Part shown: piece after piece, positions 1 to 45,655 of the stretch
Position numbering within the stretch: the first letter of the stretch is position 1
Layout of the letters: every line of letters begins with the position of its first letter
Source: Candidatus Heimdallarchaeota archaeon
GTDB taxonomy: Archaea; Asgardarchaeota; Heimdallarchaeia; Heimdallarchaeales; Heimdallarchaeaceae
NCBI GenBank assembly: GCA_019057815.1
Contig: JAHLWR010000028.1
Location: 1-45,655 of the forward strand
Direction of reading: 5' to 3'
Length of the DNA stretch: 45,655 nucleotides
The notes under the pieces: model-generated
Databases searched by the model: none
Told to the model about the DNA's origin: nothing
The model's input: only the letters and a program-made list of their open reading frames with translations
Position numbers and translations under genes: made by a program

Positions 1-71
1 CATACCCTCCGTAACCCATCATTTTAAACTGTTACCAAGGTGGGTTTAGTTAACAGTATATTTTTTTGGTG

Positions 72-79
72 TTTATATA
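72..79 (+). promoter_or_regulatory. Archaeal TATA box candidate
   Basis: TTTATATA positioned ~25 nt before the first stem of the putative ncRNA. Confidence 0.35.
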
Positions 80-103
80 GGGTCGTATTGGTTATCCTTT
101 GAA

Positions 104-245
104 GGATTGTAGATATGCACCAACTTCATGGTGGTCCTCGGGTCTACATCCAACAAAAACCCAAAAGCAAACCGTAAGCATCCTTGCAAGAGGGTGTGGG
201 CGGTGTAGGAGGGTATGTGGCGTCCCCATGATGTGCCCCAAGCAC
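104..245 (+). ncRNA. Putative structured non-coding RNA of unknown family
   Basis: GC-enriched island in AT-rich DNA with three predicted stems: 104-113/143-151; 171-204 containing GCATCCTT-GCAA-GAGGGTGT (GNRA tetraloop); 211-238. G-U pairs favour the + strand. A TATA-like TTTATATA at 72-79 lies ~25 nt upstream. Confidence 0.45.
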
Positions 246-317
246 TTCTAAAGAATTTATACAAAATTCATGTCATATTATTTCCTATTCATTAATAGGT
301 AAAAAGAAAAGGAGGAA

Positions 318-1466
318 CTAGTCGATTTTTAGTTCTAGATAAGATTTTCTTATAGTTTCTTCTTGGTCTAATATGCTTTTTCTACTATCCCTACCTGCTT
401 CTAAAATCTCCCAAAACCTGTCAACATAATCAGGATGAATACCCGTTAAAACTCCTCTTATTGATAGAATCGGTTCTTCAACTGTTGTTAGAGATATTTT
501 AATACTCCCTTTTTCAAATCTTTTTTCTATCTTTCTTGTTTCAAAAGTTGTTTGAGCTGAAAGCGGTGTTGTTATTGTCAGATACCCTCTTTTAGCTCTT
601 GTAACATCAGCTGTTAAACTTGAATTTTCATCCAATTCACTGAAGAACAAATCAGAAAACCTGAGATTTTGCACTTTTTCTATTTCATCGTACTCTTTAT
701 CCATAGCTATGATAATACCAATACCTGTAGCTTCTTTGCCAAAGGCAGCGAAAAAGTCATTTAAGTCCGCATTGTATTCTTCATGATTGCTTTCTTGTAG
801 AGAAAACAAGATAGTTGTAGTAAGCGTCTCTGCTAGAAGGTTATTGCTCTGTTTCAAAGCTTCTGATAGCGATTCATCTTCGAATTTCTTTAAGAGTTTT
901 TCATTGTCAAATAACAAGATTGGGCTGTAAGGTCCTTTGAAATCGAACCCTAGGAAGTGAAGCGCTTTTGCAGCATTGTATTGGATAAGAGAAGATTCGT
1001 CTTTTTCAGGAGCTATGAAAACAATAGTTGGAGAATCTCCTGTTATATCTTTAATCATCTTACCTGCGAGCATGGAGACGGCAGCACCAGTACCTCCTCC
1101 ACTTCCAATGATAAGATGTAAGGCTTTATGATCTTCACCTTCTCTTCTTGTATCAGAACTCTTGTAAAAAACAACTTTTTCTATCTTATCTTTTAACTCG
1201 TGGTTCTTGCTTTCCAAAATTTTCGCGACTTCATTTATTTCACCGTTTGAAGAAGATTCTTTTCTTCCGAACCAGTATTTATCGCTAAAATTGTCAATTT
1301 GCGGAGTAAAATTATCTACTTGGTTAATGGCAAGAGATCGGACATTGATGTCATTTTCTTTAAATTTTTGTACTATAAGATCTCCAACTCTACAACCAGC
1401 ATTCCCAGCACCAATAATAGTGATAGATATTTTCTTTCCAAACAATTTTCGTTTTAACCAAGACAT
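318..1466 (-). CDS. Tubulin/FtsZ-superfamily GTPase (divergent CetZ/FtsZ-like)
   Basis: T1-like IIGAGNAGCRVG, signature GSGGGTGAA, PEKDE, LLFDNEKL and T7-like YNADLNDF. Start moved to the ATG at 1466 (MSWLKRKLFG), just after the upstream gene's stop. Confidence 0.85.
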   Translation of the reverse strand: MSWLKRKLFGKKISITIIGAGNAGCRVGDLIVQKFKENDINVRSLAINQVDNFTPQIDNFSDKYWFGRKESSSNGEINEVAKILESKNHELKDKIEKVVFYKSSDTRREGEDHKALHLIIGSGGGTGAAVSMLAGKMIKDITGDSPTIVFIAPEKDESSLIQYNAAKALHFLGFDFKGPYSPILLFDNEKLLKKFEDESLSEALKQSNNLLAETLTTTILFSLQESNHEEYNADLNDFFAAFGKEATGIGIIIAMDKEYDEIEKVQNLRFSDLFFSELDENSSLTADVTRAKRGYLTITTPLSAQTTFETRKIEKRFEKGSIKISLTTVEEPILSIRGVLTGIHPDYVDRFWEILEAGRDSRKSILDQEETIRKSYLELKID

Positions 1467-1468
1467 TA

Positions 1469-2839
1469 TTAACCCTCTCCTGCGACTGCTTTGATTATCC
1501 TTTGCATGTTTAAACCCCAAATAACAATAGCTGTCAAACTTTTGATGATTTTCCCTGTAGAAATTGGAACTGTTCGCATTCCAGCTATGTAACCCCGTAG
1601 TTGATACATTGTTGATGTTTCTACTTTTGCTACTTCTGCATATCTTTTATCAAACTCCATTACACTAGCAAAAATGTAATTGTCTAGTTCTATTAGGGCT
1701 TTAACTTTGAATTTCTTCATTTTGTTACCAAACAGGTAGATTGGAAAGACTATAACCAGCACTAAAATAACTGCAATTAGCACTCCAATTAATACAACAA
1801 AAACGCTCCACTCATATTTAGATTTTATGAAGAGAAAATCAAAGCCGACTGTAGGCATCTCTCCATTAACACCATAAATCAGCTGATTTAACCCTCCCAC
1901 AACCATGGCAATGGTAATTATTACTGCAGATAAAATTCCTGAGATTGGAATATTCTCAAGTTGTCGTATTGATCTTCCAGGAGTATTACCTAAAGCCCAG
2001 ATGATCTCATAGTTTTCTTTGTTTAGTAGAGTTCCATATTCTTCTTGATAAATACGAATTTTTTGTTTGATTGTTTTTAGCACTTTCGAATAAATTCTTG
2101 TATTTAAAATCATATAATAAGTTGCCAAGATAAAGATATATAGTAAAATAGGATTAAAGAAACACGCAACTATTCCAAAGAATTTAGCTACCCCTATTGG
2201 TTGTGAAAAAGAGTAATTTACAAGAGGGATAGAAATTCCTAATCCTGCTAATATTGATGTTATGATAATCAACGGATTGGTTGGTAATTTTCTATCATAG
2301 AACTTATTATAATAATCTCTCACTGGCTTTTCAAGCCATTCTATTCTCTTCTCCATAATTAAGCCTAGAAAACCATCATGAGTATATTTCAAGTAGAATA
2401 GAGACATTATCACTGCAATTATTATTGGAGTACTGACTGTGAAAAGTACATCTATAGCTTCTGGAATAGTTAGAGCTGTATGGGCTAGAATTATATTTGG
2501 GATCATTAAGATTAACACAAAAACCCACAACTTAGTGAATTCTCTCCACCTCATAGCTAATATTGTATTTAGTTTTACCTTAAAAAGTGCAATAGGGAAA
2601 CGATAAAATTTCTTGAAGGGGTTGAGTAATGCTTCAACATCTTTAGGATTTTCCACGCCTGCAGCTGTTCTAGGGAATTTCTTTTGGTGCTCTATTATTA
2701 AATTCTCAAAATCAAAAGAGGGGATATTAATCTTTTCCTTAGATTTTACTACACGAGCTTTAACTGAAATTTGATTAGTAGTAACAGATTCCATTACAGT
2801 ATCCTTTTTGTTTCGCTTCTTTTTAACATTTCTCATCAC
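1469..2839 (-). CDS. Polytopic membrane protein of unknown function
   Basis: 456-aa ORF with about 6-7 hydrophobic segments. Its stop is 2 nt before the tubulin-like start, suggesting an operon. Confidence 0.75.
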   Translation of the reverse strand: MMRNVKKKRNKKDTVMESVTTNQISVKARVVKSKEKINIPSFDFENLIIEHQKKFPRTAAGVENPKDVEALLNPFKKFYRFPIALFKVKLNTILAMRWREFTKLWVFVLILMIPNIILAHTALTIPEAIDVLFTVSTPIIIAVIMSLFYLKYTHDGFLGLIMEKRIEWLEKPVRDYYNKFYDRKLPTNPLIIITSILAGLGISIPLVNYSFSQPIGVAKFFGIVACFFNPILLYIFILATYYMILNTRIYSKVLKTIKQKIRIYQEEYGTLLNKENYEIIWALGNTPGRSIRQLENIPISGILSAVIITIAMVVGGLNQLIYGVNGEMPTVGFDFLFIKSKYEWSVFVVLIGVLIAVILVLVIVFPIYLFGNKMKKFKVKALIELDNYIFASVMEFDKRYAEVAKVETSTMYQLRGYIAGMRTVPISTGKIIKSLTAIVIWGLNMQRIIKAVAGEG

Positions 2840-2916
2840 ATTTCACAAAAATTTAGTCTATTTCTATATGTAAAAAGTCTTAAAAAGCTGTTGCCAACTC
2901 AATATATGTAGAAAAA

Positions 2917-4179
2917 ATGTCATGGATAACCTCAATTTTTGGAAAAAAGAGTAAGGGTGTCAAAGCTGATGTACCTGAACTCTTTAATGCTCTTTACGAA
3001 TTTAATCATGATAAAATAATCGAAAATTCCCAAAGCGTGGAAAATAAGCTAGATGGATGCAAGATTTCAGATACGCTTTTTCTTGAAGGGCTAAAAACAG
3101 TTGATACTATCGGATTTCTTTTTGTTGGTAGTGAAGGCTTGGAAACTCTTTCAGTAATGCACAGTATAACCTCTAATATCGCTACTTCATTGCTTTTGGC
3201 AAATGACGAAATTCTGAGTAACAATACTCTTCGAGTCCCAACAATCGAGTTACCTTCTATTTCAAAACCAAAAGACACATTTTTCGAAGGAACAAGATGG
3301 TATGAAAATAATGAAGAAAGAATTAAAGACTATGTGCAAAAACTAATAAAAGACATTTCTCTAGTTTTTATTTTTACAGATAATACATGTTTTAATTTTG
3401 GTTTGTTAAAAAAAATAATGGCTTTTATTAAGTTTCAAAAAATCCAGCCTGTAATTGTACTAAAACTTCCTCCCAAGAATACAGAACTATCAAACGAAAT
3501 TTCAACTTTGATGTTTATCCATTCAATTTCTCAAGCAAAAGAAGAGGAGAGTTTCTCATATTTACTGCTAGATGAAGAGCTACTTAAAAAATCAAATAAA
3601 ACCATTTCTTCTGATGTGCTAACTAAAAAATTCCAACACCGTATTGCTACTGTGATTGTTGATCTCATTTCAGCAAGCCAAATGCCTTCAAAATTCTATC
3701 AAATAGATCAATCTAATTTCATCCGAATATTCGATAATTGTTTGGGACCATGCAAACTCTTATCTTATGAAATTTACGACGATAAACCTTCACTATCAGG
3801 GTTATTAAAAGACTTGAAATTGGCTGAAACCTTCAACACTAGGCAACAAGCAACTCGAGGTTTTTTAGTTATTCAACCAGGACCTAAGGGGTTGCAAACT
3901 AAAGAATATAGATTTATGAGAAACAGATTCTCTAAAATAGATGTTGTTTTTTCAATTCTTGAAGAAAGAAAAAGAGGGTCGTTAGTAAGAGGAATACTGA
4001 CATTTAATGAGACACCTAAAATACTCTTAGAGCGTTACACCACTTTTTCAGATATAATAATAGAAATAGTTAATGATGAAGATCAAGTTATTGGCTACGC
4101 CGACATGAGTGAGATAGAGAAACTATGGGATATTGAGCATTATTACATAAGACCACGTCCAAAACCAGAAAAGAAATAA
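2917..4179 (+). CDS. Degenerate tubulin/FtsZ-superfamily paralog, probably GTPase-inactive
   Basis: Colinear with 318..1466: FLFVGSEG, PVIVLKLPPKNTE, YLLLDEELL, YQIDQSNF, ATRGFLVI, VRGILT. The GGGTG motif is absent. Confidence 0.65.
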   Translation: MSWITSIFGKKSKGVKADVPELFNALYEFNHDKIIENSQSVENKLDGCKISDTLFLEGLKTVDTIGFLFVGSEGLETLSVMHSITSNIATSLLLANDEILSNNTLRVPTIELPSISKPKDTFFEGTRWYENNEERIKDYVQKLIKDISLVFIFTDNTCFNFGLLKKIMAFIKFQKIQPVIVLKLPPKNTELSNEISTLMFIHSISQAKEEESFSYLLLDEELLKKSNKTISSDVLTKKFQHRIATVIVDLISASQMPSKFYQIDQSNFIRIFDNCLGPCKLLSYEIYDDKPSLSGLLKDLKLAETFNTRQQATRGFLVIQPGPKGLQTKEYRFMRNRFSKIDVVFSILEERKRGSLVRGILTFNETPKILLERYTTFSDIIIEIVNDEDQVIGYADMSEIEKLWDIEHYYIRPRPKPEKK

Positions 4180-4335
4180 TTGATTTTTAACCAAAAATTT
4201 TTTTTTCTTTAAGCTAGTAATATTCAACCAAAAAGTATATAATTGCTCTTTCACCAGCCTTCTTAAAGTGTCTCTCAAAAATGCGTTATATAAATTTTGG
4301 GTGACAAGCAGTATTAGTATAAAGAGGAATAAACT

Positions 4336-7326
4336 ATGCGACGTGAGTTTCGTATACTAATTGGTATTTCAATTATAGGACTTACATTAGGGTCCTCAAT
4401 TGCATTGGGTATACTTTTACCTTTAAAATCTCAAGATATTATGGAAGAAATCAACGATGATTTATTAGATTTCAGTCAAATAAACTTAAAAGATTTCGAT
4501 CCTTATATTGGTTCAGATTCTAATTATTCAGATTTCATGTATATGGATGCAAGTTCTAACGATTCGAACTTCTCTTTTCAGACTAAGTTTGAATTCTTTA
4601 ATGTCAGCGATCGTAATGCTTACTTAGATTATAACACTCGAATATCCTATATGTACGTTCCTGGAGAGTTAGTATTTGATACTTATCAAGTTAGATATGT
4701 TAAAGAATACAATTTCGAAGAGGGTTATTTTGTTTATGCAACTAAAAAATTATATCTTCTAAACACTGACTCTAACATATCTCTCAAAGGTACTGAAAAA
4801 GTACTAAACTTCAACTATATGTGGCCTTACTACGTGAAAAACTTTGGTAACGGAACAGAATATGGTTTTCAAGCATATATCGCCGCTTTCCTTATCCAGC
4901 AAGAATTAAACCAAACAGAAGGATATGATGAAAGTGATCTTGCATATTTGGTTCTCAATCAAAATTACGCTGAAGCTGAAGGTATGATTTCTTTGTCTAC
5001 CTATCTCCCACATAACTGGTTAGGTGTAAGACCAGCCTATATCTATCCTCAATTTGATAGACCAACAAGTTACAGGATTTTATATAATGCTATATATAAT
5101 GGTCATGATTATTCTGTACTAACTGGAGAACCAGGTAGCCCTAAATTTTTCTTAGATTTAATTCAAGGTCTTTATTATGATTCATCAGTTTTAAGTGTAG
5201 ATGTTGTTCAATTACTCGCTGATATATATGGGATAGATACAGTACCTGAGCTGGAATACGCAAAATCTTTTGCTGCTTATATGAAGTTTCTATTAGGGCA
5301 ACCATCTTTAGATTGGCTATACGGAAATGGTATCTCATACATTTGTAAGAGGACGACGTTGGAATGGATTATAGGAATTGAAGACCCACTATTTGGTGGT
5401 AAAAGATTTCCATTAATCTCAAATGACACTATTGAAATAGAAACTGATTGGGAAACTGAGCTTCATTATGTCGCAAACACAGGTTCAAATAATATTACAA
5501 AAGTAGCTTTGCTTATCGGAATAGCTAATATTCCAAGTTTTGAGGGAGCTTATTCCACTGAAATTATAGTTGACGAAGAACGAAATTTAGCTTATGTAAT
5601 CGAAGACAATATTGGAGTAAAAATAGTTGATCTAAACAGTTCCTTGTTTATGGCTGTTGCAGAATATAGTGACTTTGAATTCGATAAAGGAATTGTTGAA
5701 GCAATAACATATTCTGGAAACTTTGTCTTTGTTGCTGAAGGTGAAAGTGGTCTGGAAGTACTGGATACTTCTAACCTAGTGGATGTAAAAACGGTTTACC
5801 AAAGTGAGCTAAGCGAAGTCTCCAAGGATATGCGAGATGTAGCTATGGCAGAAGGTCCTTCACCAGATAATTATACAATATTAGCTGTAGCTAACGGTGA
5901 ACATGGTTTAGCACTTTTCGAGTTTGCAAACGGTGAACTTGCTAATTCTAACACTTTTGATATATCTCAAGGAATAGCACAAGACATTACAATCTATGGA
6001 GATTATGCTATTGTAGGTTTAGGAGAAAATGGTATTGTTGTTCTTGATATTTCCTCTCCAAATTCTGTTTCTGAACTAAGTTACTACAATATAACAAATG
6101 ACGGTGATTTGAATAATGTTCTTGAGCTTAAAGCTTATGATGATGTTCTTTACATCATTGATGAAGATGAAGGACTTATAATATATGATATAAGTTTTGG
6201 TTTCTTATTCAAAAGAGGGAAACTAGCTAATTCCGGAGGAGAAATCTATCAGAACCTACAAATCGCTGGAAGTAATGATATCTATCTAACAAGAGGTACA
6301 GCAGGTTTTGTTCATGTTGATGTAACAGTCTCTGATTTTCCAATAATCGTTGGAACATTCGACGAAACTGATGGTTTGAAAAGTTCCGCAGAAAGTATTT
6401 ATGTGGTTGGAAGCGATATTTACCTAGCTGATTTAGAACAAGGTATAGTACATATTGTCAACATTACAGCTACAGAGTATGAAGTTGTTAGAAGAGACGT
6501 GATTCACACATATGTAGAATGCTGGAAAAGTTATAATAAAGTTCAGTTTAGTAATTGGCAATTCAAAAACTATGAATGGATCGACACGGTTACAGACACA
6601 TATGATTTCTTTAATTTATATAATAATGTAGAACGAGGGCTAAGATTGCAGTGGTCAGAACAATACTTTAGACCTTTCATATTTTCATCACTAAGAGACA
6701 CTGGTCTATTCAAAGACGAAATAGCTTTTGTCTATCAAGCAGAAGCACAGATACCTTATTTACAATTAGACACCTATGATTTATATGGTCAAGAGTATGC
6801 AGATTTCATACCTTCTACATTCGTACATGTAGGAATTTGGGACAAAATGTATCCAGAACTGGATTTGACTATCAACGATTTCAATCTTACCCATTCTTTC
6901 CCTGGAAGGTTACGTGATGAGTTTCATATGCAATATATGTCTGTTGAACCAATTTCTGGATCAGTTGTAGAAAAAAGAGATCGAGTTCAATTTAATACAA
7001 GAGTATCACAATATGATGAAGAAATATATTCACTGTTGGCTGATACAGTTCCGATAACACAACTTGCATTCTACTACTATAATACTTGGCACTCTACATA
7101 TGCAGGAATGACCGCTGATATGGCAGAATTATATTGGCAAGAAGATGTAATACTAGGAACATTTACCCTATCAGATAAGCTAAAAGAAGATTTCTTAAAT
7201 AAAATTGATCTAGCTGATGCTTTCCGTACTTCTGGAGCTTTTTCTGCAATGTTTGTGATAGCTCTTGGTTTTGTAGCTACTTCAGTTGTATTGCACAAAA
7301 CTAAAATGAAACCCAAAATTAAATGA
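4336..7326 (+). CDS. Membrane-anchored surface protein: CD36/LIMP-2-like scaffold with inserted LVIVD-repeat beta-propeller
   Basis: TM helices at both termini. CD36-like motifs FEFFNVS, RTTLEWIIGIEDPLF, NTGSNNITKVALL and VEPISGSVVEKRDRVQFN. Central repeats such as FVFVAEGESGLEVLDTSN and YAIVGLGENGIVVLDISSP. Confidence 0.7.
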   Translation: MRREFRILIGISIIGLTLGSSIALGILLPLKSQDIMEEINDDLLDFSQINLKDFDPYIGSDSNYSDFMYMDASSNDSNFSFQTKFEFFNVSDRNAYLDYNTRISYMYVPGELVFDTYQVRYVKEYNFEEGYFVYATKKLYLLNTDSNISLKGTEKVLNFNYMWPYYVKNFGNGTEYGFQAYIAAFLIQQELNQTEGYDESDLAYLVLNQNYAEAEGMISLSTYLPHNWLGVRPAYIYPQFDRPTSYRILYNAIYNGHDYSVLTGEPGSPKFFLDLIQGLYYDSSVLSVDVVQLLADIYGIDTVPELEYAKSFAAYMKFLLGQPSLDWLYGNGISYICKRTTLEWIIGIEDPLFGGKRFPLISNDTIEIETDWETELHYVANTGSNNITKVALLIGIANIPSFEGAYSTEIIVDEERNLAYVIEDNIGVKIVDLNSSLFMAVAEYSDFEFDKGIVEAITYSGNFVFVAEGESGLEVLDTSNLVDVKTVYQSELSEVSKDMRDVAMAEGPSPDNYTILAVANGEHGLALFEFANGELANSNTFDISQGIAQDITIYGDYAIVGLGENGIVVLDISSPNSVSELSYYNITNDGDLNNVLELKAYDDVLYIIDEDEGLIIYDISFGFLFKRGKLANSGGEIYQNLQIAGSNDIYLTRGTAGFVHVDVTVSDFPIIVGTFDETDGLKSSAESIYVVGSDIYLADLEQGIVHIVNITATEYEVVRRDVIHTYVECWKSYNKVQFSNWQFKNYEWIDTVTDTYDFFNLYNNVERGLRLQWSEQYFRPFIFSSLRDTGLFKDEIAFVYQAEAQIPYLQLDTYDLYGQEYADFIPSTFVHVGIWDKMYPELDLTINDFNLTHSFPGRLRDEFHMQYMSVEPISGSVVEKRDRVQFNTRVSQYDEEIYSLLADTVPITQLAFYYYNTWHSTYAGMTADMAELYWQEDVILGTFTLSDKLKEDFLNKIDLADAFRTSGAFSAMFVIALGFVATSVVLHKTKMKPKIK

Positions 7327-7396
7327 TATGATTCTGTCTCCATGTCGATTAGCAGAACCTTTCTTTTAGAGGTCAAGGAGATAAGAACTTGTCATA

Positions 7397-7434
7397 GATT
7401 TTTTTTTCTTCTTTTCTTTTCTTTATTTTTATTT
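7397..7434 (+). terminator. Poly-T/pyrimidine tract, likely archaeal terminator
   Basis: Long T-rich run downstream of the 4336..7326 stop. Confidence 0.4.
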
Positions 7435-7792
7435 GATGCTTTCACATAATTAAAACACTCAAAGCAAGTTTTTACCTTTATTTCAGTTTCTTCTAACTGT
7501 TGATAGCAGAAGTCCCATTCCTTTAGGTAGGAGTAATACCTCAAGTTCTTCTTGTTGTTTTCTTCACAATTTTCAAGGCTGTAGATTCCAAAGGTATACT
7601 TCTATATTGCTTAACATGCTTTCAGTAAATAGTGTGTTGGTTGAGGATATAGTTTGTGATGAGTCTTCTTCATTATATCATCAGTCTATGGAAAAGGATT
7701 ATTACATATCAAGAATAGAAACACATTATATATACTTTAATACTAAAATATTGATACTGAATTATAAAAAAGTAATATAGAAGGTAAACTGC

Positions 7793-10700
7793 TTGTCTGA
7801 AATCGTTACCAAAAAAATGAGTGCTGCAGCATTCTTTAATGATAATAGAGCCATCGCAGGTTTTGGTAATTCTATGAGAGCTGTTTTCACAAGTATTAGA
7901 GAACTTGTTGAAAATGGGCTTGATGCTGCCGAAAGAAGAGGAATCAACCCTGTTATTGGTATAGATTTAAGAAGATTATCTCAAAAAGAAATTCAGGAAT
8001 TACTAGACGTAAAACAGTATAGATCACTGGAGAAGCATTTGGATTTTCTCCAATTAACATGTATAGATAATGGAATAGGTGTTCCTGGTCATTTAATAGC
8101 TGAATTATTTGGAAGAGTGCTCACAGGCACAAAATATGGTGTTATTCAGACACGTGGAAGATTTGGTTTAGGCGCTAAAATGTGCTTACTTTATTCAATG
8201 TCTTCTGTCGATTTACCTGCTAGAATACGTAGTAGACATTTTTTGGATAATATGACTCATGAACTTCATTTAATGATAAATTTAGAAAAAAATGAACCTA
8301 TTATAATGGAAGAACATGAATATCTTCCTGGGGACCCAAATTACCTTGAAGAACCAGGAACAGAAATATCTATCACCTTTACAGGAGCATGGAATCTCGC
8401 AAAGAATAGTGTGAAAGAATATTTCAAACAACTTGCAATAATAACTCCTTATGCAAGTTTTAATATTAATCTCCCAGGAGATAAAGATGGTGAAATTGAA
8501 TCTTTTGAATTAGCAAGTGTCGTAGACGATATGCCACCTCAACCTGAAATCGTGAAAATTCATCCATGGGGCTGTGATATAACTCAGTTCAAATCAGAGC
8601 TTTCTGTTACACAATCTAAAACCCTTAGAGAATTCCTTGCTAACCATTTCATGGGAGTCACAGAAGATATAAGTAAAGATTTCTTCCAATTATTAGGAAT
8701 AGATCCATCAAAAAAACCAAAAGAAATAACTTCAAGCGAAATAAGGAGAATTGTTCATGAGGGTTTTGTAAAAGCCTATCAAGAAGCAAAAGAAATCAAA
8801 CGTAAAAGAGATAGAAAATTTCAGTTTGAACCACCTAGAGGAAGTGCTCTTTCTCCTTTAGGTTCAGGTAGGCTCAGGAAGGGGCTTGAAAAAGAACTTC
8901 AGCCAAAATTCGTTGAAGCAATAACTAGACCACCTAAAGCTTATTCAGGTCATCCTTTCATAATAGAAGCAGCTATAGGTTATGGTGGGGGAGTGAAGGG
9001 ATTTACTCATTCAAGAGCTTCAAGTACAGATAATAAATTCATATATCGTTACGCAAATCGTATTCCTTTAATTTTTGGAGCGGGAAATGACGTTATTACT
9101 AAAGTTGTTTCTTCCATAAAATGGAGCGATTATGGGTTAACAAAACAATCAGATCCGCTTGCAATAGCTGTTTCACTTGTAAGTACAAAGATACCCTTTC
9201 CTGAAACAAGTAAAGAATATATTTCTAATGTTCCTGAGATAGAGGAAGATATCAGATTAGCTTTAATGCAACTTGGTAGAAGGTTGAAAACCTTTCTAAG
9301 TCGTGCTAAAAGAAGAAGAAGAGAACATGCTCGATTATCCCGTTTTGTTAAATCTGCACCTGTAGTAGTAGAAAACCTCACTCAGATTCTTCAAAGTAAA
9401 AAATCAATATTTGCCAATTTCCTACAAGGAAATGATAGAATTGCTTCAGCTCTAGCGCATGGTGCTCCTAAAAAAGCAAAATTATTCATGCCAATTGGTA
9501 AGAACCTTTTCAGTGTGAATGTTTGGTGTCCATCCTCAATTAGAAGAATACTAAATTCTAATAATGTTGTAACACTTGCTGATTTTTTCAATACACCAAC
9601 AGATCAATTAGCAACTATTTTAGAACTAACAGAAAATCAAGTTAATGAGATAAAGGAAAAGACAATTGATGAATTTGATAGAGAGAATATCAGTCCATTA
9701 TTAGACAATACACTTCTAATAAGCAGAAATGTAGAGAAAAGATTTTCAAAGAAGGCTGATAAGAGTTTTGTATCACTTAAAGATGCTCTTTACAGACGAT
9801 GGATACAGAATAGTTATCATTTTTTGGCCACAGAAATTGATAAACTCCGTTTTGTTTCTAATTTATTAGAGAAACTGTTCGAGTACAAAAAAGAACTTCT
9901 TATCACTCATTTTAAATCAAATAAAAGGAAACAAAGGGCAATTGGTACACCAACTCCAACAATAAAGGTAGAGTCTTTAACATCATATTCCAAATTAAAG
10001 GTTGAACATCTATTCCCTTCTTTTAAACAATTGAAAGCCATGTTAGGTGAGAGCTGTGATCCTGATCTGCTATATGAGGAATTTATTTTTCAAATAATCG
10101 AACCTACAGGAATAAATTACCAAGCTGCTATAACAAAAGTGTTAGTTGAAAATATGCAGCAGACGTTCAAGAAACTGATTGATAAATTCCCTAATTTTTC
10201 AAAGATTAAAATAACAAAAATGAAACCTGATTGGACAGATGGGTATACTAAAAATGCTTTTCACAGAAGAAAAATCTCTACTATAAGCGATTTTGTTAAA
10301 AAGGATTCTGAAGACCTAATTTTAATTAAAGAATTAGAAAGGGTCTTATTTTCGAGATTTTCGGATGTTCTCACCAAAAATACAGATTCAATAAAGCTTT
10401 CAAAGTTGCCAATTTCCGGTCTAAAAGAACTTCAAGGTGATGTTAAAGCAACCTTGAATGAACTTTCGAACAACAAGATTAATACCCTAGCAGAGTTAGT
10501 AAAACTTCAAAGTCATGAAATAGAAGAAGATAGTTATTACTTATTTGCTTCATTATTATTGAAAGAAGCAAAAACCATAATTCTAAACCATCTAAATGAA
10601 ACCCAGCAAAGTCACGATATATCTCACCTTAAGATTATTCCACACAGAATAGAGGTGGAGTTGAAGAAGAATCAGATTTTCTCTACATCTTCTTTCTTAG

Positions 10701-13700
10701 CTCACCCCTCTGTTAAATTGAAGAAAATGGGATTTAGGAAAAAGGATATTAATAATATTAAAAAGCGATTGGGCACTCAGATTCCTTCTTGGCTCAAAAA
10801 TAAGGATATTTTCAATAAACAAGGCATCACAACTTTAGAAGAATTGTTCTATAATACTGCTTCAGAGTTTGTTCTATCTAAAGATGAAAAGAAGCAATAT
10901 GAAGAATCTACAGTAATTCTTAGAAAACCTTTAATCTTTGGATTACCTGAACTTAGGAATTATTCTAATCTTCTTAACAAAATTGGTATTAATTGTGTTG
11001 GTAGATTCCTCTTATGGCCTGTATCGGAACTGATGGAGATCCTTAATCTGAATAAAGAAGAGATACAAGTATTAAAAGATAAGTTATCTCCTAAGACAAT
11101 TAAACAAAACGCTGATAAATATGGGAAAAGTTTGAGCTCTTTAGTAAGATTTTTCCCAAGACTTTTGAAATACTTTGAAACACACAATCTAACAATACAA
11201 GACTTGTTTTATATTTATATATCAGAAAAAGCAGTATCAAATTCTGGTTATTGGAAGAAAATTAATCAGTTAAATGAATTCTCTCAATCAGATATAACTG
11301 AACTAACAAACTTGATTGTATTAAAATCGAAGAAGAAGACAGATTTTCAAGAAGCACTACTCAAATTAAAAATTAGGAATATCAAGACTATAAAACAATT
11401 TCTTGATTCTCATTCTAATGTTATAGAAACAGAATTAACTGTTGCTTCTGAAAGAAAAATAGCTTTAGAAATTTTATATAAAATGCAAAAAGGTGAAATA
11501 GAAGGATCTAATGCTTTTCAAAAACAAATGATTCTAATATGTGAGTTTGATAATTTTCAACATTGTCTTAACTTACCAGTTTCTAGAATCTCTAATTTTA
11601 CACTTAACGATTATGAGATATTGAGAAACAATGGTATTATGGGCATTCATCAGTTGTTTGAATATACAGAGAAAGAATTATCAATAATATTAGGAAAATC
11701 AGCAAATCAAATGGAAGCACTTTTAGGAAGTTTTAGTTTCGAAAAAGAAAGACTTCCATTTTATGAAAAAGCTGAAAGCGGTCAATACAAATCCCTCATA
11801 TCCTTTGATTACGAGGATTCAGAAAGGTTTTCATCACAAGAGATTGATTCATTGATTCATTCAGGGTATGATTCTATTGATCAATTGTTCTATTTAACGC
11901 ATCACTCTACTTTTTCATCCCCTATTGTAAATTGGAAAGTAATGGATAGGTTCAAAAAATTATTACGGTCACCATTAACTTTAGTTAGTTGGGAGAAAAA
12001 AATTCAGAAAACAATTATTGACGAAGAGACGCAAGAGGAAAAGCAAATAATAGAAGTTCAGTACTCAAGTTTAACAACTCAACAGCTGAATACTCTCAGG
12101 AGTAATAATCTCACTCGAATTATAGATTTACTTCTCTGTAAAACAGAAAAACTACAAGAAATATTGAAGATTGAGGAAGAAGAAGCTAAAAAGCTTCAAA
12201 AGAATATTCGAATAATTGACAGTGGATTAGATCTTTCAGAACTAGGTATTTTCAAACCTCAAATAGAAAGAATGTTAGAAGAAAAAGACATTGTTACTAT
12301 AGAAGATCTTTATTTCTCAACCTCAAAAGCTAATTGGAATATTCCAAAGGTACCTTGGAATTTGATAGATTCAATAAAGAAAGTCCTGAATCTCCAATTA
12401 TCACATCTTTCTGATATGCTTGATTCTGAGTTAATTAAGCAATTGGGTGAAGCTAATGTCAAATCACTTCTTGGTTTTATGTTAAGTACTCCTGAAGAAA
12501 TCATGGAGAAAACTGGAATAGCTGATGAAAGATTTGAAAATATCAAAAGTGGGTTAGATCTAGGTTACATTATACAATATTTCTCACTTCCTGTTTACTT
12601 TGTTCCTAAATTGTCATTCTATCAAACAGAACTGCTTAGGCAAAACGATATCAAGACTGTCATAGATTTTGTGATTACTCGTCCAGGAAAAATAAGTAAA
12701 TTACTTAACATGACCGAGAAAAAGGTGAGAGTTTTAGCTTCTTCGCTTTCAGTTCAAATACTAGAAGAGGAATATGAAGAAAAAGGTGTTTTTGCATCTG
12801 AAACAAAATTATTTGATCGAAGTGAACAACGTCTGTTATCAAAAGATTCAATTCTTCAATTTGAAGGTTTACAGACAATTCAGGAGTTGTATTATTTAGT
12901 TTCAAGCGAATATTATCAGCTTAATCAAGAACTGTGGTCAAAAATATCAGCTCTGAAGAAAGTATTATCACTTCCATTGAGGATATTTACTGATATTTCA
13001 GACTATTCGCTATCACTATTAGAAAAAGTGAATATAAAAGATATTTTCCAAATCTTGTTTATTCCAGATTCTGACCTAGAAGATCCTGTGCTATACAGAA
13101 CAGTTTCAATATACTCATCATCGATTATAGATTTGAGAGCATTCCATTATTTCGCTATGTTGCCTGCTACAGTCTATAATTCGTCCTTTTTCAGTAAAAT
13201 AGTGAAAAACATCCAAGATATGACTCTTGTAGATATTATCACTAACGAAAAAGTTATCGAACACTTGGTTACAAAAAATAGACAATATATTAAAGAACAT
13301 TACAATATAACTTTCATAAGATCTCTTCTAGAACTGCCTCTTCGAATTAGTCCGCTGTACATTAAAATACCAGCTAATAGAAGAGAATATTACAAAGATA
13401 TGAAAGTAGGACAACTATTGGAACTTTCTTTAACAGAAAATCCTGCAATAGCTCCCGTTTTAACCTCCATCAAAGAAATAGATTCATTTAATGAAGTGAT
13501 ACAAAAACTCTCTTTACCTATAGCTACAATGGGATTACCAAGATCATTAGCTATCAAATTAAGCAAATCTTCTGTTTTTACACTTATTGATTTCTATTCT
13601 TCCCCAACAAAGCAGTTATCAGAGATGTCTGGTCACTCTCAAAAATTAATAAGAGAAATCAAAGAAAACTTAGCTTATTCTGATATTATTAAGTACCATT

Positions 13701-16700
13701 CTTCACACGCTCATCCTATAATCGCTTCTTCATTTATTTCAGAGGAGCAAATTGAAAAACTTAAGAAGCACGGAATTAGCGATTTAGAAACATTATATTA
13801 TTCAGCTGATGTGTTGGGGATTTCTAGCTTACTACCAGTAGAATATTATAGAAAATCTAAAGAGATATTATCTGGTTCAATAAGATTCTTAGGCTTTCTA
13901 GCTTTCGATGAAATTAAAAAGCTAGAATCCATGAATATTCATTCTATTATTGATTTAGCCCTTTTAAGTAAAAAAGAATTAAAAGAAATAACAGGAAATG
14001 AGATATACACTGAATTCCATATATTAGATCTAATAGCGTTTGATGAAATAGCTGAAAAGCGATTACAAACCGCTATTCCATTAATAAGTTGTTCTTCAAT
14101 AAAAGAAGATTATCTTGATAAACTAAATGAGATTGGAATACATTCCGTACAAGATTTTATATCTAGAATAGCTGAAATAATAGAAAGTCATCCATATCTT
14201 GTAGTTTCAGATGTTTTTAGAGAAATACAACTATATTTATCATCTGTCTCTTTTGTTGGATTACCAATTGAACAAACTAATATGTTGATTTATTTAGGCA
14301 TTGAAGATATTCTAACATATATCACAGAAGACCCATCAACAATTGCAATAATTCTGCATACTAATACGAGCAAAATAATTTCTTCTATTAAAAAGCTATC
14401 TCCACAGAAAATTGCCTCAAAAGTTAAACTAAATGGGGTTAAATTAATTGACTTCTTACCTTTGTCTAAAGGAAGGGTTGCAAATCTAGTAAAATCAGGG
14501 AAAGAACTAGTTCAAGATCTTTACAGCTTGTATTATCAAACATCTTCTATTCCTTCAGTTTCAGAAGGAAATATAGAGCATTTTATAGAACTCTGCAATG
14601 CTTCTGTATACAGAATTAAAGATTTGTCTTTAAATGAAAAAATAGAACTGAGAAAACATAGAATATATCGTGTAATTGACTTATTAAGCAGCCATGGTAA
14701 TGTTTTGAGAAAAATATTTGGGAAGATTCCAGAGTCAATTAAGAAGATTAAAACAGGGGAGTTTTCCTTATCAAACGGAATACCCCTCAACTTGAATGAA
14801 CCTATGTTAGAAATCTTAGCTGAAGTAGGTTTTGATTCTCCTAAAAAGACTGTAGAAGACTTATTCAGTTATGTGCCAGAATTACTCTATCAATACTCTG
14901 ATGCTGAACGAATCGAGAAAACTAAGAATGTTTCATTTCTAGAGCAGTTAGTTAGCTTCCTATGCCTGAATGTATTAACTATTCCTAATTTCGATCCGGA
15001 AGCAAAAATGGCTTTATGGCGCAATGGAATTAGACACATAATTGATGTGTTAGTAGTGAATGTAAACTCACTTACAAATATGCCAAAAAATATACAACAA
15101 CAGATTCGTCTTTATCAACGAGAATTCGATTTAAGTAGAAATATGTCAGCAACATTTTCTCCATTTATCAACCAAACAATTAATCTTCCAGATAATGTAA
15201 AAGAGAAATTCGTAGGCTATGGGATTAACAATATTCTCTTTCTAATGGATTTCATACCTCATCCAGTATTTAATTTCTCAAATGAAGAATTAGCTATACT
15301 CAGTAAAGTATCAGAGAACATTGTAAAACCGATTACATGGTTGTATGGGCAATTAAAGCTTAATATTAATAGTTTAATGGCATTCCTTTCACAGAAAGGA
15401 ACAGATATTCTTTCAGCTTTTCTCCTTCTATCACAACAAGATATACAAACAATTGATAATGCTTTTTCAGAGGATCTTCAAAATAAGCTCTATCATGCCA
15501 TCAATAAAGAAATATTAGATCTTAAGGTTCCAAATTGGGTAATAAGAATAGATCAAACTAATTTGTTTGCAAAACCCGAAATGGTAAAGAAACTTAAGAA
15601 AAAAGGTATAGAATTTCTGGATGAATTTCTTGCACTTGATAGCATTGCAGAAACTAGTAAAACTATAGATTTAGACAATATAAATTTGTTGAATTTATTA
15701 CATCAGATCCCAATATCTGTAATTAAGGAAATATCAACAGAGAATGTTGCAGTATTAACTAGTACGGGTATAGATACAACATATGATTTCCTTTATGTTC
15801 CTACACCTATTTTGTCAAAATTACTTAAAAAGAGTATTGAAAAAATTAATGAAATAAAATCCTCGTTCAAGCCTTCAGCTCTTATAAATAAAATGAAATT
15901 ACTTGGTCTAGATATAAATACGATACATACACTCCAAGAATCCACAAAGAAAATATTAGTTAACTATGGCTTTGCAACAATACTCCAGCTCAAAAATATA
16001 CAATTAGATAAGCTAAAAATTCCAAAAGAAGAAGTGAGGCAATTAACAGGTGCAATAACAGAATTGTATACTCCAATTACACTTCTTGGAAAGGTATTGA
16101 ATATTGAAAAAGAAATTATTACCAATCTTGTTTCTAGAGCAGTTTGTACATATGATGATTTGACTAAACTACCACTGCATAAATGGCCGAAAGAGTTTAA
16201 AGTGATACATACTAAACAGAAAGCTGATAGTTCCTATCTAAACAAACTACTGAAATCATCAAAGAAGAAAGGTATGTTAATCTCAGAATTGAATCTATCA
16301 AAACGACTATCTTTAGCGTTGAATGAAATTGGTATAATCACAATAGATCAATTATTGTTTGTTCCTAGCAAATGTATCGTTTCCAATACAAAAATTAACA
16401 AAGAAGAAATAGAGACTATAAGAGAAAAACTGGATTGCTACCTTAGTTATATACCAAATATATCGAGAGAAACAATTGAATTCTGTTTTCAAAAGGGGTA
16501 TACAAAGGTATCAGATGTTTTAATTTACTTTGATAAACTACCTAAAGATGTCAAAGAAGATATTCTAAAATCTGTATCACATATCAAAAACATTGAAGAA
16601 TTACAATTTATGGAACCATTATCTCCCACAGAACTCTACTTACAGAGGAAAGGTTTCAAATCATATAAATCGGTACTTTCTTCCCTTGAATTGAAGAAAA

Positions 16701-19700
16701 ACTATGAATTATCAAAGAGAATTGTTCCTATATTAACGGCGAATATAAGATTCCTGAATATCGATAAAAGTATCGAAGATAAAATAAAAAGAGCTCGAAT
16801 AACAACAATCTCGGATCTATTGATTCTCTCTCCAAAAACACTTTCTTCTAGAAGCAAAATTAAACAAGCTTTATTGAATAATATTATAGAATCCATAAAT
16901 ATAGACAAGGTGGAGTCTGAAATTGCTCATCAGAGTGGAAGGCATCTTGTAAAAGCTTTTTCCTTAACAAATAAAGATAAGAATACTTTAAAATCCTATG
17001 GAATTTATAATTTGTCAGATTTTAAAAATAATACTTCGTTCTCTTGGTTAATCCCAGAAAAACAAATTAAAGCAATAAGAGTAACAATTGCATCAAGTTT
17101 AGATACTCTATTACTGTTTTATACGAATATTGCAAAAATGTCACTTCTAGATATTGAAGATACATACTTTTCAAAAGGAATTTTCAACATTCAGGATTTA
17201 CTATCAATTAGTCAAGATAAAGAAGTTAAAGAAATTGAATCTTTCCTTACTAAGTTTGCAACAAACAGGAAGCAATTGATACAACAGTATTTGCCTGTTA
17301 ATGAGTTCCTTGCACCCCTTTCTATAAGAAACCTTTTCACTAAAGATACTCAAAAAATGAATATTAAAAACATCATAGACCTTAGTACATTCCTTTACTA
17401 TAATAAAGAACAATTAACTGATGAAGGAAAAGAAATTATAGCTGTTTTAAAATGCCCTATTTCGATTTTTGATGTTTTTAGCACTTCTGATATAGAAAAA
17501 TTAGCTGAAAAAGGCGTGAAAACTCTAGCTGATTTTCTACTGAAACCAAAGAATCTATTGATGACAATCATTCCACAAAAACTTGCTAAGCATGTTAGTA
17601 AGATTACAGAAATGATGAATTATGAAAATCTAAAGAAACAAAGAGATAAAGCTACACAAATTGCATCAATGAAACTTTTCGATCCTGAGATTAAGAAAAC
17701 TATTACCCAATTCTATACAACAATCAATGAGCTGGTATTTGCTGTTAAGAACAAAGTTTCTTTTGCTCCAAGACCAGTTGTAAGGAAAATAGAAAATTTG
17801 CTCAATACACCTATTCAGCAAGTTAAAATTCCTGGAATATCATTAAATTCCTGGTTAAAACTTATTGGAACCATAGATAACCTGGCTGAACTTTATGTCT
17901 TGTCAAATAAAGAACTTACGTCCTTACTTTCCATAACAAAGACCAAAGCAGCGAAAATTATAGTTGATATTGATGTAAATAGTATTGTCAAAGTGCCAAT
18001 AATACGTGAAAATCTCCTATTCGGTGCTTCTGATATTGCTATTTTAAAAGAAAAGCAAGTAACCAACTATTCACATCTTTACAAAAAAGACTTTTCAAAC
18101 TTTGCAATTTCCAGTATGCTACAAAGTAAAATTGAGATATTATTGAATTTAAAATTATCTGCAATTAATTCAAATATTAAGGAATCCTTTACACTTATTA
18201 CTCTTAATTTCCTTGGGCCTATAGTAGATACTTTAGATATTGAGAAAGAAAAGCAAACAACTTTTTCATCATACCATAAAATGCTTTTCAGTAAGGGTCA
18301 TTATTTGATCAACCTTATTCAAACCAAAATAAGCGAAGATGAAGAACTATTATCCAATTTTACGCTTGAATTTTTACTTCTAGCAGGAATCTACAAAAAG
18401 AAGATTTTCAATGATGCTCTTAATTCTCTTCAACCGCCTTCCAAGAGTAACTTGAATCGTTTCCTAAAATTGATTGAAAGATCTCCTATAATGCTTATCG
18501 GTGCAGGTTTAGATGCAATAGGAGCTGTTGCTGATATTCCCGTAACAACAATTAACGAACTATTATTAATGTCAGAAGTAGAGCTTAAGGCACTACCAAA
18601 TTATCGACTCTTCAATCAAAACTTGAAAAACTTGTCGTTATCCTTGCTGGAAGAGCAAAATAAGAGATTGATTAAGTTTCCAAAAGGAGTTTTACAGAAA
18701 GATGATAAAGCTGTTTTGGACAAAAACTTCATTTTCACAGTGGAAGATTCTTTGGTTTACAACAAGAAGTTTAAATCTAAGAAAACAGATTTGTGGAACA
18801 TTACAGAACGAATCAAAAACATAATGATGGTAAGCTTATATTCGTTAACGCCTATTGTTCAATCCAGAAATCTTCTTGATTTATTAACTTCTTATAAGAT
18901 TGATTCTCTTTACGAATCACTTGTTGCGAGTCAACAAGAGCCTCTTGACGAAAAACAAGGTATCATTGAAATGCTTAATCAATTAGAATTCAGCAAAATT
19001 ACCAAATATATGAAAGAAGAAAAACAAAGATTTAGTAATTTCATTGCTGATGATGAGCTAATGAACGCTTTATTAGAACAAGGAATTTCCTCTCTTGGTT
19101 CATTAATATCTATGACACAGTGTGTTTTAACTGATGAACACCCATTAGAATTAGAGCATGTTCTCCCGGCTTTACGAGCTCCTTTGTCATTAATTGTTGG
19201 AAATAAAATTATTTTAAATAAATTGCAAAAAATAGGTTTGGTGCAAGTTGCTGATTTAGTATTACCTCCAAATATTAAGCTGAATCTTGAAGGAACACTG
19301 AGTGAAAAAGAGATTGATATAATTCAAGAAATACGTAATAAAATGAATTTGCAGACTATTAACAGCTGTCTCAAAACTATCTATCCTTTATTAAATACAA
19401 ATTTCATTGATAGTGATATAAAGCACGCATTAATGAAAGCAGGATACAGTTCTATCAAACACCTTGAAGTTTCTGAAATTACTATCATCAACCAAACAAA
19501 ATTAAGAGAAAGTCATATCATCAAAATTAAGAAATTACTAAACACACCTATATATATTCTGTCAGAGTTATTGAGAGAAGATGTTCAGAGCGTTCGTAAA
19601 TTGCATAAGAAGGATAAATTCAACCTGTTTCAAGTGATGGAAACCGACATTAAAGAGCTTTCTACTCTGACCAAACTTCCTTCCAGACAGATAAAGGTGT

Positions 19701-20356
19701 ATCTTTCTTCGCTTTCAGCTGAATCAATACGACAGTCTCAAAAGGATCAAGTTTCTGTTAGTTCTATTAATCCACATTTAACTAAAGAAGATGTTAAAAC
19801 GCTAATAAAAGCAAATATTACCTCTTTACAACAATTGATTTTGCCTACAGCGTCAATTAAGAGGAAATCTGCTTTTAAACGACAGAATGTCGAAAAATTG
19901 AGACACCATCTAGAAAAACCAATTGAAGAAATTGAGTTACATAGTGATGATGTTAGTCAATTAAAACAACTCGGTGTGTTATCATTTGGTGATTTTGTTC
20001 TTTATCCTACTTCACTTCTCGAAGGAAAAATAAATCAGAACTATTTAGCAATAAAGCGACTTAAAGCAAGAATGCCACTAAAAGGAAAAAAACCTACACC
20101 TAAGAAGAAGACTACACCTAAGAAGAAGACTACACCCAAGAAGAAGACTACACCCAAGAAGACCACATCTACTACTAAAAAAGTGTTAAAACCTCAAAAA
20201 AGTTCTCTGAGTAAATCAATAAAACCTAAGAGAACCCGTCAAGTAACATTACTCGAAATGGAACCTGTCATTAAAAGTGGAACACAAAAAAATCAATCAA
20301 TAACGAGTTCACCGAAAACTAAAACTTCATCATCAAAGAAAGGAGGATCACAATAA
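7793..20356 (+). CDS. top6B: DNA topoisomerase VI subunit B with giant C-terminal HhH-like repeat array (4187 aa)
   Basis: GHKL motifs ELVENGLDA, DNGIG and TRGRFGLG; transducer motifs YANRIPL and STKIPFPETSKE in the first ~530 aa. The frame continues open for ~3,650 aa of repeats. TTG start. Confidence 0.93.
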   Translation: MSEIVTKKMSAAAFFNDNRAIAGFGNSMRAVFTSIRELVENGLDAAERRGINPVIGIDLRRLSQKEIQELLDVKQYRSLEKHLDFLQLTCIDNGIGVPGHLIAELFGRVLTGTKYGVIQTRGRFGLGAKMCLLYSMSSVDLPARIRSRHFLDNMTHELHLMINLEKNEPIIMEEHEYLPGDPNYLEEPGTEISITFTGAWNLAKNSVKEYFKQLAIITPYASFNINLPGDKDGEIESFELASVVDDMPPQPEIVKIHPWGCDITQFKSELSVTQSKTLREFLANHFMGVTEDISKDFFQLLGIDPSKKPKEITSSEIRRIVHEGFVKAYQEAKEIKRKRDRKFQFEPPRGSALSPLGSGRLRKGLEKELQPKFVEAITRPPKAYSGHPFIIEAAIGYGGGVKGFTHSRASSTDNKFIYRYANRIPLIFGAGNDVITKVVSSIKWSDYGLTKQSDPLAIAVSLVSTKIPFPETSKEYISNVPEIEEDIRLALMQLGRRLKTFLSRAKRRRREHARLSRFVKSAPVVVENLTQILQSKKSIFANFLQGNDRIASALAHGAPKKAKLFMPIGKNLFSVNVWCPSSIRRILNSNNVVTLADFFNTPTDQLATILELTENQVNEIKEKTIDEFDRENISPLLDNTLLISRNVEKRFSKKADKSFVSLKDALYRRWIQNSYHFLATEIDKLRFVSNLLEKLFEYKKELLITHFKSNKRKQRAIGTPTPTIKVESLTSYSKLKVEHLFPSFKQLKAMLGESCDPDLLYEEFIFQIIEPTGINYQAAITKVLVENMQQTFKKLIDKFPNFSKIKITKMKPDWTDGYTKNAFHRRKISTISDFVKKDSEDLILIKELERVLFSRFSDVLTKNTDSIKLSKLPISGLKELQGDVKATLNELSNNKINTLAELVKLQSHEIEEDSYYLFASLLLKEAKTIILNHLNETQQSHDISHLKIIPHRIEVELKKNQIFSTSSFLAHPSVKLKKMGFRKKDINNIKKRLGTQIPSWLKNKDIFNKQGITTLEELFYNTASEFVLSKDEKKQYEESTVILRKPLIFGLPELRNYSNLLNKIGINCVGRFLLWPVSELMEILNLNKEEIQVLKDKLSPKTIKQNADKYGKSLSSLVRFFPRLLKYFETHNLTIQDLFYIYISEKAVSNSGYWKKINQLNEFSQSDITELTNLIVLKSKKKTDFQEALLKLKIRNIKTIKQFLDSHSNVIETELTVASERKIALEILYKMQKGEIEGSNAFQKQMILICEFDNFQHCLNLPVSRISNFTLNDYEILRNNGIMGIHQLFEYTEKELSIILGKSANQMEALLGSFSFEKERLPFYEKAESGQYKSLISFDYEDSERFSSQEIDSLIHSGYDSIDQLFYLTHHSTFSSPIVNWKVMDRFKKLLRSPLTLVSWEKKIQKTIIDEETQEEKQIIEVQYSSLTTQQLNTLRSNNLTRIIDLLLCKTEKLQEILKIEEEEAKKLQKNIRIIDSGLDLSELGIFKPQIERMLEEKDIVTIEDLYFSTSKANWNIPKVPWNLIDSIKKVLNLQLSHLSDMLDSELIKQLGEANVKSLLGFMLSTPEEIMEKTGIADERFENIKSGLDLGYIIQYFSLPVYFVPKLSFYQTELLRQNDIKTVIDFVITRPGKISKLLNMTEKKVRVLASSLSVQILEEEYEEKGVFASETKLFDRSEQRLLSKDSILQFEGLQTIQELYYLVSSEYYQLNQELWSKISALKKVLSLPLRIFTDISDYSLSLLEKVNIKDIFQILFIPDSDLEDPVLYRTVSIYSSSIIDLRAFHYFAMLPATVYNSSFFSKIVKNIQDMTLVDIITNEKVIEHLVTKNRQYIKEHYNITFIRSLLELPLRISPLYIKIPANRREYYKDMKVGQLLELSLTENPAIAPVLTSIKEIDSFNEVIQKLSLPIATMGLPRSLAIKLSKSSVFTLIDFYSSPTKQLSEMSGHSQKLIREIKENLAYSDIIKYHSSHAHPIIASSFISEEQIEKLKKHGISDLETLYYSADVLGISSLLPVEYYRKSKEILSGSIRFLGFLAFDEIKKLESMNIHSIIDLALLSKKELKEITGNEIYTEFHILDLIAFDEIAEKRLQTAIPLISCSSIKEDYLDKLNEIGIHSVQDFISRIAEIIESHPYLVVSDVFREIQLYLSSVSFVGLPIEQTNMLIYLGIEDILTYITEDPSTIAIILHTNTSKIISSIKKLSPQKIASKVKLNGVKLIDFLPLSKGRVANLVKSGKELVQDLYSLYYQTSSIPSVSEGNIEHFIELCNASVYRIKDLSLNEKIELRKHRIYRVIDLLSSHGNVLRKIFGKIPESIKKIKTGEFSLSNGIPLNLNEPMLEILAEVGFDSPKKTVEDLFSYVPELLYQYSDAERIEKTKNVSFLEQLVSFLCLNVLTIPNFDPEAKMALWRNGIRHIIDVLVVNVNSLTNMPKNIQQQIRLYQREFDLSRNMSATFSPFINQTINLPDNVKEKFVGYGINNILFLMDFIPHPVFNFSNEELAILSKVSENIVKPITWLYGQLKLNINSLMAFLSQKGTDILSAFLLLSQQDIQTIDNAFSEDLQNKLYHAINKEILDLKVPNWVIRIDQTNLFAKPEMVKKLKKKGIEFLDEFLALDSIAETSKTIDLDNINLLNLLHQIPISVIKEISTENVAVLTSTGIDTTYDFLYVPTPILSKLLKKSIEKINEIKSSFKPSALINKMKLLGLDINTIHTLQESTKKILVNYGFATILQLKNIQLDKLKIPKEEVRQLTGAITELYTPITLLGKVLNIEKEIITNLVSRAVCTYDDLTKLPLHKWPKEFKVIHTKQKADSSYLNKLLKSSKKKGMLISELNLSKRLSLALNEIGIITIDQLLFVPSKCIVSNTKINKEEIETIREKLDCYLSYIPNISRETIEFCFQKGYTKVSDVLIYFDKLPKDVKEDILKSVSHIKNIEELQFMEPLSPTELYLQRKGFKSYKSVLSSLELKKNYELSKRIVPILTANIRFLNIDKSIEDKIKRARITTISDLLILSPKTLSSRSKIKQALLNNIIESINIDKVESEIAHQSGRHLVKAFSLTNKDKNTLKSYGIYNLSDFKNNTSFSWLIPEKQIKAIRVTIASSLDTLLLFYTNIAKMSLLDIEDTYFSKGIFNIQDLLSISQDKEVKEIESFLTKFATNRKQLIQQYLPVNEFLAPLSIRNLFTKDTQKMNIKNIIDLSTFLYYNKEQLTDEGKEIIAVLKCPISIFDVFSTSDIEKLAEKGVKTLADFLLKPKNLLMTIIPQKLAKHVSKITEMMNYENLKKQRDKATQIASMKLFDPEIKKTITQFYTTINELVFAVKNKVSFAPRPVVRKIENLLNTPIQQVKIPGISLNSWLKLIGTIDNLAELYVLSNKELTSLLSITKTKAAKIIVDIDVNSIVKVPIIRENLLFGASDIAILKEKQVTNYSHLYKKDFSNFAISSMLQSKIEILLNLKLSAINSNIKESFTLITLNFLGPIVDTLDIEKEKQTTFSSYHKMLFSKGHYLINLIQTKISEDEELLSNFTLEFLLLAGIYKKKIFNDALNSLQPPSKSNLNRFLKLIERSPIMLIGAGLDAIGAVADIPVTTINELLLMSEVELKALPNYRLFNQNLKNLSLSLLEEQNKRLIKFPKGVLQKDDKAVLDKNFIFTVEDSLVYNKKFKSKKTDLWNITERIKNIMMVSLYSLTPIVQSRNLLDLLTSYKIDSLYESLVASQQEPLDEKQGIIEMLNQLEFSKITKYMKEEKQRFSNFIADDELMNALLEQGISSLGSLISMTQCVLTDEHPLELEHVLPALRAPLSLIVGNKIILNKLQKIGLVQVADLVLPPNIKLNLEGTLSEKEIDIIQEIRNKMNLQTINSCLKTIYPLLNTNFIDSDIKHALMKAGYSSIKHLEVSEITIINQTKLRESHIIKIKKLLNTPIYILSELLREDVQSVRKLHKKDKFNLFQVMETDIKELSTLTKLPSRQIKVYLSSLSAESIRQSQKDQVSVSSINPHLTKEDVKTLIKANITSLQQLILPTASIKRKSAFKRQNVEKLRHHLEKPIEEIELHSDDVSQLKQLGVLSFGDFVLYPTSLLEGKINQNYLAIKRLKARMPLKGKKPTPKKKTTPKKKTTPKKKTTPKKTTSTTKKVLKPQKSSLSKSIKPKRTRQVTLLEMEPVIKSGTQKNQSITSSPKTKTSSSKKGGSQ
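20094..20163 (+). repeat. 18-bp coding tandem repeat (~4 copies) encoding TPKKKT
   Basis: Unit CTACACC(T/C)AAGAAGAAGA repeated in tandem. Confidence 0.9.
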
Positions 20357-21762
20357 TGGTAAACTATAAGTTTCAGATTAGAAATTCAACAATATTACCA
20401 GCAACAGAAAAGTTTGTAGCCTTTGAGAAAGAAACACCAATAAAGGAGATTCAGAGTTGGGTCAGTGATACATTTGATATGTCTAAAGCTTCTTTTCTTT
20501 TATTTTTAAGAAGTGGTAAAAAATGGTATAAACTAGAAGTACCAAAACTTCTGTCTGACTACAGTCTTCAAAAAGAAGGTATGAGAATTGATGTAAGAAA
20601 GACTGTAAATTTAAGTCAAGTAAAAGCGCTAAAAAAAGAACTTGAGATACTTAGCGAATATTCTATGCCTTTTGGAGTAATAAACGTTGAAACAACTTCT
20701 TCTGAAGAAACTAGCAACCGTTTGGTAGAAAGTGCCTTAGACTTTCTTAATCAAGCAATGTATAACCCTCTAGAAGCATCCTTCTATATACCCTCTCGAG
20801 GGGGTTCCAACATTGGTTTTGATGAGGAGCAAGAATTAATTTTAATAGGAAAGCAAATGATTGAAAGGCAATTTAGAAATCTTGCTTCCGTTAGTTCTGT
20901 AGAGCAACTATCTATTTTGATGCGATTGATATATGATATTTTAGCCAGAGACATCCATAGTACTAAACGTGATATATTCTATATGAATGTGAATGCATTC
21001 GAAAAACAATCTATTTCTGACACATTAATTGAAGATTTAGGAGCAATGTTACAAGTTACTCGATCTTCTTTAAATGTTAGTGCCTCTTCAAAAGGAATAG
21101 TAATTGGAAGGTTGAGTTTTAAAGAAAAGGGAGATTTTATTGATTGTAAAGCGATTGGTTCTGGAAAATCTATTTCTCCAAATATTGATGACATTGAAAA
21201 TATGGAAAGTGATGCTGAATTTTGTATAGTTGTCGAAAAAGACGCTATTTTCAACCGCCTTGCAGAAGATCACTTTTATGATTATGTTCCAAGTATTTTA
21301 GTGACTGCAAAAGGACAACCTGATATGGCGACAAGACAGTTTTTAAAGAAGATTAATGATGAATTGAAACTTCCTATTATAGCCATAATGGACGCAGATC
21401 CTTATGGTTTCGAAATTATGAGAGTTTACTCTGTAGGAAGTAAAGCTTTGAGTTTTGAATCCTCTCATCTAGCTGTACCCAATATTAAATGGCTTGGTCT
21501 TCTACCTACTGATTTGGAACTTGATAGTGGTTTTGATATTCCCAGACATGCTTTAATCCGAATGACTTCAAAGGATATTCATAGGTCAAAACTAATGTTA
21601 GAAGAAGAATTCGTTAAACGAAAACCAAAATGGAGAAACCAATTGCAAACCTTACTTAATGGTGGATATAAGGCAGAAATTCAAGCACTTAATGCTAGAG
21701 ATCCCCAATTTATCACTACCCACTATTTACCATCGAAACTTGAATCTGGGGACCTTATATAA
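20356..21762 (+). CDS. top6A: DNA topoisomerase VI subunit A (Spo11 family) with N-terminal ubiquitin-like extension
   Basis: Catalytic TKRDIFY, Toprim VVEKDA and DADPYG, C-terminal KAEIQAL. TAATG stop/start overlap with top6B. Confidence 0.95.
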   Translation: MVNYKFQIRNSTILPATEKFVAFEKETPIKEIQSWVSDTFDMSKASFLLFLRSGKKWYKLEVPKLLSDYSLQKEGMRIDVRKTVNLSQVKALKKELEILSEYSMPFGVINVETTSSEETSNRLVESALDFLNQAMYNPLEASFYIPSRGGSNIGFDEEQELILIGKQMIERQFRNLASVSSVEQLSILMRLIYDILARDIHSTKRDIFYMNVNAFEKQSISDTLIEDLGAMLQVTRSSLNVSASSKGIVIGRLSFKEKGDFIDCKAIGSGKSISPNIDDIENMESDAEFCIVVEKDAIFNRLAEDHFYDYVPSILVTAKGQPDMATRQFLKKINDELKLPIIAIMDADPYGFEIMRVYSVGSKALSFESSHLAVPNIKWLGLLPTDLELDSGFDIPRHALIRMTSKDIHRSKLMLEEEFVKRKPKWRNQLQTLLNGGYKAEIQALNARDPQFITTHYLPSKLESGDLI

Positions 21763-21830
21763 TTCCTAAACTATGCAATAAAACAACAAATATAAAATCA
21801 CCTTAAAATTTCAAGGTAGTTGAATTTGTT

Positions 21831-22127
21831 TTATTCTTTCTTTGTTAGAACTATTTCAACAGTAGATACAGTTTTAGTGATAGGATTTTCTTCTGTTCCT
21901 TGTAATTCTTCAGATCCAATTTCTACTTTTGAAACTTCTACCTTGTCTGCCAAGAATTTTCTTCTAGTTATTTCAGCTACATCTACTGCTTTAGAAATCT
22001 GTCGACCTCTTGCTTGAATACTGCATTCATCACTTTTATTTAGTATAGTAACAGCAACTAGAACGTATGAAATTGTGTTCTTCTTTCCTATATAGATTAC
22101 TTGCGAATGTTCTTTCTCTTCACTCAT
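21831..22127 (-). CDS. albA: Chromatin protein Alba
   Basis: IYIGKK..SYVLA, ARGRQISKAVDVAEI, VSTVEIVL. ATG at 22127. Confidence 0.95.
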   Translation of the reverse strand: MSEEKEHSQVIYIGKKNTISYVLVAVTILNKSDECSIQARGRQISKAVDVAEITRRKFLADKVEVSKVEIGSEELQGTEENPITKTVSTVEIVLTKKE

Positions 22128-22296
22128 GTTTTTCACCGGTATTTCGATATCTTGTGTTAAATAAGTTAGCGTTTTAGAAACCTTTGAGATTCTTTAAAAG
22201 CTTTTCCTTATGAAATTGAGCTTTCTGGTTACAAAATAATCTAAAACCAGAATATCCAAATGTTGAAATACAGTTCTCTATTTCAATAGGATATAT

Positions 22297-24036
22297 ATGA
22301 GAAAAAACAGAATATATTTTGATATCATAACCATTATTATAGGTGTGTCCTTGGTCGCAGCAGGGCGTGTAATTCTGGAATGGTATTTCCCCTCAATAGA
22401 AGTTATTAGCGGAGTAGAAACTCTTAGTTTCTTGATGAATTACTCTATATTTCTCTCTGTCATAATAAGCACTATTTGTTTACTCTACGGATGGAAGATT
22501 AGAAGATGGTTCATTAAAACTACAAAAGATAGTTCAGATAAACCCTTAAATTACATTTTCAAGATATTTCTCTCACTTTTCGGTGTATTGTTTATTATTA
22601 CATTAATTGTTCATTTAACCAGCCTTAAGCACATTTTATTTCTTTTTAGTTCAGTAAATGCTCTTATTGAGACAATTCAGATCTTTGTAATATTCATATC
22701 CTTAGGGATTTTATTTTATTCTCCTATAGAAAAACTAATGGGACCACTTCTCTTTAACGAAATATTACTTGATAATCCGAAGAAATTAGGTTTAGCCTTA
22801 ATGGAAAAGCAAGTTATTAGTGTTACAACAAAAGCTTGGAAATATAGTCTTATTATGATAGCAGTTTTTATCGCTATAGCGAATTTCATGTTTTTTATTT
22901 CCTATCCCTTAATTCCCTCAATGAACTATGATGCGACCTTAACAATAGCACTGCCGAATTTTCATTATCGTTTTGATCCAGAAGCTAATTTCAGGCAAGA
23001 ATTTTTCGTTCTAAAAGAACTACCCCGATCAATTCTTCTTGACTGGAAGCTTGTTCAATCGCTGATGTGTATAGCATTCCTAGCAATAATGTACCTTTTA
23101 ATATATCTTCCAAAAGAGCAAGATCATTCTAGGGAGAAAAATGATAAGCAAGAAATTACAGCTAAACCTGAAGATTCTGTTGATAATATTGCTTATAATT
23201 TATTGTCTCCGAAAGTAAGAACAAGTGCTTATACTCCTGTGGGTCGATTTGATATTACTACACCTAGAAGAGGAAGCAAATTATTTCAGAAAATGAAGTC
23301 AAGTGATTTACTTCCTGTTATGAATTTGGTTCTATTGAATTTCTCTTTATCAATGGTGATAATATTGTTTATACAACTATTTGGTTTTTTTGCCATGCAA
23401 GCAGAAATAGACTTTAACCCTTTTTATATCCAATTATCTAAAAACTTCTGGGCAGGATTTAACGAGGAGCTAACTTTTCGTTGGATATTGTTTGGTCTTC
23501 CATTATTTCTAATTAACGGTTTGGTATTTGTGATTACAAAGCTAGTCAAGAAAGTAAAAAGAAATAATGATAATGGGGAAATAAAAAATCTTTTCTTACG
23601 AATGTTCTTCAGAGGTAAGGTGAAGAACCCATTAAATTACTTAACAGGAAGATGGAAGAAGTTAAGCTTTATTGATTTGTTGTTTTTGCTTTTTTCATCA
23701 TTTACATTTGGTTATGTGCATTATCAGTTTGGTTGGGATGCTTGGAAGATATTTCAAGCAGGTGTTGGCGGTTTAATTTTTGGTTATGCATTCTACAAAT
23801 ACGGATTCCATGTCTCAATCTTTCTACATGTAGTAAACAACTTTGTTATAGGACTTTTAATTACTCCTAATATTGGTTTAATGATTAATGGAGCAACAAT
23901 AATAATGTTAATTTATGCCATTGGTTTATTATACTTAATATTCGTAGCAACAAAACTAATAGCTGGTGCGCTAACTTATCTTAATAGAGCCTTAAAACGC
24001 TCTCCTGATATTATTACTATAAACGATATGGAGTGA
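22297..24036 (+). CDS. Multi-pass membrane protein with C-terminal CPBP (Abi/Rce1-like) intramembrane glutamic protease domain
   Basis: EExxxR (NEELTFR), FxxxH (FGYVH) and HxxxN (LHVVNN) motifs, with many TM segments. Confidence 0.85.
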   Translation: MRKNRIYFDIITIIIGVSLVAAGRVILEWYFPSIEVISGVETLSFLMNYSIFLSVIISTICLLYGWKIRRWFIKTTKDSSDKPLNYIFKIFLSLFGVLFIITLIVHLTSLKHILFLFSSVNALIETIQIFVIFISLGILFYSPIEKLMGPLLFNEILLDNPKKLGLALMEKQVISVTTKAWKYSLIMIAVFIAIANFMFFISYPLIPSMNYDATLTIALPNFHYRFDPEANFRQEFFVLKELPRSILLDWKLVQSLMCIAFLAIMYLLIYLPKEQDHSREKNDKQEITAKPEDSVDNIAYNLLSPKVRTSAYTPVGRFDITTPRRGSKLFQKMKSSDLLPVMNLVLLNFSLSMVIILFIQLFGFFAMQAEIDFNPFYIQLSKNFWAGFNEELTFRWILFGLPLFLINGLVFVITKLVKKVKRNNDNGEIKNLFLRMFFRGKVKNPLNYLTGRWKKLSFIDLLFLLFSSFTFGYVHYQFGWDAWKIFQAGVGGLIFGYAFYKYGFHVSIFLHVVNNFVIGLLITPNIGLMINGATIIMLIYAIGLLYLIFVATKLIAGALTYLNRALKRSPDIITINDME

Positions 24037-24043
24037 AACAATA

Positions 24044-24628
24044 ATGAGTTATATTAACACCTTGTTCTTGAAAATCATTTTAATTGGTGAAACTGGTGTT
24101 GGGAAAACAAGTTTAAGACGATCGTATTTAGGCGTCGGTTTTGAATCTGAACATCTTACAACAATTGGTGCAGATTTTGCATCGTTAGTTAAAAAAGTGA
24201 AAGATATTAAAATTACTTTCCAAATTTGGGATTTAGCTGGTCAAGACTTCTTTCAAGCTGTTAGAAAAGTCTATTATAAGGGGTCTTTAGGTGCTTTGCT
24301 GATTTTTGATGTTACTGACTTAACTACTTTAAAAGCGCTGGACAGTTGGGTAGATGAATTGGAGGAAAGTTCTGGTCGTGGAATAATTCCATTTTTTATT
24401 CTAGGGAACAAAGTAGATCTAATAAGTGAAAAAAAACTTGCTACAATTAAAATAAAAGCTCAAAAACATGTTGATAAATGGAAAAAAAAATACAAGAGTA
24501 GTGGGTTTGAAATCAAACTTTTTTTCACATCAGCTAAACTGGGAGAGAATGTTCAAGAAGGATTTGAAAGTTTAGGAGAAGAGATAATAGATTTTCTAGC
24601 TTTCAGGAAGAAACAGAGGGAAAATTAA
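24044..24628 (+). CDS. Rab-like small GTPase
   Basis: G1 GETGVGKTS, G2 TTIG, G3 WDLAGQ, G4 NKVD, G5 SAK. Confidence 0.93.
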   Translation: MSYINTLFLKIILIGETGVGKTSLRRSYLGVGFESEHLTTIGADFASLVKKVKDIKITFQIWDLAGQDFFQAVRKVYYKGSLGALLIFDVTDLTTLKALDSWVDELEESSGRGIIPFFILGNKVDLISEKKLATIKIKAQKHVDKWKKKYKSSGFEIKLFFTSAKLGENVQEGFESLGEEIIDFLAFRKKQREN

Positions 24629-26971
24629 ATGGACATTGAAGAAATCATTATATTGCTGGAACAGGATGATACTAGTAAAATTGATTTGAATGAAATAAAG
24701 GTTCTTCATAGATTAATTAAATTGATACCCCATAAAAACAAAATAGTAAGAAATAATGCTAAGCGTCTTCTTTTTAAAGGAAGTCTTGTTCCAACAGAAA
24801 AGATCATAGAGGAATATGTTAGTGATTCCAATTCTTTCTTAGAGGAATTGATAATAAGCAAATTATGTTTCTTCATTCCTATATTAACAGATTTTCTGAT
24901 AAAGAAAGATAGCTTCAAACAACTACATGTCTTATTATCAAAGCAAAGTGTTCAGACTATACAGAAAGCGGTTGATAAAGCTTCAATAACAGCTCCTATA
25001 CTCTCTGCTATCGCTGAGATAGCGATTAGAACATGTCACGTATCCTACTGTAGTAATACTGATTCTCTATTGACCTATCAAATTATTATTGAAAATACTA
25101 AGAAACTTAGAAAAACACTTTTATTCAGATTAAACCAAGAAGACCCTATTTTCACAGAACTAGTTTTACGAACCGTTTATCAGTTTCAAGATCTAACCAA
25201 ATTAATTGTTAACCAAATAAGAAATATCATAACTAACTCTTCAGTAGATGAGCATTTACGTTATGCTGCAATTGCTCTAATGAATCTACAAGACCCCAAA
25301 AACTCTGACATTTTAATAAAACGACTAAAAACAAAAGAAGATTCAGAGGAAGTACAACTAGCAATAATCGAAGCTTTAGGTAATCTAGGTAATCTTTCTT
25401 CAACTGAAATTTTGCTAGAACAATTCAATAAAAGTGAAAGAATCGCATACTATGCTTCTCATTCATTAGCTCTCCTTGGTGATGGTGTTTATCCAGCGCT
25501 TATCAAAGCTCTAAATGACGATAAATTCGTTATCTATGTAACAGAGACTATGAAAAGACTAGGTGAAAAAAGTTATGATTGGCTAATAGACGCTTTAGCA
25601 AAAGGAAAAAAGAATGTAAAAAGAAATGCTGCGCAATGTTTAACCCTTGTCATAAGTCAGGAACATGGTTATGAGGGTGGAATCAGGATTCTCACAAATC
25701 AGCTTGCTGGAAAAAATAGAGAAGTCATTCAATCTGTAGCTCAATCCTTAGTAAATCTTGGAACACCTTCAATCCGAGTTCTGATTGAAGAATTATCTGA
25801 AAATGATATGCGTTTAAGGAAGAATGCTATAGAAATCTTGCAGAACTTTGGGTTTCAAAATATTGAACTTGCGTTAGATGGGATTTTAGAGGTAGATTCT
25901 TACAAAGCAGTAGAGTTAGGAGTAATACTTTATATCTATTATCCTAGTGAGGATGTTAGAAACTTGGGATTATCTTTTGCAATCTCGAAAAATAAATTAA
26001 GGAAAAAGAATGATGATCTTTTAAATATCATTTTCAAGGCAACAGCAGAGATAGAGCCTGAAATAAGAGAAAGGGCCTGTTTAATGCTATCTTATTGTGG
26101 ATCAAATTCTATAAAATTTCTGTCTCATCTCTTATTGGATATTAATTTGCAAGTGAGGAGAAAAGCCGTCGAATCTCTTAGAAAGGTTAAAAGTAAGAAA
26201 GCCTTGATAGTTTTAATAAAAGCTGCAAAAGAATCTGATGCTCTTATATCAGAAACAGCAACTAGAGCACTAGGAGAGTTACAGGATCCTGGGGTTATTG
26301 ATGTAATTCTCAATAACATGAAACGTTCTAATATCGTTGTTAGGGATGCTGCTTCCTATGCTGCAGCAAAAATAGGTATGACTGTTGTTCCAAAGCTATC
26401 TCAACAGCTATCGTCAGCAAATCGTGATCTTGTAGAAGGATCCGTTAGTGCTTTAAGTCGAATTGGAGTAAATGCTATTAAGCCTTTAACTAAAACGCTA
26501 GAACAAAAAAGTGAAAAATGGTTTAAGAATTTTCAAAAAGTAATTACTGCGATGGGTCAAAGTTCAGTGATTGTTCTTCATGAAATATATAAAAAAGCAA
26601 GAAAAAAAATAGCTATGACGAGAATCTTACTTCTCTTATCACTATTGGATGACACAAAACACATGAAAAACTACATTGATATTGTCTTAGACGAAGATGC
26701 GAAAATTGGAATTAGAATGATAAATAATGTTGGATCAAATGGTGTAATCTCCTTGATTAACAATCTAGAACAATACTCAAAATCTGATATAAACCTCTTT
26801 ATAGAAAAAAGTAGAGGGATGAGTCGAGAACTTGTTCGAGAAATAATGGTGGAAATATCAAAAAATCCAAAATTAAAAAGTTTTAATAAAAAAATAGACA
26901 AAATCCATGGAAAAAGAGTTAAAAAGCTATTCTCAAACGTTAAAGACTATAACAAATTATTAGATTCTTAA
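24629..26971 (+). CDS. HEAT-repeat (PBS-lyase-type) alpha-solenoid protein
   Basis: Repeats such as VQLAIIEALGNLG, VRRKAVESLRKV, SETATRALGELQD and VRDAASYAAAKIG. Confidence 0.85.
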   Translation: MDIEEIIILLEQDDTSKIDLNEIKVLHRLIKLIPHKNKIVRNNAKRLLFKGSLVPTEKIIEEYVSDSNSFLEELIISKLCFFIPILTDFLIKKDSFKQLHVLLSKQSVQTIQKAVDKASITAPILSAIAEIAIRTCHVSYCSNTDSLLTYQIIIENTKKLRKTLLFRLNQEDPIFTELVLRTVYQFQDLTKLIVNQIRNIITNSSVDEHLRYAAIALMNLQDPKNSDILIKRLKTKEDSEEVQLAIIEALGNLGNLSSTEILLEQFNKSERIAYYASHSLALLGDGVYPALIKALNDDKFVIYVTETMKRLGEKSYDWLIDALAKGKKNVKRNAAQCLTLVISQEHGYEGGIRILTNQLAGKNREVIQSVAQSLVNLGTPSIRVLIEELSENDMRLRKNAIEILQNFGFQNIELALDGILEVDSYKAVELGVILYIYYPSEDVRNLGLSFAISKNKLRKKNDDLLNIIFKATAEIEPEIRERACLMLSYCGSNSIKFLSHLLLDINLQVRRKAVESLRKVKSKKALIVLIKAAKESDALISETATRALGELQDPGVIDVILNNMKRSNIVVRDAASYAAAKIGMTVVPKLSQQLSSANRDLVEGSVSALSRIGVNAIKPLTKTLEQKSEKWFKNFQKVITAMGQSSVIVLHEIYKKARKKIAMTRILLLLSLLDDTKHMKNYIDIVLDEDAKIGIRMINNVGSNGVISLINNLEQYSKSDINLFIEKSRGMSRELVREIMVEISKNPKLKSFNKKIDKIHGKRVKKLFSNVKDYNKLLDS

Positions 26972-26976
26972 CTTTA

Positions 26977-28071
26977 TCAACTATCTGGTATAGCTGATTC
27001 TAGGATTTTTACCAATATAGAACCATTTTGACTGTAAAACTCTTCAATGTTTTTTACTTTAGAAAATAATTCTGATATAACTAATGATAATGTTAATTCC
27101 GCTTGTGTAGGGAAAAAAAAGTAATAAAATTGGGTGTTTCTTATCTTTCCCATGGTTTCCAGAAGATATTTTTGGTCCACTGTTTTATCCATAAAAATAT
27201 CTAATATTGGTAAATAACCAATTGATGGAAACAAGTGATTGAAAATTTCTTTTATTCTATCAATCGCTGTCTGTTTATTTGTGTCTATATCGTTGTTCAA
27301 GGTCTGGTAAATATGAAAGTAGCCAGCTTCTTCAAGCCACATTAATGATTTTGAGTAGTAGTCATGTAAACTTATTTTAGGAAATTGCTCAATAATAGGA
27401 GTTGTAATCATTATAGTTTGAACAATTTTGTCTGAAAAAAATGGTACTAAATCAATAGTAGTAAGACAAGTATATTCTGAAGATTTGTATTCAATTGTTG
27501 GAGAAAAGAGCGTTTTATGATCTAAATCTAATTTGATTTCCTCGGAAGATTTAATGGTTTTAACACCATTTTCCTCAGCTGAATTTCTAAAAAAAGTAAT
27601 TAAATTTGGTATCTGCGAACTTATCCAAGAATCTTTAATTTCTAATAAACTGACATTCAAATCACAGTTGATTAGCGGGTAATACTCTATTATATCACTT
27701 CTTGAAATCATGGAATGTTTTGTTAAAGAATCCTCGAATTTTTTAAGGTGCTTTCTTTGTTGAGATAAGGCTTCATTTCTGTACAATAAGATTAAAGGAT
27801 GACGATAAGCATCAAAATAATCTGTTATTGCGTGGAAATCTACAAGAACATCACTCGATTTTTCTAAAACATAATTCATTAGTTTATTTTCCAATTCAAA
27901 AAGAGGCATTATGACTCCTGGAATGAAGAGTTGGTGTTTGAGAGGTGGGTTACCGTGTTCGAGTAAAACTATTTCCTTATTCTTATTATTTTTAGAGAGA
28001 AAATATGCTAGAGTTACAGCTGTTAAGCCGTTCCCTTCAACGATTATATCAGCTTCAACTATCTTACTCAT
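26977..28071 (-). CDS. DAO/glycine-oxidase-fold FAD-dependent oxidoreductase-like protein, divergent
   Basis: N-terminal Rossmann-like ADIIVEGNGLTAVTLAYFL..IVLLE; length typical of the DAO family. Confidence 0.6.
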   Translation of the reverse strand: MSKIVEADIIVEGNGLTAVTLAYFLSKNNKNKEIVLLEHGNPPLKHQLFIPGVIMPLFELENKLMNYVLEKSSDVLVDFHAITDYFDAYRHPLILLYRNEALSQQRKHLKKFEDSLTKHSMISRSDIIEYYPLINCDLNVSLLEIKDSWISSQIPNLITFFRNSAEENGVKTIKSSEEIKLDLDHKTLFSPTIEYKSSEYTCLTTIDLVPFFSDKIVQTIMITTPIIEQFPKISLHDYYSKSLMWLEEAGYFHIYQTLNNDIDTNKQTAIDRIKEIFNHLFPSIGYLPILDIFMDKTVDQKYLLETMGKIRNTQFYYFFFPTQAELTLSLVISELFSKVKNIEEFYSQNGSILVKILESAIPDS

Positions 28072-28122
28072 TAGTATAATACCTGGAGATAGGTATATAA
28101 ATCAGTTATTGGTTGACAAATC

Positions 28123-28398
28123 ATGACTTTTGAAATTATTCTCAAAGTTATTAGCCAAGAAGGAAAATGCGTAGCAGGTCATAAAGTAGGAGATGAAGTC
28201 ACATTTAATTTTGAGACAAATGAAATTCAAGGCAAAATATGTTTACATTCTTTATATTCTGTGATGCCTAAAATTTTTGCAATGGCATATGGAGCAGAAT
28301 TTGGATGGTTAAAGGATAAAGACATTAGTACACATGCTTGTCCTGATGCATACAATCCAGTTGTTTATCAAGTTAAAAGAATAAGAAAGAAAGATTAG
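28123..28398 (+). CDS. TIGR04076-like small Cys-containing protein
   Basis: GKCVAGHKVGD..KICLH..CPD..NPVV pattern. Confidence 0.75.
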   Translation: MTFEIILKVISQEGKCVAGHKVGDEVTFNFETNEIQGKICLHSLYSVMPKIFAMAYGAEFGWLKDKDISTHACPDAYNPVVYQVKRIRKKD

Positions 28399-29325
28399 CT
28401 AAGTTAACGCTAGTCTTACTATTTTGTCTATTATAAAAGTTAGTAGAAAAGCTAAGAATACTAAAAGAAGTATTTCTTTTGTTGTGTATGCCCATTTTGG
28501 ACTTTGGTTATAAATTATTCTTACTATTAAATAGAGAACAAGTGCAACTATAAGAAAAACTATTATCATGCTGGGTAAGTAAAGGTTTCCTCCAATAGCA
28601 GCTGCTGAACCTCCAATCATTAGAACTAATAGGAAAGCCGATCCGATTATTGCTGTTTTTCTAGGTCCATATTTCACTGCTAAAGTTCTAACTCCAGCTT
28701 CTCTATCTCCTTCTATATCAGGTAAACCCTTGATCACTTCTCTCCCTATGTTGCCTGAACCAGCTGCTACACCAACTACTATAGGTACCCAAGCAAAAGT
28801 TCCTCCATAGATTAAATATGTGTGTACTGTTCCATATACAAATAACGCGATAACATTGAGACCAATAATAGTGTTTCCGATGAATCCCATCTTTTTAAGT
28901 TTGATGTCATACAAATCAAGAGATCCTCCGAAAATTATTACTGTAATGACACTTATACCATATAGACCATATATTATATCTATTGCAGCAGCGGTTCCTA
29001 AAGCCAGAAGAGCAACAATACAACCATAGATTTTTGCGGATTTTATAGAGATTTTTCCAGTAGGAATAGGTCTGTGCGGAGCATTAATCGCATCTACCTC
29101 TCTATCAACTATATCATTAAAAATCATTGCTTGAGAAGAAACAAACATTGTTGTTAAAACAATGAGGGCAATTGAAAGATAATCTGGCTTGCTTCCCACT
29201 GGTAATGACAGAACTATTCCGAATGTTGCTGCAAATCCCGCAACAATACCATTGACCAAACGAAGAATCGTTATATAAGATAGGAAAATGCTCTTTTTTG
29301 AATACCTGTTAACAGTCATATCCAC
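28399..29325 (-). CDS. UbiA-family prenyltransferase, likely DGGGP synthase (ether-lipid biosynthesis)
   Basis: NDIVDREVDAINAPHRPIPTG and REVIKGLPDIEGDREAGVRTL motifs; multi-TM. Confidence 0.85.
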   Translation of the reverse strand: MDMTVNRYSKKSIFLSYITILRLVNGIVAGFAATFGIVLSLPVGSKPDYLSIALIVLTTMFVSSQAMIFNDIVDREVDAINAPHRPIPTGKISIKSAKIYGCIVALLALGTAAAIDIIYGLYGISVITVIIFGGSLDLYDIKLKKMGFIGNTIIGLNVIALFVYGTVHTYLIYGGTFAWVPIVVGVAAGSGNIGREVIKGLPDIEGDREAGVRTLAVKYGPRKTAIIGSAFLLVLMIGGSAAAIGGNLYLPSMIIVFLIVALVLYLIVRIIYNQSPKWAYTTKEILLLVFLAFLLTFIIDKIVRLALT

Positions 29326-29366
29326 AAAAAGGAAAAAGTTGGTTTTAAGTTTTTTGCCAAGTTTTT

Positions 29367-29528
29367 TTATTCACCTATTTTGATATCTACTTGAATCGTT
29401 CTAATATCATCATTTATTCCTTTAAGAGATTCAACAATTGACAGAACAATTTTCGCTGTAATATTTGAGATAAATTGATTTAATGGGACATTTTTTTCGT
29501 TAACTTTTATTTGTACTTTATTAACCAT
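29367..29528 (-). CDS. Small 53-aa protein resembling the archaeal MobB C-terminal-type domain (not in ORF track)
   Basis: Hand translation: MVNKVQIKVNEKNVPLNQFISNITAKIVLSIVESLKGINDDIRTIQVDIKIGE. It fills the gap between co-directional genes. Confidence 0.65.
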   Translation of the reverse strand: MVNKVQIKVNEKNVPLNQFISNITAKIVLSIVESLKGINDDIRTIQVDIKIGE

Positions 29529-29571
29529 TCTTATCATCAGAAAATAAAAGAAAAAAGAGATTAAAACATTT

Positions 29572-30357
29572 CTATTTTAGTTTGATCGTTGGATTTTGAT
29601 CATCTTTGCCATGCATTTCAACTTCTACTAAACCTGCTGCTTCAAGTTTTAAAACAACAGTTAAAATCGAATGAGTTGATGCTCCAGCAGCCATAGCTAA
29701 TCTTTTTAGTTCTATAACTTTATATTGTTCTAGAATTGTAAGCCAACTATAATTTGGATCAGTTTCTGCTATAATTTGGAATCTTCTTAATGCTTCTTCT
29801 TTATTTCTAATATCGTCTTTGAACTGTTCAAGTTTAGAAGATTCTGTTAAAAGGTCATTGTATTTTCCTTCGATAATTGCTTTTTCGTCTCCTAATTGTT
29901 GCATAAGTTGTTCTGCTTCGTTCTTGGCCACTTCTGCTTCAGAAACTTTTGTTTGCCATTTCTCAACAGAGGTTTTCTCTGTAGTAAGTTGCTCTTTAAA
30001 ATTATTAAGATCTCTTTGTATATTGGAAATCTCCTCGTTTTTCTTCAGTAAATTACTTTTTAAGTCTTCAAATTCATTATCGAGGTTTCCTTTTTCTTCT
30101 TCTAAAACTGAGGTTTTTTGTTTAAACGTTTCTACTTCTTCTGCCAGTTTATCCCTTTCTGAAGCTATCTCAGTAGCTTTTGCAGAAGCAATTTTAAGTT
30201 TTTCAAGTTCTTCTGTTAAGGAATTCTTTTTTTCTTCTAGTTCCTGATTAGCTCCTTCCAGTTCTTTTATTCTTTGTTCAAATGTTTCAACTTTGTTCTC
30301 TAATTGTGTTATTTTAATCGCATCACTAACGGAAATATGATTATTTTCACCAGACAT
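29572..30357 (-). CDS. Long coiled-coil protein with C-terminal winged-helix domain
   Basis: About 190 aa of E/K/L heptads, then IELKRLAMAAGASTHSILTVVLKLEAAGLVEV. Confidence 0.75.
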   Translation of the reverse strand: MSGENNHISVSDAIKITQLENKVETFEQRIKELEGANQELEEKKNSLTEELEKLKIASAKATEIASERDKLAEEVETFKQKTSVLEEEKGNLDNEFEDLKSNLLKKNEEISNIQRDLNNFKEQLTTEKTSVEKWQTKVSEAEVAKNEAEQLMQQLGDEKAIIEGKYNDLLTESSKLEQFKDDIRNKEEALRRFQIIAETDPNYSWLTILEQYKVIELKRLAMAAGASTHSILTVVLKLEAAGLVEVEMHGKDDQNPTIKLK

Positions 30358-30529
30358 AACATTTCACCAGATGATATAAAGGAAACTTATTTATTCCTAT
30401 AAAAATTAGATACAAAATTGCTTACTTAAGTTTTATGTTAATCTAAAATATCGGGTATAAAAAATAAAACGTTAAGGTATTTATTATTTGAAAATCATAT
30501 GAAAAAGCTGTTTTTTCTCAAGCTTTTCA

Positions 30530-31639
30530 TCATAAATCTTCTATATCTAAAATACCTTCAGGTGCTATAATAAACACTGCTTCTGTTTCTGGAATATGAG
30601 GACTGTCTATAACTCTAGCTATCCTTTTATCTGCTTTACCTTTTCGAAGAAAGATTCGTGTTGTACATGAATGAGCAACAATGTTTCCACCTACTGGAAA
30701 AATGGATTCACCATAAAGAACATCTGGTTTAGTAAAAACCTGATTTGTTGCTACAACCGCTATATCATAGACATCTGCTAATCTCAACAATTGGTGTAAA
30801 AATCTATTCAATTTTTGTTGTCTTTCAAGAAGTGCTCCTCTTCCTGTAAATTCTGCTCGGAAGTGGCTTGTTAAGGAGTCTATAACTAATAATTTTACAT
30901 TTTTCTCTCGAATAAGCTTTGGGCTTTCAAGGACTAGCACCATCTGGTGATCTGAGTTATAAGCTCTACCAACATGAATTCTATTAAGAACTTCCTCTGC
31001 TGGGGCTCCAAAACGGTCACACATCTGAACAATTCGCTCAGGACGAAAAGTACCTTCTGTGTCGACATATATGACGCCAGATTCCAATCCTCCATATTTC
31101 TTATCCATTGCTGTCATAACACACAATTGGAAACAAATTTGCGTTTTTCCTGTTCTGAATTCTCCAGAAATTTCAGTGAGAGAATTAGATTCAACTCCTC
31201 CTGCAAGAAGGCTATCTAAGGATTTACTGCCCGTGCTGATTTTTATTAACGTCTCTCTTGCTTTTAATATCTCTTTAGCACTTTGGAAACCTATTCCAAC
31301 TTGGAGTCTAGCAGCTGATATTATTCTCTTAGCTATTTGCTCACCAATCTCACAATTCTCAACCAGTTCTAGTGGAGATGCGTGAGCTACAGCTAATACA
31401 GTTAAATAACCAGCTGACATTAATTTTTCAGCAACAGCTGGACCTATACCAGAAATACTTGTAACTGATAGATCACTTATATCTTCTTTTGATTTTTTAG
31501 TTTCCTTTTTAGGTTGTTGTTTTGGAATTATTTCACTAATCCACTCTTCATCATCAATCTGATTTTCTGCAGTTTGAGCAGATTTTTTCTTAAAAATTTG
31601 TTTCTTTTTAGCTGGTGGTAAGCTATCTCTCTTTGACAT
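30530..31639 (-). CDS. radA: DNA repair and recombination protein RadA
   Basis: HhH N-terminal domain, Walker A GEFRTGKTQ, YVDTEGTFRPERI, Walker B LLVIDS. Probable start MSKRD at 31639. Confidence 0.95.
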   Translation of the reverse strand: MSKRDSLPPAKKKQIFKKKSAQTAENQIDDEEWISEIIPKQQPKKETKKSKEDISDLSVTSISGIGPAVAEKLMSAGYLTVLAVAHASPLELVENCEIGEQIAKRIISAARLQVGIGFQSAKEILKARETLIKISTGSKSLDSLLAGGVESNSLTEISGEFRTGKTQICFQLCVMTAMDKKYGGLESGVIYVDTEGTFRPERIVQMCDRFGAPAEEVLNRIHVGRAYNSDHQMVLVLESPKLIREKNVKLLVIDSLTSHFRAEFTGRGALLERQQKLNRFLHQLLRLADVYDIAVVATNQVFTKPDVLYGESIFPVGGNIVAHSCTTRIFLRKGKADKRIARVIDSPHIPETEAVFIIAPEGILDIEDL

Positions 31640-31710
31640 AATATCACTTCTTGTCTCTGTTATACCATTATAACAGATTTCAATATAAGAATTACTCACA
31701 CATTTTATGA

Positions 31711-31923
31711 GTTATTTTCCCCACTTTCCCAGATTGAAGGAAAGTGGAAGACAATTTTGAGGACTCTTCCCAACCCAGGAGCGTGGATAGTAACGTCGCT
31801 TAAAGCAGTAGCTTAGGGAGTTTCAAGCTCTGGGATTACACCTCCAACACACAGTGTTAGCGGAGGTGAGGGGGTTCATCTCCTCCCCGGGACTCATTAC
31901 TGGAGACTATGTTTTTGAGACCC
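31711..31923 (-). ncRNA. Putative omega/reRNA scaffold of the TnpB element
   Basis: About 210-nt GC-richer segment after the tnpB stop, with hairpins such as CACCTCC..AACAC/GTGTT.GGAGGTG and a terminal CCACTTTCC/GGAAAGTGG (31721-31747). Confidence 0.6.
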
Positions 31924-33394
31924 TTAGGCTCTCACTCCAGCTCCGGGTGTAAGCAGATGACTCTGCTTTGTCCGTAGCCATTGGCTCAAGACTGGGAAGA
32001 CACGAAAAGAACTGAGTGGAAAAAACTTCCCACTAACTTGATCTTTAATAGAGGAATATTTTGGTTGCAGAACATATTTGATCAATCTTTTAGCTATATT
32101 TTTCGCTCCATTCAAGTCAGCATTAAGGTTATATCCACAGGTATGGCAGATGAATGTAGGTTGGTTAGGACGGGCAGTGTGATAGGATCCACAACGAGAA
32201 CAACAAGAAGATGTCCCCGATTCACCGATGCTAAGGATTCTATATTCTTCCCATCCATGTAGAGAGAGTTTGAATTTGAGCAATTCTACCACCTTCCTAT
32301 AATTCCATTTGTGGACTTTTTTACGTGAATAAGGGTGGAGATTACCTCTAAAGTGACTCTTACGGATATGAAGGGGAAAGCCTACCACCACATAGAGATC
32401 ATATCTCTTTCCAACAGAGAGTATATACTTTACTAACCTGTTGACATAGGTGTGGTCCGTTAGTTTATGTTCCGTTCTTTGTCTCTTTCTGAGTGATTTA
32501 AGTTGGTAGAGAAGACTGTCTCTCTTACTTACACTCAGGCTAGGTTTAGCTAAAATTTTCTGCGATTTAGCGATTTTTCTTTCTTTTTCCTTTTGCAATT
32601 TTTTTCGTGTCTTATCAGACCAGAATCTGATTTCGTGACGATTGATTGTTCCTTTCGGAGTTAAGAGTGCACTTACTGCACGTTTGTTGATTCCTAGATC
32701 TATCCCCAGCACAGCTGGAGGACGAGAAGAAGCATACTTATCTGGAACATGGAGCAAGATGAAATGTACCCACCATTCCTTCTTCTTGGGATAGTAGAGC
32801 ACTTCGAGTGCTTGTGTTTTTCCTTGGTGTAGTTTATGTTCATGATAAGGTGAACAAGCTAAAGGTAACCATAACTTCTCGTGTTTATAATTGTCGTTTT
32901 TCTTTGTATCTAAGGAGTCTCTTATCCCCACCCACCATCGAGCAATGGAGTTGGAAGGAGAACAAGTAAGAATAAATCTTTTACCATGAGATAATTGTGT
33001 GCGGGGGATTTTTTTTAGTGGAGGATTTTTAGCAGGCGCTGAATTATTCGCTTGTTGACTGTGGTAGATGGCTACAGCATTCTCTCTACATTCTTGCAAT
33101 TCATTCTGGGAGCAGCGGGGAAAGCTCTCTTTTTAAATCATGTCTAACTATAGGTCGTTTGGGTAGTTTACTCTTCTTATATGTGGTAAGAGTAAGATGG
33201 TCTAATTTTGCTTTACTCACCTTCTTCTTTCCCTTATTTTTGGTTACTAGTTGCTCTTCATTGTGATATATTACTTTGAGGTACTGCTTGATTATTCTTT
33301 TATCTCTCCCTGTAATTTGCTCTAGTCTTCTTCTTTTCCGTGTTGTAATTACTTCTGCTTTAATTCTCACTTTTACAGTCGTTCTCACCCCCAC
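31924..33394 (-). pseudogene. tnpB: TnpB RNA-guided nuclease, split by a frameshift near 33100-33125
   Basis: RuvC-I VLGIDLG, Zn finger CSRC..CHTC, RuvC-III NADLNGAKNI. The N-terminal part is in ORF 33101..33394 and the reading resumes in the +1 frame (FPRCSQNELQECRE). Confidence 0.85.
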
Positions 33395-33477
33395 TTCTCG
33401 TCATTCTAGAATCATTACTTCTATTAGATTTTCCTATAAAAAGCTAACTTAAATGTGGGAAAAGTGGGGAAAAACAA

Positions 33478-33957
33478 TCATGTATTTTCATTTTGATAAG
33501 TTCCAGAATAGCCTTCGCTTACACTTTTTTCTGTTTTAATTAGGATTATTTGAGCTATTCTCGTATTTTTATGTAATGTGATTTTAGTTGTAACGATCAA
33601 CAAACCAATTCCTCTTCCTTTATATCCTGGATCCCATACTGCTGAGCAAAGAGTAGCTCCACAACGCATCAAACTAGAACGTGGAAGGACTAGACCTATA
33701 GAATTTTTTGGTATTTGTATAATCTCATTATATCGAATTAAATATCCTCCAGGTTTCAAAACCCATTTATTTCCTTTGGAATTAATATTTTTATATTCTG
33801 GAATTTGTCTTTTATTATTATCAAAATCTAGAACCCCCCCTTTCTTAAGTTTCATAACTTCTTTTGCAGTAAGATCAAATCCTGCGATTTGAGTTTGTAT
33901 TTCTTCATTTATGTATTCACTAAAAATCTCTTCTGAAAACGGAGGGAGAAAAACCAT
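33478..33957 (-). CDS. dut: Archaeal trimeric dUTPase (dCTP deaminase/dUTPase family)
   Basis: GFDLT, LPRSSL, WDPGYKG, RIAQI, YSGTYQ. Confidence 0.85.
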   Translation of the reverse strand: MVFLPPFSEEIFSEYINEEIQTQIAGFDLTAKEVMKLKKGGVLDFDNNKRQIPEYKNINSKGNKWVLKPGGYLIRYNEIIQIPKNSIGLVLPRSSLMRCGATLCSAVWDPGYKGRGIGLLIVTTKITLHKNTRIAQIILIKTEKSVSEGYSGTYQNENT

Positions 33958-34042
33958 ATGACCAAATTACTAATAGTGTATTTAAAGATTTTAGAAAAAG
34001 AAATTCTGTACATTTCAATCAAGAAAATATAACCGATTCTAA

Positions 34043-35026
34043 TTATTGTCCTTCAAACATTCTGGCTATTAGCTTTTGTTTACAATTTGGACATTGTGGT
34101 TTAACTTTTATCCATTCAATAATGTGGGAATAATGTGATGGTGTGTCACAGAATGGACATCTGATGAAATTATCACCTGCTTTAATATGTGACATACAAA
34201 CGGTACATCTTTCATCCAAATCCGAGGTTGCAACTTTTAGTGGTTGACGGGTTTTTACTTTCTTTTTAGCTTTAGTGTCATCAAGTATTTTTACTTTTAC
34301 AGCTTTATCAGTGTCTACTTCAAGCGAGCCGGACTCTTCTACTATTCTTGATAACTCGTCAAAGGTTTGAGAAGTTGATAGTTCATCTACAGATGAAGTT
34401 GGACTCGGTGGAATTTGACTAACTTCAACAACTTTCTCTTCTGTGATGTCATCAATAGTTTTCCCAATGGCTGCTAAAACGGCTTCAGCTTCACCTTTTT
34501 TACCATATTTAAATAGAATTAAAGCTGATATCTCAATATCTCCACTATCAAAGAAATATCTAGAGAGGTTTCTAACCATTTCATCTTCCCTTTCAGGAGC
34601 ATAGCGTGAGATGATTGCTATAGCATCTTGGGTTGAATCTTTACCTTTAGCAGCAATAGACTTTGCAGCTCCAAAAATACGACCAGTTTTTAAATATTCA
34701 TCCTTTGCTCTATCATACAATCCTGCTCTAAAATATTCGTCAGCAGAAGCGTAATCTGCCCTTGATTGTGAACTACTAGAAGTAGAAGGTCTTGCAACGG
34801 TCATTTGCTGTTTTCTATAATGAGGTGCGGTTGTAGGTGATGTTGGTCTTGTTGATCCTTGTTGCTGATTTGGAGGGGAAACTGGCATATAGGGTCTATA
34901 CATTCTCTTAGGTGCTCTTTGTTTCTTTTGACTCTTTATAGCTGTTCTTGCAGCTATTATTAAAGCCACAGCAACAAATATTAAAAAAATAACTAGTGCT
35001 GGTTCTGTTGCCATATGTTCACCCAT
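34043..35026 (-). CDS. Membrane-anchored protein with alpha-solenoid segment and C-terminal RING-type finger (candidate E3 ligase)
   Basis: N-terminal TM, P/S/Q-rich linker, helical repeats, then CTVC..CPFC..H..H..W..CPNC. Confidence 0.75.
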   Translation of the reverse strand: MGEHMATEPALVIFLIFVAVALIIAARTAIKSQKKQRAPKRMYRPYMPVSPPNQQQGSTRPTSPTTAPHYRKQQMTVARPSTSSSSQSRADYASADEYFRAGLYDRAKDEYLKTGRIFGAAKSIAAKGKDSTQDAIAIISRYAPEREDEMVRNLSRYFFDSGDIEISALILFKYGKKGEAEAVLAAIGKTIDDITEEKVVEVSQIPPSPTSSVDELSTSQTFDELSRIVEESGSLEVDTDKAVKVKILDDTKAKKKVKTRQPLKVATSDLDERCTVCMSHIKAGDNFIRCPFCDTPSHYSHIIEWIKVKPQCPNCKQKLIARMFEGQ

Positions 35027-36740
35027 GAATGTAGTTCATGCTTATTTTGCCATTCTTATCTGTTATAATTACATATCCAAAGCGTTCCAATTGAACAATT
35101 GAACCCACTTCTAGTTTCCTTAAGTGTTTTTCTCCATATCCTTGAATATATTTCAAGCTATCTTTGTTTATTCCATTATTTAAATATAACATATCAGCTT
35201 TTTTTACATACACGTTAACTGGTTCAGACACCCACTGAATTTTTTGAATATCTGTAAGCATTTCATTTCCTAATACTTCAGCCTCAAATTCTTCAGGTGC
35301 TTTTTGTTCTATTATTTTAATATTGTAAAGATCTTTCATTCTTAATATCTTTCCTGGTTGGATGAGTTGACTGTCATCTCCATCCAAATATAATCTGTTG
35401 TAAATGTTTATTTCTCTTGTTCCTAGAGAACTATTGTAAGGATGAACTGATATTCGTTTAGTTATTCTTTCTGGGTTAATAATATTTATCTTGATTGGAT
35501 TACGAACAAAGAAGAAATGTTTGGTTGTGGGTTCAATTATCTTCCTGTTTATTGCATTAATTAGCGACCAATCTATTGTTGTTGTAGATTTTGTTGTACC
35601 TACTTTCTTTATGATCTCTGTTATCGTTTGGGGTTGTATTCCTCTTTTCTTCAGTGCTTGGAAGGTAACCAGTCTTATATCATCCCATCCAGAAACTATT
35701 CCTTTTTCTACTAACTCTCGTATCTCTCTTCCCTTTGTAGGGGCACCAACAATATTGAAACGACTATATTCATAGATCTTTGGAATATTTAATCCAAGTC
35801 TTTTTGCTATGGTTTGTTGTAACTCCTCTCGCATTTTACCAAATTCTATACTTCTAAAAATATGTGTTACTTTTGTTATATGTTCCATTATTGGTGACTC
35901 GAAATCATACATTGGCCAAAGTATATATTTGTCTCCATGTAAACAGTGTGGGGTGTCTGATATACGTAGCAACACTGGGTCTTTCAAAGCAGAATTCTGC
36001 GATTCCATATCCCCTTTTAATCTTATTATAACCTCTCCTGGGGAAAAATTATTTTCTAGAATTTTCTCAAATAACTCTATATTTTTTTCAATTGAATGAT
36101 TTTTATGACAAGAGCAACGTTTTTGTTCATCTCTAAGCTTTGCTATTGTTTCCCTGTCGCATTTACAAACGTAAGCTTGCTCATTTTCCAACATTTCTCT
36201 CGCTTTAGTGTAATATGTATTCATATGATTAGATGCGATAATTTCCTCATCAATTGGTAAACCAAGCCATGATATAGCTTCTCTGAATTGCTCATAAAAT
36301 TCGATTTTTACGGTGTCAGGGTTAGTATCATCAAACCTTAGTACTCTTTTACCTGCATATCTTTCAGCGACTAAATGATTAATACAAAAAGATAACATCT
36401 GTCCTATATGAGGTGCTTTAGAGGGTTCAGGCGGGTAACGAACTTTCACCTTTCCTTGGACAGCATCTTTCATTTCGGGGAGATAATCTCGCTTTTTTTC
36501 TTCAGTTTCAATATCTTCTGAATAGTTATTTGTTACTATCTCTTCGATTTTTTCCCAAGAGTATGAGTTAATTTCCACAACTTTTTCTTGAATCTTTGGA
36601 AGAAGATTTTTTGCTTCTTTTCGAAGCTCTGGATAATATGCGAAGATTTTTTGTGTGACAATTTTAGCATTAGCTTTTTTGTATTTATAAGCGTTAAGTA
36701 TCGTTTCTTTAAAAATAACTTCTTCAGAATCATAACTCAT
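35019..36740 (-). CDS. gltX: Glutamate--tRNA ligase (archaeal type)
   Basis: RYPPEPSKAPHIGQ (HIGH variant), LRFDDTNP, WPMYDF, GWDDIRL, QLERFGY. Confidence 0.92.
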   Translation of the reverse strand: MSYDSEEVIFKETILNAYKYKKANAKIVTQKIFAYYPELRKEAKNLLPKIQEKVVEINSYSWEKIEEIVTNNYSEDIETEEKKRDYLPEMKDAVQGKVKVRYPPEPSKAPHIGQMLSFCINHLVAERYAGKRVLRFDDTNPDTVKIEFYEQFREAISWLGLPIDEEIIASNHMNTYYTKAREMLENEQAYVCKCDRETIAKLRDEQKRCSCHKNHSIEKNIELFEKILENNFSPGEVIIRLKGDMESQNSALKDPVLLRISDTPHCLHGDKYILWPMYDFESPIMEHITKVTHIFRSIEFGKMREELQQTIAKRLGLNIPKIYEYSRFNIVGAPTKGREIRELVEKGIVSGWDDIRLVTFQALKKRGIQPQTITEIIKKVGTTKSTTTIDWSLINAINRKIIEPTTKHFFFVRNPIKINIINPERITKRISVHPYNSSLGTREINIYNRLYLDGDDSQLIQPGKILRMKDLYNIKIIEQKAPEEFEAEVLGNEMLTDIQKIQWVSEPVNVYVKKADMLYLNNGINKDSLKYIQGYGEKHLRKLEVGSIVQLERFGYVIITDKNGKISMNYIHG

Positions 36741-36856
36741 AAGAGAAAAAGCTTGAAACATTGTTTAAATATTTGGGTAATTGTTAACTAGATTTCCTCT
36801 CAATGTTAAATTAGAATGTACTTGAAGGTACAAAAAAGATGTGTTTAATTTCTTAA

Positions 36857-37219
36857 TTACGCGCCTATCTTTATAGTTGTACTTTTATAAGTGTCATCTT
36901 CATGTAAAACATTATTGGTTAAGTTCTTCAGATTTTCAAAAGTTTGTAATTTAAGAAGGTGTGTTCTTTTAATTTTAATATGATGCTTATCTTCTTGTAA
37001 CATCGCACATAAAAGACCGCGATTACATGACCCTTTAGCATGATATGATTGCTTTCTAGTATCATAGATTAAACATCCTCCCTTCGCTGTACAATTACAA
37101 ACTTCTAGATAAACCGGTGAATCTTTGTACGATTTACTTGTACTTATCTTTGCTATTGCTTTCTCAAGTTTGAAGTCCAAATAAGATTCTTTTGTTACCA
37201 TATTTATAACCATGTACAA
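36857..37219 (-). CDS. Hypothetical protein (Cys-containing)
   Basis: 120-aa ORF occupying an otherwise empty interval; no motif recognised. Confidence 0.45.
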   Translation of the reverse strand: MYMVINMVTKESYLDFKLEKAIAKISTSKSYKDSPVYLEVCNCTAKGGCLIYDTRKQSYHAKGSCNRGLLCAMLQEDKHHIKIKRTHLLKLQTFENLKNLTNNVLHEDDTYKSTTIKIGA

Positions 37220-37408
37220 TTTGATGATTAAAATAAGTGTTTTTGTAATATCTAAAGAACATATGTGAACAGTTTCAGATAAACTCTGGATGTTATCCTG
37301 CTTGTTTTTAACTCGCTATTCAATTCTAAAAGAAATTTTGCAACTAAAATGCTAAGTCTAGAAAAGAATTAAAAAAGGTGGAAGGAATAGTCTTGTGAGG
37401 AACCCACA

Positions 37409-38116
37409 ATGTGGATTGCAAAAATATCTGGCATTACAAGTTTCGATGCAGCGCTATCAGTAGATGTTTCTTCAGATTTCGCAATTGGTGTAATTGTGGA
37501 AGATATCGACGAAATAAGACATGTAAGCAAATTTGATGCTAGAAGAATTTTTGCTAATATTAAAAACTGTGTAACTGTAGCAGAAATAAAACCTACTTCA
37601 ATAAATGACATTTTTGATACTATTGATGCATGTTTTCCCCAAATAGTTCAAATTAATGGGGATTTCTTTGATGATATAAATAACCTAATTGAATTACAGT
37701 CTATAGTAACAATTCCAATAATTGGCTCTATATTCTTAGATAACCAAACACTGAAATCAAATATTTTAGATCCAGACCCGTTAAAAGCTGCTGAAACTCT
37801 TGATCGGTTTGTTTCAATTATTAATCTTAATTTACCATTAGATGAGAGTTGGAGAGATCTAAAGAAGAAGAAAAGAATCACTCAATTAATACAGGATATT
37901 CGTAACATAATTACAAAACCACTAGTTATAGGTGGAGGTTTTAAAACTAGCAATGTTGGGAAAATTATTCAAGATCTCTCACCGGATGCTGTAGATGTTT
38001 CTTCAGGTGTTGAAAGAATTACTGGAATAAAAGATTCTGCTATGATGCAAGAATTCCTTCAAACCGTGTATGATCACAAAGGATCACTATCAGGAGTAGA
38101 TGTCACTACTATTTGA
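37409..38116 (+). CDS. trpF: Phosphoribosylanthranilate isomerase (TrpF)-like TIM-barrel protein, divergent
   Basis: AKISGIT, VQING, LVIGGGFKTSNV, AVDVSSGVE..GIKD. Confidence 0.7.
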   Translation: MWIAKISGITSFDAALSVDVSSDFAIGVIVEDIDEIRHVSKFDARRIFANIKNCVTVAEIKPTSINDIFDTIDACFPQIVQINGDFFDDINNLIELQSIVTIPIIGSIFLDNQTLKSNILDPDPLKAAETLDRFVSIINLNLPLDESWRDLKKKKRITQLIQDIRNIITKPLVIGGGFKTSNVGKIIQDLSPDAVDVSSGVERITGIKDSAMMQEFLQTVYDHKGSLSGVDVTTI

Positions 38117-38825
38117 AAAGGGATTTGAAGTATACCCAGAGAACTTTTTTACTTATTTTTGATTCTCCAAAACCTCTAATCCCAAATACATAATCCACAT
38201 GTGTGATTTTTAATTTTTTATTGTATATTCTTAGGAAATCAAAGAGTACCTTGTATCCTTCTAAAGCGAACTTTCCTTTCTTTTCTTTAATTACTTTTTT
38301 CCATATTTCTGTTCTAGATGCATATAGGCCACTCATAACATCCTTTACTCTATTTCTCCCTCTTAAGACGAGTGAAAAGCACCCCAGCATAATCGCTCCA
38401 AAAGACATAATCTTTCTGTGGAGAGGCCATTTTCCAATAACCTCGATCCTCTTTCCTGCTACTAATTCATAACCTTCCCTTAAAACTTTATGAAATTTTG
38501 GTACAGCTTCTGAAGGGTGTTGTAAATCCCCATCCATAACTACAAAAAACTCGGTGTCACAGCTTTCTATAGCGTCCAATACACTGATTGTTAATCCATG
38601 AATTTCTTTTGTAGAACGATCTAGAAATTTTGTTTGTATAGTTCCTTTATGATTCTCCACAGCTTCTTTTGTTTTGTCTTTGGATCCATCGTCAGATACA
38701 ATAACAGTTGATTGTGGGACTTCTTTGTCAAGTTTTTCTAGTAATAACCCTATCGTCTGTTCTTCATTCAATGTTGGGATTATAATTGTTAAATCAGAGA
38801 AGTTTTGTTGATTCTCGTTCATCAA
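38109..38825 (-). CDS. GT2 glycosyltransferase, dolichol-phosphate mannosyltransferase-like
   Basis: IIIPTLNE, SDDGSKDKT, VMDGDLQH, DVMSG, GESKIS. Confidence 0.88.
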   Translation of the reverse strand: MMNENQQNFSDLTIIIPTLNEEQTIGLLLEKLDKEVPQSTVIVSDDGSKDKTKEAVENHKGTIQTKFLDRSTKEIHGLTISVLDAIESCDTEFFVVMDGDLQHPSEAVPKFHKVLREGYELVAGKRIEVIGKWPLHRKIMSFGAIMLGCFSLVLRGRNRVKDVMSGLYASRTEIWKKVIKEKKGKFALEGYKVLFDFLRIYNKKLKITHVDYVFGIRGFGESKISKKVLWVYFKSLFK

Positions 38826-38942
38826 TCTGTCTTACAAGTGCTCTTATTTTTACTTTTCCGATTAGATTTAGTAATTTGTTAACAGAGTAATATTATCACA
38901 AAACAAAGTGTTAAATATGCTTTTATTCCTATTAACATACTA

Positions 38943-39482
38943 ATGAATCTTTCTAGTAATGTTACTTATATCATCAAAGTAATCAATGCTGGTGATTATG
39001 GTGTTGGTAAAACAAGTCTAGCAGTTCGATATACTCAAAATCGTTTTGAATCCAGTTATTTGCCAACCCTTGGTGTTGATTTCTACAGTAAAGTTGTATT
39101 TGTTGGAGAAGATTTAAAGATCAAAGTAGTTGTTTTTGATACTGTAGGACAATCTAAGCTTGTTAGTCTAAGAAAAAGGTATTATACAGGAGCTCATGGA
39201 GCTATAATTGTTTATGATATAACTAGAAGAGAATCTTTTGAACATATACAAACCTGGATTGATGAGATTAGTGAAAAATGTAAGGATATACCTTTTATTA
39301 TAGTCGGTAATAAAACCGATTTAGATGAAAAGAGAGAAGTAACAAATAAAGAGGCAGAAGACAAATGGTCAGAAAAAGGATATACTGTTTTGGAGTCTTC
39401 TGCTAAACTGGGCGAAGGCGTTAATGATATATACAAAATGATTGCTCAGCAAGTCACTAGAAAAATGTCAAACAGTATCTAA
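38943..39482 (+). CDS. Rab-like small GTPase
   Basis: GDYGVGKTS, PTLGVDF, DTVGQ, YYTGAHG, NKTD, SAK. Confidence 0.93.
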   Translation: MNLSSNVTYIIKVINAGDYGVGKTSLAVRYTQNRFESSYLPTLGVDFYSKVVFVGEDLKIKVVVFDTVGQSKLVSLRKRYYTGAHGAIIVYDITRRESFEHIQTWIDEISEKCKDIPFIIVGNKTDLDEKREVTNKEAEDKWSEKGYTVLESSAKLGEGVNDIYKMIAQQVTRKMSNSI

Positions 39483-40159
39483 CTTTTTGTCCATAGTTCT
39501 ATTGCAACAATTTCTCCGTTTTCAAGATATAAACGCGGGACATATTCATCTGCAATGAACGATCCATCAGCAAGATTGACTACAGAATCACTGTTAACCT
39601 CTGTTGCGCCGTCTGGAGCAATATATAACTTATTATTAAAAATGATATAGTCTCGTGTAAAACCCTGAACAGCTGGCAATGTTAATAAGGATATTAAAAT
39701 TTGCTTGATGTCGATTAATGCTTTCCTTTTTTGGACAAGAGATGGCTTCGTAGAACTTGTTTCACTAGCTTGTTTCTTTTTAGTAAGTTTTTGAGTAGCT
39801 TTTTCTACTTTAAGTTGTTCATCTTTTTCTTTTTCGTCTGTGGTTATTGTTGAGGGGGGTTTAGTATACTTTTGTTTAGATGAAGTAATTTTGCAAGCTT
39901 CATCAATCGCATCAAGAAAGTCAGGTGTAGTTTCAGATTCCTCTAAATTTGTAATTCGATAACCGATTTCCATCCTTACTCTTGAGGTTTCTCTAGCACA
40001 TGCGAATTTTGATTGAGGTTTTGCTTTAGCTCCCATCCAAGTAAAAATTCTCTTCTGTACGTGTGAAATCACTAACAAGACATTATTAAGATCTATGGCT
40101 AACTCCTTATTAGTAGTCTCTTCTAGTTCCCCCGAAGGTTTAATTATAAATAAACTCAT
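39479..40159 (-). CDS. Single gelsolin-like domain protein with C-terminal extension
   Basis: VLLVI..KRIFTWMGAKAKPQSKFAC..LEESETTPDFL matches the gelsolin-repeat pattern. Confidence 0.65.
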   Translation of the reverse strand: MSLFIIKPSGELEETTNKELAIDLNNVLLVISHVQKRIFTWMGAKAKPQSKFACARETSRVRMEIGYRITNLEESETTPDFLDAIDEACKITSSKQKYTKPPSTITTDEKEKDEQLKVEKATQKLTKKKQASETSSTKPSLVQKRKALIDIKQILISLLTLPAVQGFTRDYIIFNNKLYIAPDGATEVNSDSVVNLADGSFIADEYVPRLYLENGEIVAIELWTKS

Positions 40160-40313
40160 CAGAGTACAAACCAGAATATCTTATATAAATAGATTGATAG
40201 AATCAACGCTAATTGGTTTTATCAGTGAATAGCCTTAACGAGAAAAGTATTATATAGTATTAATCTTAATATGTTTTGTAGAAAGTAACATAGTTTATTC
40301 AAGAGGAATATTT

Positions 40314-41183
40314 ATGAGCTCAAAGATAATTGAATCAATTTCATACTCTTATATTGGGAGGTTCATAGAACCTTATCTCGCGGAATTTGAAGGATTAAAG
40401 ACCACTTTAAGGAAAGCTGGAATTGATCAAAGCCTTAGAATGTACTTAAGCGTAAGGCTATTTTGGGCTATAATTCTCTCAATTGTATCGCTTGTTTTTC
40501 TTATAGCAATTAAAATCGCTATACCTAAGTTCTCATTGATTTTAGTCTTTATGCTTCCAATATTGATTTTAGTAACAATGTTTGTGTTTACGTGGGTCTA
40601 CCCTAGTTATTTGGTAGGTGAAAGAAAAAGAAAGCTAGAAGCAGCATTACCTACTGCTGCAAGTTATATGACTGCAATGGCATCTGCAGGCGTAACACCG
40701 GATAAGATTTTTCTTTCTCTATCAAGGGAAAAAATTGGTGAGGCAATAGTTAAAGATGCTAAAAAAATATCTAGAGACATTCATATATTCGGTTACGATA
40801 TAGTACATGCTCTTAGCGAAGCATCACTTCGATCTCCTTCTCCTAAATATTCCAGTTTTTTGGAAGGAATTATTTCCACATTCACTTCAGGAGGAGAGTT
40901 ACAAAGATATCTTGAAGTGACAACTGAAACTTTGATGAATGACAAGGTTCAGGATGAGAAGAATTTCATTGAAGCCCTAGGTGTAATGGCTGAACTTTTC
41001 ATGGTAGTAGGAGTTGTAGCCCCAATTTTCTTCATAGTTATTTTTGCTATGATGTCAATGCTTGCTTCCGGTGAAGGTGGTGGCGGATCAAATGTTATGA
41101 TGGCTTTACTTGTTTATATCGTTATACCTGTTAGTTTACTAGTTATTATTCTGTTGATAGACGCTCAACAACCGGAGATGTAG
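40314..41183 (+). CDS. Type II secretion system F / TadC-like pilus platform membrane protein
   Basis: LEAALP..MASAG, DIHIFGYDIVHAL, SPSPK..FLEGI..SGGEL; TM segments. Confidence 0.85.
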   Translation: MSSKIIESISYSYIGRFIEPYLAEFEGLKTTLRKAGIDQSLRMYLSVRLFWAIILSIVSLVFLIAIKIAIPKFSLILVFMLPILILVTMFVFTWVYPSYLVGERKRKLEAALPTAASYMTAMASAGVTPDKIFLSLSREKIGEAIVKDAKKISRDIHIFGYDIVHALSEASLRSPSPKYSSFLEGIISTFTSGGELQRYLEVTTETLMNDKVQDEKNFIEALGVMAELFMVVGVVAPIFFIVIFAMMSMLASGEGGGGSNVMMALLVYIVIPVSLLVIILLIDAQQPEM

Positions 41184-41191
41184 GTGGTAAA

Positions 41192-42118
41192 ATGGCAATA
41201 AAAGATGAAATAGAAGTAAAAACAAAGCAATTTCAAATAACTCAAAACATGATTTATTATGCAATAGCAATCAGTGTAGGGCTTTTACTTGTTGTTTTAG
41301 GAATAATTGATTATGCTCTAACAGAAGGGGGAAGCGATTTTATAGATATATTAGATATTCACGATTTTGTTATACTTGCTATAATAGTGTCTATTGGTTT
41401 ACCGGTTTTCTTAGTTATATATAGAGAAGAAAGACGACGATCAAGAGTCGATGAGAACTTACCATTCTTACTTAGAGAAATATCAAATGCTCAACGAACT
41501 GGAATGTCCCTTCCTCGAGCAATAAAAGAATCTGCAAAACGAAATTATGGTCCTTTAACACCTGAATTGAGAAAAATGTCCAGCAAAATATCTTGGGGAA
41601 TTCCCTTCAGCAAAGCTATGACAGATTTTCAAGCATCAATCAATACTCCACTGTCTCAACGAGCAACTTTGTTGATTTTAGAAGCTGAGAGATCCGGTGG
41701 AAACCTTGAAGAAGCTTTTGAAGGAACCGAAAAGCACGTACAACAGCTTTTAAATCTAAAAAAAGAAAGAGAAGGGGCAATGAAGCCATATATCTGGATA
41801 GTCTATGCAGCTTATGTCATATTTATCGTAGTAGTAGTCATCTTATTTCAAACATTTTTCTATCCATTTGGTACAGCAGATATCTCTACTGAGGCTACAG
41901 CAGGTTTCTTTAATATGAACATAGACTTAGACTCGTTGAAAATACTCTTCCTGCATATGTTAGTAATTGAAGCTTTCTTTTCAGGACTAGTGGCAGGAAA
42001 AATGTCAAAATTATCAGTAAGGGCTGGATTGATGCACTCAGTAGTACTTATGTTTCTTGGTTGGTTCGCATTTAAGATATTAATACAAACACAGTTGATT
42101 TCGATAAGTCCTACTTAG
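41192..42118 (+). CDS. Type II secretion system F / TadB/C-like pilus platform membrane protein
   Basis: LPFLLREI..TGMSLPRAI, YGPLTPEL, ISWGIPF, EAERSGG, FSGLVAGKM. Confidence 0.88.
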   Translation: MAIKDEIEVKTKQFQITQNMIYYAIAISVGLLLVVLGIIDYALTEGGSDFIDILDIHDFVILAIIVSIGLPVFLVIYREERRRSRVDENLPFLLREISNAQRTGMSLPRAIKESAKRNYGPLTPELRKMSSKISWGIPFSKAMTDFQASINTPLSQRATLLILEAERSGGNLEEAFEGTEKHVQQLLNLKKEREGAMKPYIWIVYAAYVIFIVVVVILFQTFFYPFGTADISTEATAGFFNMNIDLDSLKILFLHMLVIEAFFSGLVAGKMSKLSVRAGLMHSVVLMFLGWFAFKILIQTQLISISPT

Positions 42119-42147
42119 ACAAGATATAAGAAAAGTTATGTGGTGAT

Positions 42148-42582
42148 TTGATGGGAAAACTAGAAGAAGATATAAAAAGTCTCAAGGAAACAGTTGAAGA
42201 ATTGAAAAAAAGTGTTAATCAAATTGCTTTTAACGTCATCCGATTGATGGGTACATTAGAAAAAGGTATTAAAACATCTGGAGCAACTGTGTCAGAAGAG
42301 GGTATAAGTTCTGTTTCTGTTGATCTTGGTCCTATTGAAGAAAGAATAGAGAAAATAGACGAATCTATGGTCACAAAGGAGGATGTCGAACAAATTACAG
42401 AACAGCTGAAAAAGTTATCTTCAGATAAAATAGCCAAAGCCGAAGCTATGCAAGAACGTGCTTCAAATCTCCTTGAGAAGGGTATGGAACTAGTAGAACT
42501 TGAAGCTACTTTAGCAGAAGTAAAATCGCTGTTGGAGGAAAGAATCTTAGATTCAAAGGAAGAAGAACAAAAAGGTGACTAA
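42148..42582 (+). CDS. Coiled-coil protein in pilus locus
   Basis: E/K/L-rich heptads; overlaps the next gene. Confidence 0.65.
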   Translation: MMGKLEEDIKSLKETVEELKKSVNQIAFNVIRLMGTLEKGIKTSGATVSEEGISSVSVDLGPIEERIEKIDESMVTKEDVEQITEQLKKLSSDKIAKAEAMQERASNLLEKGMELVELEATLAEVKSLLEERILDSKEEEQKGD

Positions 42583-43744
42583 TGAAGTGAATAAGAAAAA
42601 AAGAACTGGTTTTGTCACTTTTTTACATCAAAAAAGGGCTCAAATAAGGGGTATAGACTTTGCTCTTGCTTTACTAATTTTCATTTTGGCATTCAGTCAA
42701 GTTATATTAGTTCTGACTAACTTGCTTATTCCATCTTTAGTTCAATTAGAAGCATATTCACAGGAACAAGAAGTCAATAAACACTTCAACAATGTTTTCC
42801 TTACTCAGGGGACACCTACAAGTTGGGGTACAATACCAACAGCTGTTTTACCTGAATTCAAGCTAGGTTTACAAAATAATCAAGGATCGTTAGATTTTAC
42901 AAAAATAAATAGACTTGTATATGGGGTTTCTAGCTATTGGGCTATTGATTATGTATCTGTTAAGGTTTCTTACTCTATGATTAAGGATTTTGTAATAGAA
43001 ATAACTTCACCGATTAATATAAAAATTAACTCTATAGAAATATTTTATACATACATAGAAGTTAAGGGAGAAGTGCTTGAATATTACACTCCTATAGAAG
43101 GAGCTAACATATGGGCATTCGCTATCGATAGTGAAAATCAAGTTTCAACCAACTCTACTACAACAAAAAATATTGATGATTCAATAGCCTTTTCAGCTGT
43201 TATTCCAATAGATGAATCGGATTATTATATTGTTGTCATTATTGCAGAAGTAGGTGGAATTTATCAAGATTATGAAGTAAAACATTTGGAAAAAGTAGGT
43301 TTTCCATTAGATTTTGAGTATAGAGACTTTGATATCATCCCTTTCATTCAAGAAAGTGATGATTCACTCTCTTCAGCAATAGATGTTTCTTATAACAAAA
43401 TATCAGTAAAAGATGAAGTTAGAACAACAGTAGTTTTTCCTTTTGAGGGCTTAGATGTTCAATATTTCCAACAAGATATGATATTAATAGATGCTCCTGA
43501 AGAAGGAGATATATACCAAGTTCTTAATATTCCAGTTCCTTCATCTGGATTTGCAGTAGTTATTGTTACTGAACAAACAGGTAGCGATTACCGTGTAGGT
43601 TACATTGGAATACCCATGCTGCTTTCTCCAGAGCACGGAGGATACTTTGGAGCTACCGATAAACTAGCTCAAGCTATTATTTCTATGAATCAAATGGTAA
43701 CTATTCGGGATATTTTAGTTAAATGTCAGATATGGTATGGGTGA
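42575..43744 (+). CDS. Large pilin-like protein with class III signal peptide
   Basis: KRA/QIRGIDFALALLIFILAF, followed by GTPTSWG. Confidence 0.7.
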   Translation: MTNEVNKKKRTGFVTFLHQKRAQIRGIDFALALLIFILAFSQVILVLTNLLIPSLVQLEAYSQEQEVNKHFNNVFLTQGTPTSWGTIPTAVLPEFKLGLQNNQGSLDFTKINRLVYGVSSYWAIDYVSVKVSYSMIKDFVIEITSPINIKINSIEIFYTYIEVKGEVLEYYTPIEGANIWAFAIDSENQVSTNSTTTKNIDDSIAFSAVIPIDESDYYIVVIIAEVGGIYQDYEVKHLEKVGFPLDFEYRDFDIIPFIQESDDSLSSAIDVSYNKISVKDEVRTTVVFPFEGLDVQYFQQDMILIDAPEEGDIYQVLNIPVPSSGFAVVIVTEQTGSDYRVGYIGIPMLLSPEHGGYFGATDKLAQAIISMNQMVTIRDILVKCQIWYG

Positions 43745-44219
43745 CCCAAAAATGATAAGATTATCAAAAGCAAAAAAAGGACAACTTTTTATCATTGAAG
43801 CATTTATTGCTGTTTCTGTAATGATTATCATGGTTACAGCATTATATGAAGTACAATTAGCTACTCAGTTGAGCCCAGAGCTAAATATTGATGATGAAGT
43901 TTTTATTGCTATAAAAGCGCTAGATAATACTGGAAATTTGGATAAATATCTTTATTCTCTTGAAACAGGAATCCCAGCTGATATTGAACTGTATAAAAAA
44001 ATAATTGAACAAGCTATCTATGGATCTTTACCAGATAATGGTCAATTTCTATTATTTTGTGAAAACGTTACAGTTTCTGAAGTGATACCAGAAAGCTGGA
44101 TAAACCAATATCTAACCTTACCTGATAGTACAACTGGGATAGACTATTTGGTGACAGAAGTAAACGGTAAGTTTACAGAGTATATTTTCCATTTCCAAAT
44201 TTGGATAATAGGTGTATAA
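43737..44219 (+). CDS. Pilin-like protein with class III signal peptide
   Basis: KKG/QLFIIEAFIAVSVMII. Confidence 0.75.
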   Translation: MGDPKMIRLSKAKKGQLFIIEAFIAVSVMIIMVTALYEVQLATQLSPELNIDDEVFIAIKALDNTGNLDKYLYSLETGIPADIELYKKIIEQAIYGSLPDNGQFLLFCENVTVSEVIPESWINQYLTLPDSTTGIDYLVTEVNGKFTEYIFHFQIWIIGV

Positions 44220-44901
44220 AATGCGGATTAAGAACTCTTTGATTAAAAATCGAAAAGGACAAGTTTTCTTATTGCTTGCAATCGTTATAATGATATATTT
44301 AATCCTCTTATCTACAACAGTCTTTCGTATTACACAGAGTCCATTCGTAGAACTTGCACCAAACCAAAACCAAATTATGAATTATATAGATAATTCAGTA
44401 AGCTCAATATATGATTTGGTATATGCTGGTATTGCTCAATATTCGCAAGGAGCCTCAATGAGTGATGTCAATGATTCCATTATAAGTGGGTTAGAAACCA
44501 TCGAAGCCTATCTAGATAATCATAATATTCCATCATTGATACAACATAAAAATGACATTGTGATAAGTCAGAGTTCTGCCACATCTACTGATGTTTATAT
44601 TCAAATCTATTGCGAAATATCAATTCTTGTTGATAGTTTAGAAATCTATTTTAAGGCAGATTATTCTGTGAATGTTTCTTTCCATCTAGAACGATCTTCC
44701 ATAGTTGGCACAGAAAATTATCTCTATCTCTATAAAATACAAAATGGCTTAATAACCATGTTAAATGATGCAACGGTATCCATTATTCCTTTTACATCCT
44801 CATCTAAACTAGGAGATGGAAGTTTTCAATTAGACTTAGAACTCGGACAAGAAATAACCGTGATCTTTCCACATAATGTTATATTAATTATGGAAATTTA
44901 G
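44212..44901 (+). CDS. Pilin-like protein with class III signal peptide
   Basis: RKG/QVFLLLAIVIMIYLILL. Confidence 0.72.
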   Translation: MYKMRIKNSLIKNRKGQVFLLLAIVIMIYLILLSTTVFRITQSPFVELAPNQNQIMNYIDNSVSSIYDLVYAGIAQYSQGASMSDVNDSIISGLETIEAYLDNHNIPSLIQHKNDIVISQSSATSTDVYIQIYCEISILVDSLEIYFKADYSVNVSFHLERSSIVGTENYLYLYKIQNGLITMLNDATVSIIPFTSSSKLGDGSFQLDLELGQEITVIFPHNVILIMEI

Positions 44902-44916
44902 AAAAAAATAGATGTT

Positions 44917-45534
44917 TCACTCAACATCTATATCGATTCCATCTTCTTTCTCTTTGTTCATTCTATCTATAATAACCTCAAGAACACCATTGTTGTACTT
45001 TGCTCTTGCTGTTTTGATATCTACTGGAACAGGGAGCGCAACAGTTTTTTCATATTTTCTTGTTTCAGAGAAAGCTTTGATAGTTAAACTATTCTCTTTT
45101 CCTGTTAGTTTAACGTCTCCTTTTCCAATTCCGGGAACTTCAGCAATGACTCTTACAGTTGTTTTTTCTTTGAAAACATCAATTAAGGGCTCCCTGACGT
45201 CATTTCCTTCCAATTTTCCCCATTCATCTTGTTTAATGTTTCCAAATTGGTTAACCCTTGGTTTACCATCTGGTCCTATTCCAAACTTGAAACCATAAAC
45301 AAAAGGGCTTTTTTTCAGATCTTCAAATTTACTTATATCCATTCCTTCTACAAAAGAACTAGTGATTTTTTTGAGCATTTCGTCAATGATTTTCCCAAAG
45401 GGTGAACTTTCAAAAAAAGGAGATAAATTCTTCTTAATTTCATCAATATTTATATCATCAAAATTAATATCAAAAGGGAAATTGTTATCTTCTCCTTTTT
45501 TCTTCTTTTTTTCTCCTTTATCATCGTCATTCAT
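44917..45534 (-). CDS. hsp20: Small heat-shock protein Hsp20 (archaeal type)
   Basis: PFVYGF..GPDGKP, REPLIDV, AEVPG, AKYNNGVLEV, C-terminal IDVE. Confidence 0.92.
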   Translation of the reverse strand: MNDDDKGEKKKKKGEDNNFPFDINFDDINIDEIKKNLSPFFESSPFGKIIDEMLKKITSSFVEGMDISKFEDLKKSPFVYGFKFGIGPDGKPRVNQFGNIKQDEWGKLEGNDVREPLIDVFKEKTTVRVIAEVPGIGKGDVKLTGKENSLTIKAFSETRKYEKTVALPVPVDIKTARAKYNNGVLEVIIDRMNKEKEDGIDIDVE

Positions 45535-45655
45535 ATCTAAACACTTTGAGGATTGTGTGAGATAAATATACTTCTATTAATATATAAACTAAATTGTTTA
45601 AATAGTACTTCCGCAATAAGCCTTTTACTATCTCCCACCTCCCTCAGTAAGCGTT

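What the first reader, a model, noticed from the sequence alone, without database searches (positions are those of the whole stretch)
4336..7326. Archaeal CD36/LIMP-2 (scavenger receptor B)-like protein with an inserted beta-propeller
Seen: two terminal TM helices, as in CD36 topology, and colinear motifs matching what I recall of the family. FEFFNVS matches FYFFNVT; KRTTLEWIIGIEDPLF matches HTVDELLWGYKD; NTGSNNITKVALL matches FNGKDNISKVAII; HMQYMSVEPISGSVVEKRDRVQFN matches HETFVDINPLTG..KRFQIN; LYWQE matches the MYLNE region. About 320 aa of LVIVD repeats (nt ~5550-6500) are inserted right after the NITKVALL motif. Known: the CD36 family comprises eukaryotic lipid-uptake and lysosomal receptors. 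Inference: a eukaryotic-signature lipid or cargo receptor with an added adhesion propeller.
Basis: partly seen in the sequence, partly recalled or inferred. Interest (0 to 1): 0.82.

Follow-up and report, generated by a model that had tools for sequence, protein, structure and literature searches.

The report
Archaeal CD36-like receptor with inserted propeller
This Heimdall-group (Asgard) archaeon encodes a surface protein, anchored in the membrane at both ends, that is a real but very divergent relative of the animal lipid receptors CD36 and LIMP-2 with a seven-bladed propeller spliced into it; I found no paper describing this receptor family in archaea, and its function is untested.

Summary
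Window 4336-7326 (+) is one 996-aa ORF with a TM helix at each end and a seven-bladed LVIVD propeller at residues 405-721 (nt 5548-6498).

The flanks are a complete, very divergent CD36/SR-B ectodomain:
- Pfam CD36 scores only 12.8 bits on this protein, but three 38-47%-identical orthologues pass the 26.5-bit cut-off, on colinear stretches.
- With the propeller cut out, the family profile aligns to canonical Asgard CD36 proteins (hhalign E 1.3e-9, 292 columns; controls score 14-24 against 86).
- Those canonical proteins match an animal LIMP-2-like protein at E 1.8e-33.

The gene is single-copy in 29 of 30 other genomes of the same family (Heimdallarchaeaceae by the orthologues' labels) and in 0 of 53 elsewhere in the class. 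Canonical CD36 genes show the opposite distribution, so this looks like a fast-evolved lineage-specific offshoot.

Lipid transfer and propeller-mediated binding are inferences. I could not examine the tunnel.

Earlier notes of this scan describe the same family on other genomes; I found no paper describing it.

The parts
4287..4328 (+). Likely own promoter and ribosome-binding region: TATA-like ttatataaa (4287-4295), about 41-49 nt upstream of the ATG, and GAGGA (4324-4328)
   Evidence: Read directly from the sequence. A T-run follows the upstream gene's stop, at about 4198-4206. This is inference only; no transcript data.
4336..4428 (+). Residues 1-31: 6-residue basic cytoplasmic tail and N-terminal TM helix
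   Evidence: Hydropathy peak at residues 5-31. AF2 helix 3-47. Aligns to the N-terminal TM of canonical Asgard CD36 proteins.
4429..4815 (+). Residues 32-160: N-terminal part of the CD36 domain (FEFFNVS sequon motif, GELVFD, NFNYMWPYY)
   Evidence: hhalign to canonical Asgard CD36 is colinear: E 0.003-0.009 with the TM, and score 23.3 without the TM against shuffles of at most 19.6. Orthologues match Pfam CD36 profile positions 56-223 here. hhalign to the Artemia LIMP-2-like protein gives E 0.0088.
4816..5340 (+). Residues 161-335: expanded, mostly helical segment at the position of the CD36 apex helices (about 180 aa from N158 to R339, against about 36 aa in the Artemia LIMP-2-like protein)
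   Evidence: Helices in both AF2 models. Position taken from the alignments. Canonical Asgard proteins also carry large inserts here. No match to any known family.
5341..5547 (+). Residues 336-404: CD36 middle part (RTTLEWIIGIEDPLF, NTGSNNITKVALL strand)
   Evidence: Part of the 292-column hhalign match, E 1.3e-9.
5548..6498 (+). Residues 405-721: seven-bladed LVIVD beta-propeller inserted in a beta-hairpin turn of the CD36 domain
6499..7161 (+). Residues 722-942: C-terminal part of the CD36 domain (ECW strand, PG..D.FH, HMQYMSVEPISGSVVEKRDRVQFN, LYWQED)
   Evidence: hhalign of A2 against canonical proteins gives probability 93.5, E 2.3e-7. Pfam CD36 E 0.04 at residues 862-895, profile positions 365-398. 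BLASTP E 2e-8 to P0186.
7162..7326 (+). Residues 943-996: juxtamembrane helix, C-terminal TM helix, basic cytoplasmic tail, and stop codon
   Evidence: Hydropathy peak at residues 966-989. AF2 helix 943-988. Aligned to the C-terminal TM of canonical proteins.
7400..7408 (+). T9 run followed by more T-rich sequence: likely archaeal transcription stop
   Evidence: Read directly from the sequence. Inference only.

Best explanation
The gene encodes a surface protein of the CD36/class-B scavenger-receptor superfamily, anchored by a TM helix at each end, with about 930 residues outside the cell. The N-x-S/T sequon excess suggests it is N-glycosylated. The CD36 ectodomain is complete but fast-evolved, and it carries two additions. 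One is an enlarged helical apex segment of about 180 aa. The other is a seven-bladed LVIVD propeller spliced into the turn between the 'NITKVALL' strand and the following 'ECW' strand. It is the single CD36-family gene of its family (Heimdallarchaeaceae by the orthologues' labels), where it appears to take the place of the canonical Asgard CD36 form. That much is shown here. By inference from CD36, SR-B1, LIMP-2, SNMP and the bacterial fold relatives LmcA/PgfA, the barrel most likely passes lipids or other hydrophobic molecules between an outside carrier or surface and the outer face of the cell membrane. On the same reasoning, the propeller and the enlarged apex would be the platforms that dock that carrier or surface. 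My confidence is about 0.9 for the identity and architecture and about 0.4 for the lipid-transfer mechanism.
Against: This protein's own Pfam CD36 score (12.8 bits, E 0.04) is below the cut-off. The family profile finds no CD36, LIMP-2 or SR-B1 chain in PDB sequence searches. The N-terminal half is only weakly supported by sequence alone: score 23.3 without the TM, against shuffles of at most 19.6. The family-only AF2 model was unconfident in the flanks. The good model used an alignment that contained canonical CD36 sequences, so it is not independent of the homology claim. The eukaryotic disulfides are not kept; the protein has only two Cys. The stem branch is very long, 3.83 changes per site, which is compatible with a change of function. 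I had no coordinates, so the tunnel was not examined. There are no expression or binding data.
Confidence: 0.75

Rival explanations
1. It is a true CD36 homologue, but the barrel no longer moves lipids. It serves as a rigid, doubly anchored stalk that presents the propeller and the enlarged apex, so the protein is chiefly an adhesin or a cell-envelope or S-layer organiser.
For: The stem branch is very long (3.83 changes per site) and most sequence identity to canonical forms has been lost (14-18%). LVIVD propellers are typical of prokaryotic surface proteins. The protein is strictly single-copy and near-universal in the family, as expected of an envelope component.
Against: The hallmark CD36 motifs are still invariant or nearly so across the family: H864, E871-P872, G875, R883, Q885, N887, W934, N89, N160 and P164. 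That argues for retained constraint on the barrel itself. The whole fold is kept, with about 90% of LIMP-2 superposable.
Confidence: 0.2
2. The resemblance to CD36 is chance or convergence, and the flanks are an unrelated fold that merely shares a two-TM hairpin topology.
For: The protein's own Pfam score is below the cut-off. PDB sequence searches find no hit. The family-only model is of low confidence.
Confidence: 0.03
3. The gene was recently acquired from a eukaryote and then fused with a propeller.
For: Papers on the CD36 family treat it as eukaryotic (PMC10715195 surveyed Eukarya only).
Against: Its nearest relatives are canonical Asgard proteins, not the animal sequence. The gene is present in all five genera of the family with conserved neighbours. 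Its GC content, about 33%, matches the surrounding window.
Confidence: 0.02

Closest known systems
Canonical Asgard CD36-family proteins (annotated 'hypothetical protein', e.g. P0186 'Candidatus Heimdallarchaeota archaeon' and P0187 'Candidatus Kariarchaeaceae archaeon'; 600-1370 aa; Pfam PF01130 up to 238 bits)
   Same: They have the same two-TM hairpin topology and the same motif order. The apex segment is enlarged at the same position. The direct profile match is E 1.3e-9 and BLASTP gives E 2e-8. They belong to the same phylum, and some to the same order.
   Different: They have no propeller and are far less diverged from eukaryotic CD36 (E 1.8e-33 to an animal protein). They lie in different gene neighbourhoods. 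They are absent from this genome's own family, which carries only the propeller form.
Vertebrate class B scavenger receptors: LIMP-2/SCARB2 (PDB 4f7b) and CD36 (PDB 5lgd); Pfam PF01130
   Different: Identity is only 13-14%. This protein's own Pfam score is below the cut-off. The eukaryotic disulfides are absent. It carries a 317-aa propeller insertion in a hairpin turn and an apex segment of about 180 aa (about 36 aa in an animal LIMP-2-like protein). The host is an archaeon. Ligand and function are unknown.
Actinobacterial LmcA/PgfA (MSMEG_0317, Rv0227c; DUF3068/PorA, PF11271)
   Same: They are prokaryotic, membrane-anchored extracytoplasmic proteins with a CD36-like asymmetric beta-barrel enclosing cavities. 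They are implicated in lipid (TMM, lipoglycan) trafficking (PMC8972800, PMC9678360). PF11271 is precomputed together with PF01130 on canonical Asgard proteins.
LVIVD-repeat beta-propellers of prokaryotic surface proteins (PF08309)
   Same: The insert matches PF08309 at E 1.6e-9. It is about 30% identical to propellers of giant surface proteins and superposes on stand-alone LVIVD propellers (TM 0.76-0.83).
   Different: Here the propeller is not a terminal module of a secreted protein. It is nested inside another domain's hairpin, and it is the only LVIVD propeller in the genome.

Membership tests
CD36 / class B scavenger receptor family (Pfam PF01130) | Hairpin membrane topology: one TM helix at each end, short cytoplasmic tails, large ectodomain | tested here: met
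   Hydropathy peaks at residues 5-31 and 966-989 only. The tails are MRREFR and KTKMKPKIK. AF2 terminal helices.
CD36 / class B scavenger receptor family (Pfam PF01130) | Score over Pfam's gathering cut-off (26.5 bits) with the CD36 HMM | tested here: inconclusive
   This protein scores 12.8 bits, E 0.04, below the cut-off. Its full-length orthologues P0004, P0017 and P0038 (38-47% identical) score 27.3, 27.1 and 28.1 bits, and 17 of 25 members hit at E<=1 on colinear stretches.
CD36 / class B scavenger receptor family (Pfam PF01130) | Sequence homology along the ectodomain to bona fide members (profile-profile) | tested here: met
   hhalign of the spliced family profile against canonical Asgard PF01130 proteins gives probability 96.4, E 1.3e-9 over 292 columns. 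The N-terminal part is colinear at E 0.003-0.009. Controls score 14-24 against 86.4. The N-terminal part alone is weak. The canonical proteins link to an animal LIMP-2-like protein at E 1.8e-33.
CD36 / class B scavenger receptor family (Pfam PF01130) | CD36 fold: large asymmetric beta-barrel with helical apex | tested here: met
CD36 / class B scavenger receptor family (Pfam PF01130) | Conserved ectodomain disulfides of the vertebrate members | tested here: not met
   The protein has only two Cys (C337 and C729), and C729 is not invariant in the family. These disulfides are a feature of vertebrate members (my own knowledge), not of the whole Pfam family.
CD36 / class B scavenger receptor family (Pfam PF01130) | Continuous hydrophobic tunnel or cavity through the ectodomain | not testable with these tools
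CD36 / class B scavenger receptor family (Pfam PF01130) | Binding or transfer of lipids or other hydrophobic ligands | not testable with these tools
   This needs biochemistry. No expression data were obtainable.
LVIVD-repeat beta-propeller (Pfam PF08309) | HMM match over the cut-off and a propeller fold | tested here: met
   37.4 bits against a 20.2-bit cut-off, E 1.6e-9. Seven four-stranded blades at pLDDT 80-95. Matches to LVIVD propellers at TM 0.76-0.83.

The most novel reading that the evidence does not exclude
The doubly anchored CD36 barrel with its propeller and enlarged apex is a working scavenger-type receptor of Heimdallarchaeaceae. On this reading it docks onto lipid-bearing particles, vesicles or partner-cell surfaces and channels their lipids into the archaeal membrane. 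That would put a CD36-type capture-and-transfer function in the archaeal relatives of eukaryotes, before phagocytosis and lipoprotein receptors existed.
Probability: 0.12. Interest if true: 0.85.

Novelty: new variant of a known kind. Interest (0 to 1): 0.64.

Why it matters
In the papers I could search, CD36, SR-B1 and LIMP-2 are studied as eukaryotic receptors for lipid uptake, particle recognition and lysosomal sorting. The one broad evolutionary survey I read (PMC10715195) looked at Eukarya only. Here, 28 of 400 Asgard genomes carry clear family members. One whole Heimdall-group family carries a remodelled version with a propeller nested inside the domain. This pushes the family's origin back into archaea. 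It also gives a concrete, expressible candidate for how these cells, the closest known relatives of eukaryotes, handle lipids or contact other surfaces. Finally, it is an unusual natural example of a whole propeller nested in a hairpin turn of another domain, with the host fold apparently kept.

Tried and rejected
- PDB sequence searches with the full, N-terminal and C-terminal family profiles found no CD36, LIMP-2 or SR-B1 chain. The only hits were sub-threshold Vps4-MIT and PI3K-SH2 similarities.
- The family-only AF2 model had flanks with pLDDT below 50 and was not usable for fold search.
- Foldseek against the PDB with the good model returned only propellers in the top 50. The exhaustive VIA search was needed.
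- Feeding canonical proteins as N, middle and C fragments to get a cleaner alignment failed, because MAFFT scattered the fragments. The full-length alignment A7 was used instead. In it, the canonical middle parts are misaligned under the propeller columns (checked on A6, the 51-row version of the same alignment).
- A search with the N-terminal profile for propeller-less or split close relatives found only fragments of the same family.
- The large representative search was swamped by LVIVD propellers and showed only about 7 family clusters.
- The positional orthology test was negative. Canonical CD36 genes of sister families lie in unrelated neighbourhoods.
- This genome has no second CD36-like gene and no second LVIVD propeller.
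- The direct profile against a single animal sequence gave only weak, though colinear, hits (E 0.0088 and 0.025).
- Paper searches for CD36 with Asgard, archaea, Heimdallarchaea or LVIVD found nothing relevant.

Full report
**1. What is there**

Window 4336-7326 (+) is a single 996-aa ORF, P0001.
- A TATA-like ttatataaa lies 41-49 nt upstream of the ATG, and GAGGA lies 8 nt upstream. T-runs follow both the upstream gene and this gene. It is probably its own transcription unit; that is inference.
- Hydropathy finds exactly two TM segments, at residues 5-31 and 966-989. Both flanking tails are short and basic. About 930 residues should therefore face outwards.
- N-x-S/T sequons are about twofold enriched: 14 observed against 7.3 +/- 2.3 in shuffles. 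N89, N172 and N363 are invariant in the family.

**2. The insert**

- Pfam finds LVIVD repeats at E 1.6e-9.
- Both AF2 models give 28 strands between residues 405 and 721 (nt 5548-6498). That is seven four-stranded blades, with pLDDT 80-95.
- The ESM Atlas search returns stand-alone LVIVD propellers at TM 0.76-0.83.
- It is the only LVIVD propeller in this genome.

**3. Are the flanks CD36?**

Direct tests on this protein alone are weak.
- Pfam CD36 gives 12.8 bits, E 0.04, for residues 862-895 against profile positions 365-398.
- Family profiles find no CD36 or LIMP-2 chain in PDB sequence searches.

The family as a whole gives a clear answer.
- There are about 30 orthologues, 38-89% identical over the full length. 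Nearly all of those with a source name are labelled Heimdallarchaeaceae or Heimdallarchaeota.
- 17 of 25 hit Pfam CD36 at E<=1. Three exceed the 26.5-bit cut-off: P0004 at 27.3, P0017 at 27.1 and P0038 at 28.1.
- The matched stretches are colinear. Protein residues ~86-268 match profile positions 56-223, and ~865-910 match 361-402.

**4. Bridge through canonical archaeal members**

Following a lead from earlier scan notes, I searched 400 genomes of the phylum with PF01130.
- 28 genomes carry strong matches, up to 238 bits, E 3.6e-71.
- These lie in ORFs of 600-1370 aa whose two matched halves are separated by a large insert at the apex position.
- A profile of these proteins hits an Artemia 'lysosome membrane protein 2-like' protein at E 3e-56. 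By hhalign the match is E 1.8e-33 (C part, 305 columns) and 1.2e-10 (N part). So they are bona fide CD36-family members.

I then compared this protein's family with those canonical proteins by hhalign.
- The C part alone gives probability 93.5, E 2.3e-7.
- With the propeller columns cut out, the probability is 96.4 and E is 1.3e-9 over 292 columns. The alignment runs straight across the splice: RT..EW, TG..NI.KV, then the splice, then ECW and onwards to the HxxxMxVEPxTG..RxQxN motif, WxE and the C-terminal TM.
- The N part aligns colinearly (TM, FFNVS, GELVFD, NFN..P.Y) at E 0.003-0.009.
- Reversed and column-shuffled controls score 14-24, against 86.4 for the spliced profile and 34.2 for the N part.
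- Without the TM helix the N part is only marginal: 23.3 against shuffles of at most 19.6.
- Plain BLASTP of P0001 against the canonical Heimdall protein P0186 gives E 2e-8.

**5. Structure**

- The family-only model was unconfident outside the propeller.
- A second model used an alignment of 36 family rows, 23 canonical Asgard rows and the Artemia protein. It reached mean pLDDT 82.1 and pTM 0.77.
- Foldseek's list was filled by propellers.
- Because CD36 sequences were in the alignment, this shows consistency with the homology claim. It is not independent proof.

**6. Anatomy relative to CD36**

From the alignments, the protein differs from eukaryotic CD36 in three ways.
- The propeller replaces the turn of a hairpin. 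In the Artemia protein the turn lies between the strand 'DITKYATVHTW' and the strand 'RLNFW'. Here it lies between 'NITKVALLIGI' and 'TYVECW'.
- The segment between the N.N..P.Y motif and RT..EW holds the apex helices in CD36. It is about 180 aa here, about 36 aa in the Artemia protein, about 170 aa in the most compact canonical Asgard protein, and much longer in the rest.
- The vertebrate disulfides are not kept. The protein has two Cys.

**7. Distribution and evolution**

- The C-terminal profile finds exactly one copy in 29 of 30 other genomes of this genome's family, in all five genera. It finds none in 53 genomes of the other families of the class.
- Canonical PF01130 genes are found in sister families of the order and class and in one distant family (20 of 135 genomes). 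They are absent from this family.
- In a tree of the alignable columns, the propeller clade sits on a stem of 3.83 changes per site. It lies inside an unresolved Asgard radiation, and its placement is unreliable.
- The order '420-aa gene, then this gene, then giant topoisomerase VI-B' is conserved in three other genera.
- Canonical CD36 genes elsewhere lie in unrelated contexts.
- Reading: a lineage-specific, fast-evolved offshoot that took the place of the canonical form at the base of the family.

**8. Mechanism**

Shown: membership of the superfamily, the topology, the nested propeller, the conserved motifs and the single-copy conservation.

Inferred: a lipid or hydrophobic-ligand conduit between an external carrier or surface and the membrane, with the propeller and apex as docking platforms. 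The inference rests on two things. One is established knowledge of CD36, SR-B1, LIMP-2 and SNMP. The other is the bacterial fold relatives LmcA and PgfA, which have enclosed cavities and a role in lipid trafficking (PMC8972800, PMC9678360). The main rival is a scaffold or adhesin role with a defunct barrel.

**9. Novelty**

Paper searches found nothing on CD36-family proteins in archaea. The one broad evolutionary survey I read covers Eukarya only (PMC10715195). Earlier AI notes of this scan describe the same propeller-bearing family in other Heimdall genomes, and canonical forms in Asgard and marine Group II archaea. My tests agree with the former. I did not test the marine Group II claim.

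Noticed in passing
window 7793-20356 (+) and 20356-21762 (+): A 4187-aa ORF begins with a topoisomerase VI-B-like ATPase and is followed directly by a Top6A/Spo11 gene (Pfam TOP6A Toprim E 3e-58). The giant form is conserved next to the CD36-like gene in three other genera. An earlier scan note (e1-5592913) already covers it.
   Followed up: partly
window 318-1520 (-), 1469-2839 (-), 2917-4179 (+): A tubulin/FtsZ-like gene (Pfam Tubulin E 1.2e-7, just under the cut-off) and a 456-aa gene are transcribed divergently from a 420-aa gene with no Pfam match. All three are syntenic with the CD36-like gene in G014 and G018; G013's contig starts too close to show the tubulin-like and 456-aa genes. Scan note e1-5592917 covers this.
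   Followed up: partly
window 22297-26971 (+): Three tightly packed genes: a 579-aa protein with no Pfam match, a Ras/Roc/Arf-like small GTPase (24044-24628, Ras E 2.9e-36), and a 780-aa HEAT/Armadillo-repeat protein that starts one base after the GTPase stop. This may be a small-GTPase module of the Asgard type.
   Followed up: no
window 5047-5172 (residues ~238-279 of the protein): The enlarged apex segment has a sub-threshold similarity to the MIT domain of Vps4 (PDB 5fvk and others; E 0.06-0.17). I think it is chance, because this segment is extracellular.
   Followed up: no
L033-L036, L029 (canonical CD36 genes of sister families): Canonical Asgard CD36-family proteins range from 607 to 1367 aa, because the apex insert varies from about 170 to about 900 aa. 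PF11271 (the actinobacterial PorA/DUF3068 family) is precomputed together with PF01130 on two of the compact forms (P0186, P0187).
   Followed up: partly
P0027: One partial orthologue of the propeller-bearing family is labelled 'Candidatus Thorarchaeota archaeon' in NCBI, while the other named ones are labelled Heimdallarchaeaceae or Heimdallarchaeota. It may be a mis-binned or mislabelled contig.
   Followed up: no

Follow-up and report, generated by a model that had tools for sequence, protein, structure and literature searches.

A topoisomerase VI B subunit of 4,187 residues with a long array of helix-hairpin-helix-like modules in a Heimdall-group archaeon

The top6B-top6A locus

We analyzed a 45,655-nucleotide stretch of DNA (the window), positions 1 to 45,655 of contig JAHLWR010000028.1 in assembly GCA_019057815.1, from a Candidatus Heimdallarchaeota archaeon. 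A single uninterrupted frame on the forward strand, from position 7793 to 20356, encodes a protein of 4,187 residues, with no stop codon across 12.5 kb of DNA at 31% GC. A preliminary description of this DNA had reported one frame reaching 4,187 residues, as we found, and had placed the start of the feature at 9390. That position corresponds to about residue 533, at the end of the Top6B core, while the frame itself runs from 7793. The features of the locus are as follows.

7793 to 9412, forward strand: Top6B core, residues 1 to 540 (N-strap, GHKL ATPase, H2TH, transducer and a C-terminal helix contacting Top6A)
9503 to 20077, forward strand: arm, residues ~571 to 4095, with ~50 to 55 tandem modules of ~55 to 65 residues each
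11540 to 14272, forward strand: part of the arm with the highest conservation and the best model, residues 1250 to 2160, with 14 modules
20078 to 20353, forward strand: basic low-complexity tail, residues 4096 to 4187, Lys-rich, pI 11.3
20094 to 20162, forward strand: 18-bp tandem repeat encoding four TPKKKT repeats in the tail
20237 to 20263, forward strand: PIP-like motif R-Q-V-T-L-L-E-M-E, residues 4149 to 4157, inside the tail
20356 to 21762, forward strand: top6A, 468 residues, with the Pfam TP6A_N and Toprim domains

Translation of top6B could begin at TTG 7793 or ATG 7817; the N termini of orthologues read MSE..TKKMSAAAFF. A TATA-like tract lies upstream at ~7729 to 7745. The stop codon of top6B and the ATG of top6A share one nucleotide (TAATG), with GGAGGA 10 nt 5' of that ATG, and the adjoining top6A is complete by Pfam. 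The protein is the sole Top6B of this genome (95% complete) and is about eight times the usual size. Homologues carry the plain database label “DNA topoisomerase VI subunit B,” so the architecture is easily missed. An identical protein was absent from a collection of 15 billion sequences.

Residues 7 to 540 form a complete Top6B. Pfam Topo-VIb_trans matched residues 348 to 512 (E 8e-55), the NCBIfam Top6B equivalog NF003218 scored 452 bits (cut-off 274), and TIGR01052 scored 394.3 bits (cut-off 380.7); the Pfam HATPase_c match was weak taken alone. The core aligned end to end with Top6B of S. shibatae (2zbk_B, E 1e-86), reaching residue 537, and also with that of M. mazei (2q2e_B, E 1e-60). 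Compared with 2zbk_B, the N, G1 and G2 boxes of the GHKL/Bergerat fold are kept (ELvENgLDA, iDNGIG and QTRGrFGLGaK). A lysine is retained in “ETSKE,” facing “SAGKE” of 2zbk_B, and we take this lysine (TSKE) to be the switch lysine, following the residue assignment of Corbett and Berger. Judged by its sequence, the core is a catalytically intact Top6B subunit, and the earlier reading of a normal Top6B with GHKL and transducer regions intact was borne out by the transducer match, the equivalog score and the 2zbk_B alignment.

In having alignable residues 7 to 540, in passing the equivalog score and in sharing an operon with Top6A, the protein resembles canonical archaeal Top6B. It differs from them in having ~3,650 extra residues after the transducer helix. 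The S. shibatae protein has 530 residues in all, and that of M. mazei has 621, including a C-terminal domain that is one Ig-like domain of ~100 residues and differs in fold from the arm described here. To our knowledge, accessory domains of Topo VI reach ~100 residues at most.

A diverged tandem array

The arm is a diverged internal repeat over residues ~571 to 4095. No internal matches appeared when the protein was compared with itself by BLASTP; the repeat is therefore visible only to profiles. A repeat HMM built from 17 seeds found 22 modules at 23 to 50 bits; in 20 shuffled versions of the arm, no score exceeded 5.3 bits. When orthologues were added, 33 module positions recurred in at least four of them. 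The latter count comes from the third HMM round with shuffle controls. An HMM iterated over all orthologues shrank to a 38-residue core and lost members, and it was not used. Seeds of single modules gave mostly low probabilities in hhalign, and the decisive evidence was the profile-profile self-alignment of the whole arm, with off-diagonal alignments of up to 2,923 columns (E 2e-47) showing that the entire arm is repetitive. We counted ~50 to 55 modules by structure and 33 by sequence. At the DNA level, the only repeat is the 18-bp unit in the tail, present in 3.8 copies.

The module consensus is P-[ILV]-x-x-[IL]-x-x-L...L-x-x-x-[GN]-I-x-[TS]-[IVL]-x-[DQ]-[FL], in agreement with the pattern LP.....L......L...GI.TI.D(L/F) described earlier, and the three repeat examples quoted with that pattern lie where they had been placed, at residues 1260, 1908 and 2828. 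An alternation of two module types with a ~110-residue unit had also been proposed. We found such an alternation at residues ~1260 to 1590, between second-hairpin modules and “NW” modules, but not as a general period, since the shortest self-alignment offset of the arm is 56 to 60 residues.

We modeled two parts of the arm with AlphaFold2, residues 1250 to 2160 (pLDDT 82.8, pTM 0.71) and residues 3420 to 3810 (pLDDT 83.4, pTM 0.82). Both models are strings of ~65-residue modules, mostly five-helix. In the first, the DSSP pattern showed five-helix modules with two helix-hairpin-helix (HhH) elements in the middle of the arm, and a beta-hairpin is inserted at residues ~1398 to 1426. The best structural match by VIA-align was the N-terminal domain (NTD) of RAD51D (9q25_D) at residues 1534 to 1588, with Z 8.6 and an rmsd of 1.5 Å over 54 residues, and the RAD51C NTD (8gj9_B) matched at Z 7.3. 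Next came Y-polymerase thumbs, NusA AR, the RNA polymerase (RNAP) alpha-CTD and HhH domains of Hef/XPF; among the RAD51/RadA NTD and RNAP alpha-CTD structures, 1z3e_B matched at Z 5.4. SAM domains matched the models at Z 5 to 6, and protein-binding SAM-like domains did about as well as DNA-binding ones. In the distal third of the arm (residues 3420 to 3810), the match to the HhH fold was weak, with a best Z of 5.4.

Profile methods pointed in the same direction. Pfam RAD51D_N scored above its cut-off in three stretches of the arm (E 2e-13), and orthologues bear PF26169 (HHH_XRCC3_RpoA). A profile search of PDB sequences returned the RNAP alpha-CTD and RAD51D at sub-threshold levels only (E 0.02 to 0.9). 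Foldseek of both models against the PDB gave no match at E ≤ 0.001, topoisomerase V (8df9_A) appearing at a nonsignificant E of 2.6, and a shape search of the ESM Atlas gave no match above TM 0.31. By these matches the modules have an HhH/alpha-CTD/RAD51-NTD-like (SAM-like) fold, with a likeness that is clear for mid-arm modules and weak for the distal ones. The piecewise modeling suggested earlier gave matches by structure alignment, with nothing significant from Foldseek. The overall reading, in which the B subunit of a type IIB topoisomerase bears a very large HhH/alpha-CTD-like arm, is supported by Pfam, the models and the structural matches. A likeness to the NTD of the RadA encoded in the window had been noted as well; the arm HMM found nothing there by sequence, and what the two share is the fold class. 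The same HMM matched no other open reading frame of the genome, leaving one arm-bearing protein.

RAD51/RadA NTDs and the RNAP alpha-CTD (Pfam RAD51D_N, HHH_XRCC3_RpoA and RNA_pol_A_CTD) were the best single-module matches by structure and profile. Elsewhere these are single domains on an ATPase or a polymerase, whereas here the domain is repeated ~50 times. Topoisomerase V of Methanopyrus kandleri, a type IC enzyme, has 12 tandem (HhH)2 domains with 24 canonical HhH motifs in ~600 residues, and it is the only well-studied precedent that we know of for a topoisomerase with a long tandem HhH array. Our protein follows the same plan of a topoisomerase and then a long tandem HhH-type array. Unlike in Topo V, the catalytic class is type IIB, unrelated to that of Topo V, the arm is on the ATPase subunit, and its ~50 degenerate modules span 3,500 residues. 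A sequence relation between Topo V and the arm is undetectable.

Conservation, distribution and the gyrase link

The arm is real and under purifying selection. We found 15 homologues of 4,161 to 4,210 residues, with 41 to 43% identity over 100% coverage. Within the organism's own family, open frames of 4,140 to 4,305 residues occur, two of them in single-contig genomes, and arm loci are also present in the closed Ca. Heimdallarchaeum genomes CP084166 and CP084167. In total, the colinear architecture recurs in more than 30 independent assemblies. In a comparison with a close relative, the arm had a dN/dS of 0.21 and the core one of 0.13; residues 1250 to 2160, which are 45 to 63% identical to orthologues, gave 0.14.

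Among the Asgard genomes sampled, the survey of Top6B lengths that had been recommended showed the arm to be confined to Heimdall-group families, with graded sizes of ~1,100, 2,300, 3,500 and 4,200 residues. Related families whose cores are nearly identical differ four-fold in the length of the arm. A relative of 2,318 residues is colinear with residues 8 to 2321 of the 4,187-residue protein, and orthology holds module by module across genera, which upholds the suggestion of an old expansion. Some representatives looked like core-less “arm-only” proteins. In the one that we checked, the frame begins only 92 nt inside the contig, and top6A comes next; we therefore found no evidence for a natural split form.

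In the available excerpts of their paper, Villain et al. 2022 (PMC9348778) report that gyrase-encoding Asgard archaea bear C-terminal additions on Top6B and propose that such extensions accompany gyrase. Gyrase is present in this genome and in families f1 to f5, all with arms of at least 2,300 residues, and this fits the proposal, albeit imperfectly. Family f19 has a 2,293-residue arm and gyrase in 0 of 5 genomes, and in family f6 the arm is present and gyrase was not found. Conversely, families f13, f26 and f21 have gyrase, with a Top6B whose extension differs and that carries inserts in the core and is without HhH modules. Gyrase as a strict explanation of the arm was thereby ruled out. The extension in those excerpts is “a globular domain,” and they make no mention of a multi-thousand-residue HhH array. 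An extended-data figure of Wu et al. 2022 (PMC8813620) lists proteins of more than 3,000 residues from Asgard archaea, and the accessible text and 25 supplementary files of that work do not mention a topoisomerase. We found no description of the giant Top6B with an HhH arm in the searchable literature, in keeping with the earlier impression that the architecture is undescribed.

Possible working of the arm and tail

We aligned 272 modules and inspected them for signatures of DNA binding. The hairpin glycine is retained in 52% of modules for the first hairpin and in 27% for the second. The second glycine of the canonical G-h-G hairpins, which contact the DNA backbone, is conserved nowhere; therefore, the modules are HhH-like in fold and are not canonical HhH motifs. 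The position that we take to correspond to R265 of the alpha-CTD is acidic in 48% of modules, and the DNA-contact residues of the alpha-CTD are mostly lost. The net charge of the arm is +42 over 3,565 residues, which is near neutral, and residues 1200 to 1800 and 2000 to 2200 are acidic. Residues 401 to 600 have a net charge of +18, and the first module begins at residue 571 inside this basic stretch. We infer that the arm may bind DNA, with module-by-module signatures that make such binding doubtful.

The tail holds a candidate docking site for the sliding clamp. In 14 otherwise variable tails, Q, T and L of Q-x-T-L are invariant (Q4150 and L4153 among them). The motif is PIP-like, without the two aromatics of the canonical Q-x-x-[LIM]-x-x-[FYW]-[FYW]; these positions read E-M here and D-M/V/I in orthologues. 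C termini of other lineages read QKSLNAF, QKSLNEY and QTSLDEY, the first two being nearer to a canonical PIP box. A model of the tail with this genome's 268-residue PCNA, encoded on contig C12, scored 0.76, compared to 0.42 for the best of three controls. Of solved complexes, 58 of 80 attain this docking mark, and so do 2 of 110 mismatched pairs. Docking runs agreed on at least 58% of contacts, with partner pLDDT of at least 46, and the modeled contacts join residues 4145 to 4156 to PCNA residues 41, 44 to 48, 231 to 232 and 248 to 255, the PIP site. From this model, the motif is predicted to dock on PCNA. As PIP-PCNA is a textbook pair, resemblance to the many PIP-PCNA complexes already solved may account for the pass.

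Archaea use Topo VI as their main decatenase, and the meiotic Spo11 complex descends from it. We propose, at about even confidence, that the arm is a tether, that the tail hooks PCNA and that an intact Topo VI serves replication-coupled decatenation, a role that we infer for the arm-bearing enzyme. With Top6A from the overlapping gene, the enzyme would be an A2B2 complex of ~1.07 MDa with two arms, each B subunit weighing ~480 kDa. The core would carry out ordinary ATP-dependent strand passage. The arm, with ~3,500 residues and ~50 modules, would be a long, fairly rigid tether and a surface for contact with DNA or chromatin, and the basic disordered tail would attach Topo VI to the sliding clamp. 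Anchored in this way, either at a replication fork or behind it, the enzyme would act as a dedicated decatenase, with supercoiling set by the genome's gyrase.

The same features could be read differently. The lost hairpin glycines, the near-neutral charge and the acidic stretches would suit an arm that is a protein-protein scaffold, whose modules recruit or space factors or self-assemble Topo VI into a chromosome-scaffold lattice, leaving DNA contact to the core and tail. The best matches include known protein-interaction modules, namely RAD51-paralogue NTDs, SAM domains and the RNAP alpha-CTD, the pTM values of 0.71 and 0.82 suggest packing between modules into a fixed superstructure, and modules are conserved individually, as specific partners would predict. 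However, the same fold is well established to bind DNA in Topo V, RAD51, polymerases and XPF/Hef, the arm is fused to a DNA enzyme with a strongly basic tail, no partner candidate emerged, and the genome has one arm-bearing protein. We regard the scaffold as possible, if somewhat doubtful.

It is improbable, in our judgment, that the arm tunes catalysis by wrapping or holding the G or T segment, which, as the GyrA CTD or the HhH domains of Topo V suggest by analogy, would confer processivity, chirality sensing or a supercoiling bias; the first and last of these had been proposed earlier. At 3,500 residues it far exceeds any known wrapping element, its length varies four-fold in related families with near-identical cores, and the DNA-binding signatures of its modules are weak. 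In its favor are the site of fusion, at the DNA gate directly where the transducer helix ends, a first module set in basic sequence and the established DNA contacts of the tandem (HhH)2 domains of Topo V.

One could suspect an artefact, with the long frame arising from a mis-join or from chance readthrough of a decayed remnant, and the assembly is in 48 contigs. This reading is effectively refuted: the assembled frame is stop-free, also after residue ~540 where a stop had been raised as a danger, and it is colinear in the other assemblies including two closed chromosomes, constrained in dN/dS and confidently modeled.

Heimdall-group Asgard archaea are the closest known relatives of eukaryotes. 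A conserved eight-fold enlargement, under purifying selection and in the sample searched confined to the archaeal group nearest to eukaryotes, implies an unrecognized layer of chromosome handling or replication coupling. In a bolder version, which we consider a long shot, the group's only type IIB topoisomerase is a ~1-MDa machine, clamped to the replisome, whose two 3,500-residue arms form a structural, chromosome-organizing scaffold. It would have grown stepwise, through forms of ~1,100, 2,300 and 3,500 residues to 4,200, during the Heimdall-group radiation. If true, the scaffold role that has been proposed for topoisomerase II of eukaryotes would have a counterpart in prokaryotes. The protein lends itself to experiment: arm fragments fold confidently in silico, the candidate PCNA-docking motif can be tested as one peptide, and the natural variants of 1,100, 2,300, 3,500 and 4,200 residues form a ready-made deletion series.

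The Top6B gene and its operon

The gene for topoisomerase VI subunit B (Top6B) is a single, uninterrupted frame of 4187 codons, as the preliminary description had proposed. However, the start placed there at 9390 was not that of the gene. The frame opens at 7793, and 9390 corresponds to residue ~533, the end of the Top6B core.

7793-20356, + strand: giant Top6B, one open frame of 4187 codons, DNA ~31% GC
20356-21762, + strand: Top6A, 468 aa, directly after giant Top6B with stop/start overlap

The first codon is a TTG at 7793, with an ATG eight codons downstream; since orthologue N termini read MSE..TKKMSAAAFF, either start is possible. The Top6B stop overlaps the Top6A ATG (TAATG), and GGAGGA lies 10 nt upstream of that ATG; thus, both subunits form a tightly coupled operon. 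Top6A carries an N-terminal extension of >100 aa beyond the canonical protein, and its first Pfam domain, TP6A_N, begins only at residue 183. The operon is followed, at 24044-26971, by a Ras-family small GTPase (194 aa) and immediately by a 780-aa HEAT/Armadillo-repeat protein, a eukaryote-like pair typical of Asgard archaea.

Residues 7 to 540 aligned end to end with Top6B from Sulfolobus shibatae (2zbk_B, E 1e-86) and Methanosarcina mazei (2q2e_B, E 1e-60). In the alignment to 2zbk_B, the Bergerat-fold motifs are retained, as is a lysine opposite what we take to be the S. shibatae switch-lysine region. The NCBIfam Top6B equivalog model scored 452 bits (cut-off, 274), and the Pfam transducer model matched with an E value of 8e-55. 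This is the sole Top6B of the genome, which is 95% complete.

Repeat structure and predicted fold of the arm

BLASTP of the protein against itself returned no internal matches, which implies that the arm repeats are old. An HMM from 17 seeds chosen by pattern converged on 22 modules at 23 to 50 bits (maximum of 5.3 bits in 20 arm shuffles), scores that are partly circular because the same modules trained it. Independent of this circularity, Pfam RAD51D_N, built from unrelated proteins, matched three arm stretches above cut-off (E 2e-13). Profile-profile self-alignment of the family gave off-diagonal alignments as long as 2923 columns (E 2e-47), spanning residues 574 to 4100, at offsets of 56 to 60, 236, 374, 544 residues and more. 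Therefore, the whole arm consists of a single repeat family (unit, ~60 residues), which bears out the repeat extension first described from sequence. With orthologues pooled, 33 module positions recur in at least four of them, above all shuffled scores. The module consensus reads P-[ILV]-x-x-[IL]-x-x-L-[ST]-x-[ED]...L-x-x-x-[GN]-I-x-[TS]-[IVL]-x-[DQ]-[FL]...L...K-x-x-L. The three modules quoted in the preliminary description were found as placed (residues 1260, 1908, and 2828). Its alternating module types hold for residues ~1260 to 1590, where second-hairpin modules interleave with modules bearing an invariant Trp, but neither the self-alignment nor the model showed a general ~110-residue period.

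An AlphaFold2 model of residues 1250 to 2160, with 16 orthologues in the input alignment, had a mean pLDDT of 82.8 and a pTM of 0.71. Its secondary-structure pattern resolves into 14 modules, most of them with five helices. As these fill 911 residues, the whole arm would extrapolate to ~50 to 55 modules. High pTM values, here and in a second model described below, suggest that the modules pack as a fixed superstructure rather than as beads on a string. The model also shows a long beta-hairpin, in which W1400 (W151 in the orthologue alignment) is invariant across 16 orthologues:

11984-12070, + strand: predicted beta-hairpin, residues ~1398-1426, between two helical arm modules, WEKKIQKTIIDEETQEEKQIIEVQYSS

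The model of residues 1250 to 2160 was compared with 48,161 PDB representatives by a structural aligner other than Foldseek. The top match was the RAD51D N-terminal domain (9q25_D, Z 8.6, rmsd 1.5 Å over 54 aa, residues 1534 to 1588), followed by the RAD51C N-terminal domain (8gj9_B, Z 7.3), RAD51D in BCDX2 (8faz_C, Z 7.2), and, at Z 4.7 to 6.9, Y-family polymerase thumbs, SAM domains, NusA AR, RNA polymerase alpha-CTD, and Hef/XPF HhH, all values that are middling for helical proteins by the aligner's own caution. These matches agree with each other, with the Pfam result, and with precomputed PF26169 (HHH_XRCC3_RpoA) on orthologues. A second model covered residues 3420 to 3810, the stretch least visible to sequence profiles (pLDDT 83.4, pTM 0.82, all-helical). 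Its best matches were weaker (alpha-CTD, Z 5.4; RAD51C N-terminal domain, Z 4.8), and its residues 20 to 125 and 313 to 390 (model numbering) fell outside them. We therefore describe the distal third as belonging to this repeat family by profile but as degenerate in fold. The HhH/alpha-CTD-like assignment of the preliminary description is thus supported mid-arm, and the distal third bears a weak resemblance to that fold.

Distribution and conservation

The survey of Top6B lengths that had been called for found Top6B in 198 of 201 Asgard genomes sampled across the phylum, with long frames restricted to a few families.

Top6B open frames by Asgard family (f1, own family)
f1: 4140-4305 aa
f3: 4244 aa
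f2: ~3470-3590 aa
f4: at least 2820 aa
f5: 2312-2342 aa
f19: 2286-2297 aa; second small copy 6 kb off
f6: 1108-1123 aa; second copy ~505 aa
Most other families: 400-760 aa

The f19 and f6 arms carry the same modules (16 and 7 HMM matches, respectively). At one f19 locus (L041; G041:C6:513000-531000), a 2293-aa Top6B with 16 HhH modules, part of whose tail reads N, lies ~6 kb from a canonical-size Top6B (564 aa) on the same strand. Residues 8 to 2321 of the giant protein have a colinear counterpart in a 2318-aa form; thus, the distal ~1,870 residues were added later or lost elsewhere.

Among 1.84 billion representative proteins, residues 1250 to 2160 matched 34 clusters only. Nearly all arm matches longer than ~2,200 aa include the core. 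Three long matches without it (P0017 and P0024 among them; partner fragments of P0025 aside) appear truncated, and P0017, which was checked, is a contig-edge fragment. Fifteen homologues of 4161 to 4210 aa share 41 to 43% identity across 100% of the arm, in a colinear alignment with few indels. By region, identity to orthologues is 81% in the core, 45 to 63% at residues 1300 to 2200, and 25 to 35% at residues 2500 to 3800. More than 30 independent assemblies contain related loci; among them are AB_125, a MAG from 2017, and two closed chromosomes, those of Ca. Heimdallarchaeum aukensis and Ca. H. endolithica. In a single pairwise Nei-Gojobori comparison at low dS, with a relative whose protein is 94% identical, dN/dS was estimated at 0.13 (core) and 0.21 (2630 arm codons).

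Databases label the orthologues plainly “DNA topoisomerase VI subunit B.” No description of the architecture turned up in the searched literature on Topo VI phylogeny, TopoVI/TopoVIBL evolution, gyrase evolution, Asgard replisomes, and Heimdallarchaeum genomes, or in the text of Wu et al. 2022 (PMC8813620), where a figure lists Asgard proteins of >3,000 aa. The arm module is absent from every other ORF of the genome, including four further giant frames outside the window, of 6010, 5979, 5237, and 4635 aa (contigs C39, C16, C7, and C38). Each of these has a second frame of 2079 to 3225 aa within ~10 kb on its own contig, which recalls the tandem giant genes that Wu et al. 2022 reported from Heimdallarchaeum as “aloposons.”

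The tail, possible DNA contact, and gyrase

Residues 4096 to 4187 form a Lys/Thr/Ser/Pro-rich tail (pI 11.3), in which an 18-bp tandem repeat encodes four TPKKKT units. This tail is otherwise unalignable, yet it includes a conserved motif, [KR]-Q-x-T-L-[LMFV]-[DE]-[MVIL], whose Q, T, and L do not vary among 14 sequences; in more distant lineages, the C terminus reads QKSLNAF, QKSLNEY, or QTSLDEY. Complex prediction with PCNA from the same genome scored 0.76 (best of three controls, 0.42), passing a mark that 58 of 80 solved complexes attained, as did 2 of 110 mismatched pairs. Agreement of contacts between runs was at least 58%, partner pLDDT was at least 46, and the predicted contacts join tail residues 4145 to 4156 to PCNA residues 41, 44 to 48, 231 to 232, and 248 to 255. 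This supports predicted docking of the tail on PCNA. Since PIP-PCNA is a textbook pair, the pass denotes likeness to solved complexes, not binding.

The arm modules may bind DNA, as their fold class, the Topo V precedent, fusion to a DNA enzyme, and basic segments beside the core and in the tail would suggest. However, canonical HhH hairpin glycines occur in just 52% and 27% of modules, and about half of the modules have an acidic residue at the position that we equate with alpha-CTD R265. The net charge of the arm is close to neutral (+42 across 3565 residues), some of its stretches are acidic, and the matches to SAM-like protein-binding domains are about as good as those to DNA binders. Our preferred reading is that the arm would be a long tether and contact surface for a normal strand-passage core. 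The tail, through its predicted clamp docking, would hold the core at replication forks, and gyrase, which is present in this genome, would set supercoiling while Topo VI stays there. This fork-tether reading extends the idea of Villain et al. 2022 (PMC9348778) that C-terminal additions to Top6B accompany gyrase.

The arm-gyrase correlation is imperfect among the sampled families. Gyrase was not found in f19 and f6, although both bear arms, and three families with gyrase (f13, f26, and f21) have a different Top6B of ~990 to 1,100 aa without HhH modules. In these families, outside the Heimdall group, the divergent frames (loci L039, L043, L044, and L042) owe their extra length to an N-terminal extension, a GHKL-transducer insert, and a C-terminal ~200 aa ending ...GKK.WKLK. 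Several Asgard genomes (G015, G068, G165, G183, G160, G184, G142, and others) have GyrA frames of 1,266 to 1,738 aa in which the Pfam alignment is interrupted at model positions ~93/92 or begins at 29 to 37, a pattern that fits an intein or large insertion in GyrA.

Follow-up and report, generated by a model that had tools for sequence, protein, structure and literature searches.

A ubiquitin-like domain on the DNA-cleaving subunit of a Heimdallarchaeota topoisomerase VI with a giant B subunit

Top6A, the DNA-cleaving subunit of topoisomerase VI (Topo VI), corresponds in archaea to Spo11, the initiator of meiotic recombination. The canonical archaeal proteins are those of S. shibatae (2zbk_A, 389 aa), M. 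mazei (2q2e_A, 369 aa) and M. jannaschii (1d3y_A), and in the solved Topo VI structures (2zbk, 2q2e) the N-terminus of Top6A touches the C-terminal end of the Top6B transducer. In published trees the Top6A of the Heimdall group are nearest to the eukaryotic proteins, and we know of no eukaryal Top6A or Spo11, either in the literature or among the solved Spo11 structures, that carries a ubiquitin-like domain (UBL) such as the one described here. Asgard Top6A has been treated as a eukaryotic signature protein (PMC12680538), and the Asgard and eukaryal proteins were reported to possess an extra N-terminal helix, alpha1, which is missing from the characterised archaeal Top6A (Brinkmeier et al. 2022, PMC9665070). 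Neither of these two papers mentions a ubiquitin-like domain on Asgard or eukaryal Top6A, and a UBL on Top6A is described nowhere in the literature that we searched. On a few orthologues the domain is visible in precomputed domain matches.

The Top6A gene and its N-terminal domain

The window, by which we mean the whole stretch of DNA analysed (45,655 nucleotides of a Candidatus Heimdallarchaeota archaeon, contig JAHLWR010000028.1), contains the sole Top6A gene that a search of this genome recovered. It is the ORF 20356..21762 (+), the product of which has 468 aa and begins MVNYKFQIRN. The features of the locus are the following:

7793..20356 (+): giant Top6B, 4187 aa, operon partner of the UBL-bearing Top6A (Pfam, 2zbk_B match)
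20342-20347 (+): GGAGGA, resembling a ribosome-binding site, 8 nt before the Top6A ATG (read from the sequence)
20354-20358 (+): TAATG stop/start overlap, with the Top6B TAA at 20354-20356 and the Top6A ATG at 20356-20358
20356..20601 (+): ubiquitin-like beta-grasp domain, Top6A residues 1-82 (AF2, Foldseek, VIA-align, family profile)
20614..20658 (+): helix, residues 87-101 (AF2 helix 87-99/101)
20659..20703 (+): flexible tether (residues 102-106), followed by a strand motif (pLDDT, conserved columns)
20704..21762 (+): canonical Top6A/Spo11 core, residues 117-468, then the stop codon (Pfam, 2zbk_A alignment)
Residues 116-136: B-binding helix of the Top6A core

The features by which a Top6A is recognised, namely a 5Y-CAP domain with the catalytic tyrosine, the metal-binding acidic residues of the Toprim domain and a cognate Top6B, are all present. 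The 5Y-CAP winged helix lies at residues 183-241 (PF04406, E 2.1e-19) and the Toprim domain at residues 289-462 (PF21180, E 3e-58). The catalytic Tyr209 sits in TKRDIFY, which is aligned with TIRDLYY of 2zbk_A. Across 25 aligned Top6A sequences F208 and Y209 are invariant, as are the Toprim acidic residues E294, D346 and D348, the last two being part of DADPYG at 346-351.

The preliminary description of this locus, which was made from the sequence alone, had proposed that about 85-100 additional residues at the N-terminus of Top6A form a ubiquitin-like domain of beta-grasp fold, and this was borne out by the orthologue profile, AF2, Foldseek and VIA-align. The length of the extension agrees with the alignment, in which residue 15 of S. 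shibatae Top6A falls on residue 117 of the query, leaving about 100 residues as an addition. The AF2 model of the UBL has a pLDDT of 89.7 and the order beta-beta-alpha-beta-beta-beta, with strands at 3-10, 17-24, 47-53, 56-60 and 76-82 and a helix at 29-40. The top Foldseek matches were all ubiquitin or UBL domains (ubiquitin, ISG15, SUMO, the UBL of TBCE), with a probability of 1.0, and the 50 matches listed by VIA-align (Z 12.5-9.9) were all ubiquitin-like domains or chains containing one, with one unclear case.

Regarding the sequence, a profile of 25 orthologues matched mono-ubiquitin chains of the PDB with E values of 9e-7 to 7e-5, positions 13-78 of the profile being aligned to ubiquitin 7-69. 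The segment LEVPKLLSDYSLQKE matches its ubiquitin counterpart at 9 of 15 positions, so that the likeness to the C-terminal half of ubiquitin noted earlier was confirmed. PF00240 matches were obtained in 10 of the 25 orthologues at E values up to 1 (best 1.7e-7), and orthologue L011 lies above the Pfam cut-offs both of PF00240 (27.4 versus 25.4 bits) and of PF11976 (Rad60-SLD, 29.7 versus 23.8). The query N-terminus alone gave no ubiquitin family in Pfam, just a chance-level LZ3wCH match; the match to ubiquitin-family profiles is thus significant at the level of the family, not for the query alone. A search of the UBL profile against a library of 1.8 billion proteins was dominated by polyubiquitins, and domain architectures are not discernible from its output.

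The positions equivalent to I44 and V70 of ubiquitin are hydrophobic (L49 in 24 of 25 orthologues, V80 in all 25) and F50, which occupies the position of ubiquitin F45, is invariant. The loop equivalent to ubiquitin L8 is poorly conserved, being hydrophobic in 16 of 25. Compared with its closest relatives the UBL shows 46-51% identity versus 73-74% for the core, and therefore evolves faster. In all 25 orthologues the 27 columns that follow the last strand are free of Gly-Gly, and the C-terminal Gly-Gly of a conjugatable modifier is accordingly absent; instead, the last strand is followed by V-[KR]-[KR]-x-V-x-L, which runs directly into Top6A. The UBL is therefore a fixed, integral part of the protein and not a conjugatable modifier, as had been anticipated. 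Taken together, residues 1-82 are almost certainly a genuine ubiquitin-family beta-grasp domain that is translated within Top6A and that, having no Gly-Gly, is non-conjugatable.

The converse, that there is no real domain here, with the true start lying downstream and the upstream codons left untranslated, or with a likeness to ubiquitin due to chance, is highly improbable. It could draw on the failure of the query N-terminus alone to match a Pfam ubiquitin family, but profile, fold prediction and two structure aligners all indicate ubiquitin, and the hydrophobic pattern of the beta-grasp is kept. The preliminary description had also thought a downstream start unlikely, and from the sequence the annotated start codon does appear sound, because it has the GGAGGA box 8 nt upstream and the TAATG overlap, because more than 100 Top6A orthologues have similar lengths (461-496 aa, mostly 463-471 aa), and because the N-terminal region is common to all 25 orthologues that were aligned.

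In the models the UBL is joined to the catalytic core through the helix 87-101 and a short flexible tether. The region of this helix and of the strand after it also aligns in Asgard Top6A without a UBL, and we read the helix as the extra helix alpha1 of Asgard and eukaryal Top6A. Tether residues 102-106 have a pLDDT below 50 in the full-length model, in which the UBL keeps values of 84-91. They are followed by the strand motif [FLM]-P-[YFV]-G-V-x-x-V, where P105 and V111 are invariant.

The giant Top6B and the inheritance of the pair

That both subunits of this Topo VI are remodelled, as the preliminary description held, is seen from the partner gene directly upstream. Residues 8-538 of its product form a normal GHKL-transducer core (2zbk_B, E 7e-86), with Topo-VIb_trans at 348-512, and Pfam matches to RAD51D_N and HHH_5 were also obtained. 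Beyond the core, HhH-type repeats extend over about 3650 aa, and the tail is basic and rich in K, T and P. The motif RQVTLLEMEP near the Top6B C-terminus was considered as a SIM-like ligand of the UBL and is unlikely to be one, as the similar QATLEELVEP and RQSTLLEH head Top6A proteins without a UBL (family f10); from its sequence this type of motif has more in common with a degenerate PCNA-binding box.

In a set of 151 Asgard genomes the UBL was found in the class of the window and in one further family. In a tree built from core columns only, the UBL bearers make up one side of a branch with 100/100 support, which points to a single origin: the UBL was gained once in the Heimdall-group lineage and then inherited with the giant HhH-armed Top6B. 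The ORF directly upstream of the UBL-bearing Top6A measures 2286-4305 aa in 24 loci, with one further locus cut by a contig end, whereas the Top6B partners of UBL-less Top6A measure 543-1178 aa in 13 loci. Genome G041 holds two pairs side by side, one of a UBL-bearing Top6A and a Top6B of at least 2293 aa and the other of a 389-aa Top6A and a 564-aa Top6B. Both kinds of pair are apparently present also in G058, where the pair with the UBL and the giant Top6B is cut by a contig end. In G151 the giant Top6B gene is split and the distal 900-aa piece of the arm is a separate gene directly upstream of the UBL-bearing Top6A; there are masked bases at both junctions and the split could be an artefact of assembly or of rearrangement.

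The coupling of UBL and giant Top6B is not strict. In G119, which belongs to the class of the window, the Top6B measures 1123 aa and has a clear HhH array, and its partner is a 403-aa Top6A without a UBL, so that an HhH tail can exist without a UBL. The Top6A of Asgard family f10 lacks the UBL and carries instead a fused N-terminal HhH array, placed where the UBL lies here; between this array and the f10 core, a search for remnants of the UBL found just a basic low-complexity linker. The co-occurrence of UBL-Top6A with a long Top6B that had been proposed holds in all sampled genomes except the one with the split gene, but it reflects a single event and the HhH-tailed Top6B of G119 lacks the UBL counterpart. 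Being one ancestral event, the co-occurrence is no independent evidence of contact or of functional coupling. A Loki-type Top6B (G104) gave a profile match running through its stop codon, as if it ended in half a UBL, but its C-terminus LKELERKGTIIVEIRKGKKHWKL reads like a winged helix and the short overlap was set aside as chance.

Possible roles of the domain

The preliminary description had seen in the UBL a putative docking module, either for a proteasome/Cdc48-type system or for the arm of the giant B subunit. The reading that we favour, and hold tentatively, is that the UBL would act as a protein-docking module of the remodelled Topo VI holoenzyme. It would hang at the junction of the A and B subunits, at the same corner where the HhH arm of Top6B emerges, and might there hold or organise part of the arm, or a factor associated with it. 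The co-inheritance with the giant Top6B, the HhH array at the same corner in f10 and the arm piece encoded next door in G151 all lean towards a docking module, without quite making it probable. A complex prediction for the UBL (residues 1-85) against Top6A 86-468 and Top6B 430-960 scored 0.42, and a control in which Top6B was replaced scored 0.45; since the control scores as high, the score stems from the Top6A chain that was kept, most simply from the covalently adjacent helix 87-101.

It is also conceivable, if somewhat unlikely, that the UBL is a handle for machinery of the ubiquitin-receptor type. The factor recruited could be the proteasome, an unfoldase of Cdc48 type or some other protein that binds ubiquitin, and it would either extract Top6A that is covalently trapped on DNA or regulate the turnover of the subunit. 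Precedents are the UBLs of proteasome shuttles such as Rad23 and Dsk2 and, in eukaryotes, the removal of topoisomerase adducts with the help of p97. The UBL is closest to ubiquitin proper and not to ThiS or MoaD, its structural neighbours in VIA-align include a UBX domain and the proteasome-binding UBLs of NUB1, Dsk2 and Ddi2, and weak matches to the NPL4 UBL family, which binds Cdc48, occur in 7 of 25 orthologues. Moreover, the genome has a eukaryote-like ubiquitin system, with a 78-aa ubiquitin ending in TKGGY beside E1-like and E2-like genes, and two Cdc48-type ATPases. Cdc48, however, is general in archaea, four of the control genomes included, and its presence indicates nothing specific. 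No UBA domain and no UBX domain were detected in this genome (95% complete), although the control genomes, too, were without a match in the search for UBX. Instead of the UBX signature FPR the loop between strands 3 and 4 has RSGKKWY ([KR]x[KNG]KKW[YF] in close relatives), and PF00789 is absent among the Pfam families listed for the orthologues; this is compatible with Cdc48 binding by a non-FPR mode. Such a handle would moreover leave the restriction of the UBL to lineages with a giant Top6B unexplained. Its most specific form, in which the UBL lets an Asgard Cdc48/ubiquitin-type system recognise and extract Top6A covalently trapped on DNA, is decidedly unlikely. If true, the archaeal lineage closest to eukaryotes would have had, before eukaryotes existed, a forerunner of the pathways that repair DNA-protein crosslinks of topoisomerases and Spo11 by means of ubiquitin/SUMO and p97.

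There are two further explanations. The UBL may be a basic module that contacts nucleic acid, or acts electrostatically, and keeps DNA close to the cleaving subunit without any specific partner protein, much as RNA is bound by the UBL of SF3A1. Its median net charge is +4 (pI 9.4), reaching at least +3 in 18 of 25 orthologues, while the Top6A core is acidic by contrast (median -9, pI 5.2); the last strand is followed by a conserved basic pair or triplet, with K or R at position 81 in 25 of 25 and a basic residue at position 82 in 18 of 25, and the RNA-binding UBL 8id2 is among the structural neighbours. We think this unlikely, given that the net charge is +1 or less, down to -5, in 7 of 25 orthologues, that no DNA-binding motif was identified in the UBL and that DNA-binding capacity is already abundant in the HhH arm of the giant Top6B and in its basic tail. 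An action in cis, in which the UBL would pack against the core of Top6A or against the dimer partner and tune cleavage or gate opening, seems quite unlikely. UBLs within USP deubiquitinases and parkin do regulate their own enzymes in this manner. The integral UBL of SMCHD1 stabilises the GHKL ATPase dimer of that protein (PMC6620310), which gives such self-regulation a precedent in a GHKL-family machine, and a tether of about 15-35 residues could reach the core. Nevertheless, the tether is of low confidence in the full-length monomer model, which gave no sign of stable packing on the core, and this reading gives no reason for the association with the giant Top6B.

Whichever role applies, a Heimdall-group lineage has fixed a ubiquitin-family domain on the cleavage subunit and has furnished the ATPase subunit with a giant DNA-binding arm. 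Interaction modules in the eukaryotic style would thus have been added to type IIB topoisomerases before there were eukaryotes, and the UBL could offer a testable entry point to the assembly, targeting or clearance of an oversized Topo VI.

Comparison with known systems

Relative to the canonical archaeal enzymes, the alignment with 2zbk_A spans the whole of residues 117-468 (E 7e-56, over 117-467), and the 5Y-CAP domain with its catalytic tyrosine, the Toprim DxD and the Top6B gene directly upstream are shared. The differences are the roughly 116 extra N-terminal residues (the UBL at 1-82, the helix at 87-101 and the tether) and a Top6B partner of about eight times the normal size. Relative to the Top6A of Asgard/eukaryal type with alpha1 (PMC9665070), the UBL here is placed N-terminal to that helix.

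The domain has the same fold as the integral type-2 UBLs of TBCE/TBCB, Rad23/Dsk2/Ddi, the USP enzymes and parkin, and as the SUMO-like domains of Rad60/Esc2, with Z values of 10-12.5 and an rmsd of about 2 A across 73-89 residues. Like them it has no conjugation motif and is a fixed part of a larger protein; unlike them it has as its host the catalytic subunit of an archaeal type IIB topoisomerase. In comparison with ubiquitin it carries a five-residue insertion, KKWYK, between strands 3 and 4.

SMCHD1 (PMC6620310) offers an analogy, since there too a fixed UBL is found on a machine related to GHKL/Topo VI-B, where it stabilises the assembly and is no degradation signal. The two cases differ in the chain that carries the UBL, which in SMCHD1 is that of the ATPase and here that of its DNA-cleaving partner. 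Finally, the f10 Top6A proteins (L008, L009) likewise have an accessory module at the Top6A N-terminus, which is the genomic junction of the B core and the A core, and both the HhH units and the basic K/T-rich tail of this module are of the kind found on Top6B here. They differ in that the module is an HhH array of 2 to 7 or more HHH_5 units in place of a UBL, and in that their Top6B has 647-671 aa.

The Top6A gene and its N-terminal domain

The Top6A of the window is the only one in the genome (3.7 Mb, 95% complete) and is encoded directly after a giant Top6B. The features of this pair are the following.

7793..20356 (+), Top6B (4187 aa), core residues 8-538 matching 2zbk_B (E 7e-86)
20356..21762 (+), Top6A (468 aa), from ORF translation
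Top6A residues 183-241, Top6A/Spo11 winged-helix domain (PF04406, E 2e-19)
Top6A residues 289-462, Toprim domain (PF21180, E 3e-58)

Past its core, Top6B consists of helix-hairpin-helix (HhH)-type repeats and a basic tail. Its TAA overlaps the ATG of Top6A (TAATG), and a GGAGGA box is found 8 nt 5' of this ATG. The G+C content of the window is approximately 32%, and the close protein relatives all come from Heimdallarchaeia metagenome-assembled genomes. A gene encoding an Alba-family chromatin protein (21831-22136 (-); PF01918, E 6e-18) is convergent with Top6A and lies 69 bp beyond its 3' end.

Residue 15 onward of the S. shibatae Top6A (2zbk_A) was aligned from residue 117 of the query (E 7e-56), and therefore about 116 residues are placed ahead of the canonical N-terminus. 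The preliminary description regarded about 85-100 extra N-terminal residues as an integral, non-conjugated ubiquitin-like (UBL) domain with a beta-grasp fold. The query sequence on its own gave no match to the Pfam ubiquitin families. Among 25 diverse orthologues, matches at E up to 1 were obtained to PF00240 (10/25), the NPL4 UBL family (7/25) and Rad60-SLD (4/25), and one orthologue (locus L011) scored above the curated cut-offs of PF00240 and PF11976 alike. The profile of 25 aligned orthologue N-termini (A2) retrieved mono-ubiquitin chains from the PDB (E 9e-7 to 7e-5), its positions 13-78 corresponding to ubiquitin residues 7-69, and the highest-ranking matches among 1.8 billion library proteins were polyubiquitins. 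AlphaFold2, supplied with A2, produced a beta-grasp-type model of the N-terminus (pLDDT 89.7) with this order of elements:

beta 3-10, beta 17-24, alpha 29-40, beta 47-53, beta 56-60, beta 76-82; then helix 87-99

The probability-1.0 Foldseek matches of this model were all ubiquitin or UBL domains, and in VIA-align, which is independent of Foldseek, all 50 matches listed were ubiquitin-like folds, one of them unclear (Z 12.5 to 9.9). F50, the counterpart of ubiquitin F45, is invariant in the orthologues, and hydrophobic residues are kept at the counterparts of I44 (L49, in 24/25) and V70 (V80, in 25/25). Since four lines of evidence agree (orthologue Pfam matches, A2 profile, AlphaFold2 and structure searches), the Top6A N-terminus is a ubiquitin-like domain and the fold assignment is secure. 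Gly-Gly was found after the last UBL strand in none of the 25 orthologues; the domain is therefore fixed and not a modifier, as had been proposed.

In the full-length model the UBL presented pLDDT values of 84-91 and residues 102-106 values below 50, which indicates that these residues form a flexible tether. The preceding helix (87-101) is read as the extra N-terminal helix alpha1 common to Asgard and eukaryal Top6A (Brinkmeier et al. 2022, PMC9665070), and UBL-less Asgard Top6A can still be aligned across this helix and the next strand.

Distribution and pairing with giant Top6B

A full-length Top6A profile was used to scan 151 Asgard genomes. In 28 genomes the match began within profile positions 1-9 and lay in an open frame of about 462-483 aa; these genomes are members of families f1-f5 of the window's class or of an additional family, f19 (3/5 genomes). 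Among the genomes scanned, the UBL is restricted to the Heimdall-group class and this additional family, instead of extending across most Asgard lineages. Outside this set the match begins at 19-108, mostly 55-108, in frames of about 390-450 aa (494-954 aa in family f10). Core columns alone were used to build a maximum-likelihood tree from 41 Top6A sequences, and in it a branch supported at 100/100 separates the UBL bearers from the rest; this is consistent with a single gain or a single loss of the domain, depending on the choice of root.

A very large ORF ends just 5' of UBL-Top6A in the window and at 24 further loci; at one of these 25 loci the ORF is cut by a contig end.

Length of the ORF 5' of UBL-Top6A
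Family f1: 4156-4305 aa
Family f2: 3473 aa
Family f5: 2312-2342 aa, gyrB and gyrA upstream
Family f19 and other contigs: 2286-2515 aa

The Top6B frames adjoining UBL-less Top6A measure 543-1178 aa (13 loci). Genome G041 has two Topo VI pairs approximately 10 kb apart, one of UBL-Top6A and a Top6B of at least 2293 aa and the other of a 389-aa Top6A and a 564-aa Top6B; G058 apparently also has both kinds, its canonical pair being cut by a contig end. The expected association of UBL-Top6A with a long Top6B holds in all genomes sampled but one, where the gene is split; three observations are to be set beside it.

One is G119, of the window's class, in which Top6B (L042, G119:C67, 1577-4945 (-), 1123 aa) has a clear canonical HhH array (HHH_5, E 1e-29) and Top6A (299-1507 (-), 403 aa) lacks the UBL; in the tree this Top6A has a long branch and is not part of the UBL clade. 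An HhH-armed Top6B can accordingly occur without UBL-Top6A, and the two are not strictly coupled. Another is G151 (CP070760), where the giant Top6B gene appears to be in two parts (L002:7171-9984 (+) and L047, around 2.04 Mb). The first ~1360 residues are encoded 1.7 Mb away, and the last ~900, which match residues 1414-2314 of a relative with an undivided gene at 56% identity, form a separate gene directly 5' of UBL-Top6A. Because masked N runs are present at both junctions, the split can be either a rearrangement or an assembly artefact.

The third is the architecture of family f10, with a Top6B of 647-671 aa and the HhH array and basic tail fused to the N-terminus of a Top6A without UBL.

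L008:7351-9597 (+) and L009:259-3111 (-), genomes G075 and G037, HhH-Top6A of 749-951 aa

These proteins comprise a K/T/S-rich basic tail, 2 to 7 or more canonical HHH_5 units, a basic linker and a normal Top6A core. Genomically and spatially the array is thus found at the junction that it has in the window, carried here by Top6A instead of Top6B.

Independently of the UBL, a Q-x-T-L-[LE]-E motif occurs in basic low-complexity sequence at the C-terminal end of giant Top6B (window 20230-20260, RQVTLLEMEP) and the N-terminal end of f10 HhH-Top6A (P0123 residues 17-29, P0122 residues 11-18); it is similar to a degenerate form of the archaeal PCNA-binding box. Top6B of about 1100 aa were also found in f13 (L010:1345-4602 (-), L016:6342-9719 (+)) and f26 (L045:9233-12766 (+)), with large insertions N-terminal to the transducer and a C-terminal segment of winged-helix-like reading (LKELERKG..V....G...WKL). 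At L010, Top6B and Top6A share one frame with a lone TAG between them.

Three different lineages encode large HEAT-repeat proteins (780-972 aa) in the neighbourhood of the giant Topo VI operon (window 24629-26971 (+), L003:1-2205, L011:9333-12248), and at L011 one such gene separates the two Topo VI pairs from each other. Genes for Ras/Arf-family GTPases likewise occur near the operon (window 24044-24628, L002, L005). The proximity of both may be a coincidence.

Possible role of the UBL

In solved Topo VI structures the Top6A N-terminus is located at the A-B junction, where the C-terminal tail of Top6B emerges. We infer that the UBL is a docking module, and we tentatively favour, at somewhat less than even probability, that it would dock inside the remodelled holoenzyme, on the HhH arm of Top6B or on factors bound to it. 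This preference draws on the joint inheritance of the UBL and giant Top6B, the f10 architecture and the divided gene of G151, observations that are phylogenetically non-independent.

As a rival reading, the UBL could recruit Cdc48, the proteasome or a ubiquitin receptor, in line with the gene content of the window's genome, which has two Cdc48 genes and a eukaryote-like cluster (L019, G000:C38:217242-220439) encoding, in order, a ubiquitin-like protein, an E1-like protein (ThiF/UBA-type) and an E2-like protein with an HPN motif. The first of these (78 aa) ends in TKGGY and would need C-terminal processing. However, searches of this genome (95% complete) for UBA and UBX domains gave no match, although the UBX search is uninformative, as it matched no control genome either. 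We consider such recruitment unlikely. A basic module contacting DNA would agree with the median net charge of the UBL (+4, versus -9 in the core), but the charge is +1 or lower in 7/25 orthologue UBLs; we regard this role as quite improbable. Regulation of the Top6A core in cis by the UBL appears the least likely of these readings.

Relation to known systems

The gyrB-gyrA-top6B-top6A cluster, with the gyrase genes immediately 5' of giant Top6B, was observed at L024-L027, L036 and L037 (f5) and at L004 and L005. Lineage-specific C-terminal extensions of Top6B have been described in gyrase-encoding archaea, including Asgard (PMC9348778), and the gyrase genes beside several giant-Top6B operons fit the proposal made there that such extensions accompany gyrase. 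No mention of a UBL on Top6A was found in full-text literature searches, including PMC12680538, PMC9665070, PMC12395588 and a 2026 preprint (term 'ubiquitin'). The UBL on Top6A is real as observed; Topo VI and integral UBLs are kinds already known, and the interest of the feature lies in its proximity to the eukaryotic Spo11/Top6A lineage.
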